Part shown: positions 1-47,792 of the stretch, in pieces | Numbering within the stretch: position 1 is the first letter of the stretch | How the letters are laid out: the number at the start of each line of letters is the position of its first letter | DNA from: Jimgerdemannia flammicorona | Lineage: Eukaryota | Assembly: GCA_003990765.1 (NCBI GenBank) | Contig: RBNJ01000043.1 | Coordinates: 1 to 47,792, forward strand | Direction of reading: 5' to 3' | DNA: 47,792 nt | Translations under genes and position numbers: made by a program | Notes under the pieces: model-generated | What the model saw: the letters and a program-made list of their open reading frames with translations, nothing else | Told to the model about the DNA's origin: nothing | Database searches by the model: none

Positions 1-28
<28 letters not shown>
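1..28 (+). repeat. poly(A) run at window edge, possibly the tail of an upstream retroelement
   Basis: 28 consecutive A. Confidence 0.6.
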
Positions 29-33
<5 letters not shown>

Positions 34-1585
34 AACAAAAGAAAGAAGATACTACATCAAAACAGATATACTTCAGATACAGCTAAAGGTATTAGAAACT
101 ATGAAAAAGTGAAGAAGACACTGATCTGATACCAATAAAGAGGCAACTCATTACTATTGTCTTCCTTCCACTACCCATATTCTAGATCATTGCAAATATT
201 AAGTTTCAATATATATAGATATTCAATATTAGCTCTTTTGGAACTAAACTAATTACTCTACACTATGTAGTAAATTTATCTCATCATTGTAGAGATGATT
301 GAACCAATATAACCAGTTTGTATAGCTTAAAAATAATACTCAGAGTTTCTTCACTTTCAGATATTTTATCTATATGTGTAAGATAATTCTGAATAGTAAG
401 ATTTAGTATATAGGTCTGATAATATATACAGTAGTTTTCTATATTAAAGGCTATATTTTTTTATTGAAGATTGATTGCTAAATTTCAGAAAAATGTTGAG
501 TTATTTATAATATTATCTATTATAATGGCCAAAATCTATACTTGAAATTTTCAGTTAGCAAATTTATATAAAAATAAATAATTATTAAAATCTATTTTGT
601 TTTAAAACTTCTCTCAAAATGATAGCCAGATGGCAAGTCTCTCCTTTTTACCTTAGTTATGATCTCAAGCTCCTAGATACAACTAATAAAAGTATCTGTA
701 ATGTTTTCTTCAGAATAAGGACTAGTAAGTTTGATAAAGTCAAGGGTAAGAGATTTAAGTTGTTAATTAAGATCAATTTAATAACTAATAATACCTAGAA
801 ATAAAATTATATTGGAGAATGTCCATATATTGAGATTAAATTAGTAAGCCTTATATATATATATATAATTCAGCTTATAATAGTTATAGTATTGCTCTTA
901 TTTATTTATTTTATCTAAAGTATCTGGTGAAGATTATCATGCTTCTTCCTGTAGGTCTTCAGGATATCTTTACAAATAGTATCAGCACTTAGTCAATATA
1001 AATCATATTTGAGAAGGCTAAAGATGCTATGCAACTAGTCACTCTTAAAGTTATAAATAGTTGGTCTATATATACAATCTAGCAAATAAGGTAATTTTGA
1101 AATTCTACCAAAGAATATAGCTAAATATTTTTGATTAAATGGGGTTATTGATATAGAAATATTCAGACAATCAGATAAATATATTCACTATAGCTTAGAT
1201 ATTAATTTTATTTATTTTTGTATTCTTTTTGATTTTGTTAGAATGTTTGTCTTTTATATATCAATATATGTTTAAAGTTGACTTATTAAGCATTTTGAAC
1301 TTCTAGCTATATAGTATAAAGGAGTTGGTAGAAATAATATTATATATATATTAAATAAAAACATTAGTTGTATTACATATAAATATATCTTCTTTTTTTA
1401 ATTTTTTATCTATAATAATTACAAATAATATCATCTTTGATCTTAGTATAATATTGATAGATTACAGAATGAAGATTGTATAGAAAGTATAGAACTATTG
1501 AGAATATTTAACTTAAAGCATTATTAGTACTATAAACTATTGAAGACTGATCTATTGATATGTATATTTGAATATTTACATATAT

Positions 1586-1587
<2 letters not shown>

Positions 1588-1616
<29 letters not shown>
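1588..1616. repeat. (TA)n microsatellite
   Basis: tatatata... run. Confidence 0.9.
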
Positions 1617-1646
1617 GATATATCCAATATATATATAAGTTATATA

Positions 1647-1700
1647 GAGGATTTAGATTAGAGGATTCAGATTAAAGAATTTAGATTGAATAATTTAAAT
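1647..1700. repeat. degenerate ~14-bp tandem repeat (gaggattyagatta x3-4) abutting the truncated LTR
   Basis: gaggatttagatta/gaggattcagatta/aagaatttagattg. Confidence 0.6.
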
Positions 1701-1704
1701 GAGA

Positions 1705-3118
1705 ACAAGACAGATATCTCAAGGAATATAAAAGAAGAATTAAGAAACTATAGTAGCAGCAATCCAAACAAAGCTTACAGAAATCGTTCTAAAGATTTAC
1801 TATAAACAAATGTCTGCTGCTTGCCAAACCTCAAGATTCAGAAACTACCAAGGTCTCTCAGTCTAGGAAAGGATATTTTAAGACATCAGAAGAGCTATGA
1901 GGATCTGCATAAGAAAGACTCCTAGCCTCAACCTAAGTACTGGTGACTCTTATCATTATATTCTCTACTGCTATAAAATGGAAACAAGGATCACTATTGC
2001 TACTGAATGTCTCTGAATATAGTAGGAATACAAAATAAGAAACCTCCTCTGCTGGGAATTCCCTCAGGCCCATCCCCAAGAAATACAAGATGCCACTTCT
2101 GTAGATGTATATGAAATAAGGACAGCTAAAAAGATTCATCAGATTTTTAAATATGTACTATAGTCAATCTCCAACTTGGAGTATACTAGAATCTCAGACT
2201 TCAAGGAACTGTCAGCCCACCATATCAATGCACTGGAGGCCATAGTGATCATAGAAGCCCAGTCCACCATCACTCTCAATAGTGATGAAGTAGAAGAGTT
2301 CTGGTATTCCATCTTTCAGAACAATCCAGATCAATTTCTATAAAGATTGATCTCAGTATTCCAAGACTCTAGCATCTAGATTAGATCTCTCCAAGATCCC
2401 ACATTTGTTTCTTATTTTGCAGAAGAGAACCTCATAGATTGGAGAGCTCCAGACCTCTTTGCTCTCTCTACTGCCAAATATGATGATATTACCAGTGATG
2501 ATATCATTCTACATGGTATATATAAAATATACAACAAAATAGACAAAATGTTTACAGATCTCATTTCCTTCAACAGTGACAAAGATAAAGCCTCCATAGT
2601 CCTGAACATTCTGCTCTAAGTTCTTGATAACACCAAAATCTTCTGGCATCCTTTTTCTATATAACTGAAATCTACCAGTATCCTTTTTCTGTAACATCTG
2701 AATCTTTGAGTACTCTTTTTCTATACTACTGAAATTTACTAATATCCTGAACTTGTGTAACCATTTATATAGACACTTGAATTTATACTTACAATTATAG
2801 TATTCTGTATTCCAGTATTTTATTTAGTTATTGAAATTTATATTTAGCTTTATAACTTAGCAACTATTAAATTATATTTTATATAAATATCCCTCTTATT
2901 TCTTTTAAAATAAGTTAGTCAAGTTCACTTATACTCAATTCTATGCAAGCAATTTAAGAAATAACAAGACAGTTTAAAGATAAGAAGTTTGAGGACTATA
3001 AGACCTTAGAAAGGCACTCTAATAAGAACTTGCTTATAACAAACTTGTAGTTAGTCTAAGAGATATATCTTGAAGAGAATCTGATATATTTGAAGGACTT
3101 GGCAACTACTATATGACA
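1705..3118 (+). repeat. 5' LTR of element A (first ~147 bp missing)
   Basis: Matches 8935-10267; ends ...atatgaca; TATA tataaata at 2882. Confidence 0.92.
1810..2619 (+). pseudogene. LTR(U3)-encoded accessory ORF, family A copy 1
   Basis: ATG at 1810, TAA at 2617; colinear with the ORF at 40092-40895; several premature stops. Confidence 0.75.
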
Positions 3119-3121
3119 ACT

Positions 3122-3138
3122 TGGTACCCATTGGCTGG
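3122..3138 (+). promoter_or_regulatory. primer-binding site of A, possibly tRNA-Lys-like TGGCGCCCA before mutation
   Basis: tggtacccattggctgg 3 nt after the LTR; C has tggtgtccattggctgg; tRNA identity is inference. Confidence 0.65.
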
Positions 3139-3238
3139 TAATTCAAGATGAATATCTCACTTTTAAGCTGAAAAATAAATAACTACTATAATAACTACTC
3201 TGACTATAAAATTCACCCCTATAAGAATTCAAGATAAG

Positions 3239-6200
3239 ATAGAAATGTATCTCTCTACATTCTATAGATATACTACTGAAAAGTCAGTCCTGACCTTCAT
3301 TGAAGATTTTGAACAATTTGCTACCATATAAGCTCTTACCATAGATGCATAATTGGTCCTCTTACTTATTAGCCTCAAAGGACCTATCAGAGATAAGTTC
3401 AATATAGCTACTATTGCTGATGCTAGTGCAGCCAAACTTGTCAACATGAAGAACTTTCTCAGAACTACATACTATACTGAAGAGATCAAGCAAGCTCTTA
3501 AGAATTAACCCAATACTATCTACCAGGGACTCAGTAAAGATTCCAACTTATTCTATATCTGAATCTGTCATCAGATTGTCTTGGCTGGCTATAATGATAC
3601 TCTCAAGGAACAAATAGCTGATTTAACCTTCCTCAAAGAAGTTTACTCTGAAATTGTCTTAGCAATCTGATCTATCCTAGCTATTCTAACCCTTGACCAG
3701 AAAGTAGTCTTTATATAGAGATATTGAACTATCATATACTCTACCAAACACTCAATAGAGAAAATAACTAGCATTAAGATGGAGCCACAAAAGCTAACTA
3801 GTATCATACCTACTATAGTTATAAATAGACAACTATCCCCACCTATCCCCAAGGCAGCCAAAGCTAATCTAGTAGAGGAACTCACTAAGCAGATTGCCAA
3901 GATAACTGCATATCTTGATGATATTATTAGAGAAGTCTGAAGTACTAACAGGAGACCAATACAGAGATTTGAAGTTACTACAGAAGAATGTAATATTACA
4001 TACTTCAGATATAGTGAAGAAGGTTACTATATAAAGAGTTACATGACCAAAACAAGGTATAAAGCCCAATCAAGCAATACTATTAGAACCAGAGAACAAA
4101 CCAATACAGTAGTCATCAAGGAGATTGGTGATACTGATGATGAAGAATACTACAAGTAGTTCAAATTCTACCCTATTACTGAAGATACCAGAACCCAGTC
4201 CAAGCTTTATGACAAGAAGAGCAATAGCAAGCCAGTTGGAAGATCAAAGAAGACCCCAGCTATTACTATTCAAAGCAAGACCCAATCTGAGGAGATTGAT
4301 CAAGATATAAAGTTAGATAAAGCTGTCTGTCAAATTATTGAAGACACTACTCCAGTCTCAGGAGAAAGTGAAAGCAAGAAAGAACAGAAGCTGTACAAGA
4401 CTAAGATCCACTAGTATGATATCTATAAAGATCTCAAGAAATAGAAGATTAATGTTACTTTTGGACAACTAGTTGAAGTCTCTGCCTTTAGACAGCAGTT
4501 GAGAGTAGGACTTGCAATCACTGTCAAGAACCAAGAGTACAAGATCATAGAAGCTTACAATATATAAGAAGATGAATAAAAAGACTTAGGTAAAGAATCT
4601 AAAGACCAGTGCAAGATATCAGCCTATACTCTATGTCAGATTGAAGATTGTATCTTTGATACCATTATTGATACTAGTGCTAGAGAATATCTTATGAGCA
4701 AAAAGACAATTGACTATCTATTGAAGAGTCCATCAAAATGGTCTATGTCACAGTAGATAGTATATAAGCTACCCCTCTAGACAAGATCCAAGAAGTCCCT
4801 ATTAAGATAGGAAGAGCTATCATTCTAGTAGATGTGATTGTTATAAGTACCACCAACTATGATATCCTCATTGGCAACTAATGGCTTCACAAGGCCAAGG
4901 CTATCATTGATCTCAATACCTAGAAGATATAGATCAACTATAGAGGAAGAAAGATACAAGTCTCTATCAATGTCTACAAAGGAGTACTATCAGATATGAA
5001 GGAAGGAGATAGGATATAGAAGTCTTCATATACTCAGTATATAAGAATAAGAGTAAGACACCCAAGCTCACAGATGTGCAGTAGTACAACAAGATCATTG
5101 ATGACTATGCCCCTCAAGAAAGATGCCCCCATGGTACCAGGATATATTGCTCTGAATACCTGAATGACTACTGGTTAAATTTAGAAAAATCTGTCAATAA
5201 AAGTATAAGCAAGAAGCTGCTGAAGCAAAAAGGAAAGCCAAAGAAGATAACTAGCCCCCAGAGCTTCAAGCTAATAGTGATGATGAGGAGGAATAAGAAT
5301 CAGACATTACTCTCAAGGTCAAGAAGTTTTACCCTAAAGCTAAGATCTCAGAATACAAGACTGAAAGAGCCATAGGAATGGACCTTGCCAGTATTCAAGA
5401 TGCTATCCTTAAACTACAGACCACTACTCTACTTGGTACTAAAATTAGAGTCAAGTTACTAGAGAATCATACCAGAATTATCAAGACTAGGAGCAGTCTG
5501 GCCAAAAGTGAAATCTCAGTTGAAGGAAGAGTAATTGACCCTGATTACACTGGCAAGATCTTTCTCATAGTTAGGAATCACAACTCCATCATCCTATTCA
5601 AAGTCAAGAAGTATGACAGAATTGGCCAGATGCTGATCCATAAAGTCAAGAAGCCCAAGATCACTGAAGCCATTGAACTCATCAAGACTAAAAGAAGAGA
5701 ATAAGGCTTTAGATCTACTGAAAGAGAAGTCTATGCTGTAATTATGATTATCAAACCTGAGCACAAGAAAGATAAAAACCAGAATAAGCACACATATATC
5801 ATTGGAGAAAACTTTCCCCTAGAAGAACAACTTCTCAAGATCCTATATCAGAATGAAGGAGTACTTGTCACAGACTTCAGGAATATTTATAATCAAGAAC
5901 TCAAGTACTACTATGAAGTTGATACTGGTGATACCAAGCCCATCTACCAGAAAGCCAGACCTATATAGAGAATGGCTGTAAGCAGAACTCAAGAAAATAA
6001 AAGAAGCTAGAATTATCAAGCAAGCTATCAGCCCCTGGGCTTCACTTATTATCCTCACCTCAAAGAAAGGAAGCAAATCTGGAGAGTTTGCCCCAAGACT
6101 CTGCATTGATTATAGAAAGTTACAATTACCAAGAAGGATAGGCAGCTCTTGCCAAATATTCAAGAAATCCTTACCACTCTTGAAAGTAAAGCCAAATATT

Positions 6201-8470
6201 ACACTATCTTGGATCTATTCTCAAGCTTCTATCAGATTGGTCTTACTCAAGATACTAGTGAGAAATCAGCCTTTATCATACCTGATACTATCTATATCTA
6301 CCTGCAAATACTATTTGGAATGTATAATATCCCAGCAAGTTTTTAGTGAATAATAAACAGAGTCTTTAGTAATGAGATTGAAAAATAGCTCTTTATCTAT
6401 ATTGATGATGTGATTATCTTCAGCAATACTGTATACATATGAACATATCAACTATATATAGCTAGCTCTCAAGAAGCTCAAGAAGCATAGCCTCTACATT
6501 AAGCCTAAGAAATATAAGTTTATAGCTCAGGAAATTACCTATCTAGAATACATTATCAACTAGACTAGAATTCATATAGACCCTATGAAGATTGAGGCTA
6601 TTGCAGCCTATCTAAGACCTAGAATAACTATAGAAGTCTATGCCTTCCTTAGACTAGCCTCTTACTATAGAAGATTCATCAAAGAATACTCCAACATTAT
6701 AGTACCTATTTATGAGCTACTGAAGGAGACTAAATTCAAATGAATCAGGAAATGTCAAGAAATCTTCAATGAACTCAAGACTAAATTGATCCAAACACCC
6801 ATCCTCAGAAGACTAGATTGGAACCTAGAGTTTATTCTGCAGATAGATATAAGTATTATAGAACTTGGAGCAGTCCTAGCTCAAAAGAAAGATAGACATG
6901 AATATATCATCTCCTATATAAGTCAAGATATTTACAGAGCAGAACAGAACTATGAGTCATATAAGCTTAAATACTTAGCAGTAGTTTGGACAGTAGATAA
7001 GTTCCACTACTATCTAGCTAGAAAATACTTTACTATTCAAACAGACTATTCCACTCTCACTTAGATATTCTATACTCTAAACTCTAAAGGAATATATGCT
7101 AGATAGATCTATAGGCTACAAGAGTATGACCATACTGTCAAGTACTGCTCAGGAAGAACCAATGCTAATGCTGATGTACTCTCAAGGATACTCCAAAACA
7201 CTCTCTTAAAAACTATTCAACATGAATAAGGAGCTATACTATAGATTAATCAGCTATCTTAAGCAGTAGAAGAGGCCCAACCATCTTGAACTCTGGACTA
7301 TTACTATTATCAACTGGACTTGGAAACAATTTGAACTAGACAATATCATACTTAGAAAAGGAGAAAAGCTTATAATACCTGAATATAAGAAGTATTAAGT
7401 AATAAAGAAAGCATACAAACAAGGATATCTAGGAAGAACTAATATATATAATAAAGCAAGAAGAACTATGTGGTGGTCCAAGATAGAAGAAGACTTGCAC
7501 CAATTTGTTAAAGAGTGTGATAAGTGCTAAAAATAGAAATAAGATCAGTAAGACTAGGTATCTGGATCATCAAGAATTGAGTCTATTGCCTTTTATCACA
7601 TCACAATAGATATCATTGGATCACTACCAGTAATACTATTAGGAAACTACTACATTATAGTTATTGTAGACCTCTTTACCAAATAGATAGAAGCAAGAGT
7701 ATTACAAGAAGCCAATGCTCTCTCTATAGCTGACTTCTTATATCAAAAAATCATCTACTATTACAAGACATTAAGACAAATCACCACAGACTATGGCACA
7801 GAATTCATCAATAGATTCTATGAGATAATGTATCAGAAATATAAGATTCAGCATATCAAGACCACTGTATACCACTCTCAAGGAAATGGACAGATAGAAA
7901 GAACCAACAAGACTCTTAAGAATATTCTGATAAAGATCTCAGATACATATATATGACAATTGGGACAACTACCTCCCAATTACTCTCTCTGTCCTGTGAG
8001 ACATATGGTCATAGAGTATATACTTTATCCTGAGAGAACTGCTTTTTGGAGAAGAATATTCCAATAGAACCTCAGCCATAAAACTAGACCTAACTTAGAG
8101 ATGGATTGACTCAGAAATTCAGAGACTATATCAAATCAGAAAGAAGGCTAAAGATTATATCATCAAGTCATAAATACTGATAAGGAAGAATGCAGAAAAG
8201 AATCACAAGACCCTAGAACTCATCCAAATCAGAAAAAAGGTCCTACTGTATTGAAATATGGTAGAAGCCTTATGGTCACAAAAACTGGAGCCCAAATGAG
8301 AAGAACTCTTTTATATGTAAGATATCAAGAGAACTATCTTCTGGCTTAGAAAACTCTCAGAGATCATACTGCCTACTATAGTATATAAGAACAGACTCAA
8401 GAAGTACCATAAACCTATATAAGAGAAGCAAAATATAATGACTACCTATGAGGTTTTAGTCTGTGAATCA
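3239..8470 (+). pseudogene. gag-pol of element A (gag, Zn knuckle relic, protease, Cys/His module, dUTPase, RT, RNase H, integrase)
   Basis: IIDTSA protease ~4665; LDLFSSFYQI and YIDD RT; LQIDIS/LAVVW RNase H; integrase relic 7400-8410; many stops. Confidence 0.92.
5306..5722 (+). pseudogene. dUTPase domain in the A polyprotein
   Basis: GMDL, RSSLA, GRVIDPDYTG, RIGQ, and mutated RGxxGFGST motifs. Confidence 0.93.
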
Positions 8471-8777
8471 TAACAGTATGTTCTGTAATCAGTAGGCAAT
8501 CTGTCTGGACTATTCTCTAAGAGATACAGTACTAGTAACTACTCATTCATAAGACTTTCAAAGTCAGAGAAGTTTGAACTGTCAACTGATTGATCAAGAT
8601 CAGAATCAGGTCCTTACTCTATATAAAGAGAGTGACTTTTCACCATTACACCAAAATATATAAAGAAGATACTAGTCCATAAATATCACTTTTTGACCCT
8701 CTGTCAGAGGTTATGGGATCAGTAAATTTTTCAGACTAGACTAATGAATAAGGATGTTCAAAAGAAGATTCTTATTC

Positions 8778-8787
8778 AGGAGGAAAA
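8778..8787 (+). promoter_or_regulatory. polypurine tract of A
   Basis: aggaggaaaa immediately before the 3' LTR. Confidence 0.8.
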
Positions 8788-10267
8788 TATAACAGTAATC
8801 TCAGAATGATGATATCAATATAGGAGATAGCCTTTTCTTACAAGCTATCAGATTGGAGTATAAGATAATCATATAGTATAACTTACCCAGACTATAAGAT
8901 GAGTAATAATGACTAACTGTGAGTCATCATAACTACAAGACAGATATCTCAAGAAATATAAAAGAAGGATCAAGAAACTGCAGTAGCAGTAACCCAAATA
9001 AAGCTCACAGAAATAGTTCTAAAGACTTACTATAAACAAATATCTACTACTTACCAAACCTTAAGGTCTAGGAACTACTAAGACTCCTTAGTCTAAGAAA
9101 GGATATTCCAAGACATTATAAGAGCCATGAGGACCTATAAAAGAAGGACTCCTAATCTCAATCTAGGTATTGATAACTCTTAATTATATCCTCTATTATT
9201 GTAAAATAGAAATAAGAATCACTATCACTACTGAATATCTCTAGATATAGCAAGAATATGAAATAGAAAACCTCCTCTACCAGGAATTCCCTCAGACCAG
9301 TCTCCAAGAAATACAAGATGCTACTTCTATAGATATATATAAAATAAGGATAGCTAAGAAAATTCATTAGGTTTTCAGACATATATTATGATCAATCCTC
9401 AACTTGGAGTATATTAGAATCTCAGACTTCAAAGAACTATCAGCCTACCATATCAATATACTAGAGGCCATGGTGACCACAGAAGCCCAGTCCACCATCA
9501 CTCTCAATAGTGATAAAGTAGAAGAGTTCTAGTATTCCATTCTCTAGAATAATCTAGATCAATTCCTGTAAAGATTAATCTCAGTATTCTAAGGCCTCAG
9601 CATTCAGGTTAGACCTCCCCAAGACCCCATATTTGTCTCTTATTTTGTGAAAGAGAACTTCATAGATTGGAGAGCTCCAGATCTTCTTGCTCTCTCTACC
9701 ACTAAATATAATGATATTACTAACAATGACATCATTCTGTGCAACATATGTGAAATATGCAAAATGGATGAAATATTTGCAGATCTCATTTTCTTCAGTA
9801 ATAATGAAGATGATGCCCCCATGGTTCTGAACATTCTGCTCTAAGTTCTTGATAATACTGAAATCTTCTGGTATTCTTTTTCTATATAACTGAAATCTAC
9901 TAGTATCCTAAACTTATGTAACCATTTGTACAAATACTTGAATTTATACTTACAACTATAGTTTTTTATATTCTAGTATTTTATTTGATTATTGGAATTT
10001 ATATTTAGCTTTATAACTTAGCAATCATTAAATTATATTTTGTATAAATATCTCTCTTATTTTCTTTAAAATAAAGTCAGTCAAGTTCACTTATACTCAA
10101 TTCCACATAAGCAATCTAAGAAATAATAAAATAGTTTAAAGATAAGAAGTTTGAGGACTATAAGACCTTGAGAAAGTACTCAATAAGAACTTGCTTATGA
10201 TTAGTCTAAGAGATATATCTTGAAAAGAATCTGAATATTTGAAAGACTCAGCAACCACTATATAATA
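8788..10267 (+). repeat. 3' LTR of element A (~1.48 kb)
   Basis: Starts tataacag (TGTAACAG in C); AATAAA at 10070. Confidence 0.92.
9040..9844 (+). pseudogene. LTR-encoded accessory ORF, family A copy 2
   Basis: ORF track 9647-9844 (ENFIDWRAPDL...LNILL) is its C-terminus; start codon mutated to ATA. Confidence 0.7.
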
Positions 10268-10279
10268 GTAGAAAAAGAG

Positions 10280-10426
10280 AATATTTATATAAGATCTGAA
10301 AGAAAGATCTAGAAAGATCTTAGAAATGAAAAGAAAAGTAAAAAAAAAAAAAAATATTTATAAAAAATCTGAAAGAAAGATCTAAAAAGATCTTAAAAAT
10401 GAAAAGAAAAGTAAAAAAAAAAAAAA
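10280..10426. repeat. ~74-bp tandem duplication, each unit ending in an A-tract
   Basis: aatatttata..tctgaaagaaagatct..aaatgaaaagaaaagt(A)n occurs twice. Confidence 0.8.
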
Positions 10427-11022
10427 CAGTTTTTGGCAAAGCTGACTAATAGAATTCTATAATGTTCCAAAAGATTCTATAACTAGCTAAGATAAGATAC
10501 TTAGTTTTAAGAAAAGGCAAAAATATTCTAATAAAGTCTTAGTATCAAGAAAGAATTTCTAAGTTTTTAGAAGATATCAGAACATTGCAGAATATTTAAG
10601 AAAAGGTAAGAAAAGACTAAAGAAAAGATACAAAAAATACTATAACTAAGATATAACTAAGAAATTATTATATTTTAATAATAATAGCTTATAAATTAAA
10701 ATATAAACAATATATTTTAAGATATAAATTTAAAAATTGATAGGTAATACTTAATACAGAAAGTCTAGCTTTTATCAAAATAAATAAGTGGCTAAAATCT
10801 ATAGAAGAATAAATATTTAATAATTAGTTTTATATTTATTAGAATATAAATAAATTCATTATTACTAATTTCTCAGAATAATCTATTATAAAATAACACT
10901 TTGGTCAGTGCTCAAAAGAGTTGTTGGTGTTCCAGTTTCATTATAATGGGGACCATTTGGTATATTGCTTTGTAAGATAACTATATCACCTACTAATTAT
11001 GCTATACTTCTATGACTTCTCA

Positions 11023-13070
11023 TGTAAGAGGGTTGCTTTTTAGGGTAATCATTACATAGTTCTGGAAAGGTTTTCTGGATATTCTGGAAGACCGTTTTCT
11101 TATGGTCAAGATCAATTTGTATGGAGTATGTCCTCTATACTTATTGATTTCAAGTTCAGGTTGACATCTCAATCAAAGTCCTTTTTTGGACTAGTTCTGG
11201 ATGTTCAGGATTTCCATATTTCAGGAAGTTCAAGAAACTAAGACCAGCTTAGTTGAATTGGCATATTGCTGCAGACAATACCCAATTAGGAAATTTCGTG
11301 ACAGGGTTAGGAGTAGGACCTAACAGGGAGCAGTTTTACTTAAGAGTAGTTTGTGGGTTATTAAATAGGTTTATTCACTATTCATGATATTGCTATACTA
11401 GGAGTAGTTGGGTGAGGGGATATTGTGGGGAAGTATTCAGGAATGTTCTTATGTATTCGAGTCTGAGATTCTGAGGTCTGAGAGAGGGGGTATTTATACT
11501 AGTAAGGGGCTATCTGGACTATGCTGAATATGAATATAGCACTAAGTGCTTTGCTGAGTCGAAATGCAGTCATGTAGTACAAGTGTGATCTGACATATCA
11601 AGAGATCATCTGACTGCTGAGTCAGTTCACAGTCACGTCATATAAGGCTAATCTAACTATACTATGACTGCTTAGGCTATTTATGATTTAGGCACTATCT
11701 GGGTAGTCCTCGATGACATCACCATCAATTGCATCATCTCTGATAAAGTAGTCATCCAGAAAGAGTGGTTCACAGATTACTTTTCCTTGTTTGCTGAGGT
11801 AATACATTAGAACTTCATCTCTGTCCCACAAGATGGCATTGTCTGTCTTGTGTGCTGGATAAGGTATTGGTGGGCAAAGGAGGGGTGTATCATCTTCACT
11901 TTTATTGGTTTCACTATCTGCATACCTTCTATAGGTTATGGCACTATGAGTCATGGGATTGTAGTAGGCTGGTGGCTGTGATTCATATCACTCATACTCA
12001 GGTAGTAGAGTGGTTAGTTCAATCTCGAGGGTTGTCTGGAGATACAGATTGTGTTCTCCAGTCTCTTTATTATAGTTAAAGTAATTGGGAGTGAATGCAG
12101 ATTAGTATTCGTGCCAGTGGTCATTGTCCCAATAAGTCTCGTAGGCTGTTATGAATTGTTGTAAGTTCATTAGCAAGGTTGGTGATGTGATCAGGGTTGG
12201 CAGAGATCCTTGGCTAGAGGTCATGTTGGTGTCAGAGGGATTATTGTCTTCTGCTTCATCTTCATCGAAGTGAATTATATTATAGATGTCCTTCATGGTG
12301 TATCCAACTTGGGGCATTTGCAGAATATGATCATTGGGGTGTGAGAAGGTTCTGTCTGTGGTTTCGATGTACTTGAGGTACTTGTGATTGAGTTCTTGTA
12401 TCATATCGTCGATTTGGCCATAGGACAGGGTAGTAACCATTTCAGCTATGGTAACTCAGAGCTGGAGAATAATGGTGCTATACTCATAGAAGAGTTCTCG
12501 GTGTTTGTGGGTGATGAGCTTCTGGTGTTGAGACATCTGGGTGATGTCTGTATCATAGTGGTATTTGATCATGTCTTCTAGGAGGCGGCCGATCTGGTAG
12601 TAGCTTGAGATTTGTCCAATTCGGTGGGCCTTGCTAAGTATGTTCAGAGCATTCTATTGAGCTTTCACGAAGTAGAGGGGTGCTAGGCTATGGATATTCA
12701 TGAGGGGCAGAGGGGGTGTGGCTCAGTTGACAATGGCATTCCAAATGTCAGCGCGGATATGGGTATAGATCTCAGTGGTCATGTTTGTGTGTTTGGAAGT
12801 TGTAGTTGTTGTTTGTTTTGGTTCTCTGATTCAATATGTCTCGGTGCTTGGTATATATGCATTTGATCCTGATTGGTAAGATTCTATTTGTGTAAATCTT
12901 GTATTCTGTGACTTCATATTGACTCAGCTTTGTATGCTGTGACTTCAGTTTGACTCAGCTTCGTGATCAAGCAGGTGATTTCCAGATTTGTTCAGAGATC
13001 GTGTGTGATTTCAGTGGCTTGTTCAGAGGGTGACGTGTAATTTCAGTGGCTTGGAGGTTGTATACTTACA
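11023..13070 (-). repeat. 3' LTR of B (~2.05 kb)
   Basis: Direct repeat of 19375-21420; minus-strand TATA at 11491-11498 and AATAAA at 11370-11375. Confidence 0.95.
11688..12782 (-). pseudogene. LTR(U3)-encoded accessory ORF of B (~364 codons)
   Basis: ATG at 12782 (MTTEIYTHIRADIW...); ORF-track pieces 12102-12440 and 11688-11954 are in the same frame; about 5 point stops. Confidence 0.78.
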
Positions 13071-13086
13071 ACTCTCCCCTTCTTAG
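13071..13086 (-). promoter_or_regulatory. polypurine tract of B
   Basis: ctaagaaggggagagt on the minus strand before the 3' LTR. Confidence 0.85.
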
Positions 13087-13299
13087 CTTTCGACATCCTC
13101 GTCAGGGCCTTCTAATTTTATTCACTGGTACAGAGAGAATAGGCTTGCTTTCAGTTTTGCCATTTTTCCAGAGGGTCAGTATTCTTGTCTTGTTTTGCTA
13201 AGTTCTTGGTTTGGTTTGCAATAATTATAATGTTCAGGAGGATAATATATGGTATGTATAGATAGGTGCAGAGTATTTGGTTCTAATTGTTCAAGGAAT

Positions 13300-13450
13300 C
13301 ATATTTCTAAACTAGGTCAGTAGCATTCTGGAGATTGGTCTTGGGTTTCCAGGTTGCATCATGGATCAGATAACCTTTCCATTTGACAAGATACTCAGGG
13401 TGGCTCTTGTTGCTACATTTGTTGAGGATTTGTTCAACTTCATACTCTTC
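13300..13450 (-). pseudogene. chromodomain at the integrase C-terminus
   Basis: EYEVEQIL...EYLVKWKGY...ATW.P..NL. Confidence 0.92.
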
Positions 13451-16400
13451 TTAGTAATTAATAATAACAGATACAGGTGGTTTGGTGGTCTGGTTTGGAA
13501 ATAGCTCATCATCATTCTCATTATATCACTTGAGATGTTGAACATTAAAGACTAGGTGAATCTTAATGGTGTCTGGTAGTGCCAATTTGTAGGAGGTTGG
13601 AGAGACTTGTGCAATGACTTCAAATGGTCCAATGAACTTGTTGTTTAGCTTTGTAGATAGTCTGTGCTTGAGGTTGTCAACTCAGTATCCTCTGATATCC
13701 AGTAGAACTTTTTTGTCAATATCAAAGGTTTCTTCTTAGCAGTATTGGTTAATATTATGACTATTGTTCTTGAGCTCATGATAAATTCTCAATGGCAATC
13801 TGGCTTAGATTGCACATTCAGAGTAAGAATTCTTCAACAGCTTCAACTGTAGAGGGTTCTTCAGTAGTTCGGACAAGTGTCAAAGGGGTGTTTGGGTTTT
13901 ATCCAGTGTTGGTGAAGAATGAGGTCATTCCAAGAGAGGCTTGCTTGCTATTGTTATAGGCAAACTCAACTGTGGTGAGGTGTTCATGCCAGTCATCTTG
14001 TTTGTAGGAAACATAGTTCCTTAGCATTTGTTCCAGAGTTCAGTTCATTCTTTCAGTTTGGCCATCAGTTTCTGGGTGAAAGGCTGTGGACAGTACAAGT
14101 TTTGTTCCAAGGTGTATATGGAGGGCTTTCCAAAAATGGCTGGTGAATTTCAGGTCTCAGTCACTAACAATGATCTTGGGAAGACCATGATAGCAGAAGA
14201 TGTTGTTAAACAAGAGTGTAGCTATTTCTGATACTATTGTAGTAGTGGTAGTAGGCACAAAGTGGGCTTGTTTGCTGAGATAGTCTACAAAGACAACAAT
14301 TGCATCTTTCCCATTCTTGGTTCAGGGTAGTTGTACAATGAAGTCTATAGAGATTTGTTCCCAATTCGCAAATAGTACTGGGATAGAGTGAAGTAAGCTG
14401 GGTTTTGCTAGTGTTGAGGACTTGTTTCATTGGCAGATATCACAGGAAGTGATGTAGGTTTTGAGCTGATCTACCATGCAGGGCCAATAGAGTTTCAGGA
14501 GATAACTTTGTAATATTTATCAAATCCTAAATGTCCAGCTATAGGGATATCATGATATTCGAATAAGATAGTCCTTCAGAGGTCTCAGTTGTTTGGGACA
14601 TACAGTCTGTCCTTGTAGTAGATAGCATTGTCCTTCAGTTGGTATTGATGATACTGTGTATGCTTGTCAGCATCGTCACTATTCAGGATTTCTCACAGTG
14701 CTTGAGCTTCCTTATCATCGGCACATGCTGTGATAATTTGTTCCATGATAGAGTTTGTAACCAAGGTGAGAGTTTGGATAACCTCTTCAATTGGTGGTCT
14801 GGAGATTGCATCAGCAATAATATTTTCCTTACCAGGGCAGTACTGGATTTCATAGTCAAAGTTGGTGAGGACTTTCATCCATCTGGCTTGCTTTCAAGAA
14901 AGGGTAGCCTGTGTCTTAATATTGACTAATGATTTGTGGTCAGTCAATACGGTGAAGTGTGCTCCTTCTAGGTAGGGTCACCATTTGATCAGAGTATCTA
15001 TGATGGCTAGCATTTCTTTCTCATGGGTTGCATAGTTAATTTCAGTATCATTGAACTTGCAGGAGTGATAGGCCACAGGGTGTCCTTCTTGTATGAGTAC
15101 TGCTCCAAGGGCTAGGTCAGAGGCATCAGTGGTAACTTCATATAGCAGAGCAGGGTTTGCCACTTGAAGTACTGGAGTGGTTATCAGGGCATCCTTTAGT
15201 GCTTGAAAGGTGGTATCTTGCTCAGGTCCCCAAGTTACAAGATTGTTGAAGTCTTTCTCTTGTTTTATGGTCCAGGGTTGTTCTTGTTTCTTACTATACT
15301 TGGTCATTTGGGTGAGGGTAGTAGCAATTTTAGCAAAGTTGGCAATAAATTGCCTGTAATAAGTTTACTAATCCCAGGAATGACTGAAGGTCTTTCAGCT
15401 TCTTGGGTCTGAGCCAATCCTTGATTGCAGAGATTTTGCTGGGGTCTACTTTGATTCTATTTGGAGTGACAATGTGTCCAAGAAATTGAATTTCTTTCAG
15501 GAGAAATTTGCACTTGCTGAGTTTTGCAAAGAGTCGGTCTTCTCAGAGTTTCAGTAGTACTAGTTCAAGGTGTTCAAGATATTCCTCCAGAGTTTTGCTG
15601 AAGACTAGGATGTCATCAATGTAGACAATAACAAATTTGTCCAGGTATGGATGCAGAATGGTATTCATCAGTGTCTGGAAGGTTGCTGGAGCATTAGTTA
15701 AGCCAAAGGGCATAACCAGGAACTCAAAGTGTCCATAGCAAGTTTGGAAGGCTGTCTTGTAGATGTCTTCTTCTTTCATAGCAATTTGCCAGTAACCATT
15801 TTACAGGTCAAAGGAGCTCATGAATTGTGGGTTGGTGAGCCTATCGAATATTTCATCGATCCTTGGTAGTGGGCAACAGTTCTTGATGGTCTGTTCATTG
15901 AGATCATGTAGTCAATGCACATTCACAGGTCTCCTCCTTTTTTGACAACAAATAGAACTAGTGCACCATAAGATGATACACTGGGTCTGATGAATCCTTG
16001 TTCTAGGAGTTCATCAATTTCTTTCTTGAGTGCATCAATTTCTCTTGAAGACATGTGGTAGATTGACTTGAAGGCTGGTTTGGCATCTGGGATAGTCTTG
16101 ATGGCATGGTCTACTACTCATTTAGGAGATAGGCCTTTCGGGAGCTTCTTTGAAAATATGTCTTGAAATTTCTGGAGTAGTGGTCTGACACAGCTATCAA
16201 CTTTGGAAAAATCTTCTTCAGGGTTCTCAGGTTCTCCTTTGGATGGGCAGATGGAGATGGCAAAGAGGGGGCATTTCTTAGCCAATTTCTTGAGTTGTAG
16301 TTTATTGATGTAGGTGATCTTTGGTCCAAGGTCACTAGAATTAAGTGAGTCCTTTTCACCTTACAGTTTGAAGTTGTGGCATCTTTTCTTGATGGTCAGA

Positions 16401-16939
16401 GAATGGGTTACCCAATCGATCATGAGGTTCTCTTGTTTTAACCATAGAGTCCCAAGGATGATTTCATTGTCAGGAAGTGGTATGATTTGGAGAGTAACAT
16501 GTACTCAGTAGTCACCAATTCAGAGGGGTAGATTGCAGACTTTTTTGCTAATAATATGTGAGGTTCTATCAGCTGTAGCAACTGCTTGAGTTTGCTGTAC
16601 TGGAGAGGTAAAGACCTTGAGTCTGTTGGCTGTCTCTTCATTGATGAAGTTGCCTGAGGCACTACTGTCTATCATAACCTTGACAGGTGCTCAGTTGACA
16701 AAAGCCTTAAGTGTAAGCAGTTTGTCTGATCCAATGGTAGTAATTTCAGTTGTAGGGGCTTTCCTTCTATTGGTTCTTCTTTGAGCCAGTTCATTGATAC
16801 AAGAGAAGCAATCATTAATTATTTGGGAAGAGTACATTCTAATGCTATGGGGACATTGGCCACTTAGTACATATCCATCTTCAATTTTCTTGTAGAATTG
16901 TTCCTCTTTGTTCATGGTAGGTTGGGCTGGGGCTTTGTT

Positions 16940-17351
16940 TGATGAGCCAAATCCTTTAGATCCTCGGATGGTGGGCAGTAGTTCAAGGACTTTCTTGACT
17001 GTCAGGGTTGACTCGATTTTTTCGAATAGGATCTGAGCAATGCAGAAACCAATAGGGATCTTGAAGGGTGTCCAACTGTAGTTTCAGATAAGGATAATAA
17101 TTTCACCTGTATAATCCTCATCAATGACTCCTCCATCTACTGAGAGTCCTTTCAATGCTAGGCTGCTGCAACAGCATATTCTTCCAACATGTCCTTCAGG
17201 GATATGGATGCTGATTCCTGTGTAGACTTATTTGACTTCTCGGTTGGAAACTATAGCTTCTTCGGCTACATACAGGTCATATCTAGCTGCTTTCTGACTT
17301 TCTTTGGTTGGGGCCTTAGCAGTTTTTCTTAACTTGACAAAGTCTAGTATT
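16940..17351 (-). pseudogene. dUTPase domain between the gag Zn knuckle and the protease in B
   Basis: AARYDL, SSLALKGLSVDGGVIDEDYTGE, IAQ, RGSKGFGSS. Confidence 0.93.
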
Positions 17352-19361
17352 CTGGTGGTCAGGTTGTTGAGGTGGTGCAGAGTGGTAACAGTTGCTCATA
17401 TTGCTGTTCAGGGTTTCCAGTTAGGACAGGCACTAGCCATGTGTCCTGTCTTTCGGCAATAGAAGCATGCTCCGCTTCTTTGAAGTTCATTCCTTTCGCC
17501 TTTGGTAAGTTCCTTGAAGGTGCTTGGCTGGGTGGATTCATGATTTCTAGGTGTCCAAGAGATGGATGTAGAGGGAGCTCAGGATGCTTCGTGCTTGGGT
17601 TCTTCTTTCTTGGTCCAAGTCTTTTTCTTATTGTTGAATTGCCTTCAGGGCAGAATTGGTCCGGCTGTTAGGATTTGCTTGACTATAGTCTTGATTCTTA
17701 CTAGGCACCATTGTTGGTAATCACAACCAACTGAGTGGCCTTATTCTCAGATTTTTCTAATAAGCCATTCAGGCAGGGTATTGAATAAATAGTCTGCTCT
17801 TGTACTATTTCATGCTTCATCATTGGCAATATATCCTAGGCCAATAGTGTTCAGGAGTAACTCAAGTTTTGTACAGAAGGTTTCGAATTCTTCTTTGCCA
17901 TATATATCAAATTTGAGGTTGCAGAGTTTTACTCGAGATTTGGTAATCATGGTTTCGCTGCAGTATTGAGCAATCATGAGTTATTTGAGTCCAGGGGTTG
18001 CAGGATGGGCTCCATATCCTGGGACATTGTTTGCTGCATTCTGAGCAACTACTGCAGGTCGGGTATCCCATGTGAGGGGTTTTTCAGAAAGGGTTTGCCA
18101 CTATTCTTTGGCAGGTCCTCAGAAGGATGTAACAACTTGGTGGACATAGGCTGTAGTGGTAGCAAAGAGTTGTTCCAGTGTGTGGTCTTGATTGTTTGTC
18201 AGAATGCAGTCAGCAACTCACTCATTGGTCCATTGATTGGCTTCAAAGTTGGTGTCAACTATACTAATGAAGCTTTGAACTTCTTGTGCAGTACCATTGA
18301 AGATAGGTAGGCTCAGATTTTTAGTAGATTGGGTCTGTTCAGCTAAGGCAGTAATGGTTGCTGCCATTATAGCTATTTGGGCTATGAGATCAAGAATCTG
18401 TTGGTTTGCCATGTTGTTTGCTGGAGGTAGTTGGACTGCTGGTAGTAGTATTACTGGTACTACTTGAGGTACTGGTGCAGAGTGTGATGGGGTTCTTTGG
18501 GTCTGTGTAAGTTGCTGGAGTAGTAGTTGTGGATCTGGAGTAAGGGCTTGATAGATAGCTGTTTGTTGTTGTATAGGTGTATTCTGTCCTGATAGGAGTA
18601 CGTCTCCTTCGGTGGTGTATCTGAGATTGAATTCAGTGAGATACTCCTCCTCCTCTTCAGTTTGGTCCCTGTGTAATTGGGTTTGCTCAGTGTCAAAGTA
18701 GATGGAATCAGTTATATATCTGATTTTGGAGGGACTTAATTCAAAGTCAAGTTTAGGTTTGGTATTGGTTTCAGATTCAGATAGGGCTATAGTAGGGCTT
18801 GCTTCAGGTTTAGGGTCAGGTAGTTGATGAAGGGTTTCTCTTGCTTCTTCTTTAAGAATATGGTGGGCCTTGTTATTCTGGAATTGGTAGTATAATGCAG
18901 TCTTGGTCCTGGTATGGTGAAAGTCGGTAGAGTTGAGCCACTTGGCTATAGAGGCTTGGGCTTCATGAGGAACTAAGGCTAGGAAGACTGCTGCTGGTTG
19001 TCCTAGGTCACTTGGATTTGTGGAGCTGACAAAACTCTTGTTGAGAAGAGTAAAGAAGGCTTCAATAAGACCTTCTTCATCTTGACTTGCTGGGTGTAGT
19101 GCAAGGAGTTCAGTGAATAGGATTTTGCCTGTTTGCTAGTTTAACTAAAGTACTTCTTTCTTTGAATGAAGTTTATCCCACTTGTTGCAGGTGTAGAGGT
19201 TAAATTGTCCTTATATGTCAGGTTCAATTCTCTCCAGATTGTCAGATGGTTCAGGATAAATTCCAGTTCAGAGGTTGGGCTTTATACCAACTTGTAGGAA
19301 TTCTCAAAAGGGTTTGTAGTGGGGTAAGGAAGCATCTTGAAGCGGAATTGGATTGTAAACT

Positions 19362-19372
19362 GCTGCTACCAA
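19362..19372 (-). promoter_or_regulatory. primer-binding site of B, initiator-Met-like
   Basis: TGGTAGCAGC 3 nt after the 5' LTR, complementary to a ...GCUACCA tRNA end. Confidence 0.75.
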
Positions 19373-19374
19373 GT

Positions 19375-21420
19375 TGTAAGAGGGTTGCTTTTTAGGGTAA
19401 CTGTTACATAGTTCTGGAAAGATTTTCTGGATATTCTGGAAGACCGTTTTCTTATGGTCAAGATTAATTTCATATGGAGTATGTCCTCTATACTTATTGA
19501 TTTCAAGTTCAGGTTGATGTCTCAACCAAAGTCCTTTTTTGGACTAGTTCTGGATGTTCAGGATTTCCATATTTCAGGAAGTTCAAGAAACTAAGACCAG
19601 CTTAGTTGAATTGGTGTATCACTGCAGACAATACCCAATTAGGAAATTTCGTGACAGGGTTAGGAGTGGGACCTAATAGGGAGCAGTTTTACTTAAGAGT
19701 GGTTTGTGGGTTATTAAATAGGTTTATTTACTATTCATGATATTGCTATATTAGAAGTAGTTGGGTGAGGGGATATTGTGGGAAAGTATTCAGGAATGTT
19801 CTTGTGTGTTCGAGTCTGAGATTCTGAGGTCTGGGGGAGGGGGTATTTATACTAGTGAGGGGCTATCTGGACTATGCTGAATATGGATGTAGCACTAAGT
19901 ACTTTGCTGAGTCGGAATACAGTTATATAGTACAAGTGTGATCTGACATATCAAGAGATCGTCTGACTGCTGAGTCAGTTCACAGTCACATCATACAAGG
20001 CTAATCTAACTATACTATGACTGCTTAGGCTATTTATAGTTTAGGCACTGTCTGGGTAGTTCTCGATGACATTACCATCAATTGCATCATCTCTGATAAA
20101 GTAGTCATCTAGGAAGAGTAGTTCGTGGATTACTTCTCTTTGTTCACTAAGGTAATACATTGAAACTTCATCTCTATCTCACAAGATGGCATCATCTGTC
20201 TCATGTGCTGGATAAGGTGTTGGTGGGTAAAGGAGGGGTGTATCATCTTCGTTTTTATTGGTTTCACTATCTGCATACCTTCTATGTTATGGCACTATGA
20301 GTTGGGGGGTTGTAGTAGGCTGGTGGCTATGGTTCATGTCACTCATACTCGGGTGGTGGAGTGGTTGATTCAATCTCAAGGGTTGTCTGAAGGTATAGGT
20401 TGTATTCTCTGGTCTTTTCATTATAGTTGAAGTAATCGGAGGTGAATGTAGATTATTATTCATGCCAGTAGTCATTGTCTCAATAAGTCTCATAGGCTGT
20501 TATGAATTGTTGTAAGTTCATTGGCAAGGTTGGCAGTGTGATCAGGGTTGGCAGAGATCCTTGGCTAGAGGTCATGTCGGTATTAGAGGGATCATTGTCT
20601 TCTGCTTTGTCTTCATCGAAGTGGATTATATCGTAAATGTCCTTCATGGCATATCCAACTTGGAACATTTGCAGAATATGATCATTGGGGTGTGGGAAGG
20701 TTCTGTCTGTAGTTTTGACATACTCGAGGTACTTGTGGTTGAGTTCTTATATCATATCATTGATTTGGCCATAGGACAGGGTAGTAACTATTTTGGCTGT
20801 GGTAACTCAGAGCTGGAGAATAATGGTGCTATACTTGTAGAAGAGTTCTCAATGTTTGTGGGTGATGAGCTTCTGGTATTGAGACATCTGAGTGATGTCT
20901 GTATCATGGTAGTGTTCAATTATATCTTCCAGGAGGCGGCCGATCTAGTAGTAGCTTGAGATTTGTCCAATTCAGTGAGCCTTACTAAGTATGTTCAGAG
21001 CATTCCATTGGGCTTCTATGAAGTAGAGGGGTGCTAGGCTATGGATATTCATGAGGAGCAGAAGGGGTATGGCTCGGTTGACAATGGTATTCCAAATATC
21101 AGCGTGGATATAGGTATAGATCTCAGTGGTCATGTTTGTATGTTTGGAAGTTGTAGTTGTTATTTGTTTTGGTTCTTTGATTCGATACATCTCGGTGCTC
21201 GGTATATATACATTTGATCCTGATTGGTAGATTCTGTTTGTGTAAATCTTGTATTCTGTGACTTCATATTGACTCAGCTTTGTGCACTGTGACTTCAGTT
21301 TGACTCAGCTTCATGATCAAGCAGGTGATTTCCAGATTTGTTCAGAGGTTGCGTGTGATTTCAGTGGCTTGTTCAGAGGGTGACATGTAATTTCGGTGGC
21401 TTGGAGGTTGTGCGCTTACA
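19375..21420 (-). repeat. 5' LTR of B
   Basis: Colinear with 11023-13070 (offset about 8352). Confidence 0.95.
20041..21133 (-). pseudogene. LTR-encoded accessory ORF of B, second copy
   Basis: Same reading as 11688-12782; a 2-nt indel near 20285 shifts the C-terminus. Confidence 0.72.
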
Positions 21421-21799
21421 TCTCAGGCTCCAATCATTTAATGGGTGAGAATTCGATTGATATAACGCTTGGAACGTTGAGTTGAAGATTGAGAAGGGGT
21501 GTGTTGGGGTGTTGGGTAATTGAGTAATGGAGGATGGATAGAGAAATATAGATGGAATATGTGAGTAACTAAAGAGATTTCGCATGATTTCGCGTATTCA
21601 ACTCCACCAAGGTGGTGGTGATTTCGTGTTCTTTCCAACCTAAGACGTGGTGATTTCGCATTCTTCCTAGGACATGTAATTACATAGGACGTGTATTTAG
21701 GTCGGATAATTAATGTAAATAATACATATCACACCAATATTTACTCAAAAGTACTCTATTATTAATGACGTTTGTCTATAAGAGGCAATAGAAACCAAT

Positions 21800-22690
21800 A
21801 GTATTCTCTGGTCTTGTGACAAGTGGTTCAGCGAAATGTGACACGCAGTCGGCAGCTGATCATACCCGTCACCTCCCAACACAAAGTCAACAAAAACGTC
21901 TAAAGCTCCAAGAACATAATCGGTCATTCTACATTGTCACTGGAGAAATTAACAACGGTGGTATGTCACAATGCCTAGATATGTCTTCACAAAGTATCAC
22001 TCTAAATGTCTTAATGGGACTGTATTTATCTGCAACCAGCGAACTATATACCAACATGCAAAGAGGGCGCAACGCGAATTCAGCGCAAGATTCAGCGCAA
22101 AATAATGGGAGAGCTGGCGGAGGAGCATACAATGGTACGATATCTCTGGTTTCAATGTATTGCTTCGTTTGAAAGGAGTGTAGATGGGTTTGGCATTGGA
22201 ACCATGCACCATCCTTTGCATTGAGTACGAGACGAGGCTGTTTATTATATGATCAAAAGGATGGGTGAGAGCAGTACACGAAGATTTCTATAATTATGAT
22301 AACAAACTGCTAAATCGAAGTAGTGTTTGAATAAGACGAAGTGGGAGATTAAATAGGGTTACGGAGACCTATTATATGAGATGGGCTGGGTTTCGGGCAT
22401 CTCTACGAGCTTCATTCTTGTATTGCTAAACAAATAATGTTGTTTTGAAACCACTACTACCATATGCCAGATTGCAGTTCCGAAATCCCCAAAGCGAATA
22501 TTCCCCCCAAACCCGCTCCGGATGTTGGTCCGTTCGGTCAGGATGCTCCTATGGATGATGACCGAAGGTATGTAAGAACTGTGTAAAGCATTGTTTACAG
22601 CTGAATGATGAAATGAAGCTCACAATATGTTCCATTTATATTTAGATAATATCATCAGTAGTGTGATAATAAGTAAGCTAACGGAGTCTC
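21800..22690 (+). other. possible spliced host gene fragment
   Basis: CpG retained; GTATGT donors at 21961 and 22568; branch/acceptor-like sequence ending ccag at 22469; open exon-like 22470-22567; no recognisable protein. Confidence 0.35.
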
Positions 22691-23532
22691 TGAAATATAG
22701 TTATTTGGTTAAAAATTATCATAAAGGTATCAAAAATGATTTAACTAAAAAAAAAAAAAACAATAAATATTATTAACAATATTTATAATATTTATATTAA
22801 GGAAGAAATATATTTATATTAATAAATATAAATATAAATATAATTTAAATATAGTTAATTAAATTTAAACTTATAATAAATTATTATATATATTTATAAG
22901 TCTCTAAAAGTTATAGTTACTCAAAGTAGTATAATTATATTCAATATACTATATTTAGTCATAGTTTTCAAATATGTATAAATACTCTCTATATTGAGTA
23001 TATTATAACCTCAGTTCTACTTTCTTTGAATATAAAAATAAAATAATATTCTTATCACAAAAAACTCTCAGATCTAACTTGTTAATAATACTGAGTCTAA
23101 TTAACTTAAAATATAAGTATAGTACTTCTACTAAGATAAGAACCTGAAAGCAATATCTGAACTCTATCATGAAAGATAACTAGAACTCAGTACTTTCTTA
23201 AAAACTCAGAACTTAGAACTGATAATTACTATTAATTATCTATAATATAATAACTCTATTAGTATATAGTTTTATTATAATTTAGTAGTAGTGGAAGTTA
23301 CTCTCTATTATAAGTAATCTTTTTTTAATATTACTAATATTGTTAGTAATAGTTAAAAAGTATCTTCACTCTAGATACTTTCTAAACTAAAGCTAAAGAA
23401 TCTAATAGAATCATTATCAAGTAAATCAAAATCTATATCAGCTAAGAGAAGTTTGATAAACTCAATAATGAAACTATCTAAGAAGTATTCAGTACTTTCT
23501 TTATACTTAACAAAGAAGTCTTCTATATTTTG

Positions 23533-24125
23533 CTTGGATCATCTTATCGAGGGAGAATACTTCAACTATAAGAAGGGCTACAATGTAAGGTAGAAAGGAG
23601 GCTATATATAGATGCCTGAATATTGGCTAGGAGAGTATGAGGTACTTGGTGACTTTTGGTAGACTATTGGGGATTGATTGGGTGTAGTATATAGAGGGAA
23701 TAGTGAACAGAGTCAGTAGAAGAATTTGAGAGATAGATTGGTAAGGAGGGTAGAGAAGGAGTAGCTTATCTTAGGTTGGGTTTTAGTGATTTGGGTGGGG
23801 CTAGTGGATCACTGGTTATTTGTTTTTGAGGATAGAAGGAGACTGGGCTTGGAGGTATGGCTGTTGAGATGGTAAGGGCTTATGGAAGACACTATAACAG
23901 ACTGGTAGCTTGGTTGGAGTCTGCAGAGTGGTTAGAGGTATTGCTTAGTAGAGAAAATCTATAAACAGAGTGGGGAGAGGGTTAGAGTAGTGGGTGAGAA
24001 AGTGGTCTTCATTCATAAAGGTGTGGGGGGGGGGCTCTCCTATGGGGATTAGATAGTGAGAGGTGATACTATAACCATATTAATAGACTAATAATAAATA
24101 GCAAAGTCCAAGTGACTATGAAAAG
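23533..24125 (+). mobile_element. 5'-truncated LINE 3' end related to the 42010-47792 element
   Basis: Shares cctgaatattggct.ggagagt, aatctataaa.agagt and terminal gtccaagtgactat with 47190-47774. Confidence 0.85.
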
Positions 24126-24356
24126 ATTAAGAAGTCTCCTATACTTCTGAACTTAAGGAGGAATTCAATAAGCTATTCAGTAGCTACTTCTATGAGAAAT
24201 ATATATAAGAATCTATTGAGACTATAAGTAAATATTTTCTGAATCTCTTCATTAATAATTGCTACTATATATAAAGCTAGAGCCTTTCTGAACTATAAGA
24301 GATATGTACTATACTTATAAAAAAAAATCTCACTTCTATTACCAAATTCTCTATAT

Positions 24357-25836
24357 TGTCATGTAGTAGTCGCTGAGTCCTTCAAATATGCCAGATTCTC
24401 TTCAAGGTATATCTCTTAGACTAACTCAAGTTGTTATAAGTAAGTTCTTATTGGAGTGCCTTTCCAAGGTCTTATAGTTCTCAAACTTCTTATCTTTAAC
24501 TGTCTTGTTATCTCTTAGATTGCTTGTAAGGAAGTGTGTGTATTGCACTGAGAAGACTGACTTTATTTCAGAGGAAATAAGAGAGGTATTTATACAAAAT
24601 ATAATTCAATAGTTGCTAAGATATAAAGCTAAATATAAATTCCAATAACTAAAACTACTAAGTTTCAGGGCTAGCATTATTTAGTGTCACATCAAAATAC
24701 TGGTGCTGGAACAATTTCGCATCACCTCAGAATGCTGGTACTGGCATTATCTAGTGTTACATGAGAATACTGGTGCTGGCATTATCTAGTGTAATAAAGA
24801 ACTTAGAGCAGAAAGTTCAGGATTATGGGGACTTCATCATCATCATTACTGAAGGAGATGAGATCTGCAAATTTGTCATTTTTGTGTGCTTTGATATTAT
24901 GTGGGATGATGTCATCACATTTGGCTGTGGCGGGGAAATCAGGGACAAGGTCTGGAGCTCTCCAGTCTATGAGGTTCTCTTCTACAAAATAAGGAACAAA
25001 TGTGGGGTCTTGGGGAGATCTAACCCAGATGCTTGGGCCTTGGAATACTGAGATTAATCCTTGCAGGAATTGATCTAGGTTGTCCTGAAGGATAGAGTGC
25101 CAGAAGTCTTCTACTTCTTCATTGTTGAGGGTGATAGTGGACTGGGCTTCTGTAGCCACCCTGACTTCTAGTGCATTGATATGGTGGGATGATAGGTCTC
25201 TGAAATCTGAGACTCTAATATACTCCAAGTTGGGGATTGACCATAGTGCATGTCTGAAGATCTGATGGATCTTCCTAGCTGTCCTTGTTTCACGTATATC
25301 TATGGGAGTGGTATCTTGTAGCTCTTGGGTGCTGGCCTGTGGGAACTCCTGACAGAGGAGGTTTTCTATTTCATACTCCTGTCACATTTGGAGGCATTTG
25401 GTAGCAATAGTGATCCTTGTTTCCATTTCGCGGCAGTAGAGGATAAAGTGATAAGGGTCTGCAGTATCTAGGTTGACACTAGGAGTCCTTCTTGAGCAGA
25501 TCCTCATGGCTCTTCTGATATCTTGGAACATCCTTTCCTTGACTGAGATACCTTGGTGATTCCTTGACCTTGAGATTTGGTAGACAGCAGGCATTTTGTT
25601 TGTGGTAAGTCTTTGAGCTATTTTGGGATTGGTGGTTCTTATTGGTTGCTGCTACTGTGGTTCCTTAATCCTTCTTTTATATTCTTCAGGATGCTTGTAC
25701 TATGGTCACAATGACTCACAGTTGGTCATCATTGCTCATCTCATATGCCATATGATCTTCTTGTGCTCCGATCTGGTAGCTTGTAAGGAAAGGCTGTCTC
25801 CTGTGCTAATGTCATCATTCTGGGGTCACTGTTACA
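24357..25836 (-). repeat. 3' LTR of C
   Basis: Direct repeat of 39646-41141. Confidence 0.95.
24803..25594 (-). pseudogene. LTR-encoded accessory ORF, C 3' LTR
   Basis: ORF-track pieces 25382-25594 and 24803-25228 are in one frame. Confidence 0.8.
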
Positions 25837-26338
25837 TCTGAGGAGGAAGAAGGCCCAGTGGGAGCCAAGGGAGCGAACCCAGAGCTAGTGTAAAGTGAAC
25901 AGAAGATATGTATATGGAAGAGCATATATAAGGGGGATGAACAAAGAATGTAACCGAAAATGCATCAGCCATTTATTGCCATATAAAAATGCAGTCCTTA
26001 TATACAAAATATGATGTCCCAAAAGGGAGAATGTGCCACAACTTGGGGCGAACCGAATTAGGAACCACATGACTGCCGGAGATAGGTGGAGATAAAGGGG
26101 GAGCCAATCCCAGTTGCAGGATAAAAATCACAAACAAATACAAACAAAACAAATCCAAATCGAGATTAAAAAACATCTGCAGACCCCAGAGGGGTGAGCG
26201 TGAGTGAGGGGTGAGGCTGAAACGGAGCGAGCTACAGTGAGCCTGAGCAAAGCAAGGGGCCGAAGACAGTGGAGGGGAGCAGAGTAAGGCCGAGACCCCA
26301 GAGCGAGCATGAGACCCTGGAGGGGGCAAGGATGTTTT

Positions 26339-28360
26339 TTAATCCTCTCCAGCAGAGCCGGAGGCACCAGAAGGTGACAAAAACGCAAAACAAGAGTGAT
26401 GGATTGAAGAAGAAACAGAAAGAAGATGCGAATGAGCAATCAGAGGGTGTCAGGAAAGAGATAAAAGTCCATGGCATGAAAGAGAAGAGCGCAGGATGGT
26501 ATCAGGGCGTTGAGCGACCCAGCGAGCATGATCAAATAGTACGACAAGAATTGGGAGTGAGAAAGAAGAGGGGGTATGGAGAGGGTAAGGGGGGAGAGAG
26601 GGAAGGGAGGGGGGATAAAGAGGAGAGAGGAGGGAAGAGTGAACAATAGACCATTCAACAGAAGCAAGCAGATTGCAAACAATAGAAATAGGGTAGGCAC
26701 AATGATGGACCACGAAGTTGCCAAGAACCCGAACAGCAGACACCCAATCAGAGTGATGGGAGCAGCATAATGTAAGATGACAAGCCTCACCCCGAACATA
26801 TTCAAGAAGAGTACAATGAGGATGATTGGACAAGAAGTCAGGGAACTGTTGGGAATATGGAAAATGAGAATAAACAACAGTTCAGAAAGGGGAAAGAGAA
26901 ATGGAAAGGTCCAAAAAGGGAATACTAGTCATACCACACACCCAGGTAATAGAATGGTGGAGAGGGTAGGCACCCAGAAACACACTAGGGATATCAATAC
27001 TAACAATAGTGAAGACAATGAAGTCATCAATGTAATGGCAAAAGAAGATATCCCCAGCCTGGAACACAATGGAAAGAGGTGAAGTAATATCATATAACAC
27101 ATGCAATTCATGGGTCAGGCCAATAAGGTTGGCAAGGGTGGGGGCACAATTCGTTTCCATGGTAATACCAGAAGTCTGGTGGAAGGAGCCAAGGGCTGAC
27201 TCAAAATAATTAGAGCCGCAGATGAGGAGCATAAGCTTAACAATAGAAGCCAATGAAACCAGGAAATCCAAAGGAAAGACAATGGAACTCAAGAAGTGAA
27301 GACAATTATCAATCTCATCAAAACGAATAGCAGTATAAAAGGAGGAAAAGTCACCGGAGGCCAAATGGGAAAAATGATGAACAGGCACAATGGTGGAGCA
27401 GAGAAGGGTGAGCTCCTGAGTATCATGAAGAATAGTATACTCAGGCCCAAGATGGTGTTGTAAGAGAGCTATCTAGGAGAGAAAGAAGTAGGATAACTAC
27501 TTCGAAATCTCAGTGATAGGAGAACTGTAAGCAGCTGTAATGGGATGCTAAGCCAAAATAGGCTTGTGAACTTTAGGAAGAGCATAGAAAACTGAAAGAG
27601 AAATATCTGGAGAGGATAAAGAGTCCTGGAAGAAGTTAAAAATGGGGTTTGCGAACAGAGAGTCCAAAAGCAACCTGGCATGAGCTAGAGAAACCCAAAG
27701 AAGAGTGAGAATCTCATCCAATCCAAGAGCACTAGGCTCGTAAGCCACAGCTTGAAGGAGGGCAGAAAGGCCATTAAGGTAGAGCAACTTAGGAATAAGT
27801 GCAAAACCCTGATTCTTATCAGTGACTGTGAGCAAATGCATAGGCAATTGCTTGACCGATTTAAGCGTAGTATGCATGGCACGGTCTGAAACCAAGCAAG
27901 AGCGAGCACATCCAGGAACGGACAGCGAGCAAGCCATATCGAGGAATACGTAGTGTGAAGAGACATTGGGAGGGGGGGCCCAATTGCTAGGAACAAAATA
28001 GTGAGAGGACATCTCACCATGATCTTGAAAGAAAATGGCAAGGTCAAGAGCACAATGAAAACATGTGAGACAAGCTGGATCAGTAAAGGAGAATTGTGAG
28101 AGAGTCACAGGAAAAACAAAGCAAGGACCCAAGGATAAGGCAAAGACTTGAAGGGGAGAAAGGGGGCAGTCAGCTGAAGAAAAAGGAGGAGATAGAAGAG
28201 TCCCAAGAGAAGAATAAACCCAAAAGTTTGGGACAAGCAACTGGGAAAGACAAAGGGGGGACAACATGAGGAACCACTCAGAGTGCACCAGAAGTGATGA
28301 TGGAATCCGAAAAGGGACGGAGATACTGGGAGAGAACCATGCCAGGGGGAAGTTTAAGAG
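26339..28360 (-). pseudogene. PLE reverse transcriptase, left arm
   Basis: FYALPKVHKP, DFSSFYTAI, CAPTLANL, YIDD, PFLDL, SNHPH. Confidence 0.9.
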
Positions 28361-29558
28361 CGGGAGGCCTTCCCCTTCCCTCTGACTTTTTTTGAAGGTG
28401 GCGAGCCTGATGAATGGGAGTACACCCCATCAGAGTACCAGACCTTACAGCCACAGGCTTTCATGTAGCCCTTACATTCAGGGGCACAGGTGGAGGAGGT
28501 GGAGGAGAAGCCAGCAGAGGAGGCCAAAGGCGAGTAAGCAGCCGAAGGGGCAGCAGTGTGAGGAACACCACCATGAGAATAGACAGACTTGGCCAGATGC
28601 CAGTAGGCATGGTGGAGGTGACCAGAGCAGATGGCACAAGGCCAGGCCCTGACAGGGTGAGAACCAAGTTGGCGGCCATGCTTGGGGGCAGGGGGAATGG
28701 AGGAGGAAGCCTTGGCGGGGGAGGGGGACCGGGAAGAGGCTGACGAAGCCTGATTGGGCTTAGCGGAGGTCTTGGCAGGGGTCTTGGAGGGGGTCTTGGT
28801 GGCAGCAGCAGTGAAGGATTGAACCTCAGTATGAGCAGCAGTACGAGCTTCAGCACGAATGGCCTCAGAGACCAAAACCTCAAGAGAGACAGGCAGAGGA
28901 GCAGTGGCAGCAGCGCAAGCAGTGGCGGCAGTACAAGACATCTCCTGCTCATGAAGGCAAGCAACAAAAGAGGTGCCAGTGAGGAGAAAATGATGCACAG
29001 CATTGATGTCGGTGGCGACAGAAGGAATGTCTTGGATAGTGAAGCCACAGAAGAGGGCAGCATCCGAAAGGTGAGAGGAGGTGAAGGCCACAAAGATGGC
29101 ACAGGCACGTTGGAAGGAGATGGAAGTGGTGGTGGCAGAAGCAGTGGTGGCATCAGCGGCGGAAAGCTTGGTGGCAGCAGTGGTAGCACAAACCTCTTCA
29201 GAGAGGGCTTGGCAGCAGGCTTCAGGGAGAACAGAGTAGTGGACAGCAGGCAGAGTGATAATGTTGACGTCATGGTGGAGACAAGCCTCCTTGGCGGAGA
29301 GGACAAGAACTGACTGGAACTGGGAGAGGAGCAGATGACCAGAGGGACAAAGGTCCAAGGGGAGGGAAAGGATGGCAGATGAGATGTAAGTCTTGAACGA
29401 GACAGTAGCAGGGGTGAAAGCAGGGAGAGGGGGAGGAGGAAGTTCCTCATCCATGAGCTCATCAATGAGGACAGAGGCCCCGAGGGCAGGCGGTATAGCA
29501 GAGAAGAAAGAAGGCCCAGTAGGAGCCAAGAGCTAGTGTCAAAGTGAACAGAAGACAT
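28354..29558 (-). pseudogene. PLE ORF1, Ala/Ser/Pro-rich with CxxCxxxxH motif, left arm
   Basis: 391-aa open frame; basic C-terminus; small deletion near 29530. Confidence 0.75.
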
Positions 29559-30239
29559 ATGGAAGAGTGTGTATAAGGGGAATGAATAAAGAATATAACC
29601 GAAAATGTATCAGCTGTTTATTGCCATGTAAAAACACAGTCCTTATATATAAAATACAACATCCCAAAAGGGAGGATGTGCCACAACTTGGGGCGAACCG
29701 AATTAGAAACCATATGACTGCCAGAGATAGATAGAGATAAAGGGGGAGCCAATCCCAGTTGCAGGATAAAAATCACAAATAAACACAAACAAAACAAATC
29801 TAAATCGAGATTAAAAAACATCCTTGCCCCCTCCAGGGTCTCGCGCTCACTCTGGGATCTCGGCCTTACTCCGCTCCCCTCCGCTGCCTTCGGCCCCTTG
29901 CTTTACTTGGGCTCACTGTGGCTCACTCTGTTTCGGCCTCACCCCTTGCTCATGCTCACTCCTCTGGGGTCTGCAGATGTTTTTTAATCTCGATTTAGAT
30001 TTGTTTTGTTTGTGTTTGTTTGTGATTTTTATCCTACAACTGGGATTGGCTCCCTCTTTATCTCCACCTATCTCCGGTGGTCATGTGGTTCCTAATTCGG
30101 TTCGCCCCGAGTTGTGGCACATCCTCCCTTTTGGGATGTCATATTTTATATATAAGGACCACGTTTTTACATGGCAATAAATGGCTGATACATTTTCGGT
30201 TATGTTCTTTATTCATCCCCCTTATATATACTCTTCCAC

Positions 30240-31458
30240 ATGTCTTCTATTCACTTTGACACTGGCTCTGAGTTCGCTCCCTTGGCTCCCACTGGGTCTT
30301 CTTCCTCCTCTGCTATACCACCTGCCCTCAGGGCCTCCATCCTCATCAATGAGCTCATGGATGAGGAACTTCCTCCTCCCCCTCCCCCTGCCTTCACCCC
30401 TGCCACTGTCTCATTTGAGACTTACGTCTCATCTGCCATCCTTTCCCTCCTCTTGGACCTTCATCCCTCTAGTCATCTGCTCCTCTCCCAGTTCCAGTCA
30501 GTTCTTGCCCTCTCTGCCAAGGAGGCTCGTCTCTGCCATGACATTGACATCATCGCTCTGCCTGCCATCCACTACTCCATTCTCCCTGAAGCCCACTGCC
30601 AAGCTCTCTCTGAAGAGGTTCATGCTGCCACTGCTGCCGCTAAGCTTGCCACCACTGATGCCACTGCTGCTTCTGCCACCACCGCTTCCGCCTTCTTCCA
30701 ACATGCCTGTGCCACCTTCATGGCCTTCACCTCCTCTTGCCTTTCAGATGCTGCCCCCTTCTGTGGCTTCACCATCCAAGACGTTCCTTCTGTTGCTGCT
30801 GACATTGATGCTGTGCATCGTTTTCTCCTCGCTAGCACCTCTTTTGTTGCTCGCCTTCATGAGCAGGAGACGTCATGTACTGCCACCACTGCTCATGCTG
30901 CCACCACTGCTCCTCTGCCTGCCTCCCTTGAGGTTTCAGTCTTCAAGACCATTTGTGCCGAAGCTCATGCTGCTGCTCATGCTGAGGTTCATTCCTTCGC
31001 CACTGCCGCCACCAAGACCCCCTCCAAGACCCCCGCCAAGACCCCCGCCAAGCCCAATCAGGCTTTGTTGGCCTCTTCCTGGTCCCCCTCTCCAGCCAAG
31101 GCTTCCTCCTCCATTCCCCCTGCCCCCAAGTGTGGCCGCCAACTTGGTTCTCGCCCTGTCGGGGCCTGGCCTTGCGCTGTCTGCTCCGGTCACCTCCACC
31201 GTGCCTACTGGCACCTGGCCAAGTCCATCTGTCCTCATGGTGGTGTTCCTTATGCTGCTGCCCCTTCAGCTGCTTGCTCACCTTCGGTATCCTCTGCCGA
31301 CTCCTCCTCCACCTCCTCTACCTATGCCCCTGAATATAAGGGCTGCATGAAAGCCTGTGGCCGTAAGGTCTGATACTCTGATGAGGTGTGCTCCTGTTTG
31401 TCGGGCTTACCACCTTCAAAAAAATATCAGAGGGAAGGGGAAGGCCTCCTACTCTTAA
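30240..31458 (+). pseudogene. PLE ORF1, right arm
   Basis: 377-aa open frame to a TGA that is TGG in the other arm; WPCAVCSGHLH. Confidence 0.78.
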
Positions 31459-31459
31459 A

Positions 31460-33472
31460 CTTCCCCCTGGCATAGTTCTCCCCTGGTGTCTCCGTCCCTT
31501 CTCAGATTCCGTCGTCACTTCTAGTGTACCCTGAGTGGTTCCTCATGTTGTCCCCCCTTTGCCTTTTCCAGTTGCTTATCCTGAACTTTTGGGTTTATTC
31601 TTCTCTTGGGACTCTTCTGTCTCCTCCTTTTTCTTTGACTGACTGCCCCCTTTCTCCCCTTTAAGTCTTTGCCTTATCCTTGGGTCCTTGCTTTGTTTTT
31701 CCTGTGACTCCCTCACAATTCTTCTTTACTGATCCAGCTCATTTCACATGTTTTTGTCATGCTCTTGACCTTGCCATTTTCTTTCAAGATCATAGTAAGA
31801 TGCCCTCTCACTATTTTGTTCCTAGCGATTGGGCCCCCCCTCCCAATGTCTCTTCACACTGCGTATTCCTCAACATGGCTTGCTCGCTGTCCGTTCCCGG
31901 ACATGCTCACTCTTGCTTGGTTTCAGACTGTGCTGTGTGTACCATGCTTAAATTAGTCAAGCAATTGCCTATGTATTTACTCACAGTCACTGATAAGAAT
32001 CAGGGTTTTACACTTATTCCTAAGTTGCTCTACCTTGATGGCCTTTCTGCCCTCCTTCGAGCCATGGCTTATGAGCCTAGTGCTCTTAGATTGGATGAGA
32101 TTCTTACTCTTCTTTGGGTTTCTCTGGCTCATGCCAGGTTGCTTTCAGACTCTCCATTTGCAAACTCCATTTTTAACTTCTTCCAGGACTCTTTGTCCTC
32201 TCCAGATATTTCTCTTCCGGTTTTCTATGCTCTTCCTAAAGTTCACAAGCCTATTTTGGCTTGGTGTCCCATTATGGCTGCTTATAGTTCTCCTACCACC
32301 AAGATTTCGAAGTGGTTATCCCGCTTCTTTCTCTCCTGGATGGCTCTCTTACAACACTGTCTTGGGCCTGAGTATACTATTCTTCATGATACTCAGGAGC
32401 TCGCCCTTCTCTGCTCCACCATTGTACCTGTTCATTGTTTTTCCCATTTGGCCTCTGGTGACTTTTCCTCCTTTTATACTGCTATTCATTTTAATGAGAT
32501 TGATGATTGTCTTCGCTTCTTGGGTTCTATTGTCTTTCCTTTGGATTCTCTGGTTTCATTGGCTTCTATTGTTAAGCTTATGCTCCTCGTCTGCAGCTCC
32601 AATTATTTTGAGTTGGCCCTTGGCTCCTTCCACCAGACTTCTGGTATTGCCATGGGAATGAATTGTGCCCCCACCCTTGCCAACCTTATTGGTCTGGTCC
32701 ATGAATTGCATGTGTTACGTGATATTACTTCACCTCTTTCTATTGCATTTCAGGCTGGAGATATCTTCTTTCACCATTACATTGATGACTTCATTGTCTT
32801 CGCTGTTGTTGGTATTGATATCTCTAGTGTGTTTCTGAGCATCTACTCTCCCTACCATTCTATTACCTGGGTGTGTGGTACAACTAGTATTCCCTTTTTG
32901 GACCTTTCCATTTCTCTTCCCCCTTTCTGAACTGTTGTTTATTCTCGTTTTCCATGTTCCCAACAGTTCTCTGACTTCTTGTCCAATCATCCTCATCACA
33001 CTCTTCTTGAATGTATTCAGGGTGAGGCTTGTTATCTTACATTATGCTGCTCCCATCGCTCTGATTGGGTGTCTGCTGTTCAGGTTCTTGGCAACTTCAT
33101 GGTCTATCATCATGCCTACCCTATTTCTATTGTTTGCAATCTGCTTGCTTCTGTTGAATGGTCTATTGTTTGCTCTTCCCTCCTCTCTCCTCTTTATCCC
33201 CCTCCCTTCCCTCTCTCCCCCCTTACCCTCTCCGTACCCCCTCTTCTTTCCCACCCCTGATTCTTGTCATACCATTTAATTGTGCTCGCTGGGTCACTCA
33301 ATGCTCTGATACCATCCTGTGCTCTTCTCTTTCATGCCATGGACTTTCATCTCTTTCCCGATGCCCTCTGATTACTCGTTCATGTCTTCCTTCTGTTTCT
33401 TCTTCAATCCATCACTCTCATTTTGCGTTTTCATCACCTTCTGGTGTCTCTGGCTCTGCCGGAGAGGATTAA
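31460..33472 (+). pseudogene. PLE reverse transcriptase with thumb domain and no GIY-YIG
   Basis: LSLGPCF, TDKNQG, FYALPKVHKP..PI...SPT..SKWL, GIAMG.NCAPTLANL, YIDD, SNHPHH...GEA; ends shortly after the thumb. Confidence 0.92.
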
Positions 33473-34289
33473 AAAACATCCTTGCCCCCTCCGGGGTCTC
33501 ATACTCACTCTGGGGTCTCGGCCTTACTCTGCTCCCCTTTGCTGCCTTCGGCCCCTCACTTCGCTTAGGCTCGCTATGGCTCACTCCATTTCGGCCTCAC
33601 CCCTCACTCACGCTCACCCCTCTGGGGTCTGCGGATGTTTTTTAATCTTGATTTGGATTTGTTTTGTTTGTGTTTGTTTGTGATTTTTATCCTGCAACTG
33701 GGATTGGCTCCCCCTTTATCTCCACATATCTCCGGTGGTCATGTGGTTCCTAATTCGGTTCGTCCTGAGTTGTGGTGCATCCTCCCTTTTGGGACATCAT
33801 ATTTTGTATATAAGGACCACGTTTTTACATGGCAATAAATGGCTAATGCATTTTCAGTTACATTCTTTGTTTGTCCCCCTTATACATGCTCTTCCACATG
33901 TCTTCCATTCGCTTTGACACTGGCTCTGGGTTCGCTCTCTTGGCTCCCGCTGGGCCTTCTTCCTCCCCTCCTGAATAAGGATCTTCCTGAGCATCCTTAT
34001 TCATTGATCCAGTTCTGAAAAATTTGCTGATCCCATAACCTCTGGCAAGGGGTCGAAAACTGGTGTTTATGGGCTGATGTCTTCCTTTTGTATTTTGGCA
34101 TGATAGTGAAGGGTCACTCCCTTCATATAGAGCAAGGGCCTGATTCTGATCTTGACCAATCAGTTGATGGTTCAAACTCCTCTGACTACAAAAGTCTCAT
34201 GGATGAGTAGTTGCCAGTGCCATATCCCTTAGAGAATAGTCCAGACAGATAGCCTGCTGGTCACGGGACATGCTGTTATGATTTGTGAC

Positions 34290-37200
34290 TAGAACCTTGG
34301 GCAGTCATCATGTTTTGCTTCTCTTGTATAGGTTCATGGTACTTCTTGAGTCTGTTCCTATGTACTGTGGTAGGCAGTATGGTCTCTGAGATTTTTCTAA
34401 GCCAGAAGGTAGTTCCCTTGATATTTTGCATGTAGAAGAGTCCTTCCCATTTGGGCTCTAGTTTTCGTGACCATGAGGCTTCTACTATATTTCGATACAG
34501 TAGAACCTTTTCTCCAATTCAGATGGGTTCTAGGGCCTTGTGATTCTTTTCCACATTCTTCCTTGTCAGTGCTTGTAACTTGGTGATGTAATCTTCAGCC
34601 TTCTTCCTGATTTGGTGTAGTCTCCATATTTCTGCATCAACTTATCTCTAAGTTAGGTCTAGATTTGTAGCTAAGGTTCCATTAGAATCTTCTTCTCTGA
34701 AGAGCAGCTCTCTTGGGGTAAAATATGTGCTCTGTGACCATATGTCTCATAGAACAGAGAGGGCAGTTGGGAGATAGTTATCCCAATTCTCATATGTCTC
34801 TGAGATCTTTGCTAGGATGTTCTTGAGGGTCTTGTTGGTTCTCTCTGTCTGTCCATTTCCTTGAGAGTAGTATGTGGTGGTCTTGATGTGTTGGATCTTG
34901 TATTTCTGGTACATTATCTTGTGGAATCCATTGACAAATTCTGTGCCGTGGTCTGTTGTGATTTGCTTTGGTGTCTTATAGTAGCAGATGATTTCTCAGT
35001 GTAGGAAATCAGCTATAGAGAGGACATTAGCTTCTTGTAATGCTCCTGTCTCTATCCATTTGGTGAAGAGGTCTACAATAACTATAATATAGCAGTTTCC
35101 TGATAGTATTACTGATAGTGGTCCAATGATATCCATTGCAATGTGGTGGAAGGGGATAGACTCAATTCTTGATGATCCGGGTGCCTGGTCTTGCTGATCT
35201 TGTTTCTGTTTTTGGCACTTGTCACACCCTTTGACAAATTGGCACAGGTCTTCTTCCATCTTGGGCCACTACATGGTTCTTCTTGCCTTGTCATATGTAT
35301 TGGTTCCTCCTAAGTGTCCTTGCTCATATACTTCCTTCATTACTTGATACTTCTTGTATTCAGGTATTACTAGCTTTCTTCCTTTTCTGAGTGTAGTGTT
35401 GTCTAATTCAAACTGTTTCCAAGTCCAGTTGATGATGGTGATTGTCCAGGGTTCAAGGTGGTTGGGCATCTTCTACTGCCTAAGGTAGCTGATTAATCCA
35501 TAGTATAGCTCCTTATTCATGTTGAATAGTCTTGATGGGGATGTTTTGGGATATCCTTGAGAGTGCATCGGTATTGGTGTTGGTCTTTCCTAGGCGGTGC
35601 TTGACAGTATAGTCATATTCTTGCAGCCTGTAGATCTATCTGGTATATATTCCTTTGGGGTTCAGAGTGTGGAATAGCCAGGCAAGAGTGGAATGGTCTG
35701 TTTGAATGGTGAAGTGTTTTCCAGCTAGGTAGTAGTGGAACTTGTCTACTGCCCAAACTACTGCTAAGCATTCAAGCTTGCATGACTCGTAGTTTTGTTC
35801 TGCTCTGCGGGTACCTCGGCTTGTGTAGGAGATGACATATTCATGTTCATCTTTCTTCTGAGCTAGGACTGCTCCAAGTCCTATAGCACTTGCATCTGTC
35901 TGCAGGATGATTTCTAGGCTCCAGTCTGGTCTTCTGAGGATGGGTGCTTGGGTCAACCTGGTCTTGAGTTCATTGAAGGTTTCTTAGCACTCCTTGGTCC
36001 ATTTGAATTTGGTCTCCTTCTTCAGTAGCTCATAGATAGGTGCTGTAATGTTGGAGTATCCTTTGATGAATCTTCTGTAGTAGCTGGCCAGTCCAAGGAA
36101 GGCATGGACTTCTGTAGTTGTTCTGGGTCTTGGGTAGGCTGCAACAGCCTTGATCTTCATGGGGTCTGTGTGGATTCCAGTCTGGTTGATGAGGTGTCCA
36201 AGGTAGGTGATTTCTTGAGCTGCAAACTTGCATTTCTTGGGCTTGATGTAGAGGCCATGCTCCTTGAGCCTCTTGAGGGCTAGCTGTATATGATTGATAT
36301 GTTCCCATGCAGTATTGCTGAAGATGATCACATCATCAATATAGACAAAGAGCCATTTTCCAATCTCATTGCTGAAGACTTTATTCATCATTTGCTGGAA
36401 ACTTGCTGGGGCATTGCATATTCCAAATAGTATTCGCAGATAGATATAGGTGGCATCAGGTATAATGAAGGCTGATTTCTCACTGGCATCTTGAGTGAGA
36501 CTGATCTGATGGAAGCCTGAGAACAGATCCAAGGTGGTGTAGTATTTGGCTTCACTTTCAAGAGTGGTAAGGATTTCTTGAATATTCAGCAAGGGCTGCC
36601 TATCCTTCTTGGTGATGGTATTGAGTTTCCTATAGTCAATGTAGAGTCTTGGTACAAACTCTCCAGGCTTGCTTCCTTTCTTCAGGGCAAGGACAATGGG
36701 TGAGGCCCAGGGGCTGATAGCTTGCTTAATGATTTCAGCTTCTTCTATTTTCTTGAGTTCAGCTCGCAGCCACTCTCTGTAGGCAGGTGGTATGGGTCTG
36801 GCTTTCTAGTAGATAGGCTTGGTATCACCAGTGTCAACTTCGTGGTGGTACTTGGGTTCTTGATTGTGGATATCCCTAAAGTCTGTAACAAGTACTCCTT
36901 CGTTCTGGTACAGGATCTTGAGAAGTTGTTCCTCCAGGGGAAAGTTTTCTCCAATGGTATATGTGTGCTTGTTCTGGTCCTTGTCTTTCTTGTGCTCAAG
37001 TTCAGTAATCTTGGTGGCGACATAGGCTCCTCTTCCAGTAGATCCAAAGCCTTGTTCTCCTCTCTTGGTCTTGATAAGTTCAGTGGCTTCTATGATCTTG
37101 GGTTTCTTGATTTCATGGATCAGTATCTGGCCAATCCTGTCATGCTTCTTGACTTTGAAGGGAGTGGTGTGGTTGTGATTTCTGACTATGAGAAAAATCT

Positions 37201-39525
37201 CACCAGTGTAATCAGGGTCAATTACTCCTCCTTCAACTGAGATTTCGCTTTTGGCCAGACTGCTCCTGGTCTTGATAATTCCGGCATGGTTTTCTGGCAG
37301 CTTGACTCCAATTCCAGTGCCAAGTAGAGTAGTGGTCTGTGGTTCGAGGGTAGCATCTTGGATGCTGGCAAGGTCCATTCCTATGGCTCCTTCAGTCTTG
37401 TATTCTGGGATCTTGGCTTCAGAGTGAAACTTCTTGACCTTGAGGGTGATATCTCCTCATCGTCACTGTCAGCTTGAAGCTCTGGGGGCTGTTCATCTTC
37501 TTCAGCTTTCCTTTTTGCTTCGGCAGCTTTTTGCTCATATTTCCATTGGCAGATTTTCCTGACTTCGCTGATACAGGACCAGCAGTCATTTAGGTGTTCA
37601 GAGCAGTATATTCTAGTACCATGGGGGCATCTTCCTTAAGGGGCATACCTATTGATGATCTTGTTATACCACTGCTCATCTGTGAGCTTGGGTGTCTTGT
37701 TCTTGTTCTTGTTCACTGAGTGCATGAAGACCTCTGTGTCTTCTTCATCTCCTTCCTTCATGTCTGGCAGGACTCCTTTGTGGACATTGATAGAAACTCA
37801 TACCTTTCTTCCTCTGTAGTTGATCTGCATCTTTTGGGCATTGAGGTCAATGATGGCCTTGGCCTTGTGAAGCCATTAGTTGCCAATGAAAATATCATAG
37901 TTGGTGGCGCTTGTAACAATTATGTCTACTGGGATGGTAGCTCTTCCTATCTTGATGGGGACTTCTTGGATTTTGCCAAGGAGGGTAGCTTGTATACTGT
38001 CTGCTGTGACATAGACCATCTTGGTGGACTCTTTAATGTCCCAACCTAGGCAGTCAATTGCCTTCTTGCTCATAAGGCATCCTCTGGCACCAGTATCAAT
38101 GATGGCATCAAAAATACAGTCTTCAATCTGGCAGGGGATATAGGCTGATGTCTTGTGCTGGTCTTCAGATTCTTCACCTGAGTTCTCAGATTCTTCTTGT
38201 GCATTGTGAGCTTCTACAATCTTGTATTCTTGATTCTTGATAGTAGTTGCAAGTTCTACTCTCAACTGCTGTCTGAAGGCAGGGACTTCAGCTAGCTGTC
38301 CAAAAGTGGCATTGACCTTCTGTTCCTTGAGGTCCTTGTAGATGTCATACTGGTGGATCTTGGTCTTGCACAGCTTCTGTTCCTTCTTGCTCTCACTTTC
38401 TCCTGAGACTGGAGTAGTGCCTTCAATAATTTGGCAGGCAGCTTTGTCTAACTCCATGTCTTGATCAATCTCCTCGTATTGGGTCTTGCTTTGAATAGTG
38501 ACAGCTGGAGTCTTCTTTGGTCTTCCAACTGGCTTGCTGTTACTCTTCTTATCATAGGGCTTAGACCAGGTTCTGGTACCTTCAGTAGTAGGGTAGAATT
38601 CGAGCTCCTTGTAGTATTCTTCATCATCAGTGTCTCTGATCTCCTCAATGACTACTGCATTAGTTTGTTCTCTGGTTCTGCTAGCATTGCTTGGTTGGGC
38701 TTTGTGTCTTGTTTCGGTCATGCAACTCTTTGTATAGTGGCCTTCTTCTCCACATCTGAAGCATGTAATATTGCGTTCTTCTGTAGCAGCTGCAAATCTC
38801 TACACTAGTCTCCTGTTGGTGCTTCAGACTTCTCTAACAACATCACCAAGGTGTGCAGTCATCTTGGCGAACTGCTTGGCAAGTTCTTCCACTGGGTCAG
38901 CTTTGGCTGTCTTGGGGGTAGGTGAGATTGGTTGTCTGTTTACAACTGTGGCAGGTAAGATACTAGTTGGCTTTGATGGCTCCATCTTTATGCTAGTTAT
39001 TTTCTCCATTGAGTGTTTGGCAGGGTATCTGACAGTCCAATATCTCTGTGCAAAGACCACTTTCTGATCAAGGGTCAGTGCAGCTGGGGTAGACCAGATT
39101 GCTAGGGAAATTTCAGGGTGAACTTCTTTGAGAAAGGTTAAATCTGCTATTTGTTCTTTGAGGGCATCATCATAGCCAGCCAAGACAATCTGGTGACAGA
39201 TTCAGGTATAGAATGAGTTGGGATCTTCACTAAGTCTCTGGTAGATAGTATTGAGTTGCTCCTTGAGAGCTTGCTTGATCTCTTCGATATAATATGTTGT
39301 TTTGAGGAAGACCTTCATATTGGCAAGTTTGGCTGCACCAGTATCAGCAATGGTGGCTACATTAAACTTATCTCTGGCAGGTCCTCTGAGGCTGACTGGT
39401 AGAAGGGCCAATTGAGCATCCACACCAAGGGCTCATATGGTGGCGAATTGTTCAAAGTCTTCAATGAAGGTCAGGATTGACTCTTTAGTAATATATCCAT
39501 AGAATGTGGTGGGGTGTATTTCCAT
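34290..39525 (-). pseudogene. gag-pol of C (gag, CFRCGEEGHYTKSC knuckle, protease, Cys/His module, dUTPase, RT, RNase H, integrase)
   Basis: IIDTGA, LDLFSGFHQI, YIDD, TDAS, GHLG..CDKC, MDIIGPL, VDLFTKW. Confidence 0.96.
37035..37435 (-). pseudogene. dUTPase domain between protease and RT in C
   Basis: GMDL, RSSLA, GGVIDPDYTGE, RIGQ, RGEQGFGSTG all intact. Confidence 0.96.
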
Positions 39526-39625
39526 CTTATCTTGAATTCTTGTAGGGGTGACTCTTGTAGTCAGGGTAGTTGTTGTGGGGGTTGTTCATTTTTCAGCTTG
39601 AAAGTGAGGGATTCATCTTGAATCA

Positions 39626-39642
39626 CCAGCCAATGGACACCA
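39626..39642 (-). promoter_or_regulatory. primer-binding site of C
   Basis: tggtgtccattggctgg 3 nt after the 5' LTR. Confidence 0.7.
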
Positions 39643-39645
39643 AGT

Positions 39646-41141
39646 TGTCATGTAGTAGTTGCTGAGTCCTTCAAATATGCCAGATTCTCTTCAAGGTATA
39701 TCTCTTAGACTAACTCAAGTTGTTATAAGCAAGTTCTTATTGGAGTGCCTTCCCAAGGTCTTATAGTCCTCAATCTTCTTATCTTTAACTGTCTTGTTAT
39801 CTCTTAGATTGCTTGCAAGGAAGTGTGTATATTGCACTGAGAAGACTGACTTTATTTCAGAGGAAATAAGAGAGGTATTTATACAAAATATAATTCAATG
39901 GTTGCTAAGATATAAAGCTAAATATAAATTTCAATAACTAAAACTACTAAGTTCCAGGACTGGCATTATTTAGTATCACATCAAAATACCAGTGCTGGAA
40001 TAATTTCATATCACCTCAGAATGCCAGTGCTGGCATTATCCAGTGTTATATGAGAATACCGGTGCTGGCATTATTTAGTGTAACAAAGAACTTAGAGCAG
40101 AAAGTTCAGAATTATGGAGACTTCATCATTATCATCACTGAAGAAGATGAGATCCGTGAATTCATCATTTTCGCATACTTCAATATTATGCAGGATGACA
40201 TCATTGATGACATTATCACATTCGACTATAGCAGGGAAATCGGGGACAAGGTCTGGAGCTCTCCAGTCTATGAGGTTCTCTTCCATAAAATAAGGAACAA
40301 ATGTGGGGTTTTGGGGAGATCTAACCTGGATACTTGAGCCTTGGAATACTGAGATCAATCCTTGCAGGAATTGATCTAGGTTATTCTGAAGGATAGGGTG
40401 CCAGAAGTCTTTTACTTCTTCGCTGTTGAGGGTGATAGTGGACTGGGCTTCTGTAGCCACCCTGGCTTCTAGTGCATTGATATGGTAGGATGATAGGTCT
40501 CTGAAATCTGAGACTCTAACATACTCCAAGTTGGGGATCAACTATGATGCATATCTGAAGATCTGATAGATCTTCCTAGCTGTCCTTGTTTCATATATAT
40601 CCATGGGAGTGGCATCTTGTAGCTCTTGGGTGCTGGCCTGTGGGAACTCCCAGCAGAGGAGGTTTCCTATTTTGTACTCCTGCCACATTTGGAGGCATTT
40701 GGTAGCAATGGTGATCCTTGTTTCCATTTTGTGGCAGTAGAGGATAAAGTGATAAGGGTCTGCAGTACCCAGGTTGATGCTAGGAGTCCTTCTTGAGTGG
40801 GTCCTCATGGCTCTTCTGATGTCTTGGAACATCCTTTCCTCGACCGAGATACCTTGGTGATTTCTTGATCTTGAGGTTTGGTGGGCAGCAGGCATTTTAT
40901 TTGTGGTAAGTCTTTGAGCTATTTTGGGATTGGTGGTTCTTGTTGGTTGCTGCTACTGCAGTTCCTTGATTCTTCTTTTATATTCTTCAGGATGCTCATG
41001 CTGTGGTCACAATGACTCACAGTTGGTCATCATTGCTCATCTTGTACATATACCATATGATCTTCTTGTACTCCGATCTGGTAGCTTATAAGGAAAGGCT
41101 GTCTCCTGTGCTGATGTCATCATTCTGGGGTCACTGTTACA
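39646..41141 (-). repeat. 5' LTR of C (~1.5 kb)
   Basis: TG...CA termini; TATA at 39876-39883 and AATAAA at 39851-39856 on minus. Confidence 0.95.
40092..40895 (-). pseudogene. LTR-encoded accessory ORF, best-preserved copy (267 codons, one internal stop)
   Basis: Adjacent in-frame ORFs 40542-40895 and 40092-40541; the stop corresponds to TGG in the 3' LTR copy. Confidence 0.85.
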
Positions 41142-42072
41142 CCAGTAAGTCATAAAAAGATAATAGTATTCTACTAAGCTACCAGCTATAGAGAAATTCT
41201 TTAATAGTATTTAGAGTAAATTTTATACTTTAGCGCTTATTAATACTATATCAAGCTTTAAAAATACTTTAATATTAAAACAACTACCAGAATATAATTA
41301 AAGAAAGTAGATCACTAAATACTAGATATCATACATATATATATTTAAATTACTATTACTAAATAAGTTCACAAACTATTTAAAGATAATAAGCCAGCTT
41401 TAGCTTACTTCTGAAGAATAGTTATAGAAAACTTTAAGTAGATAAAAAGATACTATTGGAAGAATATAATTAAGCAGATTATATAATATAAGAACATATA
41501 GCTAATAGAAGCTTAGAAGTTTAAATAAGATAATTTAAAGATAAAATTACTTATTCAGAAGAAAGTATAATATATAATCCAAATTAGAAATAATTAGAAG
41601 ATAGATATTTGATCAAAGTATCTAAATCTAATTTCTGATATTATAGTTGTATAATTTTTATATATAATTATATAAAATATATATCTATATAAAACTTATA
41701 ATTATATAAATTATACAAATATATAGATCTTATAACTATATGAAATAACTTATAGGAAAAGAAGTCTTAACTTAGCTATCATATAGTATAAACTTATATA
41801 AATAACTTCAGTATTTAGAGTAAAAAAATCTTAAATAAAAATAGTTCAAAAGTAAAAAAATAAGTGAACTAATAAGCCTATAGGTAAATATACTTTAACA
41901 GACCTTTCTCCTATACAATTCACATTATACCAACTTCAAGCAATGGTTTTTAATATAACTTAAAGAAAAGGTACTATAAAAATATCATCAAGTAAGAGTT
42001 CTGATAAGTATGCTAGGTTGGGTAGACCTGGGGCATTTAGCTGGTAGAATGTAGAGAGAGGTTATAGACTAG

Positions 42073-44040
42073 GAATGGGAGCCTTTGGAGGATTGAAGGG
42101 TGGAGAGGGATCTGAAGAAGAATCAGTATAAGATAGAAGTAAGAGAAGGCCTGGCTTCTCTAGCTTTGTGGACAAGGTGAAGGGAAGTAGATGGCTAGTT
42201 AGAGCTAGGACTGATGTTGCTGAGGGGAAGGGTAAGGCAAGCATCAGTAGGGAGAGCAGTACTCAGGTGAGAGATATGAGCATAGGGGCTGGAGATGCTG
42301 TGGCTGAGGGTGGGACTACTGATAAGAGTGTGATGGGAAATCAGAAAAAAAAAAGAGATGTAATGGCTGATGATAAGATGAGGCAGAGGTTCTCAATACA
42401 GAAGGGGGACTTGGCAGATAGTATAATGGGGCTAATGGTGGTACCATTGCTCAAGAAGTCAATCTTGGAGTTTGTGGCTATCTTGTACTTCTGGGGCTTA
42501 GCAGTGACAGCAAGGATGGTCCTGGGGCTTATCTCAAAGCAGGTGGCTGGAGCTACTTTGGTAAAGTTCCTGAAGAGTCTGGAGGGGGTGGAGATGGGCT
42601 TTAAGAAGGCAGGCTCACTGGAAGAGGCTCTGAAGACTAGAGTGGTGGTTGGGGAAGTAGTGGTCCTATAGTATACTGTCTTAGGTGGAACCCCAGAGTA
42701 GTTCAGCTACTGGTGAAGGGGGTGCCTATAATAATAGCAGTTGAGATGAAGAGAAGGGTTGAGGAGGTGATGGCAGAGTATAGTAATGTAGTTGATATTA
42801 GTTTCCAGATATGGAAGGGGACTACTATTAGGACTAGAGATGTTGATATCAGAATTCAGCTAGTAGGGAAGGAGGCCACTGGGAAGACAAGTGACTAGCC
42901 ATCAGTGATGCTATAGGAGGCTTTTATTTGTCAGATATCAAGGGTGAAAGGGAGTAAGAAGGAGGAGGAGGATCTGTTGGAGGCTCTGGAGGAGATGAGT
43001 GAAGTTGTTGAGCAGAGGATGAAGGCCTAAAAGAGATATATAGAGTTGACATATTTGGAGATTGTGGAATAAAAGTATATCTATACTGATAGGAGGCAGT
43101 GGAAAAAGGCTCAGGGGCATAAGAGACAAAGAGAGCTGTTGGTGAGTATAGAAGGTAGAGTGAAGAAGAATAATAGTAGTATTGAGGAGTCTAGAGGTGT
43201 GGAGGCAAATGTCTGGGCCAGTAAGAGAGGAGAAGTAGTAGAGAGGGTTCTGGAGGAGGCTGGAAAGATATCATGGGTGGACCTATTTGAGGATGATACA
43301 TTTGAAGTCTGAGAACCTGTTATGGAAGATACTCCCCCTCTAATTAGGTGGGGTCCTGCTGCAAAGAGCAGAGCAGCAGAGGATATGCTGATGTATGGTA
43401 CCAAGCAGGTCCACTTTGGAGTTCCTGATATGGCAAAAGGGAGACAGGTGGTGGCAGTTAGTGAGGATGAGCTGGTAGATATCCTGGAAGAGAGGTGGAA
43501 TAAGACTGTGAGTATTAGAGCAGATACCATAATGCTGGATGCAGGAAGGCCAGCAACTCTGGGGAGAAAAGAGATAGGTAATCTATTGTGGATATATCAG
43601 ATGATGAACAACTTCACAGCTGAAGAATTGGGGGAAGTGGACCTGAGAGTGATGAGTGAGGAGTACTGGATACAGATCCTGTGGGGGAATAGTATAGTAG
43701 AGATACTGAAGGTAGAGGTACTTGCAATTTTTCTGGAGAAGGAGGGGTATGAGATCAATAAGGAGAGGGAGGCTGAGCTAGTAGTTGCTGCCAGTGAGTG
43801 GGCTGTCTACTGTTGGGTAGAGCAGCATGGTTTGCAACTTTAGCAGGAGGCCTGCTTAGAGTATCATGAGAAATTTGAGGAAAAAGAGAATAGCAAGATG
43901 GCAGAACTTCTGGAGATATTAGAAGTAAAGAAAGTTGGAGAGGAGGGGCTGGCAGTGGAGCATAACTTGGACTTGGTACAGGAGAGATAGGATGTGGATT
44001 TGTAGAGGATGAGCAGGACCTTACTTCTAAATACTATTCC
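42073..44040 (+). pseudogene. LINE ORF1 relic
   Basis: Series of + strand ORF fragments upstream of the APE domain. Confidence 0.6.
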
Positions 44041-44042
44041 CT

Positions 44043-47000
44043 ATAAATAGTATAACTAACATTTTCTCACTGAATGTAAATGGATTACAGAGATCTGGGT
44101 GATATAAGAACATTTTTACTTAGCTTAAAAGATTGGAGGTAGATCTCTTTCTGCTGCAGAATATATATTATGAAAATAATGATAACTGTAAGGAATGGAC
44201 TGGGGAATGAGGAGGGGCTACAGTATAGAAGGATAAGGTGGCAATTTTGGTATAAAGTGGTAAAGGTAACTTAGGGAGAATCAGAAGTTGGGGAGACCAT
44301 TTGGTATGGGGAGAATGGAATCAACCTGGGTAGGAGCTAGTGAAAGTTGGCTCTTGCTACTGCCCTGTAGTTAGGGGTGAGAGAATCATATAGATTAAGG
44401 GGCTTTTGGAGAAGGGTGTACTCTTGGAGGATGGTATCAATATATTGGGAGGTGACTTTAATATAGTGCAGAATCTGGAATTGGATAAAACTGATAGAGG
44501 GAGGAGTATAGGTGAGAGGAGTGGTGGGCTGGATGCTTGGGAGGAGGTCAAGAACCTTAACTTCTTAGGAAATATAGGCTGTATGGGGTGGGGTAAAAAG
44601 AGAATCTACACACACTGGGTAAATGGTCTTAGGACAAGGATAGATTGAATTCTAATGGCCAAATGCTGGGGTGTGGATATCTGAAGAACTCTAGAGGTAG
44701 AGTAGTGCCCATAGTCTGATCACTAGGGCTTGTTGGGGCAGGGGCAGTTTGGGGAGAGTGGAGATAGATCCAGATATTGGCACCTTAACTCCTCTCTACT
44801 GGCTGAAAAGGTTTTGTAGAACCCATGGATGGAGGACATCCAAGTGAAGATTGCCAGCTGGACATATGAGGGTTTGCCAGTGGGTGTCTGATGGATAAAG
44901 TTAAAAGAGACTGTACAGGTTTACTGGAGGGGAGGGCTGATAGAGAGGCAGGGAAGCAGAGAAGAAAAAGGGTGAGGTATGCTTCTAATCAGTTGGTTAG
45001 ACTGCAGATGGAATGGGCAGATTTGTTAAATTCTGGCAAGGTTGATGATTGGAGGTTGGAGCATGCAAGATTGGAGGTGATGGAGCTGCAACAAGTATTG
45101 AGAGAGAAGGAGGAGATATATATGAAAGAAATGGCAGCCAGGCTGAGGTGGTAGGGACTTAAGGAGAGGGAGAGGCCTACTAGGTACTTGTCACAACTCC
45201 TCTAGGCCAGGAGGGTATGGCATTGATAGAATGGAGTTCTGGATGAAGAGGGGGAAATGATGCATAGTATACAACAGATCTTAGGGGTACTGAAGGAGAG
45301 GTAGAGGTGTCTATAGAGTGAGGAGGAAGGGGGTGAGGGTGAGGAGGCAATTGGAGAAATGCTAGAGGATTGGAAACTACCACAAATAGAGGGTCTTGGT
45401 GACTTGATCCTATCAGTTCAAAAGGAGAAGATCCAAAGAGTTCTTGCAGCCACAAAGCTTGGGACAGCACTAGGAGAGGATGGGTTACCCTGGGACTTTT
45501 GGAAGAAGATGGTGAAGATTCTTGGAGTTTTAGGAGAGATGGCAGCCCTCTGTGACCATGTTCTTCTAAATGGTGAGTGGGTTGGAGAGTAGGACTTGGG
45601 GTTAGTGGCCTTGGTATACAAAGATAAGAGAAGGAGAGAGGACTGGAAGAACTGGAGACTGATCATACTTCTGAATATAGACAGGAAGATAGTGACTAAG
45701 GTGATTGTTGCAAGGCTACAGAAGGTTGCCCAATAGGTACTGAGTGAGAAGCAGCAGGGCTTTGTTGGCAGCAGACTTATTAGAGATGGGACAGCCTGAG
45801 TTCATAGCATTATTGAAGGAGCACAGGCTTGTGGATTAGATGGAAGACTGGTCTTTTTGGACCAGAAGAAGACCTATGACTGCATCCAGCAGGTGTGGCT
45901 AGGCAAGATGCTGGATAGAATTGGTATTTCCTCACAATTTCAAGCTTCTATATTGAATCTATTAGAGGGCAGTAGGGCAGTATTGATGTGTAATAGATAC
46001 TAAGGTCTGGTATTCCTCTTGGGAAGAGGAGTCCCTCAGGGTAATCCACTGTCTTCTATCCTTTATGCTCTTTCATTAGAACCTTTGATAGATAGGATAT
46101 GACAGAAGGTGGCAGGGCTCTCTATATATGGTGTAATATGGAAGATAGGGGTCTTTGCAGATGATATAGTAGTTGGACTTAGCTTGGTAGCAGATGTTGA
46201 GATACTTAAGGAGATAGTTGAATGGTATGGGGCATATTCTGGAGTAAAACTCAACTGGCATAAGTGTGAGACAATAGTGCTGAGGAATAAGCTTGTAAGA
46301 GGAGATATCATTGGAACAATTATCTCTACAGAAGAGGTAGTGAGATATTTGGGCATCTTCCTTTCTATATATGGTTCTGTCTTACTATGGTTGTAGTGAG
46401 AAAGGAGGGTGGCTATTTGGGGGGAGACTCTTTGAGGTTGAGGAGGTCACCATATCTCTCTAGCAGACTGGGTTTCAATCTTGGATGTCTACTGGTTCCC
46501 TAAGCTGTGGTATGTTGCATATTATCTAGACTTTCTAGCTTGGGTAATGAAGAGACTGATAAAACTAGCTAGAGACTGGATTTGGGCAAAGAGGCAGTCT
46601 CAGATAAGTTGGGACACTCTGGCAATACTAGTGGTTTGGAGAGAGCTTGGCCTAGTGGACTTTCCTAAGAGACTATACTGTCTGTAAGTATGGTGATTGA
46701 AGAGGGCTATTGATCTACAGAGATGGGGTTGGGTACTACTGAACTAGAAGGTATGGGAGATGAGGTTCTCTCCATAAGGGTCCTTGGAAGATCTGCTCTC
46801 TCTGGTGGATCTAGATGGAAGCTGATGGCTATAATATAAGGGCTTTTGGGGGGGGGGTGATAAATAGAGCACACTGAATTGACCTGCACTGGTGAAGCAA
46901 TGAGAGAGAGACGCTATGGGGTCCAGCTATGTGGTGATGGAACAGACTGATTCTGGAGGGTATTTTACTTACTGAGTTTGATATTAGTAATGGCATAGAG

Positions 47001-47610
47001 TGTCAGCAGGGTCTTGGCCAGGATCTTTGACCAAGTAGTTGGCAGGTAGTGAGAATTGGTAAGGAGTAGGACTGGGCAGAAGTCTGATCATAGAGTGCTG
47101 AGGTGTGGAGGTGGTTTCCTCCCAAGTTCTAAGTAGTATGGTGACAAATACTGTAGAGGAATATTATGTTGAATTTTCATACTAGGCATCTGGTGGATGG
47201 TGGCCAATTAGATTGTAAGGAGTGTTATAATGTAGAGTAAGTTGGGGGATTTGTATAGTCACCTGAATATTGGCTGGGAGAGTGTGAGATTCTGGGGGAC
47301 TTTTAGATAGTAGTAGAGGACCAGCTGAGGGTGAAGAAGAGACCAGATAGAGAGAGAGGTCACTGGGAGGATTTGAGATCTTGGTTAGTGGATAGTGTAG
47401 ATAATGGTTGACTTACTATAGGGTGGGTTTTAGTGATATGAGTAGGGCTAACTGGACATTGACTCTTTATTTTCAAGAAAGGATAATAAATAGGTATACA
47501 AGAGAAGTTGTTAAGGTAGGAGGAGTTGATGGGAGATTTGCTGACTGAGTGGTGAGTTGGTTAGGGTCCCCAGGGTGGGCAATATCACTATCTGGTAAAA
47601 AGAATCTATA
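44043..47610 (+). pseudogene. LINE ORF2 (APE endonuclease + RT)
   Basis: SLNVNGL, GGDFN, RID, SDH; GEDGLP, NWR.I.LLN.D.K, QQGF, LDQ.K.YD, GVPQG.PLS, FADD, YLGI. Confidence 0.92.
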
Positions 47611-47792
47611 AATAGAGTATTGGGCAAGTAGAGATGGTAAATAATAAAGTTGTCTTTCATCACATAGGAGTGGGAAAGAGGAGTCCCTCTAGGGAGATTA
47701 AATAGGGGTGAGAACAGTGTATTATATAGAGGATAGATAGGTGTGTTAATAAAGGAAGGAGTCCAAGTGACTATAAAAAAAAAAAAAAAAAA

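Follow-up and report, generated by a model that had tools for sequence, protein, structure and literature searches.

Retroelement dUTPases are generally credited with preventing the entry of uracil into nascent cDNA, and in the betaretroviral nucleocapsid-dUTPase fusion it is the nucleocapsid part that anchors the enzyme; to our knowledge, a few retroviruses are the only cases in which it is understood how a dUTPase is kept where reverse transcription takes place. According to a passage of one report, the betaretroviral dUTPase resembles that of fungal chromoviruses (PMC2774666). The dUTPase-bearing fungal Ty3/gypsy elements named in the text of another study are PosPlaTy3-3, -4, and -5 of Postia placenta, together with those discovered earlier in Phanerochaete chrysosporium and Tuber melanosporum, and in the gypsy families of P. 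placenta the dUTPase occupies three different positions (PMC2864245). dUTPase and retroviral protease domains are described as enriched in Entomophthora muscae in a passage of a further report (PMC11105155). In the locus described here, dUTPase is accompanied by a short Cys- and His-containing module, which is very probably a real, conserved domain that is tied to the enzyme.

The window, that is, the whole stretch of DNA that was analysed, comprises 47,792 nucleotides of Jimgerdemannia flammicorona (contig RBNJ01000043.1, positions 1 to 47,792) and contains three decayed LTR retrotransposons, A, B, and C (Table 1), which are assigned to Ty3/gypsy by their paired LTRs and Pfam domain orders. 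A and C belong to a single family, and their internal regions match each other in inverted orientation at ~80-86% identity. Element B belongs to another family and carries a chromodomain (Pfam Chromo, E 2.7e-13) at the C-terminus of the integrase, as is characteristic of chromoviruses; no Pfam match to a chromodomain was found in C or A, which is weak evidence because both elements are decayed. The reading frames of all three elements are interrupted throughout by stops and frameshifts, and several of these breaks are single-base changes to stop codons. Beside its 3' LTR, element C holds a foreign insertion (25837-33900) with long inverted arms (26601-28393 vs 31419-33211, 91%; 28387-29530 vs 30281-31424, 87%), a G+C content of 0.46-0.52 that is above that of the surroundings, and only weak RVT_1 matches (E 5.9e-4 and 5.7e-3); this insertion resembles a pair of copies of another retroelement joined head to head.

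Table 1. Retroelements, module copies, and neighbouring protein domains in the window.
Feature	Coordinates	Strand	Remarks
Element A, whole	1705..10263	+	LTRs 1705-3114 and 8935-10263, 82-86% identical
Protease remnant of element A	4777..4935	+	Pfam
Module relic of element A	5049..5177	+	In-frame stop; C-x2-C half gone
dUTPase of element A	5339..5719	+	PF00692, E 5.4e-19, 68.7 bits (cut-off 22)
Element B, whole (chromodomain-bearing Ty3/gypsy)	11023..21424	-	LTRs 11023-13074 and 19375-21424, 91% identical
Reverse transcriptase core of element B	15468..15902	-	RVT_1
Aspartic protease of element B	16382..16729	-	RVP_2 and related Pfam families
Module of element B, between dUTPase and protease	16763..16924	-	Core C-P-H-x12-C-x2-C within 16787-16906
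dUTPase of element B	16940..17320	-	PF00692, E 2.4e-30, 105.4 bits (cut-off 22); stops inside
Gag CCHC zinc knuckle of element B	17420..17470	-	Pfam
Element C, whole	24356..41141	-	LTRs 24356-25836 and 39645-41141, 91% identical; foreign insertion ~25837-33900
Reverse transcriptase core of element C	36194..36649	-	Pfam
dUTPase of element C	37034..37420	-	PF00692, E 4e-28, 98.2 bits (cut-off 22)
Module of element C, between protease and dUTPase	37546..37704	-	In-frame TAA at 37636-37638
Aspartic protease of element C	37822..38145	-	Pfam
Gag CCHC zinc knuckle of element C	38719..38766	-	Pfam

Domain orders were read from Pfam scans of the frames of A, B, and C, with stops read as X. Element B has the order zf-CCHC, dUTPase, module, protease, reverse transcriptase (RT), RNase H, integrase, SH3, and chromodomain; element C has zf-CCHC, protease, module, dUTPase, RT, RNase H, and integrase; and element A has protease, module, dUTPase, RT, RNase H, and integrase. 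The Pfam coordinates thus confirm the permutation of B relative to A and C that had been proposed in the first-pass annotation of this DNA. In all three elements the neighbour of the module passes the Pfam cut-off for trimeric dUTPase (PF00692).

The modules of B and C are encoded on the minus strand. Translation of that strand at 16787-16906 and 37561-37680 returns exactly the two peptides compared in the first-pass annotation, which had placed them correctly, and the plus strand at these positions gives unrelated peptides with stops. BLASTP aligned the two modules without gaps at 50.8 bits, with 20/40 identities and 30/40 positives, in agreement with the earlier gapless hand count of 20/39. 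At the nucleotide level, 73 of the 120 positions are identical (30, 29, and 14 of 40 at codon positions 1, 2, and 3, respectively), and half of the identical residues (10/20) are encoded by different codons. The match between B and C thus reflects conservation at the protein level, and is neither a chance resemblance nor a DNA-level one. A six-frame scan of the window with an HMM of the module found exactly three copies, one each in A, B, and C; those of B and C match by construction because both are rows of the HMM, and copy A, which lies outside the rows, scores E 2.6e-19. The relic that had been suspected in A at ~5075-5175 is therefore a genuine, broken copy (Table 1). The stop in copy C is a TAA codon where copy A has CAA (Gln), and Gln is also the residue at this position in an intact relative (P0153).

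The module had been flagged as unrecognised, and no annotated domain matching it was found in Pfam or in PDB sequence searches. Pfam gave nothing on the module at E<=10 in four window pieces and three intact relatives, and nothing at E<=0.01 in the relatives P0156, P0161, and P0178; PDB sequence searches returned only dUTPase chains and chance rows, and the ESM Atlas returned no usable match. With its spacing of C-x-H-x12-C-x2-C and no Pfam match at E<=10, the module falls outside zf-CCHC (PF00098), and it likewise falls outside Integrase_H2C2/HHCC (PF17921), the matches to which sit in the integrase region. None of the papers listed in full-text searches, outside of which lie the element-structure supplement of PMC2864245 and Novikova and Blinov (2008), describes such a module beside a retroelement dUTPase. 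The module is apparently an undescribed small domain.

Relatives were sought in public proteins by two routes. A word-seeded search recovered an intact B-family fragment that is 80% identical over the module (P0002), an intact fragment of the A/C family, ordered protease end-module-dUTPase-RT (P0153), a member of a third family with dUTPase followed by the module (P0154), and a B-family fragment in which the module match is partial (P0155). A search seeded with dUTPase domains gave 122 proteins of 255-2000 residues, at least 120 of them listed. The set scanned with the module HMM comprised 123 dUTPase-bearing proteins (the 121 proteins P0153-P0273, plus P0002 and P0121), six of which gave clear matches: P0002, P0153, P0154, P0155 (partial), P0156, and P0161. 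Because P0002, P0153, and P0154 are rows of the HMM, only P0155, P0156, and P0161 count as independent matches. The intact relatives of the module are P0002, P0153, P0154, P0156, and P0161, and the third family consists of P0154, P0156, and P0161, with the order gag-CCHC-dUTPase-module-protease in P0156 and dUTPase-module-protease in P0161. P0161, an otherwise intact third-family copy, has Tyr at the position of the His ligand, and may be a decayed copy.

A seventh protein, P0178, gave a weak match only (domain E 0.012 among the 123 proteins). Its order is CCHC, module-like segment (674-702), dUTPase (742-869), and protease (883-991), and in the module-like segment Cys replaces His and two residues are missing. 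If this match is real, there are three domain orders, in which dUTPase is the module's only constant neighbour; both this third order and the His-to-Cys argument given below depend on P0178, with its weak match. P0156 (~residue 159) and P0178 (~residue 496) also have in common a gag motif, C-P-H-E-Q-W-C, far upstream of the CCHC knuckle. Pattern scans beyond the public proteins yielded one true relative among 474 matches in metagenomes, a decayed B-family copy (L001), and no true relatives of the module among 74 matches in viral contigs.

The gap between module and dUTPase is from 1 to ~40 residues in all three window copies, in L001, and in all seven (7/7) module-bearing proteins. The dUTPase does not need the module, since only 7/123 dUTPase-bearing long proteins carry it, and since P0121, with the order protease-dUTPase-RT, has neither a module nor any Cys between the domains; among the 54 dUTPase-bearing proteins in which 60 or more residues flank dUTPase on each side, the module is present in only three. 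As a control, we took the 150 nearest protease-RT relatives of B (the best 150 from a profile over all 537 columns of P0002). None of these 150 proteins matches the module HMM, and one has a dUTPase; furthermore, a C-x-H..C-x2-C motif upstream of the protease is absent from all 35 B relatives with at least 100 residues there. These results show that the module is no general feature of gypsy proteases; it marks a minority of dUTPase-bearing elements. The proposed tie to dUTPase is supported, in that every copy found lies close to a dUTPase and the 150 nearest protease-RT relatives of B have no module; the converse fails, with 116/123 dUTPase-bearing proteins being without one. In B, P0156, P0161, and A/C the protease, too, is a direct neighbour of the module, and adjacency alone cannot separate dUTPase from protease as the partner.

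Certain other dUTPase-bearing proteins (P0222, P0223, P0252, and P0258) have different Cys/His clusters just upstream of dUTPase, in the same place as the module. P0223 has two C-x-H..C-x2-C motifs, and P0252 and P0258 (Geosiphon pyriformis by NCBI name) have C-x-H-x9-C-x2-C. In the dUTPase tree the four proteins form a group (support 97* and 82), and their clusters score at most 3.9 bits against the module HMM, which is no match. The dUTPases related to those of the window also include many in copia-type polyproteins (Pfam PF07727, PF13976) and in badnavirus ORF3 proteins, which indicates that dUTPase capture is widespread across retroelement classes.

Between B and C, the module is 43% identical over 53-54 residues (50% over 40), compared with 37% over 181 residues for RT, 37% over 154 residues for dUTPase (42% over 92 between intact relatives), 28% for RNase H, and 29% for integrase; the proteases gave no match at E<=1e-3. 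Judged from these alignments, the module is about as conserved as the best-conserved enzymes of the elements. That the module passed recently between B and C was considered and rejected: at 43-50%, module identity is near that of RT (37%) and dUTPase (37-42%), and being only slightly above them it gives no hint of a recent swap. A tree of 113 dUTPase rows cannot order the events because 46/110 of its inner branches are open. An AU test did not reject one clade of the dUTPases of B (win_B), C (win_C), P0153, P0156, and P0157 (p 0.625), a group chosen once the tree was known, with P0157 included by family (its sequence ends before the module) and P0178 left out; the tree constrained to one clade had an lnL 8.97 above that of the quick free tree. 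A single origin of a dUTPase-module cassette, followed by rearrangement, is thus allowed. The interpretation given in the first-pass annotation is thus partly supported: the module is conserved, lacks an annotated match, is shared by two gypsy families in permuted order, and is tied to dUTPase, and the suggestion that a small Zn-binding domain was acquired or exchanged together with dUTPase is compatible with the data.

In a seven-row alignment of four families, the invariant columns are Y19, C25, P26, Y32, C40, and C43, and the His column is occupied by His in five rows and by Tyr and Cys in P0161 and the weak relative P0178, respectively. The His-to-Cys swap is counted in favour of zinc because a metal ligand tolerates such a replacement. 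AlphaFold2 gave an unusable model from a five-row alignment (pLDDT 50.9) and a model with mean pLDDT 79.2 and pTM 0.56 from the seven-row alignment. The latter comprises a helix at 3-16, a bridge (23-24/30-31) flanking C25-P-H27-G, a helix at 34-39, and a helix at 41-54 that begins at C40/C43. Four of the five intact modules examined carry a net basic charge, all have five aromatic residues, and the residue immediately after the first Cys of the C-x2-C is aromatic. Searches with the model found nothing usable by PDB Foldseek (best E 8.0), VIA-align against the PDB (best Z 4.0), or BFVD (best E 2.7), although a null result in a fold search says little either way for a domain of 57 residues. With no structural neighbour at hand, the fold class is drawn from secondary structure alone. 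Taken together, the invariant Cys columns with the His column between them, the swap in P0178, and the AlphaFold2 model point to a putative zinc site, at which one zinc is likely bound by C, H, C, and C.

We lean towards the reading that the retroelement dUTPase shares a cassette with a new, small CHCC zinc-binding domain, which may serve as a tether to nucleic acid or to a complex. The module is very probably a domain of ~45-55 residues in the Gag-Pol of a small group of Ty3/gypsy elements, composed of an aromatic- and basic-rich helix, a short hairpin with a C-P-H-G turn, 12 residues, and a C-(W/F)-x-C that opens a basic helix. The Cys and His of the hairpin, with the Cys pair at the start of the helix, would most likely hold one zinc, in a CHCC arrangement like that of a treble clef or zinc knuckle. 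The module and the captured dUTPase would travel as a two-part accessory cassette, the placement of which would differ by lineage: dUTPase-module-protease, protease-module-dUTPase, and probably module-dUTPase-protease. Inside the particle, the likeliest role of the module would be that of an anchor for dUTPase, either on nucleic acid or on the reverse-transcription complex; we put this role forward tentatively, by parallel with the betaretroviral nucleocapsid-dUTPase.

The module could alternatively be an accessory of the dUTPase itself, docked on the trimer as its stabiliser or regulator in place of binding nucleic acid. Such a dock would account for the constant proximity to dUTPase (within ~40 residues, on either side), and for the B-type order, in which the module comes directly after the last dUTPase motif; but the 116/123 dUTPase-bearing proteins that manage without a module argue against it, and a domain that operates at either end, through linkers that vary in length, is easier to reconcile with a tether than with a fixed dock; we consider this explanation unlikely. 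It is more improbable still that the module belongs to the protease, with a function in dimerisation, regulation, or processing, and that dUTPase merely landed adjacent to it. The module does touch the protease on its upstream side in B, P0156, and P0161, and on its downstream side in A/C and P0153. However, the 35 B relatives with sufficient upstream sequence lack the motif and none of the 150 matches the module HMM; in P0178, albeit a weak match, the module-like segment is separated from the protease by dUTPase; and it would be unusual for such a domain to function from either side of a protease.

There is rather little probability that the module is a fragment derived from a cellular protein, captured with, or apart from, a host dUTPase gene and without a role in the element. 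dUTPase is itself a captured cellular or viral gene, and, according to the text of one study, fungal elements apparently obtained it in independent events and from different sources (PMC2864245), both of which favour a passenger; however, the module has no match outside a retroelement context (in what was a weak search for a donor), and purifying selection has kept it in at least three element families. That it is a chance resemblance or a low-complexity linker, and no domain, is scarcely credible: although it is short (~40 residues) and has neither a database family nor a structural neighbour, such an origin is opposed by the 50.8-bit gapless alignment, by the pattern at third codon positions, by independent recovery in A, L001, P0155, P0156, and P0161, and by the model at pLDDT 79. 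A more far-reaching reading would make the module the founder of a new CHCC zinc-finger class, with a dUTPase cassette that was shuffled by recombination between unrelated Ty3/gypsy lineages and loads dUTPase onto replicating nucleic acid, and with the clusters of P0222, P0223, and P0252/P0258 as divergent members. We regard this as unlikely; if it were true, the shuffled cassette would explain the three different insertion orders, and in one large group of fungal retroelements dUTPase would, as a rule, have a zinc finger next to it.

A dedicated zinc module that travels with dUTPase, as in the tethered cassette that we favour, would, if true, be a testable answer for fungal gypsy elements to the question of how the enzyme is held in place. 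It would add a domain family to the annotation of retrotransposons, in which Pfam leaves these 50 residues blank, and the permuted orders would be a natural experiment on the movement of accessory cassettes within polyproteins. The scope is narrow, in that few families were found and there is no evidence of any host effect.

The nucleocapsid CCHC knuckle (PF00098) resembles the module in having three Cys and one His as likely ligands, basic flanks, and an aromatic residue after the first Cys of the C-x2-C. It differs in ligand order and spacing (C-x2-C-x4-H-x4-C, vs C-x-H-x12-C-x2-C in the module); moreover, the module has an extra conserved N-terminal helix and in A/C is located downstream of the protease, outside Gag, and Pfam is silent on it yet detects the gag knuckles of B and C. 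The betaretroviral nucleocapsid-dUTPase fusion is similar in its Gag-Pol position beside dUTPase, to which the order in B (knuckle-dUTPase-...-protease) is parallel.

The integrase HHCC domain (PF17921) is, as the module would be, a small helical zinc module of retroelements with a C-x2-C at the start of a helix. Its pattern is H-x(3-7)-H-x(23-32)-C-x2-C, and the true integrase domains of A, B, and C are located elsewhere in the polyprotein. In treble-clef zinc sites, the usual layout is a knuckle at the turn of a hairpin plus a C-x2-C at the start of a helix; CHCC fingers of the treble-clef and zinc-ribbon kinds (e.g., the TFIIB-type ribbon) share with the module the C-x2-C and the predicted hairpin-turn knuckle, and the model has a bridge around C-P-H-G and a helix from C40. 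They differ in that the module, as modelled, is helical in part and has no PDB sequence or fold match, with no chain above Z 4.0 and no Foldseek hit at E<=0.001.

Also close are the dUTPase-bearing gypsy elements of fungi. In the text of the study that describes them, CCHC and HHCC are the sole zinc motifs mentioned, and no further module next to dUTPase appears (PMC2864245). As in A, B, and C, the placement of dUTPase varies among the elements covered by that text, and includes positions N-terminal to Pol and between protease and RT (PMC2864245).

Follow-up and report, generated by a model that had tools for sequence, protein, structure and literature searches.

A probable accessory gene, mutated in all copies, wholly within the long terminal repeats of fungal Ty3/gypsy retrotransposons

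The window, meaning the whole stretch of 47,792 nucleotides that was analysed, carries three Ty3/gypsy (Metaviridae) LTR retrotransposons, referred to as elements A, B and C. Their direct LTRs end in TG...CA and are adjoined by a PBS and a polypurine tract, and in B and C a CCHC gag is followed by PR-RT-RNaseH-integrase (Pfam). Element C lies on the minus strand. Its 5' LTR (39645–41141; 1,497 bp, TGTAAC...ATGACA) was delimited by self-blastn and a four-copy alignment and is 91% identical over 1,497 bp to the 3' LTR (24356–25836, minus strand), for which self-blastn and alignment were likewise used. The PBS-like ACTTGGTGTCC (TGGT...) directly follows the 5' LTR, and the internal region (33967–39644, minus strand) encodes gag(CCHC)-PR-dUTPase-RT-RNaseH-integrase according to Pfam, with which no chromodomain was detected in this region. 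No target-site duplication was found for element C, the flanks being mismatched, though heavily mutated.

Within the C 5' LTR, a minus-strand frame at 40092–40895 comprises 267 codons plus TAA and was obtained by joining two stop-to-stop frames (40092–40541 and 40542–40952). It runs from an ATG at 40893–40895 to the TAA at 40092–40094, with a TAG at 40542–40544, where intact relatives have W, as its sole interruption. In LTR offsets it spans 247–1050, thus starting 246 nt inside the LTR and stopping ~450 nt short of the LTR end. The frame is assigned to U3 by anatomy because it precedes the LTR's own TATA box, GTATAAATACC (39874–39884; LTR offset 1258), which lies 208 nt past the ORF stop; this assignment presupposes that the downstream box is the genomic promoter. 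Together with a presumed poly(A) signal, AATAAA (39851–39856), this presumed core promoter makes up a minus-strand block (39851–39884) that is nearly invariant across all four A/C LTR copies, as judged by motif positions and alignment, and that presumably marks the U3/R border. Between the ORF stop and the genomic TATA box lies a 35-bp tandem repeat (39960–40033; 2.1 copies, 82%, Tandem Repeats Finder), which we infer to be enhancer-like. On the other side of the frame, a candidate promoter, TATAAAAG (40975–40982, minus strand), is found ~80 nt upstream of the ATG, and the conserved leader AAAGACTTACCACAAAYAAA together with the ATG occupies 40893–40915 (minus strand). The C 3' LTR holds the corresponding minus-strand frame at 24803–25594 (263 codons), which has one TGA (25382–25384, W in relatives) and a 12-nt in-frame deletion relative to the 5' copy.

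Element A belongs to the same family as C and lies on the plus strand. The U3 frame of its 5' LTR (1810–2619; 269 codons) contains 8 stops with the frame kept, and that of its 3' LTR (frame 9040–9844; LTR 8787–10263) contains many stops and a 2-bp deletion. Element B, on the minus strand, represents a second, distant dUTPase-bearing gypsy family that carries its gene at the same place and with the same layout. Its 3' LTR (11023–13074; ~2,050 bp, TGTAAG...CTTACA), directly preceded by the polypurine tract AAGAAGGGGAGAG, is 91% identical by self-blastn to the 5' LTR (19375–21424), and the internal region (13075–19374, minus strand) encodes gag-dUTPase-PR-RT-RNaseH-integrase-SH3-chromodomain (Pfam). 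A dUTPase is thus present in both families, before PR in B and between PR and RT in C, and their RT domains share 37% identity. The B frame spans LTR offsets 293–1387 and is followed, 190 nt past its stop, by GTATAAATACC, which is identical in the A/C and B families and has AATAAA 20–130 nt further on. In the 3' LTR of B, where an ORF of ~364 codons had been described at 11688–12782, the 364-codon frame (minus strand) is in fact broken by 5 internal stops, which stand at R/W/R/Q/Q of the intact relatives P0009 and P0014; in the 5' LTR, the frame (20041–21133, minus strand) has 10 stops in its first 282 codons and, besides these, a 2-bp deletion. Only B has a chromodomain (Pfam), and the gene is, as had been stated, common to a chromodomain-bearing and a chromodomain-less lineage.

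The preliminary description ascribed a sense ORF in U3 to all six LTRs; the frame is indeed present in element sense in six of six, but none of the copies is open. In the five frames whose stops were counted (both of C, both of B, and the 5' frame of A; one each in C), intact relatives have W/Q/R at the positions of 24 of the 25 stops. Differences between the two LTRs of a pair amount, within the ORF, to 79 transitions and 0 transversions in C and to 144 and 4, respectively, in A, and LTR-pair differences are in CpA context in 71 of 115 cases in C, 102 of 179 in B and 117 of 206 in A. All copies in the window have decayed through CpA>TpA transitions of the RIP type, which indicates a fungal host capable of RIP.

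Relatives of the A/C frame comprise 11 metagenome proteins (22–83% identity) and one intact locus, L001. Five database proteins are 57–80% identical to the frame, one of them full-length, open and 271 aa long. An A/C profile search of 1.84 billion proteins returned five matches at E≤1e-3, the lowest at 22% identity to the window copy, with two more cluster members listed beside them; at 5 of 1.84 billion representatives, the family is rare. The database relatives bear no annotation beyond 'hypothetical protein' and, as they are predicted ORFs, intact copies among them are favoured by ascertainment. The intact 291-codon ORF of L001 stems from a second metagenome scan, in which P0012 served as the query and one locus was found; a first scan, queried with the A/C family alignment, yielded no locus, and viral contigs gave no match for either the A/C or the B family. 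L001 and the C LTR match by tblastx in one frame pair only (40.5% over 195 aa, E=5e-50), and at the DNA level they share only stretches of ≤44 nt. Among these, 41 nt around the ATG, which include the conserved leader, are 85% identical between L001 and the C 5' copy, the proteins being only ~40% identical. The B frame has open relatives as well, namely P0014 (128 aa, N-terminal part) and P0009 (247 aa, C-terminal part), which jointly span it.

By comparison of these sequences, the A/C frame is a genuine, conserved protein-coding gene. The family proteins keep their start (MP...) and end (LNFLL), with in-frame indels making the acidic tail variable; between A and C, indels measure 3, 3, 3 and 12 nt in the ORF and 58, 2, 1... 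nt outside it. Fixed A-versus-C transversions affect 17 of 787 sites in the ORF and 42 of 498 in the flanking LTR (Fisher P=3e-7), which makes them ~4 times rarer in the ORF. Intact relatives, in-frame indels and an ORF more tightly held than its flanking LTR DNA all uphold the earlier claim of a selected protein-coding gene in U3. The dN/dS ratio, which had been proposed as a check, was obtained from transversions only between A and C and is ~0.68 (6 synonymous, 21 non-synonymous), that is, below 1 but not significantly so (P=0.27), and protein-level constraint over this short range is therefore weak or unproven. This ratio, along with the compositional skew of retroelement sense strands, would suit a frame that is not a gene, either a chance opening in an A-rich sense strand or a stop-free conserved cis-acting DNA/RNA element. 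Such a reading is hardly credible in view of the 291 open codons of L001 at ~40% amino-acid identity where the DNA is unalignable beyond two short stretches, the single tblastx frame pair, further open relatives with identities to the window copy as low as 22%, the conserved start and end with in-frame indels between them, and stops that represent RIP-type changes of W/Q/R codons. Hence, the segment 40092–40895 probably corresponds to a mutated accessory gene situated wholly within the LTR, with a B counterpart at the same place and in the same layout.

No DNA similarity had been seen between the A/C and B LTRs, and this holds, the best blastn match being 12 nt long (E=0.38). The proteins had been called homologous with reference to two shared peptide blocks. 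Both blocks exist and sit in one collinear hhalign alignment, which spans 123 N-terminal columns at 20% identity and leaves the C-terminal two thirds unaligned. The similarity itself is not significant in BLASTP (E=0.078 and 0.13) but borderline by profile. With one intact B relative included, hhalign returned P=0.004 and a probability of 8.4% over the 123 columns, compared with P=0.068 and 0.8% without this relative; the profile-profile comparison envisaged in the preliminary description thus gave a borderline result. None of 220 column shuffles reached the real score of 27.8 (null 14.2 ± 2.7, maximum 25.2), the reversed alignment scored 13.2 in hhalign, and the real hmmsearch score was reached by 8 of 2,000 residue shuffles. 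When the window was scanned in six frames with the A/C profile, the B ORF, read in its own frame, was the best non-self match (E=0.32); matches in the internal regions, which would have hinted at a gag/pol origin, were no better than E=0.47.

We regard the A/C–B kinship as suggestive, with P ~0.005 in one planned comparison and an HH probability of 8%, and lean slightly towards the two proteins being very distant homologues. That the two LTR genes are unrelated, i.e. separate acidic U3 genes whose likeness arose by chance between compositionally similar helical proteins, falls just short of an even chance. It would account for the BLASTP values, for an hhalign probability of just 0.8–8% at 20% identity in 123 columns and for the failure of the C-terminal two thirds to align; in addition, the A/C profile brought up no B-like protein among 1.84 billion, and shuffle nulls take no account of local helical structure, which unrelated proteins share. 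It would leave unexplained, however, the P value of ~0.005 by two nulls in a single planned comparison, the rise in score once the intact B relative was added, the collinearity of an alignment that begins near both N-termini, and the identical gene position and LTR layout. Moreover, with RT domains that share no more than 37% identity, an accessory gene that evolves fast should lie near the detection limit. In plant Retrosat2, ORF0 is ~10% similar where ORF1 is >60% similar (PMC3485330, in the excerpt available). Should the proteins be distant homologues, vertical descent with fast divergence and exchange between the lineages would explain so faint a similarity equally well.

As to expression, TATAAAAG is present in both LTRs of C and both of A, L001 has it about as far from its ATG, and B has TATATATAC 70–78 nt upstream of its ATG. 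The placement of TATAAAAG ~80 nt before the start codon suggests a transcription unit that is confined to the LTR and driven by this box, the transcript of which would begin with the conserved leader and end at the AATAAA beyond the genomic TATA box. Such a unit, which we consider possible though somewhat less than probable, could be expressed from 5', 3' and solo LTRs. By an unlikely alternative route, the gene would use no promoter of its own and would be expressed, as a spliced subgenomic mRNA, solely from the portion of the genomic transcript that the 3' LTR contributes. The 3' U3 belongs to every full-length transcript, and U3-located retroviral genes such as MMTV sag and HIV nef are mostly expressed by this route, but the conserved TATAAAAG and leader immediately upstream of the ATG argue against it, as does the alignment, in which no AG-ended acceptor common to C, A and L001 was seen by eye right before the ATG. 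Decidedly improbable is that the ORF lies in a very long R/leader instead of U3, with the upstream TATAAAAG as the genomic promoter and the gene as a 5'-terminal 'ORF0' of the genomic RNA whose place in the repeat would be incidental. The TATA-like box and conserved leader ~80 nt before the ATG in C, A and L001, with a similar box in B, would agree with this arrangement, but an R of ~1.1 kb would be needed, which to our knowledge far exceeds known R lengths. A TATA box followed by AATAAA is the usual U3/R junction, and both families have precisely such a second strong box, GTATAAATACC, with AATAAA 20–130 nt on, in the most conserved LTR block. A precedent for an ORF upstream of gag exists in plant gypsy elements (Retrosat2 ORF0; PMC3485330, in the excerpt available).

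The sequencing runs found to contain the LTR stretch are DNA or of guessed type, none being on record as RNA. Among the contigs of four runs, those of two whose type was guessed to be RNA span the LTR and not the adjacent internal region; they continue into unlike sequence beyond both LTR ends, which fits solo LTRs or DNA and is thus uninformative on expression.

The encoded proteins have net charges of -15 to -36 and acidic tails, and in the C family the first 60 residues are positive. AlphaFold2 placed helices over residues 18–149 in the A/C family model (pLDDT 48.4), and the B family model reached a pLDDT of 33.0; both are helical over the first 140–150 residues and, at pLDDT 48 and 33, too poor for fold comparison. 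Pfam reported no family above cut-off for either C copy, and an ATG5_HBR match on one of them (19.6 bits, below the 21.3 cut-off) was discarded as noise. Foldseek against the PDB gave 0 matches at E≤0.001 with the poor model, and a PDB sequence search with the A/C protein gave 0 matches at E≤1. For the B protein, two 12.7-bit PDB matches to SKA1 (E=0.42) were taken as chance. The ESM Atlas, searched with P0005, provided no lead (best feature score 0.83, all TM scores <0.5, model pLDDT 0.35). The structure prediction and Foldseek comparison that had been proposed for the two families consequently brought no fold match and, with poor models and no fold or family match, a function is proposed here from composition. 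The product is strongly acidic and predicted to be mostly helical; its N-terminus is Arg-rich, and DLIxF-type motifs occur in its acidic-hydrophobic tail, which is disordered. It may be a trans-acting nuclear factor that regulates the expression of its own element or serves as an adaptor in it, in a role that would be either activator-like or anti-silencing; this is a guess, and a rather doubtful one.

In its fullest form, the proposal would be that each LTR is a self-contained gene, with a promoter of its own no more than 250 nt into U3, an ORF of 267–364 codons and the LTR poly(A) signal. From 5', 3' and solo LTRs alike, a nuclear protein would be made that acts in trans to boost the element or to counter silencing/RIP; the gene would be ancient, present by descent in chromodomain-bearing and chromodomain-less dUTPase lineages, and would constitute the first 'sag-like' U3 class in Metaviridae. 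Taken as a whole, this is still rather unlikely. Retrotransposon LTRs are taken as non-coding promoter/terminator modules and are masked in TE annotation. If true, a conserved gene wholly in U3 would extend a layout found in a few vertebrate retroviruses to fungal Metaviridae, solo LTRs might have coding capacity, and long-LTR, dUTPase-bearing elements would possess a candidate trans-acting factor for self-regulation or resistance to genome defence. A U3 gene had been called non-standard for Metaviridae, in line with searches of the literature, in which no LTR-borne protein gene was found described for this family. Two literature matches to the term 'LTR-encoded protein' were set aside, as they use it for element-encoded proteins and not LTR-borne genes.

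MMTV sag is a superantigen gene inside the betaretrovirus U3 and is hence present in both LTRs. The A/C gene resembles it as a complete sense ORF that lies, by anatomy, within U3 and is found in both LTRs, but its host is a fungal Metaviridae element and not a vertebrate retrovirus, and its product appears acidic, helical and cytosolic- or nuclear-looking, unlike Sag, a type II membrane glycoprotein. The Sag family had no match in the Pfam scan of the C copies, and no relation to Sag, Nef or Bet was detected by Pfam, PDB sequence search (E≤1) or Foldseek (E≤0.001, poor model). Foamy-virus bel/bet and lentiviral nef are 3'-end accessory genes that start upstream of the LTR and reach into U3, unlike the A/C ORF, which is contained entirely in the LTR. 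Foamy viruses have an additional promoter for an acidic transactivator, and the proposed second promoter and acidic protein of the A/C family would be analogous.

The brtn gene of the Botrytis cinerea elements Boty/BcGypsy1 is reportedly antisense, as the title of Zhao et al. 2011 is said to have it; compared by description, the frames of A, B and C differ in lying on the gag-pol strand and inside the LTR. In the excerpt available, brtn is an extra gene without an assigned function in a fungal gypsy element (PMC8365987). The ORF0 of plant Retrosat2/RIRE3/RIRE8 and ORF1 of Ogre are described, in the excerpt at hand, as lineage-restricted orphan ORFs of elements with long LTRs that evolve far faster than pol (PMC3485330). 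The A/C ORF is likewise a lineage-restricted orphan in a long-LTR element but, in a comparison by description with the same excerpt, it differs from plant ORF0, which lies upstream of gag-pol (PMC3485330), in being placed in the LTR; nor is it in the internal region, unlike a plant-type additional ORF. The accessible part of a review of such plant ORFs contains no wording that places one within an LTR (PMC7264820). In a figure legend within the accessible part of PMC2864245, an 'add. ORF' is named and its location is not given. The same excerpt reports variable dUTPase placement in Postia Metaviridae (PMC2864245), and B and C, with their dUTPase at differing positions, resemble dUTPase-bearing fungal Metaviridae (Phanerochaete, Postia, Tuber Tmt1).

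The frame lies in the 5′ LTR of element C (39645–41141, minus strand), a Ty3/gypsy retroelement, which has the termini TGTAAC...ATGACA with a PBS-like TGGT next to it. It runs on the minus strand from the ATG at 40893–40895 to the TAA at 40092–40094 (267 codons; LTR offsets 247–1050), with one TAG at 40542–40544. A strong TATA box, GTATAAATACC, at offset 1258 and an AATAAA at 1286, both within the best-conserved block of the LTR, are downstream of the frame and thus place it in U3, as judged by LTR anatomy. Self-comparison and Pfam scans showed nested retroelements across the window. The internal region and 3′ LTR of C span 33967–39644 and 24356–25836 (minus strand). Element A of the same family, 83% identical to C, comprises LTRs at ~1643–3119 and 8787–10263 and an internal region at 3120–8783 (plus strand), and element B of a second family comprises LTRs at 11023–13074 and 19375–21424, 91% identical to each other, and an internal region at 13075–19374 (minus strand). 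A sense ORF had been attributed to all six LTRs in the preliminary description; a frame in the element sense is present in 6/6, but it is open in none of these copies. The 3′ copy of C has 263 codons and one TGA, the 5′ copy of A 269 codons and 8 stops, and the 3′ copy of A stops plus a 2-bp deletion. In B, the 3′ copy has 364 codons and 5 stops, and the 5′ copy has 282 codons in its first part with 10 stops, followed by a 2-bp deletion.

The A/C frame is very probably a real protein gene, as indicated by its relatives and its pattern of change. A word-indexed search returned five proteins of 57–80% identity, including the open, full-length P0005 (271 aa), and searching 1.84 billion representatives exhaustively with a profile gave five at E≤1e-3, database proteins being a sample biased to open copies. 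Three of the latter five (P0011, P0012 and P0013) are distant forms, 39, 33 and 22% identical to the window copy, and two more cluster members were listed. All protein relatives reside on metagenome contigs of 0.8–4.8 kb and are named at most "hypothetical protein". A metagenome locus of 1,535 nt, L001, contains an intact 291-codon ORF, and its tblastx match to the C LTR was confined to the two ORF frames, at 40.5% identity over 195 aa (E=5e-50), with blastn giving matching stretches of at most 44 nt. Of note, L001 also has a direct repeat of ~30 nt (GTCAGGCGGAAC...CAGAACA) at 170–200 and 1479–1510, ~1,310 nt apart and flanking the ORF, which may be a U3 motif present twice or an artefact of assembly. 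The family alignment conserves the MP... start, the core and the ...LNFLL end, and the acidic tail varies with in-frame indels. Between A and C, indels within the ORF measure 3, 3, 3 and 12 nt, against 58, 2, 1 and others in the non-coding LTR. Fixed transversions, a class of change that repeat-induced point mutation (RIP) does not produce, affect 17/787 ORF sites versus 42/498 in the flanks (odds ratio 0.24, P=3e-7). The suggestion of a selected coding gene is borne out for A/C by open relatives, in-frame indels and scarcer transversions; against it, transversion-only dN/dS between A and C was ~0.68, which did not reach significance (P=0.27, from 6 synonymous and 21 non-synonymous changes).

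Differences within LTR pairs are nearly all transitions, with 79 transitions against 0 transversions in the ORF of C and 144 against 4 in that of A, and their commonest context is CpA (C, 71/115; B, 102/179; A, 117/206). Transition bias in this context is the signature of RIP, known from filamentous ascomycetes, and suggests a RIP-competent fungal host. Across five frames, 24 of 25 stops stand opposite W, Q or R of intact relatives, the sole exception being a Y codon altered by transversion. Stops common to both B copies correspond to R or Q in the intact P0014 and P0009 and are thus parallel hits rather than an ancestral break. Element A is much more transition-mutated than its relative C, indicating RIP-like decay of unequal depth within one locus. 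In one soil-metagenome run, 2,316 contigs aligned to 39000–41300 at a likeness of at least 80%, differing mostly by A>G and T>C, that is, with the mutated state in the window copy; in another, one low-depth contig lacked 39833–40852, nearly the whole ORF, and had 36 other letters instead.

The elements B and C are distant, going by RT domains of 36.8% identity over 155 aa and LTRs that, as previously described, share no DNA similarity (best blastn match, E=0.38). The Pfam order is gag(CCHC)-PR-dUTPase-RT-RNaseH-integrase in C, in which the scan found no chromodomain, and gag-dUTPase-PR-RT-RNaseH-integrase-SH3-chromodomain in B, bearing out the reported pair of lineages. Both families have a dUTPase, which precedes the protease in B but separates it from RT in C; such placement is variable in basidiomycete elements, according to PMC2864245. 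Two open relatives of the B frame exist, P0014 covering residues 1–128 (80% identity) and P0009 covering residues 115–364 (60%).

Whether the two families share this gene was assessed by profile alignment, and homology of the A/C and B proteins appears marginally probable. With hhalign, an 11-sequence A/C alignment matched B at P=0.068 with three B rows and at P=0.004 after adding intact P0014, which favours the asserted kinship, but the HH probability was 8.4% and BLASTP gave E=0.078 and 0.13. The alignment comprises 123 collinear columns close to both N-termini and contains the peptide blocks matched earlier. Against shuffle nulls, which are lenient to helical proteins, the real score of 27.8 compares with a maximum of 25.2 in 220 column shuffles (mean 14.2, sd 2.7) and with 13.2 for the reversed alignment, and the real hmmsearch score was reached in 8/2,000 residue shuffles. 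When all six frames of the window were scanned with the A/C profile, the top non-self match fell on the B ORF, in the frame of that ORF (E=0.32). As this was one planned comparison, P ~0.005 is meaningful, yet far from proof; with RT only 37% identical, a fast-evolving accessory gene is expected near the detection limit. In plant Retrosat2, ORF0 is ~10% similar where ORF1 exceeds 60% (PMC3485330). The evidence here does not favour exchange of the gene over descent.

Both families have a common LTR plan. In C and B, respectively, 246 and 292 nt of U3 precede the ATG, TATA-like boxes lie ~80 nt (TATAAAAG) and 70–78 nt (TATATATAC) upstream of it, the leader is CA-rich, the ORF stop is 208 and 190 nt from GTATAAATACC, and AATAAA plus ~200 and ~350 nt of R-U5 follow. 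In L001, too, a TATAAAAG is similarly spaced from the ATG; L001 and C agree at 85% of the 41 nt surrounding this codon, against only ~40% identity of the proteins. Tandem repeats occur in both families, with a 35-bp unit between ORF and genomic TATA box in C and 31–32-bp units at the U3 start in B. The simplest reading of this layout is an LTR-contained transcription unit, which would use its own promoter upstream of the ATG and the poly(A) signal of the LTR; a spliced subgenomic mRNA and a long-R arrangement of the LTR are possible alternatives to such a unit.

The U3 proteins have a net charge of −15 to −36. In A/C, the first 60 residues are basic and Arg-rich, and the acidic tail has hydrophobic motifs of the DLIxF type, which recur within P0012 and L001; the B protein likewise ends in an acidic-aromatic tail. 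The predicted model is helical over residues 18–149 at low confidence, and Pfam, PDB, Foldseek and Atlas searches gave no relation to known families or folds. Judged by charge, motif and helix features alone, the product would act in trans in the nucleus as a regulator or adaptor, activator-like or anti-silencing, an assignment we favour with low confidence. Among genes comparable by LTR position, MMTV sag resembles the fungal frame most closely, and nef and the foamy-virus bel/bet genes less so; the sequence and fold searches gave no match to any of them. Identity with Botrytis brtn was rejected, as brtn, an extra gene of Botrytis elements (PMC8365987), is reportedly antisense and the U3 frame is in the element sense. 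Plant-type ORF0/ORF1 was likewise rejected, these ORFs being internal (PMC3485330), unlike the LTR-located frame. Literature searches found no description of an LTR-borne protein gene in LTR retrotransposons; an "add. ORF" in a figure legend of PMC2864245 may bear on an earlier description.

At the precise junction of the polypurine tract and 3′ LTR of C sits an 8.1-kb insert (25838–33966) of two inverted ~4-kb arms (25842–29822 and 29976–33966) that are 89% identical and extremely strand-skewed. In one frame, RVT_1 is weakly matched (E=6e-4, below cut-off), and the translation has LPKVHK and YIDD motifs. The insert may consist of two copies, head to head, of an unusual and perhaps Penelope-like retroelement. 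A non-LTR (LINE-type) retrotransposon occupies 41142–47792 on the plus strand, with an Exo_endo_phos endonuclease, RVT_1, strong positive GC skew and a poly(A) run at the window end. AT-rich inter-element stretches (GC 0.22–0.25) lie at 1–1700, 10264–11022 and 41142–42000.
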